From positions 20,107-84,106 of the forward strand of contig CAKOWY010000007.1 in NCBI GenBank assembly GCA_934129895.1: a DNA stretch of 64,000 nucleotides. Direction: 5' to 3'. The stretch comes from an uncultured Clostridia bacterium. Its GTDB lineage: Bacteria > Bacillota > Clostridia > TANB77 > CAG-508. Both the position numbers and the translations under genes were made by a program. Within the stretch, counting starts at the first letter, position 1, and every line of letters begins with the position of its first letter. The notes below the pieces were generated by a model. That model saw only the letters and a program-made list of their open reading frames with translations. It ran no database searches and was not told the origin of the DNA. Of the stretch, positions 1 through 64,000 are shown one piece after another.

Positions 1-766
1 TTCCATTATTTCTTACATTTTGAACAGTTATTGTTCCACCTTTTTCAACTGCACCTTCAGCAACAACAACAATACTAAAATTCTTTCCTTCTGCTCTTCT
101 TTCATTAACTTTTTCAACTGCTTTGTTTATATCATAAGGAATTTCAGGTATTAATGCAACATCTGCACCACCTGCTATTGCTGATTCTAATGCTATCCAA
201 CCAGCATATCTTCCCATAACTTCAAGTACCATTATTCTATGATGAGTTTCACCAGTTGTATGAAGTCTATCTAATGCTTCTGTTGCAACTGATACTGCTG
301 TATTATATCCAAATGTTATTTCTGTACATGCAACATCATTATCTATTGTTTTTGGAACACCAATTACATTTACTCCTTTTGTTGAAAAATCTCTTGCTGA
401 TTTTTGAGTTCCATCTCCACCTAATGTAAAAATACAATCAAATCCATCTTTCTTTATATTTTCTACACATACATCTGATAAATCTTTATATACTACTTCT
501 CCATTTTCAACTACTTTATAATGAAATACATTCGCATTAGTTGATGAACCTATTATTGATCCTCCTTTTTGAAGTATTCCAGAAGCATGTTCGTCATTAG
601 CTGTACTTAATTTTTCATATTTATTATTTAGTAAACCATTATATCCATCTATAAAACCATAACAGTCTACTCCATTATTCTCTGCTGTTTTTACTATTGC
701 TCTAATTACTGCATTAAATCCTGATACGTCTCCTCCATTTGCTAAAATAGCAACTTTTCTTATCAT
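1..766 (-). CDS. pfkA: ATP-dependent 6-phosphofructokinase, partial (C-terminus runs off the window start)
   Basis: Minus-strand translation begins MIRKVAILANGGDVSGFNAVIRAIV with the GGDxxGxNA PFK signature. The ATG at 764-766 is preceded by GGAGG. Confidence 0.85.
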   Translation of the reverse strand, partial: MIRKVAILANGGDVSGFNAVIRAIVKTAENNGVDCYGFIDGYNGLLNNKYEKLSTANDEHASGILQKGGSIIGSSTNANVFHYKVVENGEVVYKDLSDVCVENIKKDGFDCIFTLGGDGTQKSARDFSTKGVNVIGVPKTIDNDVACTEITFGYNTAVSVATEALDRLHTTGETHHRIMVLEVMGRYAGWIALESAIAGGADVALIPEIPYDINKAVEKVNERRAEGKNFSIVVVAEGAVEKGGTITVQNVRNNG

Positions 767-781
767 TTGAATCTTCCTCCC

Positions 782-2083
782 TTATTTATATTCTTTTGTG
801 ATAGAACTATATTTTAAGTCCTTTTCACTATATTTTTCTGGACTCAATCCAACTTTATCTCTCATATAATCAGTTAACCATGTCATAAAAATTGCTGTAA
901 TACATCCTATTGTTAAAATAGTATTAGCCGAACTTGTTATATTTAGTAAGATTGAACCTATTAAACTAATTATTAATGTAAATATATTATAAAACATATT
1001 TCTTATTGTTGAAAGTTTAACTCTTATATTTCTGTTGGTAAAATTATTTAAATATCTATATATCAACACATTATATGCTCCCTTTATTGCACCTTGCATT
1101 ATAAATAATAATATTATAAATGGTGCCGCTTTTTCAGAAAATATATTTGCTAATATTCCTATAATAATACATGAGAAAACATAAGGCATTCCCAAAAATG
1201 TTAAAGTTTTATTTTTAAATTTCTTATGTATTTTTAACTGTATTCTTGAACATAATGATGCTGCAATTTGTGTAACTGCAAATATTACGCCAAAATATTG
1301 TGCTGGTATTTTTATACTATCTAATACATTACTTCTGAATGTTGACATATTGTATGTTAGACCTGATATCAATCCGAAAAACAATAATAAGCATAACATT
1401 CTTTTTGAACTTTTTGCAAATTTCACTGCTTCATTAAGTTCTTTGAAATAATTGCGAATACTCTCTTTTTTTTCAATTATTTCATCACCATCATCTGGCA
1501 TATTAGTATGTCTAAATCGTGTTGCTAATATTGTTGAAATAATATTAGCTATTAAACATAATACAATTGGTATATATGGATTTATTACATAAGTATACCC
1601 TGCAATAAGAGATGTGACTGCATCTATTATATAATATCGTGATGCTCCTAATCCATCAATTTGTGAATATAATTTTCCTCTAGATTTTCCTTTTGGTAAA
1701 GAATCATATAATATGTTAGTTTCACAATCACTTTTTATTACATAGCCTATTGCATCTATAAAATATGCTATTAATAACATTTGATAATTTGATGTTGCTA
1801 TTAATATTATAATAAATATACACATACATACATTAGCTATTACAAGACTATTTTTCTTTCCAAAATCATCAACCAATAGCCCTAATGGAATTTGTAATAT
1901 AAAACACGAAGCAGTAAAAACTGCTTCTCCCAATAATACTTGTGCAGCCGTAAAACCTTTAACTTGAGTTAAAAACAAATAAATTATTGAATAATAAAAT
2001 AGTAAATCCCAAGATATCATTTTATATATTGGATATAGTTTCGCATTTATTTTTTTGTTTTGTATATCCTTTGTTTCTCCCAT
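782..2083 (-). CDS. MFS-type membrane transporter
   Basis: 433-aa polytopic hydrophobic protein of about 12 predicted helices. Loop motifs such as LGLLVDDFGKKN are typical of the major facilitator superfamily. Confidence 0.6.
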   Translation of the reverse strand: MGETKDIQNKKINAKLYPIYKMISWDLLFYYSIIYLFLTQVKGFTAAQVLLGEAVFTASCFILQIPLGLLVDDFGKKNSLVIANVCMCIFIIILIATSNYQMLLIAYFIDAIGYVIKSDCETNILYDSLPKGKSRGKLYSQIDGLGASRYYIIDAVTSLIAGYTYVINPYIPIVLCLIANIISTILATRFRHTNMPDDGDEIIEKKESIRNYFKELNEAVKFAKSSKRMLCLLLFFGLISGLTYNMSTFRSNVLDSIKIPAQYFGVIFAVTQIAASLCSRIQLKIHKKFKNKTLTFLGMPYVFSCIIIGILANIFSEKAAPFIILLFIMQGAIKGAYNVLIYRYLNNFTNRNIRVKLSTIRNMFYNIFTLIISLIGSILLNITSSANTILTIGCITAIFMTWLTDYMRDKVGLSPEKYSEKDLKYSSITKEYK

Positions 2084-2098
2084 TTTTACCTCACTTTA

Positions 2099-3292
2099 TT
2101 ATATAAGTTTTGCTGTTTCTTTTGCTATCATAAGCTCTTCGTTTGTTGGAACTAAATAAACTTTTACTTTTGAATCTGGAGCAGATATTTCTTTTTCTTC
2201 TCCTCTTACATTATTTGCTTCAGCATCTATTTTTACTCCCATAAATTCAAGTTTTTCGCAAATTCCTCTTCTTATATTTATTTGGTTTTCTCCAACACCA
2301 CCTGTAAATACTATATAATCTACTCCATTCATTGCTACTGCATATTTTGCAATATATGATGCAATTTCATATTTGAATTTTTCAATTGCAATTGCTGCTC
2401 TTTCATTATCTCCATAAGAAGCTGCTTCAATCTCTCTAAAGTCTGGTGCTAATCCTGATATTCCTTGAACTCCTGATTTTTTATTTAACATGTTTTCTGC
2501 TTCTTCTGCTGTCCATCCTTCTTTTTTCATTAAAAATGTTACAACAGATGGATCTAAATCTCCTGAACGTGTTACCATTGGAATTCCAGCAAGTGGTGTT
2601 AATCCCATACTTGTATCAACTGATTTTCCACCTTCTACTGCACATATACTTGATCCTTGACCTAAATGACATGTAACAATTTTTAAATCTTTTATATCTT
2701 TTCCAACAATTTCTGCTAATCTTTGTGAAACATATTGATGTGATGTTCCATGGAATCCATACTTTCTTATTCCATATTTTTTATAATATTCATAAGGTAT
2801 TGGATATATATATCTTTCTTTTGGCATTGTTTGATGGAATGCTGTATCAAATACACCTACCATAGGTTTTCCTGGCATTACCTTTTTACAAGCTTCAATT
2901 CCTATTATTCCTGCTGGATTGTGTAATGGTGCTAAATCTATACATTCTTTTAATACATCTATAACTTCGTCTGTTATAACTACAGATTTATTGATTTTTT
3001 CTCCACCATGTACTAATCTATGTCCTATTGCTGATATTTCATCTAAGCTATCTATTACTTTATATTCTGGATTTATTAATTGTTTTAATGTAAAATCAAC
3101 AGCCTCTTCATGTGTTTTTGCAGGATGTTTGATTTCTATTTTTTGTCCATTTACTTTATGTGTTATAAAAGCTTCATCTTCTCCTATTCTTTCATATTTT
3201 CCTGAAGCTAAAACTTCTTCTGTTTCCATGTTTATTAATTGATATTTTAGTGATGAACTACCACAATTTAATACTAATATTTTCATTTTCAT
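2099..3292 (-). CDS. ackA: acetate kinase (paralog 2)
   Basis: MKILVLNCGSSSLKYQ N-terminus, the HLGQGSS motif, and full-length acetate/propionate kinase family similarity. Confidence 0.9.
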   Translation of the reverse strand: MKMKILVLNCGSSSLKYQLINMETEEVLASGKYERIGEDEAFITHKVNGQKIEIKHPAKTHEEAVDFTLKQLINPEYKVIDSLDEISAIGHRLVHGGEKINKSVVITDEVIDVLKECIDLAPLHNPAGIIGIEACKKVMPGKPMVGVFDTAFHQTMPKERYIYPIPYEYYKKYGIRKYGFHGTSHQYVSQRLAEIVGKDIKDLKIVTCHLGQGSSICAVEGGKSVDTSMGLTPLAGIPMVTRSGDLDPSVVTFLMKKEGWTAEEAENMLNKKSGVQGISGLAPDFREIEAASYGDNERAAIAIEKFKYEIASYIAKYAVAMNGVDYIVFTGGVGENQINIRRGICEKLEFMGVKIDAEANNVRGEEKEISAPDSKVKVYLVPTNEELMIAKETAKLI

Positions 3293-3348
3293 CTTTTCCT
3301 TTTTATATTATATATTTAGGTTTTTAAGGTTTTGCCTATAAACCTTAT

Positions 3349-4539
3349 TTATTTTACTAATTCTGCTGTTTCACGAGCAATCATTAATTCCTCATTTGTT
3401 GGAATAACAAAAACTTTTACTTTTGAATTTGGTGAAGAAATTTCTGCTTCTTCTCCTTTTACTAAATTAGCTTTTCCTGATATTTCTACCCCAAATACTC
3501 CTAGTTGCTTACATATTTCACTTCTAGAATATGGTGATTTTTCTCCAACACCTGCTGTGAATGTTAAAACATCTATTCCTCCCATTGCAACTGCACATTT
3601 TGCTATATATCCTGCAATTGAATAATGGTATGCATCTAATGCAAGTTTTGCATGCTTTCCACCAGCCAGTGCTTCTGCTTCTATATCTCTAAAATCTACA
3701 GATACCATTGATATTCCATATACTCCAGATTCTCTATTTAATACTTCTTCAACATCATCTGCATCTAATTCTTCTTTTTTCATTAAATATGTTACAACAG
3801 ATGGATCTAAATCTCCTGAACGTGTTCCCATTGGAATTCCTCCAAGTGGTGTTAATCCCATACTTGTTTCAACTGATTCTCCATTTTTTATTGCACATAT
3901 ACTTGCTCCTTGACCTAAGTGACAATTTACTATTTTTAATTCTTTTATGTCTTTTCCTAGTATTTCTGCAACTCTATTTGCAACATATTGGTGTGATGTT
4001 CCGTGAAATCCATATTTTCTTACATGATATTTTTCATAATATTCATACGGAATTGGATATATATACTTTTCTTTCGAAATTGTTTGATGAAATGCTGTAT
4101 CAAATACTGCTACCATTGGCTTATTAGGTACAACTTTTTGACAAGCTTCTATTCCTAATATTGCTGCTGGATTATGTAATGGTGCCAACATTGCATTTTC
4201 TTTTATTTCTTGAATTACTTCATCTGTAATAAGAACTGCATCTTTAAATTGTTCTCCACCATGTACAACTCTATGACCTATTGCATCTAATTCATCCAAA
4301 CTTTTAAATACACCATAGTGTTCACTTGTTAATCTTTTCATTACAAATTGAATTGCTTTTTCATGATTTTTAGCTGGGTGTTCAAATTGGTGTTTTTCTC
4401 CATTTACTTTATGTGTTAAAAACGCTCCTACTTGCCCAATTCTTTCGTAATAACCTTTTACAAGCATTTCACCAGTTTCTGTATCAATTACTTGATATTT
4501 TAATGATGAACTTCCTGAATTTAAAACTAGAATTTTCAT
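3349..4539 (-). CDS. ackA: acetate kinase (paralog 1)
   Basis: MKILVLNSGSSSLKYQ N-terminus, the HLGQGAS motif, and roughly 65% identity to the neighbouring paralog. Confidence 0.9.
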   Translation of the reverse strand: MKILVLNSGSSSLKYQVIDTETGEMLVKGYYERIGQVGAFLTHKVNGEKHQFEHPAKNHEKAIQFVMKRLTSEHYGVFKSLDELDAIGHRVVHGGEQFKDAVLITDEVIQEIKENAMLAPLHNPAAILGIEACQKVVPNKPMVAVFDTAFHQTISKEKYIYPIPYEYYEKYHVRKYGFHGTSHQYVANRVAEILGKDIKELKIVNCHLGQGASICAIKNGESVETSMGLTPLGGIPMGTRSGDLDPSVVTYLMKKEELDADDVEEVLNRESGVYGISMVSVDFRDIEAEALAGGKHAKLALDAYHYSIAGYIAKCAVAMGGIDVLTFTAGVGEKSPYSRSEICKQLGVFGVEISGKANLVKGEEAEISSPNSKVKVFVIPTNEELMIARETAELVK

Positions 4540-4586
4540 AAATTATATACCTTTCTTTTTGTATGTACTCATTATTATATATTTTA

Positions 4587-5588
4587 TTAACCTTGTGATT
4601 GTGCTTGTACAGCTGTTATTGCTACTACACCTGCTACATCTTCACTACTACATCCTCTTGATAAATCATTTACAGGTCTTGCAATACCTTGACAAAGAGG
4701 TCCATAAGCTTCTGCTTTTGCTAATCTTTGTGTTAATTTATATCCAATATTTCCAGCTCCTAAATCTGGGAATACTAATACATTTGCTTGACCTTTTAAA
4801 GGACTTCCTTTTGCCTTAAATTCTGCAACTTCTGGTATTATTGCAGCATCTAATTGTAGTTCTCCATCAATTAATAGTTCTGGTGCTTTTTCTTTTGCAA
4901 GTCTTGTTGCTTCAACTACTTTTTCTGTTGATGCAGAATGTGCACTTCCATAAGTTGAATATGATAGCATTGCAACTTTAGGTTCTTCTCCTACTAATTG
5001 CTTAAAACTTTTACTTGATGATATTGCTATTTCTGAAAGTTTGTCTGCATCTGGTTCTTCATTTAAACCACTATCTGCAAATATAAAAGTTCCATTAGCT
5101 CCATATTCGCAATTTGGTACTACCATTACGAAAAATGCTGATACTAATTTTGTTCCTGGTGCTGTTTTTAATATTTGTAATGCTGGTCTTAATGTGTCAG
5201 CTGTTGAATGTGCTGCTCCTGATACAAGTCCATCAGCATCATTCTGTTTTACCATCATCATTCCATAATATATTGGTTCTAATATTAATTTTTGTGCTTG
5301 TTCTTCTGTCATACCTTTGGCTTTTCTTAATTCATATAATTCTTTTGCATATTCAGATGTCTCCTCTGATTTTACTGGATCTATTATTTGTGTTTCTCCT
5401 AATTCTAAACCATTTTCTTTAATTAATTTTTCAATTTCTTCTGTATTACCAATTAATACAACTTTAGCATATTTTTCTTTATTTACTATTTGTGCTGCTT
5501 TCAATATACGAATATCTGTTGCTTCTGGTAATACTATTGTTTTTATTTCTTGTTTTGCTCTGTTTTTTATTTCTTCTATAAATGACAT
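4587..5588 (-). CDS. pta: phosphate acetyltransferase
   Basis: 333-aa PTA_PTB-family protein with N-terminal MSFIEEIKNRAK and a C-terminal SRGCS motif. Confidence 0.9.
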   Translation of the reverse strand: MSFIEEIKNRAKQEIKTIVLPEATDIRILKAAQIVNKEKYAKVVLIGNTEEIEKLIKENGLELGETQIIDPVKSEETSEYAKELYELRKAKGMTEEQAQKLILEPIYYGMMMVKQNDADGLVSGAAHSTADTLRPALQILKTAPGTKLVSAFFVMVVPNCEYGANGTFIFADSGLNEEPDADKLSEIAISSSKSFKQLVGEEPKVAMLSYSTYGSAHSASTEKVVEATRLAKEKAPELLIDGELQLDAAIIPEVAEFKAKGSPLKGQANVLVFPDLGAGNIGYKLTQRLAKAEAYGPLCQGIARPVNDLSRGCSSEDVAGVVAITAVQAQSQG

Positions 5589-5651
5589 TTCAATCTTTTC
5601 CTTTCTAGAGTTTTTTCCCCATAAAATTCATAATTAATATATCATAGATAT

Positions 5652-5694
5652 AAAAAAAACACAACATTTTTAAAAAATCTGTTGTGTTTTTTCA
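5652..5694 (-). terminator. rho-independent terminator downstream of the ChW protein gene
   Basis: Perfect 9-bp stem AACACAACA / TGTTGTGTT with A- and T-tracts on either side. Confidence 0.5.
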
Positions 5695-5744
5695 TTAGAC
5701 TTATTTTATTTTTGCTGATATGCTCTTTTAGTATTACCTGGTGC

Positions 5745-6640
5745 TGAACTACCTTTTTTTACCATAACAATCTCTATTGCTTCAAGTCTATAACAATATC
5801 CCGCAGTTCCTGCTGATTCTCCATTTTTAGCCCATCCCATCCAGCCTATATCTTGTGCATGAACTCTATAATAAATGTCATATTTATTTGCCATCTCACC
5901 TGTTAATCTTATCTGAATTGCTTCTAATCTTAATGCTCTTCCTGTTGTTCCTGAAATCTCTCCATTTCTTTTATAAGATTTTTCCCAGCCTATATCTTGA
6001 ATATGTGTTCTATACTCTATTCCACCACTATATTCAGGATTAAGTAATTTCAGCCTAATTCCTTCAAGTCTCAATGCTCTTCCTGTTGTTCCTGCTGTTG
6101 CTCCATCTTTTTTGCTTGCTTCCCATCCAACATCTTGAATGTGTGTATTATATTCTACTAATGTCTGTTTATAAGAATTTTTAGTACTTCCTGGTGCTGC
6201 TGCTCCTTTTTGCACAATTCTTATTTCAATTGCTTCTAGCCTATATCCATATCCTGCTGTTCCTGCTGATTCTCCATTTTTAGCCCATCCCATCCAGCCT
6301 ACATCTTGTGCATGAACTCTATAATAAACATCATATTTGTTTGCTAATTCTCCTGTTAATCTTATTTTTATAGCTTCTAATCTCAAAGCTTTGCCTGTTG
6401 TTCCTGATAATTCACCATTTTTCTTATAAGATTTTTCCCAGCCTATATCTTGAATATGTGTTTTATATTCTATATTTCCATCGTACATTTTATTTTCTAA
6501 ATTAATCTTTATTCCTTCGAGCCTTAATGCTCTTCCTGTTGTTCCTGCTGTTTTTCCATCATATACTTGTTTTTCCCAACCCACATCTTGAACATGTGTT
6601 GTATATTTAACATTTATTCCATACATTTTTACATATACCT
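5745..6640 (-). repeat. tandem duplication of a roughly 445-bp three-ChW-repeat module (about 90% nucleotide identity)
   Basis: Long near-identical stretches, for example TCTCCATTTTTAGCCCATCCCATCCAGCCTA...CTTGTGCATGAACTCTATAATAAA, recur about 450 bp apart. Confidence 0.7.
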
Positions 6641-6879
6641 TACATGTTGCTGTTTTATTTCCAACTTTAGCTGTTATTATAGCTTCACCTGATTTTTTTG
6701 CATAAACAACTCCATTTGAATTAACTGATGCCACTGAGCTATTACTACTTGACCATGTTACATTCTTGTTGTCTGTTGTATTACTTGGATTATAAGTAAC
6801 TTTAAGAGTATAGCTTTTTCTTTCGTATAATGTCAAACTACTTTTATCCAAGCTAATACTAATAAGTGGATATGTTGGT

Positions 6880-6960
6880 TTAGTTTCTGGTTTAGTTTCT
6901 GGTTTAGTTTCTGGCTTTGGATCTGGCTTTGGATCTGGTGTTGGATCTGGATCTGGTTCA
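6880..6960 (-). repeat. in-frame tandem 12-nt repeats encoding a PDPKPETKP-type proline-rich linker
   Basis: GGTTTAGTTTCT x3 followed by GGCTTTGGATCT x2, read directly on the plus strand. Confidence 0.8.
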
Positions 6961-9325
6961 GTAATAGATTCACTTTGTTTATATTTTTTTCTTTTAACTG
7001 CAATTTTTTCATCTGCATTTTTTTGTATAATTATATATATGTAATCATCATTCATAACAGTTCTTATATTTTTTACAGCATTATCAACATCAATACCTTC
7101 TTGCTCGAAACCATTGCTTTCTTTATTGAATTTATATAATCTTACTTTTCCACTATCATCTGCAGCTTTCAAAAGTACGTACATATCTTTATTAGTAGTT
7201 ATCAGTTCTGGAAAACTAAGTGTTATATTTGACTTTATATCACTCCACTTATTTCCATCATATATGTATGTTAAAACATTTTGAGTACTTGTCTTTCCAA
7301 GTACAAAATATATTTTACTGTTAAATACTTTCATACTATAATTTCCTGATGACATAGAATTACTTACTTCTGAAAAACTATTTTTTGAATTATATTTATA
7401 TAATTTAATTTTATCACCATAAGTCCATCTAACTGAAACATATATGTTATTATTTAGTACAACAACCTGTGGTTGTCCACATAATTGTTTTGAAGAATAT
7501 TCTCCAAATTCAGAAATCGTTTTTCCACTCAATTTTATTAATCTTGCTGATAAACTATCTTCTCCTATACATGTTATATAAATTTCGTTTTGATTACTTG
7601 TAATACCAAAATCACCATTTATATTATTTACTGTAGTTATTTTTTCCCAACTCTTTTTCTGGGTATTTAATTTATATATATTTAATTTTCCCCATGTAGA
7701 AACAAACAAATATAAATCATTATCTGTATTTATCAATTCTATTTGAGATATAAGATCCATATCACTTATATCTAAACTTCCATAATCTTCTTTCCAACTT
7801 TGTCCATTATAAAATTTCGTATATATTTTTTTATCTGCACAATTTACTGTATATATAGAATTTTGAAGATTTGCAATTGCAAAACATTTATTAACATTTT
7901 TTGCCGTTGCATCATTGTAATTAGTATTTTCCCATAATTCTAAATTTGATATATCCGGAAATGTAATTGTACATGTCATTTGTTTTCCAGAACTTTCTGA
8001 CACATTACTTATAACTATTCCCGAATTTGTTCCATCAGAAAATGTTAATGCTCCATCTTCTAGTGTTTTAGTAAAATCAGCAGATCCAATTGAAATTCTT
8101 CCACTTTCTTTTGATAAGAATGCATTATATACTAAATTTTCTTCAGTATTTTCACTACTTGTATTTGAAATTTTATTAGGTCTAAATACATATACTCCTG
8201 TATCTCCGAATCTATTGCTTAATCCTTCAACATTATTATTTATACGATATACTATTATTCCAGATCCTCCAATTCCAGCATCTAGAGAATTATTATCAGT
8301 ATAATCTCTTTCTGGTTTTTTTCTATATTCAATAACAAATACTTCATCTTCATTTAATGGAGATTTTATTATATATGCTTGATTTCCATCTTTATTGTCC
8401 TGTGTATCTAGTACAACAGTTTGACTAGTAGTAATTGTCTTTATATTTAACCAATTAGAAAAATACATTCTTAAATAGGCTAATGGGTATGGCATATACA
8501 TATTTCCAGATGCCATTATGTCCCATATATACACAGGAAGGTCTGGTTCAGTATTTCTATATAAATCTGGATATCCTAGTGTATGTAAAAATTCATGAGC
8601 AATTACTCCAGATTCACTTAATGAAATTCCGTAGTTCTGTTCCTGTTCCTAAAACTGTAGCAGTATTTAAAATATTATATGCTCCAATTTTTTTACCAGA
8701 CCAATATTCTTCTGTTGAATAATCTGATTTATGAGAGACAAATGTTGTATTTGATGAAGCACCCTTTTCTCCGCCATATAACATTATAGTTAAATTATCT
8801 ATGTATCCATCTCCATCATAATCAATTATTTTATCTTTTACTCCTGGAATATTTTTTATCATTTCTTGAATAATTTGAGAATCAATATTCATTTGATAAG
8901 CTAAATTTTTATCTATTTTTAATTCATAAGATGTTATTTTTTTACCATCATCTTGTGGAAAAATATTTTTCAAATGAAATTTTCCATAAGATATTGTATT
9001 TAAATAATTAGTTACAGATCTTCCCTGTGAACCATCATATAATCCTATGATCTTATCTCTATTCTTTTCAAAATATTCAGCCTCTTCTTGTGCTTTATCT
9101 CCCGCAAAATGAGCAAATAATACTACATTTGCAAAGTTTTCTTCATCTATATCAGAAGCCTTTGCAAAAGCTGTATTACATTTTGGTACAAATATCATCA
9201 AAACCAACATTGACAATATTACTAGTATTTTTTTTGTTTTCATCATAAGTTTCCCCTTTATTTTCAAAATTTTATTTCATTTATATTTTCACTATATCAT
9301 AACTATAAATAGTTTGCAATATTTT

Positions 9326-9706
9326 TTAAAAATAATTAAATCTATTTGGATTTCCAATATTGTTCATATTATTCATACTGCCATAAAAGCCTGTTGTAGA
9401 TATAGTAATAAACTTTATTGAATAAATATCACAATATACCAAACTATCATTTTCAAAAGATCTTAATAATATGTAACTTGCTCCAACATCTTCCAAAATT
9501 CCTATTCTATCAGTCATATTATTTGTTCCAATTAAAAATTCTACTCTCATTAATCTTCCTATTTGTTCTCTTAAAAATGCTGGAGTATAAATTGGATTTG
9601 TTAAAATCTCTGGAGAATTTTGATCAATGTTGACATTTCTATTCTCCTTTTTTTCATTATTTACATTTTCATCACCATTTGCCATTTTATCACACATTCC
9701 TTTCAT
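9326..9706 (-). CDS. gerQ: spore coat protein GerQ/YwdL-like
   Basis: 126-aa Asn-rich protein with a C-terminal FLREQIGRLMRVEF...IYSIKFITI pattern resembling GerQ. It sits immediately downstream of a cwlJ-like gene, as in the Bacillus cwlJ-gerQ operon. Confidence 0.5.
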   Translation of the reverse strand: MKGMCDKMANGDENVNNEKKENRNVNIDQNSPEILTNPIYTPAFLREQIGRLMRVEFLIGTNNMTDRIGILEDVGASYILLRSFENDSLVYCDIYSIKFITISTTGFYGSMNNMNNIGNPNRFNYF

Positions 9707-9759
9707 ATAATTATTTATAACAATTATATGAAGCTTTAAAAGAAATGTTACACTTTATT

Positions 9760-10233
9760 TTAAGTTTGTGAATATTTTTCTGTAGGTCTATAAAAACAAT
9801 GATTTCCAAGTTTGGTATGAATAATTCCAGATCCATTACTAGGAAATACTGGACTACATTCTGGTTTGAATGGATTTAAATACCATAAACATTCTCCAAT
9901 TTCATTTAATTTATTTCCAGCTAATGCCCAATCAGCTATATTATAATGAATTTCGGTTGGATTCATATTATAAATATTTTGAGGATTATACACACTTCTT
10001 ATAGTTTCTCTTGCACAATCAAACTGACCTTCTTGAAATATTATATTTCTTATGTTTCCACCTTGTGAAACCCTAGAATATTCTCCAACTTCAGAATTCA
10101 CCCTATTCATAGTAACTGTTGCCACTGCTTTCATTCCATTATCTCCTTCTCCTCCGGCTTCACATTGTACTATTCTAGCTAATAATTCTCTATCTGAAAA
10201 AGCCATAAAAAAACACCCCTTTATATTATACAA
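9760..10233 (-). CDS. cwlJ: spore cortex cell-wall hydrolase, CwlJ/SleB catalytic domain only
   Basis: LLARIVQCEAGGEG...KAVATVTMNRV is the Hydrolase_2 signature. The protein is small, with no peptidoglycan-binding domain. Confidence 0.75.
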   Translation of the reverse strand: MYNIKGCFFMAFSDRELLARIVQCEAGGEGDNGMKAVATVTMNRVNSEVGEYSRVSQGGNIRNIIFQEGQFDCARETIRSVYNPQNIYNMNPTEIHYNIADWALAGNKLNEIGECLWYLNPFKPECSPVFPSNGSGIIHTKLGNHCFYRPTEKYSQT

Positions 10234-10255
10234 ATTAATATAAAAAAGTGTTTTT

Positions 10256-10801
10256 TTATTTTAATATTTTTTCATAAATTTTATAATCTCTTATAACTTT
10301 TCTGACATAAAGATTAGTTTCTTTATATGGTATATTTTCTATATTTGATGCATCATCATTAATAATTCCTTGAGTTATCCATTTGTCAACATTTCCGCTT
10401 CCAGCATTATATGCAGCTAAAGCTAATTCTAAACTTTTATATTTAGAAATTAAATTTGATATATATATTGTTCCTATTTTTATATTAATTTCAGGATTTA
10501 GGATTTTTTCTTCATCTAATTCTATATTATTTTTCTTTGAAACTTCCTGTGCTGTTGAATACATTATTTGCATTAAACCCTGTGCATTACTAACAGACGT
10601 TGCTTTTTCATTAAAACCACTTTCATTTTTTATTATAGAATATATTAATGCTTCTTCTACTCCATAAGAACTTGCACTTTCTGTTACATATTCTTTATAT
10701 TCTATTTTGTAAGTATTATTAAATATTATCTTTCTTATAATAATTACTATTATTACTAAAAAAGTTATTAAAAAAAGCGTTTTTATAGCTCTTGCTTTCA
10801 A
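10256..10801 (-). CDS. membrane-anchored lytic transglycosylase (SLT domain)
   Basis: N-terminal transmembrane helix, then ESGFN...AQGLMQIM and AYNAG SLT motifs. Confidence 0.75.
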   Translation of the reverse strand: MKARAIKTLFLITFLVIIVIIIRKIIFNNTYKIEYKEYVTESASSYGVEEALIYSIIKNESGFNEKATSVSNAQGLMQIMYSTAQEVSKKNNIELDEEKILNPEINIKIGTIYISNLISKYKSLELALAAYNAGSGNVDKWITQGIINDDASNIENIPYKETNLYVRKVIRDYKIYEKILK

Positions 10802-10827
10802 TAAAGCATTTCCTCCTTAGTTATATT

Positions 10828-21050: not shown

Positions 21051-21368
21051 ATGGAAAAAGACTTCGAAGTTTCTTGCTCTTATGCTTTTTTAGAGCGTGA
21101 ACCGAAAATCACAAAGGAGTCCAACCCGCATCTCGCTGCCAAGTTTTACAAGGATTTGGCAAACGATCTTTGCTATTCTCTCTACACTCAGAAGAACTAC
21201 TCGCAGATGTGCCAACTGCTCAGCTTTGTTGCACTGTGCAACGGTAGAGTAAAACTCTGTGAAAAGAGTGGTTGTATCATCAGCATGGTCTTTTCCTTTA
21301 CGGACCAAGGGAACTCTCAGGAGTTTTTGGAATACGTAAAACAGCTCAATGTGAGCATTGTTAATTAA
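21051..21368 (+). CDS. small orphan protein B (105 aa, 8 Cys), GC-rich
   Basis: AGGAGG 6 nt before the ATG, and the ORF is followed directly by a hairpin terminator. Confidence 0.55.
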   Translation: MEKDFEVSCSYAFLEREPKITKESNPHLAAKFYKDLANDLCYSLYTQKNYSQMCQLLSFVALCNGRVKLCEKSGCIISMVFSFTDQGNSQEFLEYVKQLNVSIVN

Positions 21369-21378
21369 AAATTGGCAA

Positions 21379-21416
21379 AGAGAAGGCCCTTTCCTAACGG
21401 AGAGGGTCTTCTCTTA
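21379..21416. terminator. rho-independent terminator (probably bidirectional) between the orphan module and the nrdD 3-prime end
   Basis: AGAGAAGGCCC ... GGGTCTTCTCT stem, then TTATTTA. Confidence 0.6.
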
Positions 21417-21422
21417 TTTATT

Positions 21423-23549
21423 TTACAAATGTAAAACTCTTGATTTTATTTCTTTTGTTTTTCCTACATTCCAGAAATTTTCACCTAAATATCCACATGT
21501 ACGACGAACAACATTTAATTTTGATTTATCTTTATTACCACATTGTGGACATTCCCATTCATTTTGATCATTTATAATCATTTCTCCATCAAATCCACAA
21601 ACTTGGCAATAGTCTGATTTTGTATTAAATTCAGCATATTGAATATTATCATAAATAAATTTAACTACTTCTTCTAATGCCTCAAGATTATTTTTCATAT
21701 TTGGTACTTCAACATAAGATATTGCTCCACCTGATGATAATGGTTGGAATTCACTTTCAAATTTTAATTTGCTAAATGCATCTATTTTTTCTCTAACATC
21801 AACATGATATGAATTTGTATAATATCCCTTGTCTGTAATATCTGGAATACTTCCAAATTTTTCTTTATCAATACGAGCAAATCTATAACATAAACTTTCT
21901 GCTGGAGTTCCATATAATGAAAATCCTAATCCAGATTCATTTCTCCATTTTGTTGTTCTATCTTTTAAGTAATTCATTATTCTTATTGCAAATTCATGTC
22001 CCTCTGGAGTTGTATGAGATACTCCCTTCATTAATTTTGTTGTTTCATATATTCCTATATATCCTAATGATAATGTTGAATATCCATCTTTTAAATATTT
22101 ATCGATTTTTTCACCTTTTTTCAAGCGTGCTATTGCACCATTTTGCCAATGTATTGGTGATATATCTGATAATGTTCCTAATAATGAATAATGTCTACAC
22201 ATTAATGCTTCTTTACATATTTCAAGTCTTTCATCAAGTAATTTCCAGAATTTTTCTTCATTACCTTGAGCAAGTATTCCAACTTGTGGTAAATTTATAC
22301 TTACTACTCCTTGATTAAATCTTCCTTCAAATTTATATTCTCCATTTTCATCTTTCCAAGGAATTAAGAAACTTCTACATCCCATTGGGCTAAATACATT
22401 TCCCTCATAGTTTTCTTTCATCTTTTTAGCTGAAATATAATCTGGATACATTCTCTTTGCAGAACACTTTACTGCTAATTTTGTTAAATAGTCATATTTT
22501 CCGCCTTTTAAACAGTTATGTTCATCTAAAACATATACTAGTTTTGGAAATGCTGGTGTTACATAAACTCCAACTTCGTTCTTTATTCCTTGTATTCTTT
22601 GTTTTAAAATTTCTTCTATTATCATTGCATTTTCATTAATATATTCATCATCTGGATCTAAATGTAAAAATAATGTTACAAATGGAGATTGCCCATTTGT
22701 TGTCATTAAAGTATTTATTTGATATTGTATAGTTTGAACACCTGCTGCCAATTCTTCTTTTACACTATCATTTATCATTTCTTCAATTACATCTTTATGT
22801 ATTTTTCCACCATATTTTTCTGTTAATCTTTTTTTTATTTTATCATGGCTTCTTCTTAAATATTTTCCTAAATGTTTTATATCTACAGATTGTCCACCAT
22901 ATTGGTTACTTGCTACTGCAGCAATTATTTGAGTTGTTACAGTACAAGCTACTTGGAAACTTTTTGGTGTTTCTATCATTTTTCCATTCATTGCTGTTCC
23001 ATTATCTAACATATCTCCAATATTTATTAAACAACAATTAAATATTGGCTGAACAAAATAGTCTGCATCATGAAAATGTAGAATTCCATCTTCATGTGCT
23101 TTTGATATTTTTTCTGGTAATAATATTCTTCTAGTTAAATCTCTTGAAACTTCTCCTGCTATGTAGTCTCTTTGTGTTGAGGCTAACATTGTATTTTTAT
23201 TAGAATTTTCTTCTGCTAACTCTTTATTTTCATTACGGATTAGTCCTAATATTGATTCATCTGTTGTATTTGATTTTCTTACTAATGCTCTTGTATATCT
23301 GTAAACTATATACTTTTTAGCTAATTCGTATTTATCAAATTCCATTAATTTTTCTTCAATAACATCTTGAATGTCTTCTACTAACATTCTTTTTTTGCCA
23401 AGGTCTTCAATATATCCTATAATTTCACTAATTTCTTCTTTTGTTGCTTTTTCTTTTCCTCTTACTTCTTTATTAGCTTTTTCAATTGCTATTTCGATTT
23501 TTGAACGATCAAAATCTATAGTTCTACCATCTCTTTTTATTACCTTCAT
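21423..23549 (-). CDS. nrdD: anaerobic ribonucleoside-triphosphate reductase (class III)
   Basis: N-terminal ATP-cone (MKVIKRDGRTIDFDRSKIE), a Cys-rich zinc ribbon, and the C-terminal glycyl-radical motif RRTCGYLG. Confidence 0.9.
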   Translation of the reverse strand: MKVIKRDGRTIDFDRSKIEIAIEKANKEVRGKEKATKEEISEIIGYIEDLGKKRMLVEDIQDVIEEKLMEFDKYELAKKYIVYRYTRALVRKSNTTDESILGLIRNENKELAEENSNKNTMLASTQRDYIAGEVSRDLTRRILLPEKISKAHEDGILHFHDADYFVQPIFNCCLINIGDMLDNGTAMNGKMIETPKSFQVACTVTTQIIAAVASNQYGGQSVDIKHLGKYLRRSHDKIKKRLTEKYGGKIHKDVIEEMINDSVKEELAAGVQTIQYQINTLMTTNGQSPFVTLFLHLDPDDEYINENAMIIEEILKQRIQGIKNEVGVYVTPAFPKLVYVLDEHNCLKGGKYDYLTKLAVKCSAKRMYPDYISAKKMKENYEGNVFSPMGCRSFLIPWKDENGEYKFEGRFNQGVVSINLPQVGILAQGNEEKFWKLLDERLEICKEALMCRHYSLLGTLSDISPIHWQNGAIARLKKGEKIDKYLKDGYSTLSLGYIGIYETTKLMKGVSHTTPEGHEFAIRIMNYLKDRTTKWRNESGLGFSLYGTPAESLCYRFARIDKEKFGSIPDITDKGYYTNSYHVDVREKIDAFSKLKFESEFQPLSSGGAISYVEVPNMKNNLEALEEVVKFIYDNIQYAEFNTKSDYCQVCGFDGEMIINDQNEWECPQCGNKDKSKLNVVRRTCGYLGENFWNVGKTKEIKSRVLHL

Positions 23550-23629
23550 ATTATTACCTTCCTCTCAAGTGTACTTTTTATTTTTTTCTTTTAAGTACAA
23601 GTCAATTATACCTTTTATTTTTCAAAAAT

Positions 23630-23645
23630 CTGTTGCAATTGCAAC
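23630..23645. promoter_or_regulatory. perfect 16-bp palindrome TGTTGCAATTGCAACA in the nrdD / crp-fnr divergent region, a candidate operator
   Basis: Perfect dyad. It contains a TTGCAA -35-like hexamer placed 17 nt before TGTATAAT (23653-23660), which points toward the regulator gene. Confidence 0.45.
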
Positions 23646-23754
23646 AATTTTAATGTATAATCTTTTTGGAAATTTCATAATATATTGTCTAATATTTATG
23701 TTGAATTATCAGTATTTTGAAATTTCAAGCTTATTCAATTTTGGAGATATTTTT

Positions 23755-24384
23755 ATGGAAACAAATTTCAATAAAAAAAATTTTATAGAAAATTTTAAAT
23801 CAAGTTGTGATAAAATACAAATAAAAAATTTTGATAAAGGTGAAACAGTTACTAACTATATCGAAAAGCGTAACCAAATCTGCATAATTTTAAATGGAGA
23901 GGTTGATTTAATAAGGTATGATGTCAATGGTAATAAAACTATTATTGGACGTTTTTCAAATAATGATGTTTTTGGAGAAGTTTTCTACCCAGCAAATACT
24001 AATAATGAACTTTTTGCAGTTGCCAAAAAGAAATCTGAAATTTTATTTTATACTTATGATTCTCTTTTTAATAAATGTAAAAAAAATTGTGAATTTCATA
24101 AGGAACTTATAAGTTCTCTCGGAGAATTATTTCTTGATGAAATTATAGATTTAAACTTGAGAATAGAACTTTTAACTAAAAGAAATATAAGAGAAAAACT
24201 TTTATCTTATTTTGATATTTTATCAAAGGGTTCTATGGTAAAATCATTTACAATTCCATATAATTATACTGATTTAGCAGATTTTTTAAGTGTAGATAGA
24301 AGTGCTATGATGAGAGAAATTAAACTTTTAATTGATGATGGATTTGTAAAAAAAGATGGGAATAAAATTACTTTACTATACTAA
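23755..24384 (+). CDS. Crp/Fnr-family transcriptional regulator
   Basis: cNMP-binding-like beta-roll followed by a C-terminal HTH (TDLADFLSVDRSAMMREIKLL). GGAGA RBS before the ATG at 23755. The upstream part of the track ORF is antisense to nrdD and is discarded. Confidence 0.8.
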   Translation: METNFNKKNFIENFKSSCDKIQIKNFDKGETVTNYIEKRNQICIILNGEVDLIRYDVNGNKTIIGRFSNNDVFGEVFYPANTNNELFAVAKKKSEILFYTYDSLFNKCKKNCEFHKELISSLGELFLDEIIDLNLRIELLTKRNIREKLLSYFDILSKGSMVKSFTIPYNYTDLADFLSVDRSAMMREIKLLIDDGFVKKDGNKITLLY

Positions 24385-24387
24385 AAA

Positions 24388-24424
24388 AATAAAGAACGCG
24401 CTTTGACGTTCTTTATTTTTGTTT
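24388..24424. terminator. bidirectional rho-independent terminator
   Basis: AAAGAACG CGCTTTGA CGTTCTTT followed by ATTTTTG. Confidence 0.5.
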
Positions 24425-24973
24425 CCATTTTTCATATTCTTCTTCTATCATCTTTGCTACTTCTTCTGGTGTTAAGTTTGTTGTATCAATTACAAAATCA
24501 TAATTAGACATATCATCTTTATGTACATGATATAATTTCCAATATCTTTCATTTTCCATTTTAAATCTTTTTTGCATATCTTTTTTTTGTTCTTCTACTG
24601 TTGAAAAACATTCAGTTGATTTTCTTTTGGGGTCATTAAATGCTCTTTTAGCTGCAACATCAATATCAACTTTTAAATATACTTTAAATGATTCTGGAAC
24701 AGCATACCATCCTAATCTTGCATCAATAATAAAATTATCATGTGTTTGTGCATATTCAGCTGCACTTTTTTCTATTTGAAGATCTATTTCAGGATGTTCT
24801 GCAAGAAATGCATTAAAACTTGTTATATCTAATCCCATGTCTTTTGCTAATTTTCTTGCATATTCTCCATTTCTATATATTCCATAATCTAATTTTTTTA
24901 TTAAAATTTCTGATATAGTTCCTTTTCCTGCAGCTAAATCACCCGCAAGTGAAATGATATTCTTTTTTTCCAT
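24413..24973 (-). CDS. cytidylate-kinase-like / AAA-family nucleotide kinase
   Basis: P-loop SLAGDLAAGKGT. 186 aa. Resembles archaeal-type CMP kinase family proteins. Confidence 0.5.
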   Translation of the reverse strand: MEKKNIISLAGDLAAGKGTISEILIKKLDYGIYRNGEYARKLAKDMGLDITSFNAFLAEHPEIDLQIEKSAAEYAQTHDNFIIDARLGWYAVPESFKVYLKVDIDVAAKRAFNDPKRKSTECFSTVEEQKKDMQKRFKMENERYWKLYHVHKDDMSNYDFVIDTTNLTPEEVAKMIEEEYEKWKQK

Positions 24974-25009
24974 TATAATGTTTTCCTTTCACAATTTATC
25001 TCTACAATT

Positions 25010-25219
25010 TTATTGTATTATATCTTTTGGTTCAATAATTTCTACTTTTCCTTCTGCTATTTCATTTGCTGCAAGTGTAACTGGTGATTCTTCTTTTACT
25101 TTTGTCTTTACTTCTGCACCATTTGCTATTTGTCTAGCTCTTTTTGAAGTTGCTATTACAAGTTCATATCTATTTCTTGCCTTTTTTAAAAGTTCTGAAA
25201 CCGTTGGTTTTACCATCAT
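25010..25219 (-). CDS. rpoZ: DNA-directed RNA polymerase subunit omega
   Basis: 69 aa, LLKKARNRYELVIATSKRARQI. Confidence 0.85.
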   Translation of the reverse strand: MMVKPTVSELLKKARNRYELVIATSKRARQIANGAEVKTKVKEESPVTLAANEIAEGKVEIIEPKDIIQ

Positions 25220-25242
25220 AATATATCTTCCTCCTTAAAAAT

Positions 25243-25500
25243 TTATTCTTCAGACTGATTATCTACATCTTTATCTGTTCTTGTAGCTATTGTTTCAGGT
25301 TGTATTGCTGATAAAATTATATGACCAGAATCCATTATTAATACTGACCTTGTTCTTCTTCCACAAGTTGCATCTATAGCTGTTTTTGCATCTTTAGCCT
25401 CTTGTACCATTCTCTTTATTGGAGCTGATTCAGGACTTACAACAGCTACTATTTTATTTGCACTAACAATATTCCCAAAACCGATGTTAACTAATTGCAT
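25243..25500 (-). CDS. remA: RemA/YlzA (DUF370) biofilm regulatory protein
   Basis: [27 protein letters not shown] matches RemA almost residue for residue. Confidence 0.85.
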
Positions 25501-25526
25501 ATTTGATTTCCTTTCTTTTTTATAGT

Positions 25527-26024
25527 TTAATCTTTTGCATTATTTATATTTTTTCTTTTAGTTAATTTCTTTATTGGTTTATCTTTAACAATTTCTTTTA
25601 TATCGCTTAAATTATCTAGTTTTTGTTTATTTTCATTTGTATATTTAATTATTATTTTTAATATGTAATATGATATTGCTATACCTATACATAATTTTAT
25701 ATATTCTTGTATACCTACATAAAAAACTCTTGTCATATACTGAATTAACAATGTAAATATAGAAACAACAAGTGTTTCAATTCCATGTATTCCTATTTTT
25801 GTATTTTCTTTTTTGTATGCAATTTCAAAAGTAATTAGTGAAACTATTAATAACACAAAACTTGAAATTTTAAAATATTTTATAAAAAAATTTGAATCAT
25901 AGTTAATTTGAATTAAATATAAACTTATAAAATATAGTATAATTAAAATTAAATATATAATATTTAATACTTTTTCTATTATTTTTGAATTTTTATCTTT
26001 TTTTTCTGGAGTACAACTTTCCAA
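25527..26024 (-). CDS. hypothetical membrane protein
   Basis: 165 aa with 4 predicted transmembrane helices. No recognisable motif. Confidence 0.4.
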
Positions 26025-26121
26025 TTAATATTCCTCTTTCATTTTTTGTTTACATATTGAATATTTTACCATTTTTTTTAGTATTTATCAAGTATTTTAT
26101 ATTATTTTTCTTTATTTGTAT

Positions 26122-26871
26122 TTAATTTAAAGAAAATTCATACATTAATATACTTAACAAATTTAATGCTACTGTTTCTGTACGCAAAATTCTTTTTCCT
26201 AATGTTACTACTTTTGCACCAGCATTTTTCAATTGAATTATTTCATTTTCTTCAAATCCACCTTCTGGTCCAATAACAACTCCTATTTTTAGATCTTCTT
26301 TTTTTTCTGAATTTTTTATTCTCTTTAATTCTGCTTTTATTGTATTTTCTTTTTCATTCTCATAAGCAACAATTATTACATCATAATCTTTTACGATATT
26401 ATCTATTTCTTTAATATCTATTATTGGCTTTACTTGAGGAATATAGTTTCTTCCACATTGTTTTGATGCACTTTCTGCAATTTTATTCCATCTTTCTATT
26501 TTCTTGTTTTCATCTTTTTTATCAATCTTTACTACACATCTTTTCATACAAGTTGGAATTATAGCATTTGCACCTAATTCAACTGATTTTTGAATTATTA
26601 ATTCCATCTTATCTGATTTAGGTAATCCTTGAAATATATCAACTTTTATATTTTCACTTACATCATCCAATACAGATATTATTTGAGTAGTTATGCTTTG
26701 TTCATCTATCTTTTCTATTTCACATTTATATGAGGTTTCAGTATCTTGATCACATATTTCTATGTCATCTCCTATTTGTTTTCTTAAAACGTTTTTTATA
26801 TGTTTTATATCTTCACCACATATAATTATTTTATTATCATTTATTTGACTATTTTTTACAAAAAATCGTGG
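26122..26871 (-). CDS. rsmE: 16S rRNA (uracil1498-N3)-methyltransferase
   Basis: Canonical MPRFFV N-terminus with GGAGA 7 nt upstream, and the C-terminal GPEGGF motif. The longer track ORF start (26904) lacks an RBS. Confidence 0.8.
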   Translation of the reverse strand, partial: PRFFVKNSQINDNKIIICGEDIKHIKNVLRKQIGDDIEICDQDTETSYKCEIEKIDEQSITTQIISVLDDVSENIKVDIFQGLPKSDKMELIIQKSVELGANAIIPTCMKRCVVKIDKKDENKKIERWNKIAESASKQCGRNYIPQVKPIIDIKEIDNIVKDYDVIIVAYENEKENTIKAELKRIKNSEKKEDLKIGVVIGPEGGFEENEIIQLKNAGAKVVTLGKRILRTETVALNLLSILMYEFSLN

Positions 26872-26929
26872 CATTTTCTCATCTCCTAATAAAGAAAGCT
26901 CCATATTTCATGAAGCCCTCTATTTTCTA

Positions 26930-27895
26930 TTATTTTAACCATTCTGGATTTGCAATATACCAATCTATTGTTTTTACAATTCCATCTTCAAATTTTGTTT
27001 CTGGTTCCCATCCAAGTTCTGCTTTTATTTTACTTGGATCTATTGCATATCTGTAATCATGACCTTTTCTATCTTCTACATATTGAATTAAGTCTTCTGA
27101 TTTTCCTAATCTTTTTAATATAAGTTTTACAATATCTATATTTCTCTTTTCATTGTGTCCACCTATATTATATCTCTCACCAGCAACACCTTTATGAAAT
27201 ACCATATCTATTGCTTTACAATGATCTTCTACATATAACCAATCTCTTATATTTTTTCCTGTACCATAAACTGGTAGTTTTTCATTATTCATTGCAAGTT
27301 TAATCATGTGTGGAATTAATTTTTCATTATGTTGATATGGTCCATAGTTATTTGAACAGTTTGTTACATTTACATTCATTTTATATGTTGTATGATATGC
27401 AAATGCAATTAAGTCTGAACTTGCTTTTGATGCTGAATATGGGCTACTTGGTTGTATTGGTGATTTTTCTGTAAAATATCCATCTTCTCCTAATGCACCA
27501 TATACTTCATCTGTTGATATATGTACAAATTTATTTTCTGAACCTTCTCCCCATTTTTGTTTTGCTGTTTCTAATAATGTATGTGTTCCAATAACATTTG
27601 TATGTGTAAATACAAATGGATTTTTTATACTATTGTCTACATGTGATTCAGCAGCAAAATGTATTACACCATTTATATCATATTTATCAAATATTTCTTT
27701 CATTTTTTCAAAATCACATATATCTGCTTTTTCAAATGATATTTTATCTTTTACTTTATCTAAATTTGCCATGTTTCCAGCATAAGTTAATTTATCTACT
27801 ACAACTACTTTATAATCTGGATGTTTATTTACAAAATATTCTACAAAATTTGCTCCTATAAATCCTGCTGCACCTGTTACTAATATATTTTTCAT
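26930..27895 (-). CDS. rfbB: dTDP-glucose 4,6-dehydratase
   Basis: TGAAGFIG Rossmann motif, the YSASK catalytic motif, and full-length similarity. Confidence 0.9.
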   Translation of the reverse strand: MKNILVTGAAGFIGANFVEYFVNKHPDYKVVVVDKLTYAGNMANLDKVKDKISFEKADICDFEKMKEIFDKYDINGVIHFAAESHVDNSIKNPFVFTHTNVIGTHTLLETAKQKWGEGSENKFVHISTDEVYGALGEDGYFTEKSPIQPSSPYSASKASSDLIAFAYHTTYKMNVNVTNCSNNYGPYQHNEKLIPHMIKLAMNNEKLPVYGTGKNIRDWLYVEDHCKAIDMVFHKGVAGERYNIGGHNEKRNIDIVKLILKRLGKSEDLIQYVEDRKGHDYRYAIDPSKIKAELGWEPETKFEDGIVKTIDWYIANPEWLK

Positions 27896-27897
27896 AA

Positions 27898-28488
27898 TTA
27901 ATTTTCTCCTTTTATATTCTTAAATAAGTCTGTTTGTTTTAATTCTTTTAAAGAAGGCCATTTTGCATCTTTTTCTGATGTTATTAAATCTTCTTTCTTT
28001 AAATCTCCCATTGGCCATTCAACTCCAACATCTGGATCATCAAATTTTAATCCACCTTCAGCTTCATGATTATATATATCATCACATTTATATGTAAATT
28101 CTGCTTCATCTGATAATACCAAAAATCCATGTGCAAATCCTTTTGGTATCATAAACATTTTTTTATTTTCTTCTGTTAATATAACACCTTCCCATTTTCC
28201 ATAAGTTTTACTTCCAGGTCTTAAATCAACAGCAACATCAAATACCTCACCTTTTATACATCTAACAAGTTTAGCTTGTGTATTTTCCTTTTGAAAATGT
28301 AGTCCTCTTAAAACACCTTTTTTTGATTTTGACTGATTGTCTTGAACAAAATCATAGTTTAATCCAATTTCTTCAAAATCTTTTTTGCTATATGTTTCCA
28401 TAAAGTATCCTCTATTATCTCCAAATACTGTTGGTTCTATAATATATACTCCATCTATTGATGTTTCAATTTTTTTGAATTTTCCCAT
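27898..28488 (-). CDS. rfbC: dTDP-4-dehydrorhamnose 3,5-epimerase
   Basis: RmlC cupin signatures RGLHFQ and the FDVAVDLR motif. Confidence 0.9.
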   Translation of the reverse strand: MGKFKKIETSIDGVYIIEPTVFGDNRGYFMETYSKKDFEEIGLNYDFVQDNQSKSKKGVLRGLHFQKENTQAKLVRCIKGEVFDVAVDLRPGSKTYGKWEGVILTEENKKMFMIPKGFAHGFLVLSDEAEFTYKCDDIYNHEAEGGLKFDDPDVGVEWPMGDLKKEDLITSEKDAKWPSLKELKQTDLFKNIKGEN

Positions 28489-28552
28489 ATTATACTAAAT
28501 ATCTAATTTTTAGTTAGATATCTCTCCTTTCTTTTGAATTAAATATATTTTA

Positions 28553-29443
28553 TTATTCTTCACCAAATACATTATCTGCTACATCTTTTAGATATTTTCC
28601 ATAGTCTGTTTTCATATATTTTTTAGCTAATTCTGATAATTCACTAGAGTCTATCCAACCTTTATCAAATGCTATTTCTTCTGGACAACATATTTGTAGA
28701 CCTTGTCTTTTTTGAATTGTTTGAACAAAACTTGCTGTTTCTATTAAAGCATCATGTGTTCCTGTATCAAACCATGTCATTCCTCTTCCTAATTTTTCAA
28801 CTTTTAATTGTCCTTTTTTCATATATTCTTCATTTATTGATGTTATTTCTAATTCTCCTCTTGCAGATGGTTTTACATTTTTAGCAATTTCTATTACTTC
28901 ATTTGTATAGAAATACAATCCTGGCACAGCATAATTTGATTTTGGATTAGCTGGCTTTTCTTCTATTGAAACAGCTTTTCCTTTTTCATCAATTTCTACT
29001 ACTCCATAAGCTCTTGGGTCTTTTACATAATATCCAAATATTGTTGCTTCATTTTCTCTTTCATTTGCTTCTTTTAATTTTTGTGATAGATGTTCTCCAT
29101 AAAACATATTATCTCCTAATATCATTGCAACATTATCTTGTCCTATAAAGTCTTCCCCAATAATAAATGCTTCTGCTAAACCATTTGGTTTTTCTTGAAC
29201 TTTATATTCAAATTTCATTCCCCATTGACTTCCGTCTCCAAGTAAACTTTTAAATGTTTCTAAGTCTCTTGGTGTTGTTATTATTAAAACTTCTCTTATA
29301 TCTGCTTGCATTAATATTGATAATGGATAATAAATCATTGGTTTATCATATACTGGCATTATTTGCTTTGATATTGCAAGTGTTAATGGATATAATCTTG
29401 TTCCACTTCCTCCTGCTAATATAATTCCTTTTCTATTTTTCAT
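28553..29443 (-). CDS. rfbA: glucose-1-phosphate thymidylyltransferase
   Basis: [17 protein letters not shown]-terminal motif. Confidence 0.9.
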
Positions 29444-29458
29444 AATACTCCATCCTTT

Positions 29459-30333
29459 CTATTGCTCTAATCTTTTGGCTTCTTCTAAGTATCTTTTTAA
29501 TCCATCTTTCCACTCTGGTACTTTTATTCCAGTTGCTTCAAGTTTGGCTTTTGACATTTGTGAATTAAATGGTCTTTTGGCTTGTGTAACTTTCATCATT
29601 TCTATATATTGTTCTGTTGTTACAGGGTTTACTTTACATGTAATTCCTTGTTCTGCTAATATTTCTTTTGTAAAGTCATACCATGTTGTATATCCTTCAT
29701 TTGTAGCATTATATATTCCATAAGGTATTTTTTTATATATTGCTTGATATATTATTTCTGTTAAATCTTTTGCGTAAGTTGGACTTCCGTGTTGATCTGA
29801 TACTACATTTATTTCATCTCTTGTTGATCCTAATTTTGTCATTGTTTTTACAAAATTATTTCCTCCAACTCCATATAACCATGCTGTTCTAAAAATGTAG
29901 TATTCATCCATATTTGATGTTATTCCTTCTTCACCATGTAATTTTGTTTTTCCATAAGCTGTTACTGGATGTTTTTCATCATCTTCTTTATAATCTTTTG
30001 ATATATCTAAATTTCCACCAAATACATAATCTGTAGATATATGAACTAATTTTGCTCCTGCATTTTTAGCTACTTTAGCTAAATTTGTTGGTCCATCTCC
30101 ATTTATTCTGTCTGCTAAATCATAGTTTTCTTCTGCTTTATCTACAGCTGTATATGCTGCACAATTTATTATATATTCTGGTTTTGTATTTTCTACATAT
30201 TCCATAACTGCTTTTTCATTTGTTATATCTAATTCTGATACATCTGTTGCTATTACTTCATTTCCATCTGCAAATTTTTCTTTTACTTCTTTTGCTAACA
30301 TTCCGTTAGCTCCTGTTACTAATATTTTCATTT
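29459..30333 (-). CDS. rfbD: dTDP-4-dehydrorhamnose reductase
   Basis: MKILVTGANGMLA start with GGAGG upstream, and RmlD family similarity. The longer track ORF start is unsupported. Confidence 0.85.
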
Positions 30334-30454
30334 GAAACCTCCATTTATTGAGTTTAAATTTCGTGATTATGATATCACAAATAGAAAAAAAGTACAAGTA
30401 ATTATTACACATTACTAGGATAAATTTATAATATTTTAATAATTTATTAAAAAC

Positions 30455-30482
30455 AAAAAAGTCGCTGTTATAGCGACCTATT
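30455..30482 (-). terminator. rho-independent terminator after the spoIID-spoIIQ-like pair
   Basis: GTCGCT GTTAT AGCGAC stem followed, on the minus strand, by TTTTTTGTTTTT. Confidence 0.5.
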
Positions 30483-30489
30483 ATATTTT

Positions 30490-31278
30490 TTATTTCAAAT
30501 AAATACTTGGATTTAAATATTTACCATCCTGTAAAATTTCAAAATGTAAATGGCTATCTAAATTGCTTTCAAATGCTGCTGTATTTCCAGCTGTTCCTAT
30601 TGTTTGGCCTTGTTTAACTTCTTCTCCTTCAACAACAAACTCTGCAGTCAAAAGATTTGAATAAACTGTCTCATAGCCATCATCATGAGTCATTACAATT
30701 GTTAATCCATATCTCGGATCATTTAAAATTGATGTTATAATTCCATCGGCTGAAGCTTTTATTATACTTGTTTTATCAGCCTTTATGTCAATTCCTGTAT
30801 GTGTAATCCATTCTTTTAATGTTTCTGAATAAATTAAATTTTCTTGTGCAAATTCTGTTATTATTTCTCCATCTGTTGGTTTTATGAAAGATATTGGTTC
30901 TTTTTCTTCTTTAACTTCTGGTTGTTTTTCAGTTTCTTCTGGTTCAGTTATTTTACTATCTTTTTCATCTTTCTTCTCTGTTGAATTTGGCTTTTCAACA
31001 ATTATATTTGTTTCTTCTGGCTGAACTACTTCTTGCTCTTCTGGTTTATTTTCCTGTTCTTCTATAGTTTTTCCTATACCAGAACTTACATCTTCTATTT
31101 CTTGTGATTTTAAATTGTTTTCATCTGAACCTTTTTCTGTATTTTCACTAATCTCTTGATTTGTCCCTGTTTTCATATACATTGATATCCCAACAGATAT
31201 AGCTATAATTAAAAATACTGCCGTTACAACATATATAATTATATTTTCATTATTTTTAAAAAAACTTTTTTTCTTCAT
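30490..31278 (-). CDS. spoIIQ: M23/LytM-domain protein, SpoIIQ-like by position
   Basis: N-terminal transmembrane helix, an acidic linker, and a C-terminal LytM domain ending HLHFEI. Sits directly downstream of spoIID, as in C. difficile. Confidence 0.55.
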   Translation of the reverse strand: MKKKSFFKNNENIIIYVVTAVFLIIAISVGISMYMKTGTNQEISENTEKGSDENNLKSQEIEDVSSGIGKTIEEQENKPEEQEVVQPEETNIIVEKPNSTEKKDEKDSKITEPEETEKQPEVKEEKEPISFIKPTDGEIITEFAQENLIYSETLKEWITHTGIDIKADKTSIIKASADGIITSILNDPRYGLTIVMTHDDGYETVYSNLLTAEFVVEGEEVKQGQTIGTAGNTAAFESNLDSHLHFEILQDGKYLNPSIYLK

Positions 31279-31352
31279 AAATTTCCTCCTTAATACTTTG
31301 CTATTACAAGTATTTACTTTTTTTCAAAGATTATTCAATTTAAGGAAATTTA

Positions 31353-32369
31353 TTATTTTATTTCCACTCCTGTATAAAAATGCTTAATTATTTCTTCATA
31401 ACTTGCACCACTTTTTGCCATACTATCAGCACCAGTTTGGCTCATTCCAACTCCATGTCCATATCCTATTACACTAAATTTTATACTATCTGCTTCTATT
31501 GTTATTGTAAAATTAGTTGATTTTAATCCTAATATACTTCTTGCTTCTGTTCCAGCAATTTCTTTATTTCCAATTTTTATCGTTTTTACTCTATTACTTG
31601 ATGTGAATTCTAAAATTTTAATACTATTTTCTGCATTAAAATCTATTTCAAAATCAGAATATTTTTCTCTCATTTTCTTTATTAATTCTTCTTTTGATAA
31701 TACTACTTCTGAACTATATTGATTATATCCATCTTCTCCTACTGTTTCTACAGATTTTAAATATGGATAATCTATTTCTCCCCAAATATTTAGTGATGTT
31801 TCTGTTATTCCTCCACTATTAGAATGGAAAAATGCATTTATTGGCTTACCATCATAAACAATTATTTTACCAGTTGTTTCATTTACACATTTCACAATCT
31901 TTTCCCAATTGCTTTCAGCTTCATTTGCATTCCATCTTGCCATTCTGTCTTCTTTACTAATCCACGCTTGGCAACAAGTATAATCATCACAAACATCTGC
32001 ATTTTCATGTTTGTTGGAATTATTCATTGCTTGATATATTGTATAAGTTCTTGCTACTATTGCTTGAGCTTTTAATGCTTCTATTTCATAATTAGCAGGC
32101 ATTTCGGCTGAAACAACACCATATAAATATTCATCCATATCCATTTCTACTATTTCACCTGTTTTTACATGCAATAGCTTTATTTTTTGATATTTCAAAT
32201 ATTCTTCACTCATTTCTTCTATACTAGTATTATTATCTTTTTCATCATAAGATTTAATTTGAGAATTTACATCTATTTCATTTTTGTTTTTTAATACTAT
32301 AGTACACATAGCAGGAATTATAAAAAAAATTAATGTAAAACTACATAAAAATATCAAAAAATTTTTCAT
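31353..32369 (-). CDS. spoIID: stage II sporulation protein D (SpoIID/LytB amidase enhancer family)
   Basis: N-terminal transmembrane helix, conserved YHSNSGG and GYGHGVGMSQ motifs. Confidence 0.85.
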   Translation of the reverse strand: MKNFLIFLCSFTLIFFIIPAMCTIVLKNKNEIDVNSQIKSYDEKDNNTSIEEMSEEYLKYQKIKLLHVKTGEIVEMDMDEYLYGVVSAEMPANYEIEALKAQAIVARTYTIYQAMNNSNKHENADVCDDYTCCQAWISKEDRMARWNANEAESNWEKIVKCVNETTGKIIVYDGKPINAFFHSNSGGITETSLNIWGEIDYPYLKSVETVGEDGYNQYSSEVVLSKEELIKKMREKYSDFEIDFNAENSIKILEFTSSNRVKTIKIGNKEIAGTEARSILGLKSTNFTITIEADSIKFSVIGYGHGVGMSQTGADSMAKSGASYEEIIKHFYTGVEIK

Positions 32370-32386
32370 ACTTAATTTTATCCTTT

Positions 32387-33115
32387 TTAAATTGAAAGCT
32401 TTCTTTTCATATTATCTAAAACTTTTCTTTCTATTCTAGAAACTTGTACTTGTGTTATCCCAAGCATTCTAGAAACTTGCATTTGAGTCTTACCTCTATA
32501 ATATCTAAGCAATATTATTTCTTTTTCTTTACTGTCTAACTCACTTATTAATTTTTTTATTACAATTTTATTTGTAATTTCTGTCTCTTCATCTCTTCCT
32601 GTTGATAATTTTTCTATTATACTTACAGTTTTATCTGTTTTATTATCTCTATACTGACTATCTTCTATCGAATTAACTGGTCTTAAAGAATCCATAGACA
32701 TCGTAATTTCTTCTTTAGTAGTTTTTAATTCTTTAGCTAATTCATCTAAAGTTATTTCTTTTCCATATTTATTCATATATTCCTTTTGTAATTCTATTAT
32801 TTTTATATTTAACTCTTTAATACTTCTACTTATTTTTATTGGTCCATCATCTCTTATAAATCTTTTTATTTCTCCTAAAATATATGGTACTGCATAAGTT
32901 GAAAGCTTGACTTCAAAGCTTGTATCAAATCTTTGTATTGCCTTTATTAGTCCAATACATCCTATTTGATATAAATCTTCTACATCATATCCTCTACCAC
33001 TAAACCTACGAACAATACTCCAAATTAATCTACTATTATTTTCAACCAATTGTGTCATAGATTCTTTATTTCCAGTCTGAGCTAATTCGATATTTTTCAT
33101 ATCATTATCATACAC
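32387..33115 (-). CDS. sigF: RNA polymerase sporulation sigma factor sigma-F
   Basis: Sigma-70 regions 2-4 (DLYQIGCIGLIKA, TQVQVSRIE). Last gene of the spoIIA operon. Confidence 0.9.
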   Translation of the reverse strand: MYDNDMKNIELAQTGNKESMTQLVENNSRLIWSIVRRFSGRGYDVEDLYQIGCIGLIKAIQRFDTSFEVKLSTYAVPYILGEIKRFIRDDGPIKISRSIKELNIKIIELQKEYMNKYGKEITLDELAKELKTTKEEITMSMDSLRPVNSIEDSQYRDNKTDKTVSIIEKLSTGRDEETEITNKIVIKKLISELDSKEKEIILLRYYRGKTQMQVSRMLGITQVQVSRIERKVLDNMKRKLSI

Positions 33116-33128
33116 TCTTCTTCTCTCC

Positions 33129-33605
33129 TTACACTCCTGGACTAATTAAATCTTCTTCACATTTTTCTTTTATATTATTTTTTATTTTTTTTCGCATAGT
33201 TACTTTTGTCCCAATTCCTAATATTGATTCAACATCTACTTCATCCATAAAGCTTTCCATAATTGTGAATCCCATACCAGATCTTTCTAAATTAGATTTT
33301 GTCGTATATAGTGGTTGTTTTGCCATTTCAATGTTTTCAATTCCTTTTCCACTATCTGATATTTCAATAAATACCTCATCTTCTGATATTTTACATACAA
33401 CTTTTACTAATCCAATTTTATCTTCATATCCATGTATTATTGAATTTGTTACAGCTTCTGATACCGCAGTTTTTATATCTGATATTTCTTCTAATGTTGG
33501 ATCTAATTGTGCTACAAATGCTGCAACAGATATTCTAGCAAATGCTTCATTATTTGATTTACTTAAAAATTCTATTTTCATTTCATTTTTGTATTCATTA
33601 GTCAT
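33129..33605 (-). CDS. spoIIAB: anti-sigma F factor (serine kinase)
   Basis: HATPase_c motifs [10 protein letters not shown] and DSGKGI. Overlaps spoIIAA by 4 nt. Confidence 0.9.
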
Positions 33606-33931
33606 ATTTGAACCTCCCTTTTTTTATTACAATCTATTGGTATTAATTTTAATATTCCACTCATTTCAAATATTTTCTGGATTTGCAAATTTACATTTGC
33701 TATTTTTAATTCTCCACCTAACATATTTATCAATTTATATCTACCTATTATAAGCCCAATTCCTGCACTATCCATAAAAGAAACATTACTAAAATCAAAT
33801 AATACTTCCTTTGGCATATATCTCTCAATTTCATTGTCAATCCTCCTTCTTATCTTTTGTGCATAATATTCATCTATATCCTCTTCTAACACAAAAATTA
33901 ATCTCTTATCTTTTTTTATGAATGTACTTTG
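33602..33931 (-). CDS. spoIIAA: anti-sigma F factor antagonist (STAS domain)
   Basis: The phosphorylatable-Ser motif DSAGIG. Start chosen at MQSTF, which has AAGGAGG upstream. Confidence 0.8.
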
Positions 33932-34108
33932 CATTTTTTCCTCCTTTGTTTTATTTAATGTTATTATATATTCTTTTCCATTTTTTTCCAAGAGTGAATA
34001 TTAAGAAGTTTTGTCGAATATAAAAATATTATCAATTTTTGTAAAAAAAATAAAAGTAACATTAAAGCATCTTTGTATTATCTGCTTCAATATTACCTTT
34101 ATATTTTT

Positions 34109-35482
34109 TTACTTACATTTTTTTTCAATTAATTGAGCTATTGTCCTTGCTCTATCTTCTATAATTTTAGAATCTTTTCCTTCAATCATGACTCTTACAA
34201 GAGGCTCAGTTCCAGATGGACGAATTAATACTCTTCCATTTCCTGCAAATTCTTCTTCAACCTTTTGTATAGCTAATTTTATTTCTTTATCTTTTTCATA
34301 ATCATACTTTTTATCAGAATCTACTTTAGCATTTATTAAAACTTGTGGATATTTTTGTACTAATTCACCTAGCTCTGATGCTTTCTTTTTACTTTCTAAT
34401 AAAGCTTGAATCAACATTAAAGATGTTAATATTCCATCACCAGTTGGGTTATAATCTAATAATATAACATGACCTGATTGTTCTCCACCTAGATTATATC
34501 CATTTTTTAGCATTTCTTCTAATACATATCTATCTCCAACTTTTGTCTGAACAAAGTTTAATTTATTTGCTTCAGCATATTTATTTAGCCCCAAATTACT
34601 CATTACTGTTGCAACTATAGTGTCTTTTGCTAACTTTCCTTGTGGTTTTAAATAATTTGCTATTATAGCTAAAATTTTATCACCATCTAGTTCTTCACCA
34701 TTTTCGTCAACAGCTAAACATCTATCTCCATCACCATCATAAGCAATTCCTAAACTCATTTTATTTTTTACTACGTATTCTTTTAACATTTCTAAATGTG
34801 TTGAACCACATTTGTCATTAATATTAATTCCGTCTGGATGATTATTTATAATAACATGATTTATTCCAAGTATTTTAAATACCTTATCTGCAACTTGATA
34901 TGTTGCTCCATTAGCAGTATCTATAACAACTTTAAAATCTGGTCTATTATATTTTTCTATATTATCATCAAAATGTTTTCTAAAGAAATATACATATTCA
35001 TCTAATAAATCTGTTCTAACCTCTGAAATTCCTATTTTATCTTTTACAGCTGTTAATTCATCAAGTTTTCCAGATTCCATTACTTCTTCTATTTCTTCTT
35101 CTAACTCATCAGGAATTTTCATTCCCTTATTACTAAAATATTTAATTCCATTAAATTCAAATGTATTATGTGATGCTGAAATTACAACACTTGCATCTGC
35201 TTTCAATTTTCTTGTTAAATATGCAACTGCTGGTGTTGGCATTACTCCTAATAATTTTACATTTGCTCCATAACTTAAAAATCCTGCAACCATAGCACTT
35301 TCTATTAAAGTACCAGATAATCTTGTATCTCTTCCTATTAATATTGTAGGTGCTTTATCTGTATGTTTAGATAAAACATAAGCTCCTGCTTTTGCTACTT
35401 TATAAACTAATTCAGGTGAAAGTTCTGTATTTGCTATTCTACGAATTCCATCTGTTCCAAAATATTTTCTCATCTTTATCAC
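34109..35482 (-). CDS. glmM: phosphoglucosamine mutase
   Basis: YFGTDGIRR N-terminus, the phospho-Ser loop SASHNT, and full-length similarity. Confidence 0.9.
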   Translation of the reverse strand: MIKMRKYFGTDGIRRIANTELSPELVYKVAKAGAYVLSKHTDKAPTILIGRDTRLSGTLIESAMVAGFLSYGANVKLLGVMPTPAVAYLTRKLKADASVVISASHNTFEFNGIKYFSNKGMKIPDELEEEIEEVMESGKLDELTAVKDKIGISEVRTDLLDEYVYFFRKHFDDNIEKYNRPDFKVVIDTANGATYQVADKVFKILGINHVIINNHPDGININDKCGSTHLEMLKEYVVKNKMSLGIAYDGDGDRCLAVDENGEELDGDKILAIIANYLKPQGKLAKDTIVATVMSNLGLNKYAEANKLNFVQTKVGDRYVLEEMLKNGYNLGGEQSGHVILLDYNPTGDGILTSLMLIQALLESKKKASELGELVQKYPQVLINAKVDSDKKYDYEKDKEIKLAIQKVEEEFAGNGRVLIRPSGTEPLVRVMIEGKDSKIIEDRARTIAQLIEKKCK

Positions 35483-35485
35483 TCC

Positions 35486-36190
35486 TTACGAATTCAATTT
35501 GTTTATCAAATTATAATATTGAACAATAACATTATTGTTTGTAAAAACAATTTTATCACCTTTTATTGACCAATATTTTGAATTTTCTTCTAAATATTGT
35601 TTAATATTTGAAACAACTGTAAGTTTATCATACAACTTATCTTTACTATTTTCTATTTCTGTTTCTATATTATTTAGTTGCTTTTTCATACTATCTGAAA
35701 GCATAACACTTTTATATAAATCAATATAATATTCACTTTTTGAAGTAAATTTTACCTCATTAATTGCATTCATAATAGATTTTTCTTCTATCATTTTTTT
35801 ACATTTGTCTATATATTCCTTACTTTTGTTTCTATCTTCACTCACTAATTCATCAATTTCTTCTAAATTGTGATCTTTAAGATTATCAGCTGTAAAAATT
35901 TTTTCTGCATCTATATTATCATTTAAATTCTGCATTTCTACATATATATTTTTAACATTTGATAAATATTCTTTTATTGTTTTTTCTACTTTAGCATAAT
36001 TTTTACTTGTTTTTATATCTGCATTAATTTCATCTCTTATTAAATCCTGTTTCAATAAATTATTAGACTCCTCTGTTAATATATTTAGTTGTTTTTGATT
36101 CCCTACATTTAAACAAATTATAGCACCTATGAATACTATTATAAATATTATTAATATTATCATTATAATAATTGTTTTTTTATTTTCCAT
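35486..36190 (-). CDS. hypothetical membrane-anchored coiled-coil protein
   Basis: N-terminal transmembrane helix followed by a charged, repetitive sequence. Confidence 0.4.
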   Translation of the reverse strand: MENKKTIIIMIILIIFIIVFIGAIICLNVGNQKQLNILTEESNNLLKQDLIRDEINADIKTSKNYAKVEKTIKEYLSNVKNIYVEMQNLNDNIDAEKIFTADNLKDHNLEEIDELVSEDRNKSKEYIDKCKKMIEEKSIMNAINEVKFTSKSEYYIDLYKSVMLSDSMKKQLNNIETEIENSKDKLYDKLTVVSNIKQYLEENSKYWSIKGDKIVFTNNNVIVQYYNLINKLNS

Positions 36191-36238
36191 TATTTTTTCC
36201 TTTCACCAAAAAATATTTATCCCCTTGTATATTTTTTA

Positions 36239-37621
36239 CTAAAATTCAACTTTTTCACTTATCCAATTTTCTAATTCATTTATATTTACTCTTACTTGTT
36301 CCATTGTATCTCTATCTCTAATTGTTACTGAATTATCATTTAATGTGTCAAAGTCAACTGTTACACAATATGGTGTTCCTATTTCATCTTCTCTTCTATA
36401 TCTTTTTCCAATTGAACCAGCTTCATCATATTCACACATAAATTTCTTTGATAATTGTTCATAAACTTCTTGTGCTTTATCTGACAATTTCTTTGATAGT
36501 GGTAATACTGCTACTTTATATGGTGCTAATGCTGGATGTAAATGTAATACTACTCTTGTATCACCTTCTGCAATCTCTTCTTCATCATAGGCATTACATA
36601 AAAATGCTAATGCAACTCTGTCTGCTCCAAGTGATGGTTCTATACAATATGGTATGTATTTTTCATTTGTTTCTGGATCTAAATATGTAAAATCTTGATT
36701 TGATTGTCTTGCATGATTTGATAAATCATAATCTGTTCTATCAGCAATTCCCCATAATTCTCCCCATCCAAATGGAAATGCATATTCTATATCTGTTGTT
36801 GCTTTACTATAAAATACTAATTCTTCTGGACTATGATCTCTTAAACGTATATTTTCTTCTTTCATTCCTAATGATATTAACCATTTTTCACAGAATTTTT
36901 TCCAATATTCATGCCACTCTAAATCTGTTCCTGGTTTACAGAAAAATTCAAGTTCCATTTGCTCAAATTCTCTTGTTCTAAATGTAAAGTTTCCTGGTGT
37001 TATTTCATTTCTGAAAGCCTTACCTATTTGTGCAATTCCCATTGGTAATTTTCTTCTTGTTGTTCTCATTACATTTTTGAAGTTTACAAATATTCCTTGT
37101 GCTGTTTCTGGTCTTAAATAGATTTCTGCTTTTGCATCTTCTGTTACACCTTGAAATGTTTTGAACATTAAATTAAATTTACGAATTGATGTAAAATTGT
37201 GTTTTCCACAATTTGGACAACAGATATTATTATCATCTAAAAATTTTATCATTTCTTCATCTGTCATTCCATCTGCAATCATGTCTTTTCCTTGTTCGTG
37301 TGCCCATTCTTCTATTAATTTATCTGCTCTATGTCTTGTTTTACATTCTTTACAATCTATAAGTGGATCTGAAAATCCTCCAACATGTCCTGATGCAACC
37401 CAAGTTTGTGGATTCATTAATATTGCTGCATCTAATCCAACATTATATTTGCTTTCTTGAATAAATTTTTTTCTCCATAATGCTTTTACATTATTTTTTA
37501 ATTCTACCCCTAGAGGTCCATAATCCCATGTATTTGATAATCCTCCATAAATTTCTGATCCAGGATATATATATCCTCTTGCCTTACACAAATTTACTAT
37601 TGTGTCCATTGATTTTACCAT
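36239..37621 (-). CDS. glyQS: glycine--tRNA ligase (alpha2 type)
   Basis: Class II aaRS motifs, 460 aa, and a T-box leader upstream. Confidence 0.9.
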
Positions 37622-37624
37622 TTT

Positions 37625-37880
37625 TTATTCCTCCTTATTTTTTGCTAGTTACTGAATTATAAAATAAAAACTTTCATTCCTAGCAATACTAAAAATATTG
37701 CTAGGGACGAAAGTTTAATTTCCGCGATTCCACCCTAATTCTAAAAAACTATATTAAAGCTTTTTAGCACCTTAATTTATATTACTCCAAAGCTCCCCTC
37801 ATGATTTCTATTACTAATTTTCCACCATATATTAGCTCTCTATAAATATCTATCATAATTTTTCTTTTTCATTGTAATCT
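37625..37880 (-). promoter_or_regulatory. T-box riboswitch leader of glyQS
   Basis: On the minus strand, AATTAGGGTGGAATCGCGG (plus 37721-37740) is the T-box consensus. It is followed by a terminator hairpin AAACTTTCGTCCCTAGCAATA / TATTGCTAGGAATGAAAGTTT plus a T-tract (plus 37667-37714). Confidence 0.8.
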
Positions 37881-37907
37881 TATTAAATTGTTTATATTAT
37901 ATGATTT

Positions 37908-38651
37908 TTATTTTTTCTTGTCAATAGTTTTTTCTACAACTGCATTACTTTCTTGTAATATTTCTTCTTTTTCATCTTCATTTATAAAATTATATTTTAC
38001 CATTTTATCTAATACTTGAATTTGCCTTTGTTTAGCTAATTTCAAATGCTTTGTTGGGCAATATGCTGATGGTGCATTAGGAATTCCAGCAAGCATACTA
38101 GCTTCATTTCTATTCATATCGATTGTTTTTTTATCATAATATCCTTCTGAAGCATCTGCTACACAATAATATCCATCTCCAAAATAACTTGTATTTAAAT
38201 ATAATTCTAATATTGTATTTTTATCACATTCTTTTTCTATTTCAAAAGCCATAAAAAATTCTGCAATCTTTCTTAATGCTGATTTTTCTTGAGTAAAATA
38301 AATATTTTTAGCTAATTGTTGTGTAATTGTACTTCCTCCTTCTTTCAGTTCCATAGCTTTTACATTAACCCAACAAGCTCTTGCAAGAGATACTATATCT
38401 ACTGCACCATGATTATAAAATCTTCTATCTTCAACAGCAATTACTGCATTTAAATAAAATTCCGGCATTTCATCTAGTTTCGTATAATTTTCCTTTTCTT
38501 GTATTTCCTTTACTTTGTCTGATATACTAATTTGATTTAAAGCATTTTTATAAACATTATATCCTTTATATATCAAAGTTGCTGCTGCAAATATTAGTGT
38601 TAAAATTATAATTACTATTATTACTTTTATTATTTTCAATATTTTCTTCAT
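37908..38651 (-). CDS. mtgA: monofunctional biosynthetic peptidoglycan transglycosylase (GT51)
   Basis: EDRRFYNHGAVD and GGSTITQQLAKN GT51 motifs, with an N-terminal transmembrane anchor. Confidence 0.8.
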   Translation of the reverse strand: MKKILKIIKVIIVIIILTLIFAAATLIYKGYNVYKNALNQISISDKVKEIQEKENYTKLDEMPEFYLNAVIAVEDRRFYNHGAVDIVSLARACWVNVKAMELKEGGSTITQQLAKNIYFTQEKSALRKIAEFFMAFEIEKECDKNTILELYLNTSYFGDGYYCVADASEGYYDKKTIDMNRNEASMLAGIPNAPSAYCPTKHLKLAKQRQIQVLDKMVKYNFINEDEKEEILQESNAVVEKTIDKKK

Positions 38652-38841
38652 TTCATCACCTTTATATATATTGTACTACATTTTTTGTGACAAATAAATG
38701 ACAATTTATTAATTTTTTCTTATATTTTTTAATTTTATTATAAAATAAAGAACTGATAATGTTTTTGGCATCATCAGTCCTCTTGTACGCTCAACCTAAT
38801 TTGGTCAAGCGGGTGTGTGTATCTTTGACCAAGCTAACAGT

Positions 38842-39657
38842 TTAGCCAAACTTATAGTAGAAAATGTGTTGCCCGATTTTGACCTTGCATTTGATGTTAT
38901 CTCTTGCAACTTTTTCGGACTGACTCGAAATTGCGTCTGGATTATAGAAACCAAGAGCCCCTGTTCCAGCATATTCATCCGCATTCAATCCCAATCGTGC
39001 CGCTTCTTGCCTCAGAAGTTCTTCGGTTGGATCATCTCCTGCCAATGCCTGCATAGCTGCTTGAACACAGCTTTCCGGAACATTTGTTACAACCTTTCCC
39101 CCAGCATAAATCTTGCCATTCTTCACTGGTGAAAATTGTTGTTTTTGGAAAATTACCCCTCTAACAGTATTTGGATAAATCGAAGAATTTATCCGATTCA
39201 AGACTGTAGCTGCAACTGCAACTTGTCCCTCGAATGGTTGATTTCCAGCTTCAGCAAAAACAATTTGCGCAAGCAAAATTTCATCTTCTGACAATGAATT
39301 TTCTTCTTCAATGTCATCTTCTGAAATCTCCTCATTTGGATTTTTCCCAACCAAAATTGTCAACATAATATTCTTGTGAGAATATAACTCATCCAATTTT
39401 GAAAATGAGTTCTTGGTTTCAACAACGTTCTTAGCGGATGAACCCTCGGTTACATTCTCCAAAATGTCACCTCCTGTAAATACAAGACAACCGCTAATAT
39501 CTGCTTCCGATGAACTTTCTTCCTGCGAATGATTCACAGGTTCAAATCCACCATTCGCAAAAATTGCAATTGTAATGGCAATACCAATTGCAATTCCTAC
39601 AGCAGAGTTCCAGTCAAATTTTTTCTTCATCCGTCTTTTCATTTTTTTATAACACAC
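38842..39657 (-). CDS. SleB/CwlJ-family cell-wall hydrolase paralog encoded in a GC-rich segment
   Basis: N-terminal transmembrane helix, an acidic linker, and the Hydrolase_2 motif LLAQIVFAEAGNQPFEGQVAVAATVLNRINS. The track start is a GTG, so the true start may be the ATG at 39642. Confidence 0.7.
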   Translation of the reverse strand: MCYKKMKRRMKKKFDWNSAVGIAIGIAITIAIFANGGFEPVNHSQEESSSEADISGCLVFTGGDILENVTEGSSAKNVVETKNSFSKLDELYSHKNIMLTILVGKNPNEEISEDDIEEENSLSEDEILLAQIVFAEAGNQPFEGQVAVAATVLNRINSSIYPNTVRGVIFQKQQFSPVKNGKIYAGGKVVTNVPESCVQAAMQALAGDDPTEELLRQEAARLGLNADEYAGTGALGFYNPDAISSQSEKVARDNIKCKVKIGQHIFYYKFG

Positions 39658-39760
39658 TCCTTTATTTTACGGATACTTTTATTTTACCATATTTTTACTT
39701 TTATTTCAAGTTTTTTTCTATTACAAAAAGAGATTCCTTTAATTGGAATCCCTTTTATAT

Positions 39761-40105
39761 TCACCAAATAAGTTTTGCGTGTTTTACAAATTTTAAAACA
39801 TCTTTCCAAATATTTTCACATTCTGTTTCAATTATACATGCCTTACAATAAATTTTAAATGCACTACTATATTTTCCATTTATATGATATAACCCTTTTT
39901 TCTTAGGTCTTATATCAATCTTATCTTTATCATTATAATAATGCCAAAATCCATTCCTATAAATAGTATAAATTCCTTCTCCCTTTACAACAGTTACACT
40001 AATCAATTGATTATCCTTAATTATAAATTCTGTATAACTATCCTTCTTAGAAATTTTGAAAATCCGTTCTTCATTTGTAATTGTCATTTTTATACCTCCA
40101 TTCAA
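39761..40105 (-). CDS. hypothetical protein
   Basis: 114-aa ORF followed by a hairpin plus T-tract terminator at about 39722-39752. No recognisable motif. Confidence 0.35.
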   Translation of the reverse strand: MNGGIKMTITNEERIFKISKKDSYTEFIIKDNQLISVTVVKGEGIYTIYRNGFWHYYNDKDKIDIRPKKKGLYHINGKYSSAFKIYCKACIIETECENIWKDVLKFVKHAKLIW

Positions 40106-40175
40106 TTAACAAAAAAAGGTTAAATATACAACATATCATTATATTATATTCAACCTTTTTATATTTATGCATATT

Positions 40176-41114
40176 TTATTTATTTCCATTTTGTAAATAT
40201 TCAACATACTCTTCCAAACACATATTAAGTTCATTCATCCTTTTAGCATTTTCTTCTCCAACATATCTCCAATGCCAAGATTCATAAGCTATTTTTGTTT
40301 TATCTTCTTTGTCTTCTGGATATCTTAAAACAAACCCATAATTTTCTGCATTTTTTAATAACCATTTGTATTCTGAAGTCTTCGCAAACGAATTATCTAC
40401 ATAATTAAAATCAACAGCTAGCCCTAAATTATGGTCACTTCCACCTGGTTTATTTATGTATTCTAATGTAAGCTTTTCTGCTTCATCTTGTGTTTTACCT
40501 TGCTTTAAATATTTTTGTATACTTGCATCAAATAACTCTTTTTGTCTTTTTACACTTCTATATGTTGACTGACACCATATATTAGTATTACCATCTTTTT
40601 TCATAGCATTTAGCATGTCTTTTAAGTAGCTAACAGCTCTTGCATCAAACTGTTTAGGATTAGATGAATTGTCTATATTTGCCAATTCAACATCAAAATC
40701 TTCTGGTAATAAATTATCGTAATTTGCAAGCCTTAATTTCCAGTCCGTAATTTCTACTTTATTACTTGGAGTATCTGTATTATTTTCTGGCGTTTTATTA
40801 TCAGTAGTTGTTGTTTCTGTTGTTTGAGTAATATTTGTATTATTATTTTGTGTATCTTTATTTTCATTTGCTGATGTTTTTATGTCCTTATTCTTCAAAT
40901 TACTTATAGCAAATATTATTAATAATGGTATTACAATTACTACAAATACTTTTTTCTTATTTAATTTGCCTTTTTTCATCCTTTTTGCTTTTCTTTTTTT
41001 GGGATTTCTTCCACCATTATTGTAACTTGGCTTGTAATAATTTATTTTATTACTACTATGTTTGGAACGATGATTTCTTTTCCTATAATTTACATTTCTA
41101 TATATATCTTCCAT
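40176..41114 (-). CDS. D-alanyl-D-alanine carboxypeptidase, VanY / peptidase M15B family
   Basis: SDHNLGLAVDF zinc-binding motif and ESWHWRYVG. Basic N-terminus and a transmembrane anchor. Confidence 0.75.
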   Translation of the reverse strand: MEDIYRNVNYRKRNHRSKHSSNKINYYKPSYNNGGRNPKKRKAKRMKKGKLNKKKVFVVIVIPLLIIFAISNLKNKDIKTSANENKDTQNNNTNITQTTETTTTDNKTPENNTDTPSNKVEITDWKLRLANYDNLLPEDFDVELANIDNSSNPKQFDARAVSYLKDMLNAMKKDGNTNIWCQSTYRSVKRQKELFDASIQKYLKQGKTQDEAEKLTLEYINKPGGSDHNLGLAVDFNYVDNSFAKTSEYKWLLKNAENYGFVLRYPEDKEDKTKIAYESWHWRYVGEENAKRMNELNMCLEEYVEYLQNGNK

Positions 41115-41189
41115 TATAGCTCCTATTAATTAATTTTACTTTACAACTTTTTATGTATATAAATCTTATCACAAATATATTTTTTTATC

Positions 41190-41228
41190 AATATCAAAAA
41201 TAGCCATATTTTTTAATATGGCTATTTC
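41190..41228 (-). terminator. rho-independent terminator of clpB
   Basis: Perfect 12-bp stem AAATAGCCATAT / ATATGGCTATTT with flanking T-tracts. Confidence 0.6.
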
Positions 41229-41238
41229 TCTTTAACAT

Positions 41239-43830
41239 TTACTTTATATATAATTCATTATTTTCACAATCTACTGTAATTGTTGTATTTGGTAAAATTT
41301 TATTTGCTAAAATATTTTTTGCTATTAATGTCTCAAGTTTCTTTTGAACAAATCTCTTTAATGGTCTTGCACCATAAACTTCATCATATCCATTATTAAT
41401 TAAATAATCTTTTGCTGATTGTGTAACATTTAAACTAATATGTTTATCATCAAGTCTTCTTTCCAAATCTTTAATTAATAAGTCTAATATTCTTCCTATT
41501 TCAGTTTTCTGTAATGGTTTATAAAATACTATTTCATCTAATCTGTTCAAAAATTCTGGTCTAAAGCTTTGTTTTAATAATTTTCTTACATTTTCTTTTG
41601 CTTCTTCAGATATTTCTCCATTTTCTTGAATTCCGTCTAATATATAACTTGAACCTAAGTTTGAAGTTAATATTATAATTGTATTTTTAAAGTCTACTGT
41701 TCTTCCTTGTGAATCTGTAATTCTACCATCATCAAGTACTTGTAACAAAATATTAAATACATCTGGATGAGCTTTTTCTATTTCATCAAATAAAACTACT
41801 GAATATGGTTTTCTTCTTACTGCTTCTGTTAATTGTCCACCTTCTTCATATCCAACATATCCTGGAGGCGCACCAATTAATCTAGATACAGAGTATTTTT
41901 CCATATACTCACTCATATCTATTCTTATCATATTATGTTCATCATCAAATAAGCATTCTGCTAATGCTTTTGCAAGTTCTGTTTTACCAACACCTGTTGG
42001 TCCTAAGAACATAAATGATCCTATTGGTTTACGTGGATCTCCAATTCCTGCTCTTGAACGCATTATTGCTTCAGATACTTTTTCTACTGCATCGTCTTGT
42101 CCAATTACTCTCTTATGCAATAATTCTGGTAAATGTAGGATTTTTTCTCTTTCGCTTTCCATTAATTTTGTAACTGGAATTCCTGTCCATCTTGAAATAA
42201 TTTTTGTTATTTCATCTTCTGTTACTTTATTTCTTAATAGTCCATCTTCTTTTCCTTTTTCAGATAATTCTTCCTCTGCTTTTAATTCTTTTTGCAATTC
42301 TGGAAGTTTACCATATCTTAATTCTGCTACTTTTCCTAAATCATATACTCTTTCTGCTTGTTCTATTTGTGCATTTACTTGTTCTATTTCTTCACGTAAT
42401 TTTTGTACTTTAGAAATTGCTTGTTTTTCATTTTCCCATTTTGCTTTCATTCCATCAAATTTTGTTTTTAATTCTGCTTTTTCTTTTTTGATGTCTTCTA
42501 GTCTTTTTTTAGAAATTTCATCTGTTTCTTTTGAAAGTGCTGTTTCTTCAATTTCTAATTGCATTATTTTTCTTGATACTTCATCAAGTTCTGTTGGCAT
42601 TGATTGCATTTCTGTTTTTATCATTGCACAAGCTTCATCTATTAAGTCTATTGCTTTATCTGGTAAAAATCTGTCTGAAATATATCTGTGTGATAATGTT
42701 GCTGCAGTAATTAATGCATTATCTGATATTTTAACTCCATGATATACTTCATATCTTTCTTTTAATCCTCTTAATATTGATATTGTATCTTCTACTGTTG
42801 GCTCATCTACCATTACTGGTTGGAAACGTCTTTCTAGTGCTTGGTCTTTTTCTATATATTGTCTATATTCATTTAATGTTGTTGCACCAATACAATGTAA
42901 TTCTCCTCTTGCTAACATTGGTTTTAATAAGTTTCCAGCATCCATTGCACCATCTGTTTTTCCTGCTCCAACAATTGTGTGAATTTCATCAATAAATAAG
43001 ATAATTTTTCCTTCACTTTTCTTTACTTCTTGTAATACTGCTTTTAATCTTTCCTCAAATTCTCCTCTATATTTTGCACCAGCTACAAGTAGTCCCATAT
43101 CAAGTGAGAATATTGTACAGTCTTTTAATCCTTCTGGCACATCTCCTCTAACAATTCTTAATGCTAATCCTTCTGCTATTGCTGTTTTACCAACACCTGG
43201 TTCACCAATTAAACATGGATTGTTTTTAGTTTTTCTTGATAGAATTCTTATTACATTTCTTATTTCATTATCTCTTCCTATTACTGGATCAAGTTTTTGG
43301 TCTCTTGCCATTTGTACTAAGTCTTGACCATATTTCTTTAAAACATCATAGGTTTCTTCTGGATTGTCTGTTGTTACTCTTGTGTTTCCTCTAACTTCTG
43401 ATAATGCTTTTAAAAATGCGTTTTTTGTTATATTAAATGTTCTAAATAATTCTTTTAATTGACTATTTGCATGATCAAATATTGAAATCATTATATGTTC
43501 AACAGATACATATTCGTCTTTCATTTTTTTTGCTATATTTTCACTATCTGCTAATACTAAATCTGTATCTTGTGATACATATATTCCATCATTTGGTCTT
43601 GATCCTCCTGTCATTCTTGGCTTGTTATCAACTAGTCTTTTTACTTCATTTTCGAAGTTTTCTTCATTTGATGTAATTTTCTTTATTAGCTCTTTTATTA
43701 AGCTATTATCTTGCTCTAGTAATGCAAGTAATATGTGTTCTTGTTCTACTTGTACATTTTGATTTGTGCTTGCTAATGTTTGTGCATTTTGTAATGCTTC
43801 TATTGATTTTTGCGTAAATTTTTGTATATT
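41239..43830 (-). CDS. clpB: ATP-dependent chaperone ClpB
   Basis: Two AAA+ modules (GEPGVGKT and GPTGVGKT Walker A motifs), a long coiled-coil middle domain, and Clp_N. Start placed at MNIQKF with GGAGAG upstream, because the track start is a GTG. Confidence 0.9.
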   Translation of the reverse strand, partial: NIQKFTQKSIEALQNAQTLASTNQNVQVEQEHILLALLEQDNSLIKELIKKITSNEENFENEVKRLVDNKPRMTGGSRPNDGIYVSQDTDLVLADSENIAKKMKDEYVSVEHIMISIFDHANSQLKELFRTFNITKNAFLKALSEVRGNTRVTTDNPEETYDVLKKYGQDLVQMARDQKLDPVIGRDNEIRNVIRILSRKTKNNPCLIGEPGVGKTAIAEGLALRIVRGDVPEGLKDCTIFSLDMGLLVAGAKYRGEFEERLKAVLQEVKKSEGKIILFIDEIHTIVGAGKTDGAMDAGNLLKPMLARGELHCIGATTLNEYRQYIEKDQALERRFQPVMVDEPTVEDTISILRGLKERYEVYHGVKISDNALITAATLSHRYISDRFLPDKAIDLIDEACAMIKTEMQSMPTELDEVSRKIMQLEIEETALSKETDEISKKRLEDIKKEKAELKTKFDGMKAKWENEKQAISKVQKLREEIEQVNAQIEQAERVYDLGKVAELRYGKLPELQKELKAEEELSEKGKEDGLLRNKVTEDEITKIISRWTGIPVTKLMESEREKILHLPELLHKRVIGQDDAVEKVSEAIMRSRAGIGDPRKPIGSFMFLGPTGVGKTELAKALAECLFDDEHNMIRIDMSEYMEKYSVSRLIGAPPGYVGYEEGGQLTEAVRRKPYSVVLFDEIEKAHPDVFNILLQVLDDGRITDSQGRTVDFKNTIIILTSNLGSSYILDGIQENGEISEEAKENVRKLLKQSFRPEFLNRLDEIVFYKPLQKTEIGRILDLLIKDLERRLDDKHISLNVTQSAKDYLINNGYDEVYGARPLKRFVQKKLETLIAKNILANKILPNTTITVDCENNELYIK

Positions 43831-43955
43831 CATAAATATCACTCTCCTTTTATATTATAGGTAAGTTCAAAGAACTTTCATATAATATGAATATATGTTT
43901 TAACAGCACCTCTTTTAGATAGTGCTGTTACTTTCTTTTTATTTACATTTATTAT

Positions 43956-43998
43956 TATACATCGTCTTTTTAGCAATGTCAATAGTAGAGTGCTAATT
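43956..43998 (-). promoter_or_regulatory. clpB promoter: consensus TTGACA-17-TATAAT overlapped by a CIRCE-like inverted repeat
   Basis: On the minus strand, TTGACA (plus 43979-43984), a 17-nt spacer, then TATAAT (plus 43956-43961). The minus strand also reads TTAGCACTC-N9-CATTGCTAA, spanning the -35. Compare the CIRCE consensus TTAGCACTC-N9-GAGTGCTAA. Confidence 0.45.
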
Positions 43999-44010
43999 TT
44001 GTAAATTTTT

Positions 44011-45327
44011 TTACATCAAATGTACCAAAAATACTTTTGCTAAACTTAAAAATATAAAAAATCCCAATACATCAGTAGCAGTTGTCAAAAATATTGAAGA
44101 AGACAATGCTGGATCAATTTTTAACTTTTGCAAAATTAATGGAATCAATATTCCAGACACACCTGAAATTATCAAATTTGCGACCATTGCTAAAAAAGCA
44201 ATAATTCCCAAATAATAATTTCCATACATTATTGAAACAATTCCACTTGTTACAATTCCTATAACTGCCCCATCTATAACTCCAAGCAATATTTCTTTTC
44301 CAAGTAAATGCCAAGAATCTTTTAAACTAACCTTTCCCATTGCAATATTTCTAATTATAATAGAAATAGTCTGTGTTCCTGCATTTCCACCCATACCTGT
44401 AATAATTGACATTATAGATGATAATGCTACAACTTGTGCAATTGTAGATTCAAAAACTTTTATTGTTGCAGATGCTAAAAATGCAGTTAACAAATTTACA
44501 AGTAACCATGGAAGTCTTAATTTTATAGATTCCCATAATGTACTATCTAATGTCTCTTCTTTTGCGACACCACCCATTTTTAACAAATCTTCTGTATGTT
44601 CTTCAACTATTACATCAACTATATCATCAATTGTTATAATTCCAAGCATCGCTTTTTTCTTATTTAAAACTGGTATTGCAGTCAAGTCATATTTTGAAAC
44701 TATTAAAGCAACTTCCTCTTGGTCTGTTTCTGGATCAACATATACAAAATGTTCATTTGTTATTTCTTCTAATTTTTCGTTTTCAGGAGCAACTAATATA
44801 TCTCTTAATTGTGCTGTTCCTATTAATTCTTTTTTCCTATTTACAACAAAAATTGTATCAATTAACTCTGTTTTTGGTGCTATTTCTTTTATCTTTTTTA
44901 TTGCATCTTCTATTGGAAGATTAGCATTAAGAGCTATATATTCTGTTGTCATAATACCACCTGCGCAATCATCTTTATACCCTAAAAGTTCTTTAATAAC
45001 AGCTCTATCTCCACTTTTCATCAAATTGATTAATTCTTTAGATTTTCCAACATTCATTTCTCCTAAAATATCTACAATATCATCTTTTGACATATAGCTA
45101 AATACTTTTAAGATTTTCTTATTATCCAAAAACTTTAATATTCTAAGCTGTGTATCTAATTCAGCTTCTTCTAATATTCCAGCTAATTCTTCCTCTGTTG
45201 GTTTCTTTAAAAATTCTTCTAATTCGTCATCATCATATTCAGATAGCTTTAAAGCTAGATCGACAGCAGTAATGTCGTCTAGCTCTTCTAAGTTCTCTAA
45301 ATCATTATTTTCATTTCCTTCAATCAT
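44011..45327 (-). CDS. mgtE: magnesium transporter MgtE
   Basis: N-terminal MgtE_N domain, tandem CBS domains, and a C-terminal 5-helix membrane domain. Confidence 0.85.
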   Translation of the reverse strand: MIEGNENNDLENLEELDDITAVDLALKLSEYDDDELEEFLKKPTEEELAGILEEAELDTQLRILKFLDNKKILKVFSYMSKDDIVDILGEMNVGKSKELINLMKSGDRAVIKELLGYKDDCAGGIMTTEYIALNANLPIEDAIKKIKEIAPKTELIDTIFVVNRKKELIGTAQLRDILVAPENEKLEEITNEHFVYVDPETDQEEVALIVSKYDLTAIPVLNKKKAMLGIITIDDIVDVIVEEHTEDLLKMGGVAKEETLDSTLWESIKLRLPWLLVNLLTAFLASATIKVFESTIAQVVALSSIMSIITGMGGNAGTQTISIIIRNIAMGKVSLKDSWHLLGKEILLGVIDGAVIGIVTSGIVSIMYGNYYLGIIAFLAMVANLIISGVSGILIPLILQKLKIDPALSSSIFLTTATDVLGFFIFLSLAKVFLVHLM

Positions 45328-47252
45328 GATTTATTCACCCCATTTATTATATTTTCTTCATCTAACCCATATATCTTTTCAAGTTCATCAACACTTCCAT
45401 GTTTTATGAATTCATCAGGATATGCATAACTTTTTATTTTTACTCCTTGCAAATTATTATTTACAATTAGTTCTTTTACCGCTGTGGCTAATCCATTTAT
45501 AATAGTTCCATCTTCTATTGTTATTACATTTTTAGTTTTCTTAATACTTTCAATTATTGTATTATTATCTAATGGTTTCAAAAATCTTGCATTTATAACT
45601 TCAACATCCATCTTTTCTTGCAGTTTTTGTCCTATATCCATTGCTCTTGCAACCATTTTTCCAATTGCTATTATAGTTACTCTTTCTTTTTGTGTTTTGT
45701 TATTAAATACTTTATCTCCAATCTTTTGTAATATTTTTGTTTTACTTGATTTTTCTTCATTTATAATTTTCTTTAAAACTTCTGCTTTTCCCAATTCAAT
45801 TTTTTCATGTCTTTCGAATTTTACTTTTGAATCTTCTCCTCCACGAGGATATCTAATAATTACTGGCCTATTTAATTTTACTGCAAATTCTAACATATCT
45901 TCTAATTCTTTAAAATCTTTTGGTGCCATTATTGTTAAATTAGGAACAAGTCTGAAAAATGCCATATCTAATGTTCCTTGATGTGTTTCTCCGTCTGCTC
46001 CAACACATCCAGCTCTATCTACGCACATAATTACTGGCAAATTTTGCATTGCAACATCATGTATAACTTGATCATATGCTCTTTGATAAAATGATGAATA
46101 TATTGGTATTACAGGTATCATTCCTTCTTTTGCCATTCCTGCAGACATTGTTATAGCATGTTGTTCTGCAATTCCTACATCAAAAAATCTTTTTGGAAAT
46201 TCTTTTTGGAATTCTCTAAGTCCTGTTCCATCTTTCATTGATGCTGTAACAGCAACTATTTTTTCATTCTCTCTTGCTAGTTTTACCAATTTTTCTCCAA
46301 ATATTTTAGAATAGTCTGCTTTTTTCGCTTTTTTTAGTTCTCCTGTTTCTATATTAAATGGAGATGTTGCATGAAATCTATCTGGATTTTTTTCTGCTAT
46401 TTTATATCCTTTTCCTTTTTTTGTTAATACATGTATTAAAACTGGTCCTTCTATTTCTTTACTTAGTTTTAATATACTTTCTAATTTTTCAATATTATGC
46501 CCATCAACAGGTCCTAAATATGTAAAACCTATATCTTCAAAATACATTCCTCTTATTACTAATTGTTTACATGCTCTTTTGAATCTTTGAATAATCCTTA
46601 CCAATTTATTTCCTACAACTGGCAATTTATTTAATTTGTTTTTTATTAATTTATTGGTTCGAGTATATAATTTTTTGGTTCTTAGTGTACTTAAAAATTG
46701 ATTTATCCCACCTATATTTTTTGCAATACTCATTTCATTATCATTTAATATAACTGTTAAATTACAATTACTACATCCTGCATCATTTAAGGCTTCTAGT
46801 GCCATTCCACCTGTTAATGCACCATCACCAATTACAGCTATACAAGAATTCTTTTTTCCTTGTAAATCTCTTGCTCTAGCCATTCCTAATGCTGCTGAAA
46901 TTGATGTACTACTATGTCCTGTATTAAAACAATCTGCATCTGATTCATTGCTTTTAGGAAAACCTGCAATTCCATTTAGTTTTCTTATATTTTTTAATTC
47001 TTCTCTTCTTCCAGTTATAATTTTATGTACATAACTTTGATGTCCTACATCCCATACTATTTTGTCTTCTGGAACGTTAAATACGGAGTGTAGTGCTATT
47101 GTTAGCTCTACCACTCCTAAATTTGATGCTAGATGTCCTCCATTTTCAGATACTACATCTAATATATATTTTCTTATTTCTTCTGCTAATTGTTTTTTTT
47201 GCTTTTGTGTTAGTTTTTTTACATCTTGTGGTGAATTTATTTGTTCTAACAT
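45324..47252 (-). CDS. dxs: 1-deoxy-D-xylulose-5-phosphate synthase
   Basis: Thiamine-diphosphate motif GDGALTGGMALEALN, the N-terminal SPQDVKKL motif, and 642 aa. Confidence 0.9.
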   Translation of the reverse strand: MLEQINSPQDVKKLTQKQKKQLAEEIRKYILDVVSENGGHLASNLGVVELTIALHSVFNVPEDKIVWDVGHQSYVHKIITGRREELKNIRKLNGIAGFPKSNESDADCFNTGHSSTSISAALGMARARDLQGKKNSCIAVIGDGALTGGMALEALNDAGCSNCNLTVILNDNEMSIAKNIGGINQFLSTLRTKKLYTRTNKLIKNKLNKLPVVGNKLVRIIQRFKRACKQLVIRGMYFEDIGFTYLGPVDGHNIEKLESILKLSKEIEGPVLIHVLTKKGKGYKIAEKNPDRFHATSPFNIETGELKKAKKADYSKIFGEKLVKLARENEKIVAVTASMKDGTGLREFQKEFPKRFFDVGIAEQHAITMSAGMAKEGMIPVIPIYSSFYQRAYDQVIHDVAMQNLPVIMCVDRAGCVGADGETHQGTLDMAFFRLVPNLTIMAPKDFKELEDMLEFAVKLNRPVIIRYPRGGEDSKVKFERHEKIELGKAEVLKKIINEEKSSKTKILQKIGDKVFNNKTQKERVTIIAIGKMVARAMDIGQKLQEKMDVEVINARFLKPLDNNTIIESIKKTKNVITIEDGTIINGLATAVKELIVNNNLQGVKIKSYAYPDEFIKHGSVDELEKIYGLDEENIINGVNKS

Positions 47253-47257
47253 TTTTC

Positions 47258-48331
47258 CTACCTTCTGATTACTACATAATTTTTATCTGATTTTGTTAAT
47301 GGTTCACATCCGCCTTTATTAACTAATACTGTATCTTCGATTCTAACTCCAAAATTTCCAGCAATATAAATTCCTGGCTCATCTGTTATGACCATATTTT
47401 CTTTTAATTGACTTTCTGATTTTATGCTTATAATTGGTGATTCATGTATATCTAATCCAACTCCATGCCCTAATGCATGAACTAAATCATAATTATTTAA
47501 TCTAAAATCATTATCTACCATTTTAGCAAGAAGTTTTGTATTAAAGCCGTCTTTCATATCATTTAAAGTCATAAGCTGATTTTTTAAAACTAAATCATAA
47601 ATAGGCTTTACTTCCTCTAATACTTCTCCAACAAATATCGTTCTAGTCATATCAGAACAATATCCATTTATTTTGCATCCCATATCAATTGTAATTATAT
47701 CTTTTTCTTGTATTTTTCTATCTGTTGGAACAGCATGCGGTTTAGAAGAATTTTCTCCAGAAGCTACAATCGTTTCAAATGATGTTCCTTCTGCATTTTT
47801 ATAATAAAAGTCATCAATTTCTCTTGCTATTTGTTTTTCTGTCATACCAGGTTTTATGTATGTTAATATATATGAAAAACATTCATCTGTCACCTTACAT
47901 GCTTCTTTTATATTTTCGATTTCTTCTTCATCTTTTAACATTCTTTGCTTTTCTATCATATCTTCTGTTTCTACTAAACTATTGATTTTAAATTTATGCA
48001 TATATTCTTTATATTTTGCATAAGTAACATACTTTTCCTCAAAACCTACGTTTTCACAAAACATAAAGAAGTTTTCATAATCTTCTACTCCTAATCCTCT
48101 TGCATCATATACAACAATTTCGTCAAACAATGTTAAAGTATTATGAACATCTTCAATATATCTAGCATCTGTTATAAAGATATTTTCTTTTCTTGTTACT
48201 AATAAAATTCCCTCTGCTTTAATGTTTGTTAAATATCTTATGTTTACAGGATTTGATATAATCATTCCCTGTAAATCCATGCTCAATAGTTTATTTCTTA
48301 ACCATTGCATTTTTCTATTCATTACATTCAA
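47258..48331 (-). CDS. Xaa-Pro aminopeptidase/dipeptidase, M24 family
   Basis: M24 metal-ligand pattern HALGHGVGLDIHE and a creatinase-like N-terminal domain. Confidence 0.8.
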   Translation of the reverse strand: MNVMNRKMQWLRNKLLSMDLQGMIISNPVNIRYLTNIKAEGILLVTRKENIFITDARYIEDVHNTLTLFDEIVVYDARGLGVEDYENFFMFCENVGFEEKYVTYAKYKEYMHKFKINSLVETEDMIEKQRMLKDEEEIENIKEACKVTDECFSYILTYIKPGMTEKQIAREIDDFYYKNAEGTSFETIVASGENSSKPHAVPTDRKIQEKDIITIDMGCKINGYCSDMTRTIFVGEVLEEVKPIYDLVLKNQLMTLNDMKDGFNTKLLAKMVDNDFRLNNYDLVHALGHGVGLDIHESPIISIKSESQLKENMVITDEPGIYIAGNFGVRIEDTVLVNKGGCEPLTKSDKNYVVIRR

Positions 48332-48355
48332 TTCCTTTCAAAAATTAGTTACATT

Positions 48356-49108
48356 TTAATTTTTATATATTCCAAGAGTAAATATTGTTACAAGGACTTT
48401 TGTTATCATACTTGATGGAATAAAAATACATATAAATGTTCCAATTACAATAAATGGGCCAAATGGTATATATTCATCTATTTTCTTTATTCTAGTAGTA
48501 ATTAAAAATATCCCAATTATTGCACCTATTAAAAATGATGTTATCGAAATAGCTACAATATTTGTAACTCCAAAATACAATCCTAATGCTCCCATTAATT
48601 TTACATCGCCAAAACCTAAAGCTTCTTTTCCATATATAAAACTTCCAAGTAAAGATATTATAAAAAATATTCCACATCCAATTATTGAACCTAGCAACAT
48701 ATCAACTGCAATTGTTGCATTTGACATTCCATAAATAAATGTAACTATAAGTCCTAACTCTAATATTGTTAAATTTAATCTATTTGGTATAATTTGTTTT
48801 TTATAATCTATTACAAATGCTGACAATAATAATGGTGTTAGCATTACATATTTTATTAAATTTAGATTTCCTATAATTGTATTTTGTATCCCATATCTAT
48901 ACACTAGTGCAACATATATAGTAGATGTTATTAACATTAATATATAATTTGGTTTAAAATCTATTTTTAATTCTTCAAACATTTCTTTGTCAAATATTTT
49001 TTGGTTATTTAATAATTTATGATTCATCCATTCAACAAATTGGCCTACAAATAATCCAAATATTGCCGCAACTACGTAATATAATATATGTGTATCATTT
49101 ATGTACAT
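48356..49108 (-). CDS. prepilin peptidase, A24 family
   Basis: Polytopic membrane protein with the GFGDVKL catalytic Asp motif. Confidence 0.75.
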   Translation of the reverse strand: MYINDTHILYYVVAAIFGLFVGQFVEWMNHKLLNNQKIFDKEMFEELKIDFKPNYILMLITSTIYVALVYRYGIQNTIIGNLNLIKYVMLTPLLLSAFVIDYKKQIIPNRLNLTILELGLIVTFIYGMSNATIAVDMLLGSIIGCGIFFIISLLGSFIYGKEALGFGDVKLMGALGLYFGVTNIVAISITSFLIGAIIGIFLITTRIKKIDEYIPFGPFIVIGTFICIFIPSSMITKVLVTIFTLGIYKN

Positions 49109-49125
49109 ACTTTTTTGTATGGATC

Positions 49126-49638
49126 TTAATCCATAACTCCTCCTTTGTTTATTGTCTTAAAATATTTTCCTTTGATTAACATTTCTATTGGTCTTTTTAT
49201 TTGAGTAATCCATATATCTTTTTTTCCTAGTGGTTCAACCAAAATTGTAAACATTTTGCATCTATTTCCACCTAATACATCTGTAAATATTTGATCACCT
49301 ACTACTGCTATATTTTCTGGATTTTCATTTAAATTACTTTGTGCCTTTAATAATCCTCCTTTTAATGGTTTTTTTGCAAAATAGATATACTTTATTCTTA
49401 ATTTTTTAGCTACCTCTTCAACTTTTGCCTTTTTGTTTGTATTTGATACTATTTGCAATTTTATTCCATTTCTTTTTAATTCTTTAGCCCATTCTCTTGT
49501 TCCTTCTGGCATCTTTTTTTCAAAATCTATTAATGTATTGTCTACATCTAGTATTAAGGCTTTTATATTATTTTGTTTTAAAAAATCTACATTTATTTCT
49601 TTTACACTTTTAAAATACGCTTTTGGATATAATATCAA
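49126..49638 (-). CDS. YqeG-type HAD-IIIA phosphatase
   Basis: LILDVDNTL and VGDQIFTDV HAD motifs. 170 aa. Confidence 0.7.
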   Translation of the reverse strand: MILYPKAYFKSVKEINVDFLKQNNIKALILDVDNTLIDFEKKMPEGTREWAKELKRNGIKLQIVSNTNKKAKVEEVAKKLRIKYIYFAKKPLKGGLLKAQSNLNENPENIAVVGDQIFTDVLGGNRCKMFTILVEPLGKKDIWITQIKRPIEMLIKGKYFKTINKGGVMD

Positions 49639-49699
49639 CCTTCTACACTCCTTATTTGTATTTTTTTTGATTATATAACAAGTTCCTCAAAGTTGCAAG

Positions 49700-49735
49700 T
49701 AAAATAGAAAAAAAGTGCTTACATTTTACTGTAAG
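49700..49735 (-). terminator. rho-independent terminator after the acyl-CoA ligase gene
   Basis: AGTGCTTACA TTTTAC TGTAAGCACT stem, flanked by an A-tract and a T-tract. Confidence 0.55.
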
Positions 49736-49744
49736 CACTCTTTT

Positions 49745-51463
49745 TTATTTTGATAAAATCTTTTTTATTTCTTCATTACGTTTTATTTTTTGAGTTGTTG
49801 TTTTTATTAATTCTTCATCAGTTAAAATCATATTCTTAATATATTTATATGGTGGAAACGATTTGTTTATCTCTTTTATTTGTTCCCATAATATTTGATG
49901 CAATTCTTCTTCAGACTTTCCTGCATATTTTTCATCTGCTACTTTTTTATCGTAAACAATTTTTACTGATAATTTTAAATCATTTTTATCTTTTTCATCA
50001 GGCATTCCATAAACTATACATTCTTTTACTAAATCAATTCTATTGATTAATGTTTCAAGTTCTTCTGGAAATACTTTTTTTCCATTTTTTAAAACAATCA
50101 TATCTTTTTGACGTCCTGTTAAAAAGATAAAACCATCTTTGTCTCTATAAGCCAAATCCCCTGTATAAAACCATCCATCTTTTATAACATTTTTTGTTGC
50201 TTCTTCATTTTCATAATATCCCAACATTATATTTGGTCCCTTTATACGTATTTCACCAATTCCATTTTCATCTTTGTTTACAATTTCAACTTCTACGTTT
50301 TCCATTGGAAGTCCAATTGAACCATATCTTTTCTTTTTAGCATTTTCTGCTGAAATAACTGGAGATGTTTCTGTTAATCCATATCCTTGAACAACTTCAA
50401 TTCCTAATTCATTAAAACCCTGAGCAACTTTCTTATCTAATGGTGCTCCTCCAGAAATTATAAATCTCATTCTTCCTCCAAGAGCATCTATTACATCTTT
50501 AAATAATTTTCTTCTTACATCAATATGTAATTTTAATAAACAATTACTCAATTTTTTTGCATTATTTATAAGTTTTGTTTTTCCTTTTTTCTCTATTTCT
50601 TTTTCTATATTTTTATAAATTGCTTCTACTAATAATGGTACTCCAACAAATAAAGAAATTTGATATTCTCTTAAGTTTTGAGCTACATATCGTAATCCAT
50701 CTGGAAATGCTGTTTTTGCACCTATTGCAATCATTACAATCATACATGTTGAACCAAATATATGATGAAAAGGTAAAAATGCTAAATTATTATCTGTTGA
50801 ACGCATATCTTCTACTAATAGCATTGCATAAACATTAGAAGCTATATTCCTATTTGATAGCATTACTGCTTTAGATTTTGAAGTTGTTCCTGATGTAAAT
50901 AATAATATTGCCATTTTATCATTATCTATTTCACAATCTACATATTCTGTGTTTCCACTTTTTAATATATCTGCCCCTTCATCTTTTAAAGTCCAGAAAT
51001 TTTTGTATCCTTCTTTTTCTGTCATGCAAATAAATTCTTGTAAATTTGTTTTTCTATTCTGTTTTATTTTTTCTATGTTTTCTGTATATTTTTCATCAAA
51101 TACTACAACATCTGCTTTACTTCTTTCCAAACAACTTTCTAATTCATCAACTTGCAATTCTTTGTCTAATGGTATTGAAACAATTCCACCTAATAGATTT
51201 GCAAAATGTGTTACTACCCATTCATATCTATTTCTTCCAACAATTGCTATTCTTTTGTTTTTTAATCCCATATTAAATAATTTTGTTCCAAAATTATTTA
51301 TATCTTGTAATAATTTACTATATGTAATATTTTCATATTCAACTTCATTTTTTTCATTTTTGTGTTTAATCACAAATGCAATATTTTCTTTGAATTTTTT
51401 TGCTGAATTATATACTATTTCTTTTATATTATTACAATTAACTGACTCAAAGTATTTTTCCAT
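49745..51463 (-). CDS. AMP-dependent synthetase/ligase (long-chain acyl-CoA ligase-like)
   Basis: AMP-binding signature LLFTSGTTSKSKAV and a C-terminal GWFYTGDLAYRD motif. Confidence 0.75.
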   Translation of the reverse strand: MEKYFESVNCNNIKEIVYNSAKKFKENIAFVIKHKNEKNEVEYENITYSKLLQDINNFGTKLFNMGLKNKRIAIVGRNRYEWVVTHFANLLGGIVSIPLDKELQVDELESCLERSKADVVVFDEKYTENIEKIKQNRKTNLQEFICMTEKEGYKNFWTLKDEGADILKSGNTEYVDCEIDNDKMAILLFTSGTTSKSKAVMLSNRNIASNVYAMLLVEDMRSTDNNLAFLPFHHIFGSTCMIVMIAIGAKTAFPDGLRYVAQNLREYQISLFVGVPLLVEAIYKNIEKEIEKKGKTKLINNAKKLSNCLLKLHIDVRRKLFKDVIDALGGRMRFIISGGAPLDKKVAQGFNELGIEVVQGYGLTETSPVISAENAKKKRYGSIGLPMENVEVEIVNKDENGIGEIRIKGPNIMLGYYENEEATKNVIKDGWFYTGDLAYRDKDGFIFLTGRQKDMIVLKNGKKVFPEELETLINRIDLVKECIVYGMPDEKDKNDLKLSVKIVYDKKVADEKYAGKSEEELHQILWEQIKEINKSFPPYKYIKNMILTDEELIKTTTQKIKRNEEIKKILSK

Positions 51464-51681
51464 ATTTTTCTTCCTTTCATGAAAATTAAAACAATCTAGT
51501 TTTTGATACTAGATTATCATATTTAACATGTCTTGTCAATAAACTGACTGTATTTTCAAATAAAATATTTCGACATATTTTGTTATTTTTTATTGAAAAA
51601 AAAAATTATTTAATATATAATTTTCAAAGCATTATTTATACGATAGGAGGAAATGTATGATTTAACATCATACAAAATAAT

Positions 51682-52032
51682 ATGGAACATTGGAGTGTTG
51701 AAGATTATAAAAATTTCACTAATAATAAAATAAAAAAAAGCAAATATAGAGCTAATAAAACATCAATAGATGGTCATACATTTGATAGTCAAAAAGAAGC
51801 CGAATATTACTGTGAACTAAAATTAAAATTACAAGCTAAAGAAATTAATGGTTTTTGTTTACAACCTACATTTATGCTGGCTCCTGGTTTAAAATATAAA
51901 GCTGATTTTATCGTTTTTAATACTGATAATTCTTATGAAGTAATAGATGTAAAAGGAATAAAGACTAAAGAATATATAACTAAAAAGAAAGTTTTTGAAG
52001 ATAAATATAATATGAAAATAAAAGAAATATGA
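51682..52032 (+). CDS. DUF1064-family protein (phage-associated, Hjc/restriction-endonuclease-like fold)
   Basis: Pattern SKYRANKTSIDGHTFDSQKEAEYYCELKL...YKADFIVF...EVIDVKG, typical of DUF1064. Lone plus-strand gene. The ATG at 51682 has no SD of its own. Confidence 0.55.
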   Translation: MEHWSVEDYKNFTNNKIKKSKYRANKTSIDGHTFDSQKEAEYYCELKLKLQAKEINGFCLQPTFMLAPGLKYKADFIVFNTDNSYEVIDVKGIKTKEYITKKKVFEDKYNMKIKEI

Positions 52033-52063
52033 TTATACTTTAAATAATCATATTTCTTTTTCT

Positions 52064-52939
52064 TTATTCTATATTTTGAATTTGTTCTCTTATATCTTCT
52101 ATTATTGTCTTTACTTCTACTACATTATTTGTAATGTCAAGATTATTTGCTTTAGAACCAATTGTATTAATTTCTCTGTTCATTTCTTGAATTAAAAAAT
52201 CCATTTTTTTGCCAGTTGCTCCATCAGAATTGATTAATTCTTTTAATTGTTCTATATGACTTTTTAATCTTGTAACTTCTTCTTCTACAGAACATTTATC
52301 AGCAAAAATAACAACTTCTTGCATTAATCTTGATTTATCTATATCATCTGTTTTCAATAATTCTTTTATTCTTTTCTCAAGTTTAACAATATATTCATCA
52401 ATTAATCCAATTGATAAACTTGATATATCTAAAATTTTCGAATTGATTTTATCTATCTTTTCTAAAATAGCTACTGAAATTTTTTGTCCCTCTTTTTTTC
52501 TCATTTCAATTAGTTGATTAACTGTATCTTGAACAACCTGTAACAATTCTTTTTTTATTTCATCATTGTCAAGATCTTCCTTTATAGTTAATACATCAGG
52601 TAATTTGGTTATTTCCGTAACCTCTATGTTTGCCTCTAATCCTTCTTCATCTGCCAATTTTTTTAAACTTCTTATATAATCTTTTGCCAATTCTGTATTT
52701 ATCACAATATTATTTATATTTTTCCCATGATTTTCGAAATTTATAGATACTTCTACTTTTCCTCTTTTCAAATTTGATGCAATTTCTTTTCTTACATCTT
52801 CTTCTAATGAACTTAAACATCTTGGCATTCTTATACTTGTATCTAAATATTTATGATTTACTGTTTTTATTTCTACTTGATATTCTCTTGAATTTATTGA
52901 TAATGTACTTTTTCCATATCCAGTCATACTTTTTATCAT
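52064..52939 (-). CDS. yicC: YicC/YloC-family protein (RNase YicC)
   Basis: MIKSMTGYGKS N-terminus, a YicC_N domain, and a C-terminal DUF1732-like region. Confidence 0.8.
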   Translation of the reverse strand: MIKSMTGYGKSTLSINSREYQVEIKTVNHKYLDTSIRMPRCLSSLEEDVRKEIASNLKRGKVEVSINFENHGKNINNIVINTELAKDYIRSLKKLADEEGLEANIEVTEITKLPDVLTIKEDLDNDEIKKELLQVVQDTVNQLIEMRKKEGQKISVAILEKIDKINSKILDISSLSIGLIDEYIVKLEKRIKELLKTDDIDKSRLMQEVVIFADKCSVEEEVTRLKSHIEQLKELINSDGATGKKMDFLIQEMNREINTIGSKANNLDITNNVVEVKTIIEDIREQIQNIE

Positions 52940-52965
52940 AATTATATCTCCTTTTTTATTTATGT

Positions 52966-55900
52966 TTATATTTCTATTTCTTTGTCTAAATATGTTGAAT
53001 ATATATATGTCTTAAAGATTTTTTGACCTGTACTTTTTTCTAATGCTCTCTTATATAAATCCAATTGTATTCTATATTTTTCTACAATATTTGATTCTTC
53101 TTTATTTGGAACATAATCTGTTTTAAAGTCAACAAGAATTAAATTTCCACCTTTGTCAATATAATATAAATCAATTACACCTTGAACTAATATTTTTTCT
53201 TCAAATCCACCTTGATATATTTCACAAGCTGGTATGTTTATATAAAATGGCTTTTCTCTTTCTACTTTTTCAGCTTGACACATTTCTTCCCATATCTTGC
53301 TTTGAGTAAATTTATATATTTTATTAAAATTTATTTCATCAGCCTCTTGTTGAGTGATAGTCTTTTTAGCAATCATTTTTTCAATCATTTCTTTTATTTC
53401 TTCAATTGTATATTTTCTATTATTTAAATCAAGATTTTGCATACATAAATGTATTAAAGAACCTTTTTCTGCATTTGTTATTTTAACCTCTTTATCTTTT
53501 TGAAGAAATTTGGGTTTTGGAAATTCTATATTTTGATTATTTAATTCATTTTCAGATTTTATATTATTTGAATCATTAATAATTTCCTTTATTTCTGTAA
53601 CTGACATTTTTGTTGGAAGTATCATTGAATTATAATATTTATATTTATAATCTAATTTTTCTTTTATATTTTTTTCAAGTTCAATATTTTCATCATGATT
53701 ATTTAACATGCATAAAATATCACTAGATTTCTTTTCATCCTCATCATTACCTGTTGTACTACATATTTTTGCTACATCTTCTTTTGTATAATAATTCCAT
53801 ATTGACAATTCTGACATTTTTTCTTTTTTATAATAATTAACTAAAGTTATCCATTCTAAATATGATTTTGCATTTTGTAACAACATATTATTTAATTCTT
53901 CATATTTTTCAATATTTTCAAAAATTTTATCTTGTTTTTCTTTCTTTACATAACCTGTAATTATTAATTTTTCTTTTGCTCTTGTTAGAGCTACATATAA
54001 GACTCTCATTTCTTCAGATAATGTTTCTATTTTCATTTTGTTTCTTATTGCTTTTTTTGATAATGTATCATATTGTATTTGTAAATCATAATCTATATAT
54101 TTTACACCTATTCCTAATTCGGGATGTAACAATATTTTTGAATTTAAATCTTGCATATTAAAGTTTTTACCTGAATTTGCCAAAATAACAATTGGAAACT
54201 CTAACCCTTTGCTCTTATGAATACTCATTATTCGTACAACATCATCATTTTCTCCTATTATCTTTGCAGAATCCATATCTTTACTACTCATTTTTAATTT
54301 TTCTATATAATTAATAAAATTATATAATCCCTTAAAACTAACACTTTCAAATTGTTTGGCTCTTTCAAATAACATTTTTAAATTTGCTTGCCTTAATTCT
54401 CCATTTTTCATCATTCCAACATAATTATAATATCCTGTGTCATTATAAATCTTCCATATAAATTCATCTAAGCTTAAATATTCTTGTTCTTCTCTCCATT
54501 GTTCTAGTTTATTTAAAAAGCTTTCTATTTTCTTGTTTAAATTTTCATTTACACTTGTTTTGGCTTTTATTAATGTATTATAAAAATTATCATATTTATC
54601 ATTTAACCTTATTTCAACTAAATCATTATCTGTAAATCCACCAATTATAGACCTCATTGTTGCCACTAATGGAATTTCTTGTAATGGATTATTTATTATT
54701 TTTAATAAGTTCATAATTGTCTGAATCTCAAGACTTTCAAGATATTCTGAAGAAGAATCACTAAATATTGGTATTCCTAATTTAATTACTTCTTTTTCAA
54801 AAATTGGTGCTGCAATTTTTGTAGATCTTAATAAGATAACTATGTCTTTAGGTCTTATATCTCTTTGGATTTCATTTTTGGTATCATATACTTGAAATTT
54901 TTTGTCTAACAATTCTTTTATTTTATTAGCAACAAACTGTGCCTCAACTTCTATATCTTCTTTTCTTTCAGTTTCTTCACTTTCTGCATCTTCGTCGCCA
55001 TCATCTTTATTTTTTAATTCATTTTCAAGTTCTTCTATATCTTCTTCATCACTTTCTTTTTTTTCTATAGTTATTATATCAATTTCTGTTTTATAATTTT
55101 CTCCAGCTGACTTATAGTTTGCACCTACATTTAAATATTCTTCTTCTGTATAATTTAATTCTCCTAATTCCTCACTCATTATACTCGAAAATATTAAATT
55201 AGAAAAATCTAATACTTCACTTCTACTTCTAAAATTTTTAAATAATTGAATTTTTAAATTATCATCTTTATTCTTTTCTTCTTTTAATTTGTAATTTTTA
55301 TATTTATCTAAAAATAAATCTGGTCGTGCTTGTCTGAATTTATATATACTTTGTTTTACATCTCCAACCATAAATATGTTGTTTCCTTTAGATATAGAAG
55401 TTAATATATATTCCTGTACAAGATTACTATCTTGATATTCATCTATTGCAATTTCTTGATATTTTTCTTGATATTTTTTTGCAATTTCTGTTGGCTTCCC
55501 ATTTTCATCAAGTAAAATTTTTAAAGCAAAATGTTCAATATCACTGAAGTCTACTATATTTTTTTCTCTCTTTTTTTGAGAAAATCTTTTGCTGAATTCA
55601 AATATTATAATTTTGAGTTTATTTAAAATATAATACATATTTTTTATATCTAAATATGCCTCTTGTGAATTCAATATTAAAACTTTGTCTGCTATTCTTT
55701 TCAACCCGTCTAAAATTTTTGAACGTGTTTTTTGTGCTTGTGTTTTTGTATCTGTTTTTATTTTTGAATCCATTGACCATTTGCCAAAATCTAACGATCT
55801 ATAAATTTCATAAGCTTTATCCCATGTGTCTAAATTTGATTGCAATAATTCTAATTGATTAAGATTTGCTCTTAAAAAATCATAACTCTTTTTTAATTCA

Positions 55901-56631
55901 GGACTTTCCATTAAATTTATTACTTCTCTCTTTAATTGTTCAACACCATCATCAACTATTTCTTTTATTTGTGCTATTAAAATTTTTCCCCATGTTGTTT
56001 CTGAAAAATCCTTTAAATTATCTGTTTCAATATTGAACATTTCTATTTTTTCTTCAAGCCATTTTTCAGGATAAGGATTGCTTTGTATATATTTATAAAT
56101 TGTTAGTATTAATTCTTTTAATGGTGTATCATCTCTATATCCTGTATATGTATTTATCAATTTTATAAAATCTTCATCCTTATTTTCATATTTTTCTTCG
56201 AATAATTCTTCTAACACATCTTGTTCTAATATTTCTATTTCTGTTGTATCTGCAATTCTAAAGTTTTGTGATATATCTATCTCAAAAAAATTATTTCTTA
56301 CTACATCTAAACAAAATGAATCTATTGTACATATACTTGCCTTATTTAATAATGTTACCTGTCTTTGTAAATTTAATTCATTGGGATTTTCATCAATTTT
56401 TTTATAAATTGCTTTTAATACTCTTTCTCTCATTTCAGATGCTGCAGCATTAGTAAATGTTACAATTAATAATCTATCTATATCTATTTTTTCATTTATA
56501 ATCTTATTTATAATTCTTTCTACTAGTACTGCTGTTTTACCACTTCCAGCAGCTGCTGCTACAAGTATATTATTACCTTTTTCATATATCGCTTGTTCCT
56601 GTTCTTTAGTCCATTTTACTTCCTTTGACAT
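52966..56631 (-). CDS. addA: ATP-dependent helicase/nuclease subunit A
   Basis: UvrD-like helicase motifs (AAAGSGKT Walker A) followed by a C-terminal PD-(D/E)xK nuclease domain. 1221 aa. Confidence 0.9.
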   Translation of the reverse strand: MSKEVKWTKEQEQAIYEKGNNILVAAAAGSGKTAVLVERIINKIINEKIDIDRLLIVTFTNAAASEMRERVLKAIYKKIDENPNELNLQRQVTLLNKASICTIDSFCLDVVRNNFFEIDISQNFRIADTTEIEILEQDVLEELFEEKYENKDEDFIKLINTYTGYRDDTPLKELILTIYKYIQSNPYPEKWLEEKIEMFNIETDNLKDFSETTWGKILIAQIKEIVDDGVEQLKREVINLMESPELKKSYDFLRANLNQLELLQSNLDTWDKAYEIYRSLDFGKWSMDSKIKTDTKTQAQKTRSKILDGLKRIADKVLILNSQEAYLDIKNMYYILNKLKIIIFEFSKRFSQKKREKNIVDFSDIEHFALKILLDENGKPTEIAKKYQEKYQEIAIDEYQDSNLVQEYILTSISKGNNIFMVGDVKQSIYKFRQARPDLFLDKYKNYKLKEEKNKDDNLKIQLFKNFRSRSEVLDFSNLIFSSIMSEELGELNYTEEEYLNVGANYKSAGENYKTEIDIITIEKKESDEEDIEELENELKNKDDGDEDAESEETERKEDIEVEAQFVANKIKELLDKKFQVYDTKNEIQRDIRPKDIVILLRSTKIAAPIFEKEVIKLGIPIFSDSSSEYLESLEIQTIMNLLKIINNPLQEIPLVATMRSIIGGFTDNDLVEIRLNDKYDNFYNTLIKAKTSVNENLNKKIESFLNKLEQWREEQEYLSLDEFIWKIYNDTGYYNYVGMMKNGELRQANLKMLFERAKQFESVSFKGLYNFINYIEKLKMSSKDMDSAKIIGENDDVVRIMSIHKSKGLEFPIVILANSGKNFNMQDLNSKILLHPELGIGVKYIDYDLQIQYDTLSKKAIRNKMKIETLSEEMRVLYVALTRAKEKLIITGYVKKEKQDKIFENIEKYEELNNMLLQNAKSYLEWITLVNYYKKEKMSELSIWNYYTKEDVAKICSTTGNDEDEKKSSDILCMLNNHDENIELEKNIKEKLDYKYKYYNSMILPTKMSVTEIKEIINDSNNIKSENELNNQNIEFPKPKFLQKDKEVKITNAEKGSLIHLCMQNLDLNNRKYTIEEIKEMIEKMIAKKTITQQEADEINFNKIYKFTQSKIWEEMCQAEKVEREKPFYINIPACEIYQGGFEEKILVQGVIDLYYIDKGGNLILVDFKTDYVPNKEESNIVEKYRIQLDLYKRALEKSTGQKIFKTYIYSTYLDKEIEI

Positions 56632-56703
56632 TTATTTTTCCTTTCTTTATTCTAATACTATTATTCTATTACATCTTTGCTTTTTTTTCAATAATATATA
56701 AAA

Positions 56704-56738
56704 ATAAACAGGCAGGAGCTATAGCTCCTGCCTGTTTA
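56704..56738. terminator. perfect hairpin terminator between addA start region and the GC-rich orphan gene
   Basis: AAACAGGCAGGAGC TATA GCTCCTGCCTGTTT followed by ATTT. Lies 8 nt past the orphan gene stop. Confidence 0.7.
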
Positions 56739-56745
56739 TTTGCAG

Positions 56746-57078
56746 TTACAGCAGTGCACTAATTGCAACTTTCTGTCCCTGATTAGCAATCAGTCTATCT
56801 TCATAGCCATTTTTAGCCATGTTCCAAACCGATACCTTGACATCCTGAGTCGCCTCTGCAATTTTCAGCAGTTTTTTGTCCGTACTATTTTCACACGCCG
56901 AGTAGCCCATGTTCCTCATGTTCTCATCCCAGTACTCAGCATACCAACCTTGCATACTCTTATTTTCTTCGGTCGGTCTGGTCACAAATGCAATTTGTAA
57001 CTTCCTTCTCATCCAAAGAAGTTCTTCAACCTCTTTCCTTTCGAATCTCATAGTCGTGCACTCATTACTGTCTTTCAT
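56746..57078 (-). CDS. orphan 110-aa protein encoded in a GC-rich segment
   Basis: AGGAGGG lies 7 nt before the ATG. The open frame is Trp/Glu-rich (WYAEYWDENMRNMGY). It is followed by a perfect terminator, and local GC is about 45%. Confidence 0.5.
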   Translation of the reverse strand: MKDSNECTTMRFERKEVEELLWMRRKLQIAFVTRPTEENKSMQGWYAEYWDENMRNMGYSACENSTDKKLLKIAEATQDVKVSVWNMAKNGYEDRLIANQGQKVAISALL

Positions 57079-57154
57079 TTTTTTACCCTCCTGAATTACA
57101 TTAAGGTTCTTCTGTTTTCTACGCTTTCTTGTTGATTACTCAAACTAACAATAT

Positions 57155-57182
57155 ATTATACCACTTTTTTCCATTTTGTCAA
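57155..57182 (-). promoter_or_regulatory. near-consensus sigma-A promoter for the orphan gene
   Basis: On the minus strand, TTGACA, a 16-nt spacer, then TGGTATAAT (an extended -10), about 95 nt upstream of the ATG. Confidence 0.5.
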
Positions 57183-57216
57183 TAGTTTTTTGTTCATTTA
57201 ACCTTTTAGACAAAAA

Positions 57217-57894
57217 TTACTTACAAAATCTATGTTTTCCTATAGTAACAGTCATCGGTCTTGACCAAATCCATTTATTAGTTGCTGTACTAGGATTAAA
57301 ATAATATATTGCCCCATAAGATGGATCCCATCCATTTAATGCATCTTGTGCTGCTTTTTTTGCTGTACTATCAGGAGTCATATTAATTTGTCCATCAGAA
57401 ACTGCGTCAAATGCTCCACTTTGATATATTACTCCAGATATTGTATTTGGAAATGAACTACTTTTAACTCTATTTAACACAACTGCTGCAACAGCAACTT
57501 GCCCTGTATATGTTTCTCCTCTTGCTTCTCCATAAACAAGTCTTGCAAGTAAATTCAAATTAGAAGAATTGTTAGATGTTGAACTACTTGAAGAAGAACT
57601 TGTTTGTATTCCCATTGCATTAAGTGTTTTTGTTCCTGCTATTCCATCAACAGTTAATCCGTTTTTCTTTTGGAATTTTTTCACTGCTGCAACAGTTTGA
57701 CTGCCATATATTCCATCTATAGATCCATTATAATATCCCCATCTCTTTAATTTTTGTTGTATAGTAGTTACTTCACTTCCTCTTGAACCATATTTAGATA
57801 ATGCTTCTACACTGTCATTCATCGAAAATATAATCATTGCTGTACTAGTACAAACAGCAATAAAAAGTATAACAAATATAATTTTCTTTTTCAT
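57217..57894 (-). CDS. sleB: spore cortex-lytic enzyme SleB
   Basis: Signal/transmembrane N-terminus, a PG_binding_1 domain (GSRGSEVTTIQQKLKRWGYYNGSIDGIYG), a Ser-rich linker, and the Hydrolase_2 motif LLARLVYGEARGE...AVAAVVLNRV. Confidence 0.85.
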   Translation of the reverse strand: MKKKIIFVILFIAVCTSTAMIIFSMNDSVEALSKYGSRGSEVTTIQQKLKRWGYYNGSIDGIYGSQTVAAVKKFQKKNGLTVDGIAGTKTLNAMGIQTSSSSSSSTSNNSSNLNLLARLVYGEARGETYTGQVAVAAVVLNRVKSSSFPNTISGVIYQSGAFDAVSDGQINMTPDSTAKKAAQDALNGWDPSYGAIYYFNPSTATNKWIWSRPMTVTIGKHRFCK

Positions 57895-57964
57895 AACATT
57901 CCTTTCTAAAAAAACAATTTTTGTTATTATTTACAAAATTATAAATATTATACTTTTTTTCGAT

Positions 57965-58402
57965 TTATAGATTTTTTATTGCATTACGTGCTAATTCATC
58001 ACATCTATTATTATATTCGTTATCTGCGTGTCCTTTAACTTTAATAAACTCTACTTTGTGTTTTTGAGTTAAACTATATAATTCTTGCCATAATTCTTTA
58101 TTTTTCACAGGATCTCCACTTGCTGTTTTCCATCCTTTTTTAATCCACCCAAAAATCCATTTTTGATTAAAAGCATTAACAGTATAAGCACTGTCACTAT
58201 ATACTTGAACATCACTTTCAACTTTTAAACATTTTAATGCCTCTATAACAGCTGTTACTTCCATAATATTATTTGTGGTGTCTTTACTTCCGCCGGAAAT
58301 TTCTTTTTTTATTCCTTTATACATTAAAATAGCTCCCCATCCACCTGGACCAGGATTTCCAGAACATGCCCCATCTGTATATATTATAACCTTTTCTCCC
58401 AT
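57965..58402 (-). CDS. rnhA: ribonuclease HI
   Basis: [18 protein letters not shown]-terminal motif. 145 aa. Confidence 0.85.
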
Positions 58403-58517
58403 TTTTCATCCTTTCACATTTTACTATATTTTTTTTATAATTTGTTGTATATATTTTTATTTTATGATAAGATTATAACAATAAATTTAAAAAAATACAA
58501 TACAAAGGAGAATAAAC

Positions 58518-59759
58518 ATGGATAACGTTTTAGGAATTATATGTGAATATAATCCATTTCATAATGGTCATTTATATCATTTAAATGAATCAAAAAAAAT
58601 TGCTAATTGTAAATATTCAATTGCAGTTATTTCTGGAAATTTTACTCAAAGAGGAGAACCTTCATTAATAGATAAATGGTCAAAAGCAGAAATGGCTATA
58701 AGAAACGGTGTAGACCTAGTTATAGAACTTCCTACAATTTATTCAATATCTAGTGCTGAAAATTTTGCAAATGGTGCAGTAAAAATTTTAAATTCTTTAA
58801 AAATTGTAGATTGTTTATCTTTTGGAAGTGAGTGTGGCGATATATCTATTTTAAATGATATCGTACAAGTTCTTATAGAAGAACCTAAAGCTTATCAAAC
58901 TCTATTAGCCCATGAACTAGCTAAAGGAATTTCATTTCCAAATGCTAGAGAAAATGCATTATTAATGTACTTAGGAAATGTTAGAAGATTTGCTAATATT
59001 CTTTCTTCTCCTAATAATATTTTAGGTATAGAATATTTAAAATCTTTAAAATTAAATCAATCAAAGATAAATCCTATTACATTAAAAAGACAGGAATCAG
59101 AACATAACACAAGCTTTTTTACTTCATCATCAAGATATGCAAGTGGTTCTGCTATACGAAATACTTGTTTTACAAATGATATTACAAATATCCAACGTGT
59201 TGTTCCTGAAATTTCTTATGATATTATCGAAAATAAACTAGAAAATGGAACATTGATAAAAAATATATCTGTTTTTGATAAAGAAATTTTATTCACTTTG
59301 AGAAAAATGTCAGTTGAAGAAATTGCTGAGCTTCCAGATGTTTCTGAAGGATTGGAATTTTCAATTAAAAAAATAGCAAACTCATGTAATACAGTTCAAG
59401 AATTTTTAAACTCAATTAATTCAAAAAGATATACTCAATCTAGAATCCAAAGAATTTTATTATATGCAATGTTAGGCATTACAAAAAAGGATATGCTATT
59501 ATCAAAAAATACTATTCCTTATGTAAGAGTTCTTGGTTTTAATAAAAATGGTGAAAAACTAATTGGAGAAATTGTAAAACAAAATCCAAAACTTCCTGTA
59601 ATTACATCTGTAAAAAAATTTATGGATACAAATACTAATAAAAATTTAAAACATTTCATGGAAAAAGACATTGAAGCTACTAATATTTATACATTAGGTT
59701 ATCAAAAAAATTCTGAAGCAAATCTTGACTATACTCATAAATTAATAATTGATAATTAA
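58518..59759 (+). CDS. tmcAL: tRNA(Met) cytidine acetate ligase (UPF0348/YlbM nucleotidyltransferase family)
   Basis: N-terminal GIICEYNPFHNGHLYHL HxGH-like motif. 413 aa. Confidence 0.7.
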   Translation: MDNVLGIICEYNPFHNGHLYHLNESKKIANCKYSIAVISGNFTQRGEPSLIDKWSKAEMAIRNGVDLVIELPTIYSISSAENFANGAVKILNSLKIVDCLSFGSECGDISILNDIVQVLIEEPKAYQTLLAHELAKGISFPNARENALLMYLGNVRRFANILSSPNNILGIEYLKSLKLNQSKINPITLKRQESEHNTSFFTSSSRYASGSAIRNTCFTNDITNIQRVVPEISYDIIENKLENGTLIKNISVFDKEILFTLRKMSVEEIAELPDVSEGLEFSIKKIANSCNTVQEFLNSINSKRYTQSRIQRILLYAMLGITKKDMLLSKNTIPYVRVLGFNKNGEKLIGEIVKQNPKLPVITSVKKFMDTNTNKNLKHFMEKDIEATNIYTLGYQKNSEANLDYTHKLIIDN

Positions 59760-59766
59760 CAAAAAA

Positions 59767-59800
59767 ATAGCAATATAAATTATTGCTATTTTTTGTTTTT
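59767..59800. terminator. bidirectional rho-independent terminator
   Basis: AATAGCAAT ATAAATT ATTGCTATT stem, then TTTTTG. Confidence 0.6.
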
Positions 59801-59801
59801 A

Positions 59802-62369
59802 TTATTTTTCTATCCATTTTACTAAATCTAAATTTTCACTATCTAAAAGCATTTCATGTTTTGGCATAACTCTAAATGAATATCCAAAGTTTCCTCCAGA
59901 AGTTAAAGGAATTTTTGCTGTATAATAATATTTTTTATTTTCTTCATCTTTTCTTTCTAATTTCATTTCTATAACTTTTACATCTTGTACAGTTCCATTA
60001 TCTAAAAATCTGCCATAGTAAACTTCAGCTTTTATATGATTTACATCAATATTTGGTAATACTACTGAACATTTTACATCTATTATATTTCCAGCATCTA
60101 ATGTAACATTATCTGCATTTTTTTCTTCTTGTTCTATTTGGATATCTTTCCAATTTGAACTTATACTTTGCTTCCAAGCATCATATTCAGTAACTTTTTC
60201 TAAATTACTATAATATTTCTTCGTTAAATTACATAAAGGCATATATAATTGATTTGTATAATCAACTAACATTCTAGATGTACTGTATTTTCCTCCTGTT
60301 GACATTATTGAATTTTTCATATATTGAATCCATGTTTTTGAAATACCATTTTCATCTTTATCATAATATGTTGGAATTATTTTATGCTCTAATGTTTCAT
60401 ACATACTTTGGCTATCAGCATTATCTTGTTCTTCATAAGAAACATAGTCTTTATTTGTTCCTATTGTCCATCCGTTTTTTTGGTTATATCCTTCAGCCCA
60501 CCATCCATCTAAAACACTAAAATTTACAACTCCGTTTACAGATGCTTTTTGTCCACTTGTTCCTGATGCTTCCATTGGTCTTCTTGGATTATTTAACCAT
60601 ACATCTACACCACTTACTAAATATCTTGATATTTCTATGTTATAATTTTCAAGTATAAATATTTTTCCTTTAAATTGTGGCATCATAGATACTTCATGAA
60701 TTTGTTTTATTAAATCAGCTCCATACTTATCAGCTGGATGTGCTTTTCCAGCAAATATTAATATTACAGGTCTATCTGCATTATTTAATATTTGTGTTAT
60801 TCTTTCTATATCTCTGAATATTAATGTTGCTCTTTTATATGTTGCAAATCTTCTTGCAAAACCAATTGTTAGTGCTTCTGGATTAAGATTTCCTAAAGCT
60901 TCATTTATTGCATCATAACTTACACCTTCTCTTCTTAATCTAACTGTTAAGTTATGTCTAACAACATCTAATAATTTCTTTTTTCTTTCTAAATGCTCTT
61001 TCCATAATTCTTCATCTGGAATTGAATTTATTTTTTTCCATACATCATCTTCATGAATGTTATCTTGCCAATATGGAATTAAATATTTGTTATATAAATC
61101 TTTCATTTTAGGAGCAAGCCATGTACATGTATGTACACCATTTGTTACATAAGTTATTGGAGATTCACTTGGTGCAATATGTGGCCATACATCTGCAAAT
61201 AATTCTCTTGAAACTTCTCCATGTAATTTACTTACACCATTTTTCTTTCCAGCAATTTTTAATGCTAATATTCCCATATTAAATCCAGGTTCTAGGTTAT
61301 CACCAGGCTTCATTCCAAGTCTTAAAAAGTCTTCTCTTGATATTCCTAAACGTGGCCAAAAATCTTTAAAATACTTTTCAACTAATCCAATTGGGAATAT
61401 ATCATTTCCTGCCGGAACTGGTGTATGTGTTGTAAATACAGTTTTTGAAGATGCAATATCTTTTGCAATATTAAAAGATACTTGTTTTTCTTTTATTGTG
61501 TCTTTTATTATTTCTAGATTTAAAAACGCAGAATGTCCTTCATTCATGTGATATATTGTAGGATTGTATCCTAATTTTTTTAATGTATGTACTCCACCCA
61601 TTCCAAGAATTATTTCTTGACGGATTCTCATTTCTTGATCTCCACCATATAATTTTGCTGTTGTTCCTCTATCTTCTTCATTATTTATATCAAGATCAGA
61701 ATCTAATAAATATAATTTTATTCTACCTACATTTATTTGCCATACTTTTAAATATACTCTTCTCTCTGGAAATTTTACATAAGTTATAAAATCATTTCCA
61801 TCATTATCTTTTACTGCTGATATAGGCAAATCATATAAATTTAAGTCTTTATATTCTGGATGTTGTATTCCATCATTATCAATTCTTTGGTGGAAGTATC
61901 CATTTTTATACATTAATCCAACAGCTACTAAAGGAATACCTAAATCACTTGCAGATTTTAGATGATCTCCTGACAATATTCCTAATCCACCTGAATATAT
62001 ACCTATTGTTTGGTCTAATCCATATTCTGCAGAGAAATATGCAATTAAATCATTTTTATTATCAAAGTATTTTTGGCTAAACCATGTATTTTTACTTGCC
62101 ATATATCCATCAAAATTTTCAACTATTTTATCATATTCTTTCAAAAAAGCTGGATCTTTTTCTACTTCTTCTAATTTTTCTTGTGACACTTGTTTTAAAA
62201 ATTTTATAGGATTTTTTTCACATTTTTCCCATAAATCTCTATCTATAGTCTTTAAAAGTCTTAAGAACTCTGTATTCCAAGACCACCATAAATTGTTCGC
62301 AATTTCTGTAATTTTATTTATTCTTTTTGGTAATTGTGGATTTACTACAATTCTATTAAATACGTACAT
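59802..62369 (-). CDS. glgP: alpha-glucan (glycogen/maltodextrin) phosphorylase, GT35
   Basis: GGLGILSGD and pyridoxal-phosphate site EASGTSGQKASVNG. 855 aa. Confidence 0.85.
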   Translation of the reverse strand: MYVFNRIVVNPQLPKRINKITEIANNLWWSWNTEFLRLLKTIDRDLWEKCEKNPIKFLKQVSQEKLEEVEKDPAFLKEYDKIVENFDGYMASKNTWFSQKYFDNKNDLIAYFSAEYGLDQTIGIYSGGLGILSGDHLKSASDLGIPLVAVGLMYKNGYFHQRIDNDGIQHPEYKDLNLYDLPISAVKDNDGNDFITYVKFPERRVYLKVWQINVGRIKLYLLDSDLDINNEEDRGTTAKLYGGDQEMRIRQEIILGMGGVHTLKKLGYNPTIYHMNEGHSAFLNLEIIKDTIKEKQVSFNIAKDIASSKTVFTTHTPVPAGNDIFPIGLVEKYFKDFWPRLGISREDFLRLGMKPGDNLEPGFNMGILALKIAGKKNGVSKLHGEVSRELFADVWPHIAPSESPITYVTNGVHTCTWLAPKMKDLYNKYLIPYWQDNIHEDDVWKKINSIPDEELWKEHLERKKKLLDVVRHNLTVRLRREGVSYDAINEALGNLNPEALTIGFARRFATYKRATLIFRDIERITQILNNADRPVILIFAGKAHPADKYGADLIKQIHEVSMMPQFKGKIFILENYNIEISRYLVSGVDVWLNNPRRPMEASGTSGQKASVNGVVNFSVLDGWWAEGYNQKNGWTIGTNKDYVSYEEQDNADSQSMYETLEHKIIPTYYDKDENGISKTWIQYMKNSIMSTGGKYSTSRMLVDYTNQLYMPLCNLTKKYYSNLEKVTEYDAWKQSISSNWKDIQIEQEEKNADNVTLDAGNIIDVKCSVVLPNIDVNHIKAEVYYGRFLDNGTVQDVKVIEMKLERKDEENKKYYYTAKIPLTSGGNFGYSFRVMPKHEMLLDSENLDLVKWIEK

Positions 62370-62491
62370 TTATATCTTCCTCCTAAGTTTTTCTTTAATT
62401 CTTTTTTCTTTTCGTAATCGCTTATATTATCTACTAAATTATTTTTTTTGTCAATGTTTTTTTATATTTTTATTTGTTTTAATTAATTTAT

Positions 62492-64000: not shown

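Follow-up and report, generated by a model that had tools for sequence, protein, structure and literature searches.

Class III ribonucleotide reductase (RNR) is irreversibly destroyed by O2, and in Proteobacteria its genes are controlled by FNR or Anr/Dnr; to our knowledge, little is known about their control in strict anaerobes outside the Proteobacteria beyond the action of NrdR. FNR-activated class II promoters have their sites near -41.5/-40.5, and the Gram-positive class II activator Fnr of B. subtilis also uses sites at -41.5/-40.5. E. coli FNR acts on yfiD/grcA and on the nrdDG promoter. At the latter, a Crp/Fnr dimer occupies a palindrome ahead of the class III RNR genes, which places a glycyl-radical enzyme sensitive to O2 under the control of a redox signal (PMC4009431). 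FNR proper is a global regulator characterized by Cys20, Cys23, Cys29 and Cys122 and by a TTGAT-N4-ATCAA site, CRP proper by Arg82/Ser83 and TGTGA-N6-TCACA, and the Fnr of B. subtilis combines a C-terminal Cys cluster with a TGTGA-N6-TCACA site.

A second group of described systems is found among the HcpR regulators. Rodionov et al. (2005) linked a serine at position 181 with the motif nTGTTGnAnnTnCAACAn predicted for HcpR2 of C. thermocellum (PMC1274295). In this HcpR2 branch, and especially in its C. thermocellum member, the regulator is local and lies divergent from its target with one shared intergenic palindrome; the C. thermocellum protein represents the variant with a serine at the position of CRP residue 181. 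The C. thermocellum target is frdX-hcp (nitrosative stress), and the more common HcpR2 motif, associated with Pro181, is GTAAC-N4-GTTAC (PMC1274295). The HcpR of C. difficile (242 aa; GGAT-N6-ATCC) and that of P. gingivalis, which involves heme, are different again, and the papers on these two proteins contain no motif that matches the operator described below. In D. desulfuricans, HcpR2 is described as an Fe-S-containing Crp-family sensor of NO/O2 (PMC5701242), which offers a precedent for a non-FNR member of the family that senses through an iron-sulfur cluster; the model given there is a repression relieved by cluster damage. Our literature search retrieved no paper in which a clostridial Crp/Fnr regulator, or a TGTTGC/GCAACA motif, is connected with nrdD.

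The locus analysed here belongs to a 64-kb stretch of DNA from an uncultured Clostridia bacterium (the window), in which nrdD and the gene of a Crp/Fnr-superfamily regulator are divergently transcribed (Table 1), an arrangement proposed in the original prediction and borne out by the ORFs, Pfam and NCBIfam. The nrdD product combines ATP-cone, NRDD and Gly_radical domains (Pfam) and scores 946 bits with the NCBIfam model NF006732 (NrdD). There is no nrdG within the 64-kb window, and nrdG does not follow nrdD in this lineage. In these reduced genomes, the encoded enzyme is probably the principal RNR, if not the sole one. Both genes have recognizable ribosome-binding sites; GGAGG-like blocks stand at the matching place before nrdD in relatives and a conserved GGAGG precedes the regulator ATG. 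We consider it likely, on comparative sequence grounds, that the dyad located between them is the operator of the adjacent Crp/Fnr-type protein, which would activate nrdD and hold down its own gene. A dimer of this protein bound to the 16-bp dyad would then act on both promoters at once.

Table 1. Features of the nrdD-regulator region, in window coordinates.
Feature	Position	Strand	Description	Basis
nrdD	21423..23549	minus	708-aa class III (anaerobic, glycyl-radical) ribonucleoside-triphosphate reductase	ORF, Pfam, NCBIfam
nrdD Shine-Dalgarno region	23557..23566	minus	GAGAGGAAGG on the minus strand	Read from the sequence
nrdD promoter -10, predicted	23605..23610	minus	TATAAT, exactly 20 nt beyond the operator; predicted start near 23597-23598	
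Predicted operator	23631..23646	no strand	TGTTGCAATTGCAACA, between nrdD and the regulator gene; core GTTGC-N4-GCAAC at 23632-23645	
Regulator promoter P1	23633..23661	plus	-35 TTGCAA at 23633-23638, 17-nt spacer, -10 TATAAT at 23656-23661	
NrdR-like box	23675..23690	plus	TCATAATATATTGTCT; judged not to be an NrdR site; shares bases with a conserved CATAAT and with the beginning of the second -10-like hexamer of the regulator leader	
Possible regulator promoter P2	23688..23693	plus	-10-like TCTAAT, uncertain; GTATAAT in close relatives	
Leader block	23698..23711	plus	ATGTTGAATTATCA; conserved, ATGTCGAATTTTG(TA) in relatives	
Regulator Shine-Dalgarno	23743..23746	plus	GGAG	Read from the sequence
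Crp/Fnr-superfamily regulator gene	23755..24384	plus	209 aa	Pfam cNMP_binding and HTH_Crp_2

Taken by itself, the palindrome is unremarkable. A perfect 16-bp dyad does exist, one base to the right of the coordinates initially assigned to it (23630-23645), and the distance to nrdD, first given as about 85 nt, is 81 nt from the edge of the site to the ATG and 89 nt from its centre. The window contains four perfect 16-bp palindromes versus about three expected from first-order Markov simulations at 27% G+C, and 20% of the simulated windows hold one with at least six G/C, so that what makes this dyad significant is entirely its conservation and geometry. In 80 orthologous loci from related MAGs, whose counts represent non-independent events, nrdD is divergent from the regulator (56-80% identity) in all 79 species with usable upstream DNA, in place of the hcp/frdX neighbours that mark HcpR2. 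The sequence (T/A)GTTGC-N4-GCAAC(A/T), with a variable N4, is present in 78 of these 79 intergenic regions, which span 109 to 499 bp. The two half-sites are essentially invariant: among 94 sites, each core base is kept in 93-94, the central bases are AAAA (22), ATTT (20), AAAT (20), AATT (17), ATAT (5) or others, and the consensus is TGTTGC-Awwt-GCAACA with C6 and G11 invariant. On the nrdD side of the operator, the C at 23630 is also conserved. This consensus agrees with the early remark that the palindrome matches neither the textbook FNR box nor the CRP box.

The distribution of the motif is equally restricted. Exact copies of GTTGC-N4-GCAAC in 632 kb of related DNA amount to 85, of which 84 fall inside nrdD-regulator intergenic regions that make up 3% of the total (binomial P about 1e-125, a value that ignores relatedness). 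The 85th copy (L047:998-1013) is placed 20 nt from a TATAAT, before a second nrdD paralogue. The sequence-based outcomes that the original prediction named as refuting it were not obtained: the palindrome is conserved, and further copies are found in other genomes, before this paralogue and before other redox genes (see below). The operator motif is a single copy in the 64-kb window. A looser window search (TGTTG-N6-CAACA, at most one mismatch) gave 11 matches versus 2.6 expected; since none of the extra matches has the GC...GC core or is located in a promoter, they are ascribed to composition or codon effects. A AGGATATATATATCCT palindrome at 37562, which matches the published C. difficile HcpR profile, was dismissed as it lies inside the glyQS coding sequence.

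Of 78 relatives, 68 have a perfect TATAAT +20 nt from the operator on the nrdD side, and nine others have one at +21 to +23; these -10 boxes are consensus matches in 27% G+C DNA, and the corresponding starts are predicted. The centre of the operator (23638.5) is therefore at about -40.5 if transcription starts 7 nt past the hexamer or at -41.5, the canonical value, if it starts 8 nt past it. A -35 hexamer with a functional spacing is lacking: the closest candidate, TTGCAA, belongs to the operator itself and, at 22 nt from the -10, is too far away to serve. On the predicted start, the nrdD promoter thus has the layout of a class II activator-dependent promoter, with a site near -41.5 that overlaps or replaces the -35 region. 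A site about 40.5 bp upstream of the predicted start, combined with a perfect -10 and the lack of a usable -35, makes activation the most likely effect on nrdD, and the bound protein would recruit RNA polymerase in the class II manner of FNR and CRP.

The same regulator and operator might alternatively work as a repressor of both divergent promoters that is released upon signal. Such a scheme would fit the position of the site, which extends over the -35 region and the spacer in front of the regulator gene and, relative to nrdD, runs from about -48 to about -33. It has a parallel in D. desulfuricans HcpR2, for which a repression relieved by NO, through damage to the cluster, has been proposed (PMC5701242). 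Yet, lacking a -35-like hexamer at a suitable distance, the nrdD promoter should be weak without an activator, although nrdD probably encodes the main or only RNR. Besides, the exact 20-nt spacing is kept across relatives whose regulators are 35-80% identical and across differing target genes; this is a face-of-the-helix requirement of activation, whereas simple occlusion needs no such precision. Dual repression is for these reasons unlikely, and activation of nrdD is retained in what follows.

On the regulator side, the promoter scan gives P1 a score of 10/12, and the operator centre is at about -29.5 relative to P1. In 71 of 78 relatives, a hexamer that agrees with TATAAT in at least five of six bases follows the site at a distance of exactly 9 nt, again as a consensus match in A+T-rich DNA. 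Because the site overlaps both the spacer and the -35 of P1, the latter being itself a half-site, autorepression is expected: the bound protein would hinder the polymerase at P1 and limit its own synthesis. The details of the promoter first proposed have to be amended. The combination of TTGCAA, a 17-nt spacer and TATAAT is real, but the -35 is supplied by the left half-site and not by the right one, which (23639-23644) is only 11 nt from the hexamer. The extended -10 does not hold either, as the TG of TGTATAAT abuts the hexamer outside the TGnTATAAT register and relatives mostly have AATATAAT there. If P2 were used, the operator would be centred at about -61.5, where class I activators bind, which renders the sign of autoregulation tentative. 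In 15 long intergenic regions, two operator copies are present, one per promoter, and the two jobs would there be split over two sites, each with a spacing of its own. A dedicated regulator-operator pair for a class III RNR with autoregulation, the core of the original prediction, is in this way strongly supported by synteny, half-site conservation and spacing, which are all comparative arguments; the anaerobic, FNR-like signal that the prediction attached to it is putative.

This geometry also bears on the idea that the palindrome is an RNA hairpin, a bidirectional terminator or a chance palindrome. A terminator scan flags both strands, with a stem of 6-7 bp followed by a T-run, and the number of perfect dyads in the window is close to the chance expectation given above. 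As it is flanked by the divergent start codons and by the conserved -10 boxes, upstream of both predicted transcription starts, the palindrome would be transcribed from neither promoter, and the variants GCGACA, ACAACA and GCCACA alter one arm without compensation. A search with Rfam over the intergenic region returned no family at the gathering threshold and none at E ≤1, and B12 or other known riboswitches are thereby ruled out; chance cannot explain 78/79 conservation with a fixed spacing. We regard this whole set of explanations as having a negligible probability.

Evidence of another kind comes from distant members of the regulator family, which adjoin nrdD-nrdG-dcd, rubredoxin/hemerythrin/flavodiiron or NfnAB-like genes. 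Relatives of about 37% identity in Ruminococcus and allied Clostridia have the same operator before nrdD-nrdG-dcd or before the rubredoxin/hemerythrin/flavodiiron genes, and Cys18 and Cys108-x3-Cys112-x2-His115 are invariant in them as well. At three nrdD-nrdG-dcd loci (L081, L085 and L087, about 37% identical), AGTTGC-N4-GCAAC(A/G) is flanked by a -10 at +9 on one side and a TATACT at +21 on the other, and at the rubredoxin-hemerythrin-flavodiiron locus L083, TGTTGCATTTACAACA has a TATAAT at +20. In L090 and L092, the site is 21 nt from a TATACT before a small gene resembling the NrdD C-terminus. The regulator of L088 stands alone with a site, and there the -10 is present at +9 only. None of ten sampled distant members has an hcp gene as a neighbour.

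That the adjacent regulator binds the site is a prediction, and dyads of the 5-N4-5 or 6-N4-6 type are common to several families, so that another transcription factor could in principle occupy the site and the adjacency of the Crp/Fnr gene be incidental. The site and the Crp/Fnr gene travel together, however, in three contexts (nrdD, the rubredoxin operon and the small NrdD-like gene) and down to about 35% regulator identity, and the lone regulator of L088 still has its site. Moreover, judged by the published correlation between residues and bases, the TGTTG half-site suits an Arg-Ser-x3-Arg recognition helix. Binding by another transcription factor is consequently very improbable.

Regarding the adjacent regulator itself, its membership in the Crp/Fnr superfamily is clear from a cNMP-type beta-roll, a long dimerization helix and a C-terminal winged HTH, and the predicted secondary structure follows the Crp/Fnr order. 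The Pfam score is above the cut-off for PF00027 (41 bits) and just below it for PF13545 (22.8 bits, cut-off 27). Resolution within the superfamily is lower: PDB profile and sequence searches yielded remote Crp-family matches only (best E = 1e-7), all NCBIfam matches were far below cut-off so that no specific model applies, and the top Foldseek matches (NtcA, CRP, CprK and Clr, E about 1e-12) are uninformative beyond the superfamily. The AlphaFold2 model, built on a 16-sequence alignment, confirms the fold at a pLDDT of 68; it is too poor for Cys-Cys distances, and the pLDDT drops under 50 in two loops, near residues 78-82 and 106-111.

The recognition helix reads V-D-R182-S183-A-M-M-R187-E, in which R182, S183 and R187 align to R180, E181 and R185 of CRP. 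Ser183 is hence at the position of CRP residue 181, as in the Ser181 variant of HcpR2, and the operator shares its outer half-site with the C. thermocellum TGTTG-N6-CAACA motif, the nearest published one (PMC1274295 Table S1); the inner bases differ, and the target is nrdD here, not frdX-hcp. Compared by motif and residue, the common GTAAC type with Pro181 is not the one found, although it has the same 5-N4-5 layout. Neither is the regulator an FNR or a CRP proper. It has no N-terminal Cx2Cx5C, and by hhalign Ser94 occupies the position of FNR Cys122, where 45 of 87 distant relatives have a cysteine; the cAMP-contact residues Arg82/Ser83 of CRP align with Asn84 and Glu85, and the half-site is TGTTG. 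In contrast to the global FNR, it is a local regulator with a GTTGC-N4-GCAAC site that, unlike at FNR targets, is shared with its own divergent promoter. The C-terminal Cys cluster and TGTGA-N6-TCACA site of B. subtilis Fnr are not found here either.

The protein belongs to a large clostridial Crp/Fnr branch, experimentally uncharacterized, that is recognized by Cys18...Cys108-x3-Cys112-x2-His115 and the helix DRSAMMRE. Cys18, Cys43, Cys108, Cys112 and His115 are invariant in the 80 orthologues, and 87 of 129 distant representatives retain C18, C108, C112 and H115. From this pattern, we infer that the Cys3-His motif may hold an iron-sulfur cluster or a metal-thiolate centre reporting O2, NO or redox state; it could equally be a structural zinc site. 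If such a centre reports one of these signals, the synthesis of an O2-sensitive glycyl-radical RNR would be tied to it. As to which form binds DNA, the detoxification genes under paralogues would argue for the oxidant-exposed form, and the analogy with FNR for the anoxic one.

On a broader and more tentative reading, which we see as possible rather than probable, this widespread clostridial sensor family, with its Cys...Cys-x3-Cys-x2-His motif, DRSAMMRE helix and GTTGC-N4-GCAAC operator, would do for glycyl-radical chemistry in Firmicutes what FNR does elsewhere. It would relay an O2, NO or redox signal to nrdD, to nrdDG-dcd, to a stand-alone 'spare part' protein resembling the NrdD C-terminus and to the rubredoxin/hemerythrin/flavodiiron defences, and in genome-reduced gut Clostridia it would amount to a one-operator, two-promoter switch dedicated to their only RNR. 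In these abundant, uncultured gut bacteria with small genomes, deoxynucleotides probably come mainly or solely from class III RNR. Should the Cys3-His motif prove to be an O2/NO sensor of a new kind, the Crp/Fnr superfamily would gain a further type of sensor, and there would be an explanation for how gut anaerobes couple the supply of DNA precursors to transient exposure to oxygen or nitric oxide. The hypothesis specifies the operator exactly, together with the predicted starts of two promoters, predicted signs of regulation and four candidate sensor residues, and the family also occurs in cultivable relatives such as Ruminococcus. Besides, the conserved motif can be directly used for regulon annotation in thousands of MAGs.

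NrdR, like the regulator proposed here, exerts a dedicated transcriptional control on ribonucleotide reductase genes, of which it is a common repressor (PMC4009431); it differs in being an unrelated protein (zinc ribbon and ATP-cone) that senses ATP/dATP and acts through tandem 16-bp boxes (acaCwAtATaTwGtgt) over the nrd promoter. An additional or even main control of nrdD by NrdR was suggested by a 16-mer that indeed matches 13 of the 16 consensus positions, one base to the left of the interval 23676-23691 at which it was reported. It is the sole match with up to three mismatches in the window versus 3.2 expected by chance, and is thus not significant. This candidate was also rejected on further grounds: consensus position 4, where a C is strongly conserved, is occupied by a T; the match is single, with no tandem partner box; it is found on the regulator side, some 80-95 bp upstream of where nrdD transcription is predicted to start, and does not cover the nrdD promoter; and the same columns in relatives hold the promoter-like hexamers CATAAT / GTATAAT of the regulator leader. 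In addition, tblastn with an E. coli NrdR query revealed no NrdR-like gene in the window or the 80 loci, a result that pertains to these sequences. Control of nrdD through this box is accordingly highly improbable.

The leader downstream of these hexamers has conserved features of its own. In close relatives, a conserved GTATAAT about 40 nt after the operator is followed by the conserved ATGTCGAATTTTG, and L047-type loci have a single -10 followed by the same leader block, TGTCGAATTT. In the window, this block holds an in-frame upstream ATG, from which the 228-aa database variants of the regulator originate.

The dyad between nrdD and the divergent gene for a Crp/Fnr-type regulator (see table) is a perfect 16-bp palindrome, as originally proposed, although its true position is one base to the right. 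The 708-aa ORF on one side is unambiguously a class III ribonucleotide reductase. On the other side, GGAG precedes the regulator ATG, and the versions of 228 aa found in databases stem from another ATG in frame, at 23698. Taken by itself, the palindrome is no more than chance would provide. Four such palindromes occur in the window (27% G+C), where simulation predicts about three, and one with at least six G/C occurs in 20% of simulated windows.

Features of the window and operator sites beside distant family members (L081 to L092); +9, +20 and +21 are nucleotides from the operator edge to the -10 hexamer on the given side
Feature	Position	Strand	Remarks
105-aa ORF	21051-21368	plus	no Pfam match; tblastx conservation only in L002, L003
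nrdD, class III ribonucleotide reductase, 708 aa	21423-23549	minus	Pfam ATP-cone, NRDD, Gly_radical; NCBIfam NrdD 946 bits
Predicted nrdD -10, TATAAT	23610-23605	minus	20 nt beyond operator
Operator TGTTGCAATTGCAACA, perfect 16-bp palindrome	23631-23646		centre 23638.5
Promoter-like TTGCAA-17-TATAAT	23633-23661		promoter scan
Second -10-like hexamer of regulator leader, TCTAAT	23688-23693		predicted; conserved in the window's clade
Crp/Fnr-type regulator, 209 aa	23755-24384	plus	Pfam cNMP-binding-type domain and Crp-type HTH
T-box leader upstream of glyQS (36239-37621)	37700-37881	minus	Rfam 74.7 bits, E = 1e-16
Site AGTTGC-N4-GCAAC(A/G)	L081, L085, L087		-10 at +9; TATACT at +21
Site TGTTGCATTTACAACA	L083		TATAAT at +20, rubredoxin side
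Site present	L088		-10 at +9 only
Degenerate site	L089
Site TGTTGCACCTGCAACA	L090, L092		TATACT at +21, towards small NrdD-like gene

Scanning a single genome for each species yielded 80 loci with regulator identities of 56-80%, all from MAGs of uncultured, phylogenetically related low-G+C gut/rumen Clostridia (including 'Clostridium sp.' CAG:571, CAG:575 and 26_21). Upstream DNA was available for 79 loci, and in every one the divergent neighbour of the regulator is nrdD; the intergenic region, 109 to 499 bp long, contains the site (T/A)GTTGC-N4-GCAAC(A/T) in 78 of them. The comparison of nrdD upstream regions in related Clostridia thus bears out the conservation of the palindrome. While each of the ten core bases is retained in 93-94 of the 94 compiled sites, the central N4 is variable and A/T-rich (AAAA 22, ATTT 20, AAAT 20, AATT 17, ATAT 5, plus singletons). 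Fixed half-sites around a free centre point to a site for a dimeric protein rather than to common descent or an RNA stem. The RNA reading was rejected, since the single-arm variants GCGACA, ACAACA and GCCACA show no compensating change. The site is also confined, 84 of the 85 exact GTTGC-N4-GCAAC copies falling in nrdD-regulator intergenic regions, which represent 3% of the 632 kb of DNA fetched; the window has a single copy. The 85th (L047:998-1013) lies 3' of nrdD-nrdG and ahead of a second nrdD paralogue (L047:1-941, minus strand), as its own operator located 20 nt from TATAAT.

Ten distant members of the family (∼35-45% identity to the window protein) were also examined. Three are divergent from nrdD-nrdG-dcd, one of them in a Ruminococcus sp. 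genome, and two from rubredoxin, one rubredoxin operon extending to hemerythrin and a fusion of flavodiiron and NADH:rubredoxin-oxidoreductase. NfnAB-like genes follow the regulator in four, and in two of these the divergent neighbour is an 87-aa gene with a product similar to the NrdD glycyl-radical C-terminus; the tenth member has no obvious partner. Further copies of the operator, with matching spacings (table), are found next to distant regulators, at nrdD and at other targets, besides the second nrdD paralogue. This joint travel of site and regulator across differing targets argues that the site belongs to this Crp/Fnr-type protein and not to another factor. The dedicated regulator-operator pair of the original prediction is well supported by synteny, site conservation and co-travel, and its autoregulation is suggested by promoter geometry.

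Of 78 regions, 68 have a perfect TATAAT exactly 20 nt past the site on the nrdD side, and nine more have it at 21-23 nt. If transcription starts 7-8 nt after this hexamer, as predicted, the operator centre falls at -40.5/-41.5. TTGCAA within the site is the sole -35-like hexamer, and its distance of 22 nt to the -10 is too large for it to function. These predicted elements would adopt the class II arrangement of FNR- or CRP-activated promoters. Towards the regulator, a hexamer resembling a -10 (at least 5/6 matches to TATAAT) starts exactly 9 nt past the site in 71 of 78 regions, a fixed distance that makes the half-site TTGCAn the predicted -35 with a 17-nt spacer. The left half-site is the one used; the right one, first proposed, leaves just 11 nt to the -10. 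The extended -10 was likewise not retained because its TG is out of register. The site centre is at ∼-29.5 relative to this predicted promoter, P1, from which a bound dimer should exclude RNA polymerase. Short intergenic regions, including that of the window, serve both promoters with one site and have their -10 boxes 45 bp apart, whereas 15 long ones carry two sites, one per promoter, each with its own spacing preserved. Such a split would be difficult to account for if either spacing were unimportant. The second conserved -10-like hexamer would place the operator at ∼-61.5, a class I position, and autoregulation may consequently exceed simple repression.

An NrdR-box-like sequence was also noted originally. 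This 16-mer (23675-23690, 13/16 to the consensus) is the sole such match in the window versus 3.2 expected by chance; it has no tandem partner, and the conserved C is missing from position 4. The 16-mer stands on the regulator side of the operator, and the same columns in relatives are the conserved leader hexamers CATAAT and GTATAAT. An NrdR site is not supported. Blocks kept in close relatives across the leader (23662-23754) are TTTCATAAT, GTATAAT ∼40 nt past the operator, and then ATGTCGAATTTTG. Three to four direct TGTAATA repeats with a period of ∼11 nt are present at the same place in seven more distant loci (L038, L039, L041, L054, L056, L060 and L061), and TTATTACAAAT(A/T)TATTACA followed by TTTGTCGAATTTT in five (L053, L062, L069, L074 and L078). 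These blocks and repeats suggest an additional promoter, a binding site for some other factor, or both. In three close relatives, L010, L012 and L024, the operator-to-ATG distance is 97-98 bp versus 107-108 bp; this ∼10-bp shortening, one helical turn, falls between P1 and the second -10-like hexamer.

In the regulator itself, Cys18, Cys43, Cys108, Cys112 and His115 are invariant in 80/80 orthologues. An exhaustive HMMER search returned 1547 clusters (50% identity) at E ≤ 1e-10, and the best 150 hits include 129 representatives of full length, 87 of which retain Cys18, Cys108, Cys112 and His115; the recognition helix (V)DRSAMMRE is common among the 129. Since Cys43 and the 'NTNNE' loop are limited to the window's clade and canonical cAMP contacts are missing (Asn84 and Glu85 replace CRP Arg82 and Ser83 in a profile alignment), this Cys3-His set is the candidate family-wide sensor. 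A cysteine aligned with FNR Cys122 occurs in 45 of the 87 Cys3-His representatives, the window protein having Ser94 there. No close structure emerged from a PDB sequence search (best E = 1e-7, a Thermotoga Crp-family protein), no NCBIfam model fits, and the AlphaFold model (pLDDT 68) supports the fold only.

FNR is an Fe-S sensor of the Crp family. D. desulfuricans HcpR2 is another (PMC5701242). Given these precedents, a cluster or metal held by the Cys3-His residues, plus Cys43 in the window's clade, would probably read the signal. This signal would be O2, NO or redox state, since the residues are invariant and the targets are a glycyl-radical enzyme labile to O2 and iron proteins that scavenge O2/NO. 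In the mechanism we propose, the dimer of the adjacent regulator occupies the dyad, from which it activates nrdD through a class II contact and represses P1, its own promoter. The DNA-binding form may be either anoxic, as for FNR, or oxidant-exposed; the latter is expected for detoxification genes and would suit the replacement of O2-cleaved NrdD.

The regulator is of the Crp/Fnr kind but, by the features that define them, does not qualify as FNR, CRP or strict-sense HcpR2. In function, it resembles FNR at nrdDG, which is under FNR control in E. coli (PMC4009431) and Anr/Dnr control in Pseudomonas; our literature search found no link of nrdD to a Crp/Fnr regulator in Firmicutes, nor to a GTTGC-N4-GCAAC motif. 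In DNA recognition, it resembles the Ser181 branch of HcpR2. Rodionov et al. 2005 (PMC1274295) showed that CRP-type positions 180, 181 and 185 correlate with half-site bases and noted deviant motifs for HcpR2 proteins that carry Ser181. CRP Arg180, Glu181 and Arg185 align to Arg182, Ser183 and Arg187 here (profile alignment). The usual HcpR2 motif, GTAAC-N4-GTTAC, shares the 5-N4-5 layout, and the closest published relative of the operator is nTGTTGnAnnTnCAACAn, the one site shared by C. thermocellum hcpR and frdX-hcp in their divergent intergenic region (PMC1274295, Table S1).

The 87-aa protein (L090:3549-3983, L092:3552-3815) has an NrdD-like glycyl-radical ending (...RIRRITGYLVGDMSHWNDAKAAEERDRV...) and may serve class III RNR cleaved by O2 as a free-standing 'spare part', by analogy with GrcA/YfiD for pyruvate formate-lyase. 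In all four of the further Cys3-His members L090-L093, a DHODB_Fe-S_bind gene and a Fer4_20/Pyr_redox_2 gene (NfnAB-like) come after the regulator in the same orientation, with no operator found between it and them. In the window's lineage (the window and L001-L037), nrdG is not adjacent to nrdD, and all 64 kb of the window lack it. Among more distant loci, 21 have nrdG immediately after nrdD, and one more, L038, has it elsewhere in the locus. A 760-bp stretch (20661-21422), which holds the 105-aa ORF, separates a YkuD-type L,D-transpeptidase gene from the nrdD stop. The T-box leader was missed by a gathering-threshold Rfam scan because it scores below the gathering score of 93. Other perfect 16-bp palindromes of the window are at 37562-37577, 46424-46439 and 56714-56729: AGGATATATATATCCT, within the glyQS coding sequence, fits the published C. 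difficile HcpR profile, TTAATACATGTATTAA is within dxs, and AGGAGCTATAGCTCCT, a possible terminator or operator, falls between an AddA-like helicase gene and a 110-aa ORF.

Follow-up and report, generated by a model that had tools for sequence, protein, structure and literature searches.

The locus and its expression signals

The window, that is, the whole stretch of 64,000 nucleotides from an uncultured Clostridia bacterium that was analysed, carries a small open reading frame on the minus strand between sleB and addA, two genes that pass the cutoffs of their equivalog models. We refer to this frame as the orphan gene. The features of the locus, in the direction of transcription, are the following.

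57894..57217, minus strand: sleB (TIGR02869 equivalog model passed, 307.9 bits against a cutoff of 236.5)
57182..57177 and 57163..57155, minus strand: putative sigma-A-type promoter by consensus, with -35 TTGACA, a 16-nt spacer and extended -10 TGgTATAAT
57079..57149, minus strand: predicted 5' untranslated leader of about 70-76 nt, from the sequence
57092..57086, minus strand: Shine-Dalgarno AGGAGGG, 7 nt upstream of the ATG
57078..56746, minus strand: orphan coding sequence, 110 codons and the stop codon, from the ORF list
56695..56741, minus strand: predicted intrinsic terminator, palindrome plus T-run, from the sequence and a palindrome scan
56631..52966, minus strand: addA (TIGR02785 equivalog model passed, 1148.8 bits against a cutoff of 707.65)

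The orphan protein has 110 aa (MKDSNECTT...AISALL), including 4 Trp and 12 Glu, and the unit that encodes it constitutes a 43% GC island in a genome of about 25% GC. In segments of 200 nt, the GC content reaches 0.41-0.435 over positions 56700-57099 versus approximately 0.18-0.30 in the body of addA. The initial annotation of this DNA, made from the letters and the list of frames, had described a GC-rich minus-strand gene of 110 aa behind a TTGACA-16 promoter and an AGGAGGG motif, and this description was confirmed, the ORF being measured at 43% G+C.

The putative promoter matches the consensus at 12 of 12 positions, TG included, and is the top promoter-like site of the 2-kb region scanned; with such an extended -10 promoter, the strong and autonomous expression signals that had been proposed for the gene were also found. 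It is from the consensus match alone that we infer promoter function for TTGACA-16-TGgTATAAT. No variation was found in it across 15 haplotypes of the species, and both hexamers are identical in a divergent allele (locus L001) that is described below. Transcription would start at about 57146-57149, which makes the leader shorter than the approximately 95 nt given previously. The leader of both alleles is predicted to form a weak hairpin (ACCUU...AGGGU, about -6 kcal/mol) in which part of the ribosome-binding site is covered, and the differences between the alleles are confined to its apical part. This hairpin does not reach statistical significance (z -1.8 and -2.6), and the leader has no match in Rfam. 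The Shine-Dalgarno AGGAGGG is kept in L001, with a spacer of 5 nt.

On the 3' side, the terminator is a perfect 40-nt palindrome (56741..56702) with an 18-bp stem (18-20 bp in all) and a 4-nt loop. The full stem begins 4 nt past the stop codon and its GC-rich core around 10 nt past it. In this sense, the perfect hairpin of the initial annotation stands, but not its 14-bp stem nor its distance of 8 nt from the gene. The terminator is potentially bidirectional, with an A-run flanking the palindrome. Two within-species polymorphisms of the stem (56730 C/T and 56729 A/G) retain pairing through G-U, and the palindrome has no second copy in the 64-kb window, nor was one found in shuffles. We propose that the orphan gene may work as an autonomous monocistronic unit, which the vegetative sigma factor would transcribe at a constant and high level, independently of sleB and addA.

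A protein confined to one gut species

The orphan protein is confined to one uncultured human-gut Clostridia species. No relative outside the species was found in approximately 15 billion proteins overall, and the designation as an orphan was therefore upheld by both the protein-family and the homologue searches. Among 5.8 billion proteins (clustered), only two clusters matched: the orphan's own and P0002, which corresponds to locus L001. The orphan cluster contains 15 sequence variants; 118 contigs carry the exact window protein, and 94 carry one that is almost identical to it. HMMER, run exhaustively over 1.84 billion representatives, gave the own cluster and three weak matches to RTX-like or Big_2 repeat proteins, which we judged spurious. 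The gene is absent from 185,579 GTDB species representatives, nothing was found in IMG/VR, and the JGI metagenomes gave the same-species copy only. Searches of phage and plasmid collections gave no tblastn match at E <= 1, nor any blastn match against plasmids. As regards families and structures, nothing significant was found in Pfam and NCBIfam (DUF2600, E = 0.066, is below threshold), the best PHROGs match had E 0.018 and differed between the two alleles, no defence family of PADLOC-DB matched either allele at E <= 1, and the best hit of a sequence-profile search against the PDB had E = 0.36.

All matches of the orphan lie between sleB and addA, and their flanks are nearly identical. Within the species the gene is fixed, since all 24 contigs that were retrieved independently through SleB carry it in the same slot, and no empty sleB-addA site was found among them. 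The closest relatives sampled, with AddA at most 71% identical, do not have the gene.

Polymorphism of a probably translated frame

Whether this GC island is an RNA or a protein gene was a question on which population polymorphism proved decisive. In a set of 15 haplotypes from independent assemblies, segregating sites of the ORF are distributed as 1, 1 and 8 over first, second and third codon positions (8 of 10 at third positions; binomial p ~0.003), and the polymorphic codons comprise 7 synonymous and 3 non-synonymous ones. The same pattern is shown by the neighbour genes rnhA (2, 2, 11), addA (23, 15, 72) and sleB (0, 0, 6) and by the nucleotidyltransferase gene at 58518..59759 (10, 11, 33). 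Nucleotide diversity of the ORF (pi 0.0098) is also like that of the neighbours, which goes from 0.0036 to 0.019. Compared with L001, an allele of 76% identity, the window has 57 substitutions with neither indel nor stop, distributed as 14, 16 and 27 over the codon positions, and a dN/dS of approximately 0.33 (0.147/0.449) overall and 0.11 in the C-terminal third. An open frame is kept in only about 10% of random mutants with 57 substitutions. The orphan frame appears to be translated and is under purifying selection, because of the third-position polymorphism, the dN/dS and the rarity of open frames among random mutants. An open frame, third-position enrichment, a dN/dS below 1 and a ribosome-binding site, which together characterize a protein-coding gene under selection, were all found at the locus.

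The lack of homologues and of a confident fold would also be expected from a spurious or decaying open frame, devoid of function, in a remnant of foreign DNA. Such a reading may find some support in a second GC-rich module of the window (at 20.74-21.42 kb), which has an in-frame TGA in most strains, indicating that cassettes of this kind can be disrupted. However, the 110 aa are intact on more than 200 contigs and in a deeply diverged allele, third positions dominate the polymorphism with the dN/dS of 0.33, and promoter, Shine-Dalgarno and terminator are invariant, except for the stem polymorphisms that keep pairing. We regard a decaying frame as extremely improbable, and consider it likely that the locus holds a real, foreign-derived and translated orphan gene.

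A divergent allele with a variable core

The sleB gene of L001 is identical to that of the window at 589 of 596 positions, with all 7 differences at third positions and a dS of 0.055. Between the orphan gene and addA, the spacer of 114 nt has 1-2 differences, and the flanks differ by 2% at most. Promoter, terminator and flanking genes are thereby as similar as they are within the species. Approximately 70 differences fall in the tract 57149..56785, which corresponds to the transcribed leader and codons 1-98. Codons 1-24 of the window and L001 have a dS of 0; the value is 1.16 for codons 25-72 and 0.25 for codons 73-110, and this comparison defines one more feature.

56863..57006, minus strand: variable protein core, codons 25-72

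Of the 26 non-synonymous codon differences between the window and L001, 21 fall within this core (dN 0.28, dS 1.16, dN/dS 0.24). Eight of 13 within-species polymorphisms of the module carry the L001 state. Judging from these patterns, L001 is a rare recombination mosaic of two old allele classes and not a result of hypermutation, since dN/dS is below 1 and neither a template repeat, a reverse transcriptase nor an adenine bias was found. The variable region was also considered as the target of a diversity-generating retroelement, a candidate that was rejected in view of the absence of a second copy of the region, of a neighbouring reverse transcriptase and of adenine-specific substitutions.

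A predicted strongly folded mRNA

In AT-rich genomes, a GC island that has a strong promoter and a terminator typically points to a structured RNA. On the sense strand, the ORF region folds with a z-score of -6.1 versus -0.85 for the antisense strand, and two sleB controls gave +0.6 and +0.9. In three common alleles this z-score lies between -5.0 and -5.3, and in the divergent allele at about -2.8 to -3.4, with a host coding background of -0.88 on average (sd 1.12, n=49 segments). Values of -5 to -6 against such a background leave room for a role at the RNA level, and the product of transcription would be an unusually stable, highly folded mRNA.

It could be argued that the locus is mainly, or additionally, a structured regulatory RNA with a dual function, in which selection on the fold or stability of the RNA preserves the GC-rich synonymous sites, these not being a legacy of a donor. 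The fold, the GC island with its strong signals, and a GC content at third positions (GC3) that is maintained in both alleles all agree with it, and the structure of the window, when placed on L001, scores marginally better than on random mutants at the same positions (p = 0.048). Against it, no Rfam family reaches threshold: with Rfam 15 at gathering thresholds there are 0 matches in the whole 64-kb window, so that the locus does not belong to a family described there. A permissive Rfam scan of 56600-57300 returned matches driven by the terminator and a CsrC match of 30.3 bits versus a gathering threshold of 61. This CsrC-like match, as a possible CsrA sponge, was dropped as sub-threshold, and the 11 GGA motifs are those expected from composition. 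ARAGORN found neither tRNA nor tmRNA.

The comparison of both alleles also speaks against a conserved RNA structure. RNAalifold on the window and L001 counted 3 compensatory pairs, 8 one-sided ones and 8 that are broken. The L001 substitutions disrupt a long-range helix closing the ORF and also the apex of the 3' hairpin, the latter through synonymous changes that occur frequently in the population as well. The minimum free energy of L001 is at the 51st percentile of random mutants at the same positions, and therefore the substitutions are not compensatory. The locus does not behave as a generic structured non-coding RNA in this analysis, which comprised two effective sequences and has low power. 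The polymorphism pattern, in addition, is that of a translated frame. All in all, a mainly or additionally regulatory RNA seems improbable to us.

Dual-function (coding) sRNAs include RNAIII/hld of S. aureus, SR1/SR1P of B. subtilis and VR-RNA of C. perfringens. The orphan gene is like them in its predicted stand-alone transcript of around 450 nt, its strong promoter and terminator, its small ORF and a predicted structure far above that of ordinary mRNAs. Unlike them, the ORF takes up 333 of the approximately 450 nt, and there is no covariation, Rfam match or identified target. The resemblance is of layout only. Returning to the reading as a translated gene, GC islands in very AT-rich genomes need not be RNAs, and population polymorphism can decide between both.

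Composition and possible origin

The GC3 of the orphan gene is 0.47, versus 0.118 +/- 0.044 in 27 host genes, which is approximately 8 SD above their mean. Its GC1 (0.44) and GC2 (0.35) are close to those of the host (0.42 and 0.32), and codons that are rare in the host make up 31% of its codons versus a host mean of 5%. The excess GC of the orphan gene is purely synonymous: with GC1 and GC2 like the host and a high GC3, the difference comes from another regime at synonymous sites and not from amino-acid content. Codon bias driven by expression was ruled out as the source of the high GC3, since GC3 is only 0.06-0.09 in pta and in the two copies of ackA, which are genes of central fermentation, and expression-linked bias is thus not raising GC3 in this host. 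The description of the gene as compositionally foreign is supported by this GC3 and by the rare codons.

Atypical composition is the classical compositional criterion for horizontally acquired genes. Like such genes, the orphan has a sharp discontinuity limited to one unit, foreign codons and its own promoter and terminator. Unlike them, it has no donor, integrase, tRNA target, direct repeats or mobile neighbours, it is a single gene and not an island, and its GC3 has not drifted to the host value in either allele across a dS of at least 0.45. Indeed, GC3 is 0.44-0.47 in both alleles, and third-position changes comprise 12 from GC to AT and 9 from AT to GC. Both alleles being near 0.45 with balanced changes, the divergence took place mostly outside the AT-rich host, or else selection is holding GC. 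Maintained GC3 could mean selection for GC rather than recent import.

We propose that the orphan gene may come from an unsampled, GC-richer gene pool with which alleles would still be exchanged occasionally. The donor pool would most likely be other Firmicutes or their mobile elements, because the extended -10, the strong Shine-Dalgarno and the intrinsic terminator are of Firmicutes style. No donor was found despite the very large databases searched, which fits a non-horizontal origin too.

Such an origin would make the gene native to the lineage, arisen de novo, by overprinting or through runaway divergence of an older gene, with no horizontal acquisition. Besides the lack of a donor or homologue in the searched collections, the fixation of the gene and its conserved synteny within the species are consistent with it. 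A large survey of species-specific orphan genes (SSOGs) of gut prokaryotes concluded that most of them are native rather than viral; they are mostly rare within their species and have a GC content close to that of conserved genes, which is lower in the viral-derived and de novo subsets (Vakirlis & Kupczok, Genome Res 2024; PMC11293555). By having no homologue in other prokaryotic species, the orphan gene is an SSOG in the sense of that survey, and it is like other SSOGs in being short, restricted to one gut species and under apparent purifying selection, in its rare use of host-optimal codons and in its poorly predicted structure (PMC11293555). However, the host-like GC and rare 'cloud' distribution typical of SSOGs were not found here: the gene is fixed, and whereas native or de novo orphans are at or below host GC, its synonymous-site GC is four times that of the host (PMC11293555). 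A native origin is also opposed by the absence of a Pfam match in any alternative frame and of similarity to the other orphan ORFs, local repeats being short matches at chance level. Moreover, a 43% GC segment is not what AT-biased mutation would be expected to yield in a genome of 25% GC. Overprinting, or a remnant of a conserved gene, was rejected as the five other frames have no Pfam match. We find a native origin quite improbable.

A further idea, which we consider just as doubtful, is that the gene and the other GC-rich cassettes of the genome belong to a class of "GC-island" genes not yet described, present in gut Clostridia whose genomes are extremely AT-rich. In such genes, synonymous GC would be due to selection and not to recent import, the folded transcript would act as a dual-function regulatory RNA or as an mRNA of extreme stability that is spared from AU-directed decay, and the variable core of the protein would be swapped like a cassette between conserved promoter and terminator "handles".

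Other GC-rich cassettes of the window

The orphan gene had been described as sharing its architecture with the module at 20.7-21.4 kb, and this observation was accurate. The module (20.74-21.42 kb) has the same layout of promoter (TTGACA-17-TGaTATAAT), Shine-Dalgarno (AGGAGG) and terminator, and also contains species-restricted orphans, two ORFs with GC3 values of 0.37 and 0.53; it is fixed in the species. A third GC-richer unit, a SleB/CwlJ-like hydrolase at 38842..39642, has its own promoter and terminator and a GC3 of 0.31.

The suggestion that these cassettes form a family of foreign small genes holds only in part. They do comprise species-restricted orphans, but they do not share sequence, repeats, target-site duplications or a codon dialect. 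The three orphan proteins (one here and two in the other module) have no mutual similarity, the orphan gene prefers G at third positions (G3 0.34, C3 0.13) versus a C3 of 0.26-0.29 in the other module, and the mRNA z-scores differ. The promoter and terminator sequences of the orphan gene are not repeated in the window. Several independent foreign cassettes fit better than a family.

The initial annotation also had these genes dropped into intergenic slots. A recognisable mobile mechanism was not borne out, as there are no edge repeats, no phage, plasmid or viral relatives and no empty site. At the edges of the GC-rich segment, neither a target-site duplication nor terminal repeats were found, only short AT-rich repeats of chance level. 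The gene could be assigned neither to the cargo of a transposon, MITE or insertion element, nor to phage or plasmid genes.

The context of addA

The position of the orphan gene next to addA had been interpreted as the place of addB. We analysed 24 related gut Clostridia MAGs with an AddA of 52-71% identity, 22 of them with upstream sequence. No addB or large ORF was found upstream of addA in any of these 22, and the upstream neighbours vary. A solo addA is the arrangement of the whole clade. Since 0 of 22 relatives have addB upstream of addA, the orphan gene does not lie in a vacated addB slot, a result that comes close to what the initial annotation itself had given as its refutation. The orphan as AddB or as its replacement was discarded as well, as AddB comprises around 1,100 aa and includes a nuclease and iron-sulphur domain, and the orphan has 110 aa and no family match. 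In this sense, the locus has no bearing on AddAB biology, solo addA being a property of the clade.

Possible function and significance

The orphan protein has no signal peptide and no membrane segment, and is soluble and probably largely helical. Two AF2 models, built with 3 and 17 sequences, reached a pLDDT of 38.6 and 49.9, respectively, and do not agree in their C-terminal halves; Foldseek searches of the PDB with these low-confidence AlphaFold models gave a best E of 3.6.

Small orphan immunity and anti-invader proteins of Firmicutes, for example the immunity proteins of polymorphic toxins, offer a possible parallel. Like them, the orphan protein has around 100 aa, is soluble and probably helical, is restricted to one lineage, combines a variable centre with conserved ends, and has an atypical composition. 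Unlike them, it has no cognate toxin, secretion or phage gene nearby and no match in PADLOC, PHROGs or Pfam. Its dN/dS stays below 1 in the variable core too, and the likeness is a working analogy and not a membership. Our best guess at a function, which we put forward as speculation and hold to be rather unlikely, is a small accessory protein of the cytoplasm that would bind or protect in the manner of immunity or anti-invader proteins, and in which the variable aa 25-72 would set partner specificity on a conserved N- and C-terminal scaffold. No toxin, secretion-system or phage genes are adjacent to the orphan gene, so the neighbourhood lends no support to the immunity idea. The gene stands out by its extreme predicted mRNA structure, by a GC3 that is maintained and by its mosaic allele.

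If the proposed reading is true, the orphan gene constitutes a clean case of a fixed, selected and species-specific orphan whose composition points to an external origin, in contrast with the view of gut orphans as mostly native and matching the GC of their host. It would also imply that the donor pool is still missing from the very large public collections of proteins. Additionally, with its consensus extended -10, perfect Shine-Dalgarno and perfect terminator, the cassette would represent a compact and portable expression unit.

A possibly split orphan ORF in the GC-rich module

The GC-rich module of the window harbors two orphan ORFs:
20744..21420, plus strand: module containing orf67 and orf105
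20829..21032, plus strand: orf67
21051..21368, plus strand: orf105
We found that orf67 and orf105 share a common frame and are separated by one TGA, immediately 3' of which lie a perfect AGGAGG and then an ATG. Among database variants, about 22 short contigs carry TGG in place of this TGA and encode a single 179-aa protein (P0020 and others), the TGA form being commoner, with about 250 contigs. This TGA can be read in two ways: as a nonsense polymorphism at high frequency, dividing one foreign orphan gene into a coupled pair of ORFs, or as a stop codon that is read through.

A third compositionally atypical unit

A further gene, with its own promoter and terminator, was located on the minus strand:
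38842..39642, minus strand: gene for a membrane-anchored Hydrolase_2 (SleB/CwlJ-like) protein
near 39700, minus strand: its promoter, TTGAAA-17-TGgTAAAAT
near 38760-38830, minus strand: its terminator
This is a third compositionally atypical unit in the window, with a GC3 of 0.31 versus a host mean of 0.118. The first ~333 nt of the Hydrolase_2 mRNA fold at -95.6 kcal/mol at 36% GC, a stability unusual for that GC. In the background set of host coding segments, one segment reached a fold z-score of -6.14, which equals the level of the 110-aa orphan located between sleB and addA, and this segment is almost certainly the start of the Hydrolase_2 mRNA.

Solo addA and the small genes upstream of it

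The addA gene of the window is a genuine Gram-positive AddA (TIGR02785):
52966..56631: addA
It lacks an upstream addB in this species, and the same was found in related gut Clostridia MAGs (loci L005-L028): none of the 22 that include sequence upstream of addA has addB there, and the neighbours differ. The genomes that carry a solo addA are reduced and AT-rich. If it is true of these genomes, AddA without AddB would be unusual. In one of the related loci, L011 (AddA 65% identical), two small ORFs, encoded on the strand opposite to addA, lie directly upstream of that gene:
L011 8943..9296, minus strand: 117-aa ORF, GC 0.40
L011 9510..9821, minus strand: 103-aa ORF, GC 0.34
Both exceed the 30% GC of the locus, and Pfam gave no match for either the 117-aa or the 103-aa ORF. 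Small atypical genes may recur in the region upstream of addA.

Other features of the window

Neither tRNA or tmRNA genes nor any Rfam family (riboswitch, T-box, leader) were found at threshold across the entire 64 kb, a sparse complement for a Firmicutes chromosome. The minus strand holds almost all genes, and GC skew is negative throughout (1..64000). Also on the minus strand, at 2099..5588, lies pta with a tandem pair of ackA paralogues (acetate/propionate kinase; 397 and 396 aa) after it, all three genes with a very low GC3 of 0.06-0.09. A 942-aa protein, probably a surface protein, contains a Big_2 domain together with six ChW (clostridial hydrophobic W) repeats (5706..8534, minus strand). 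Shortly before yicC, an isolated DUF1064 gene (116 aa; 51682..52032) lies on the plus strand, opposite to almost all other genes; since this family is often phage-associated, it may be a prophage remnant.
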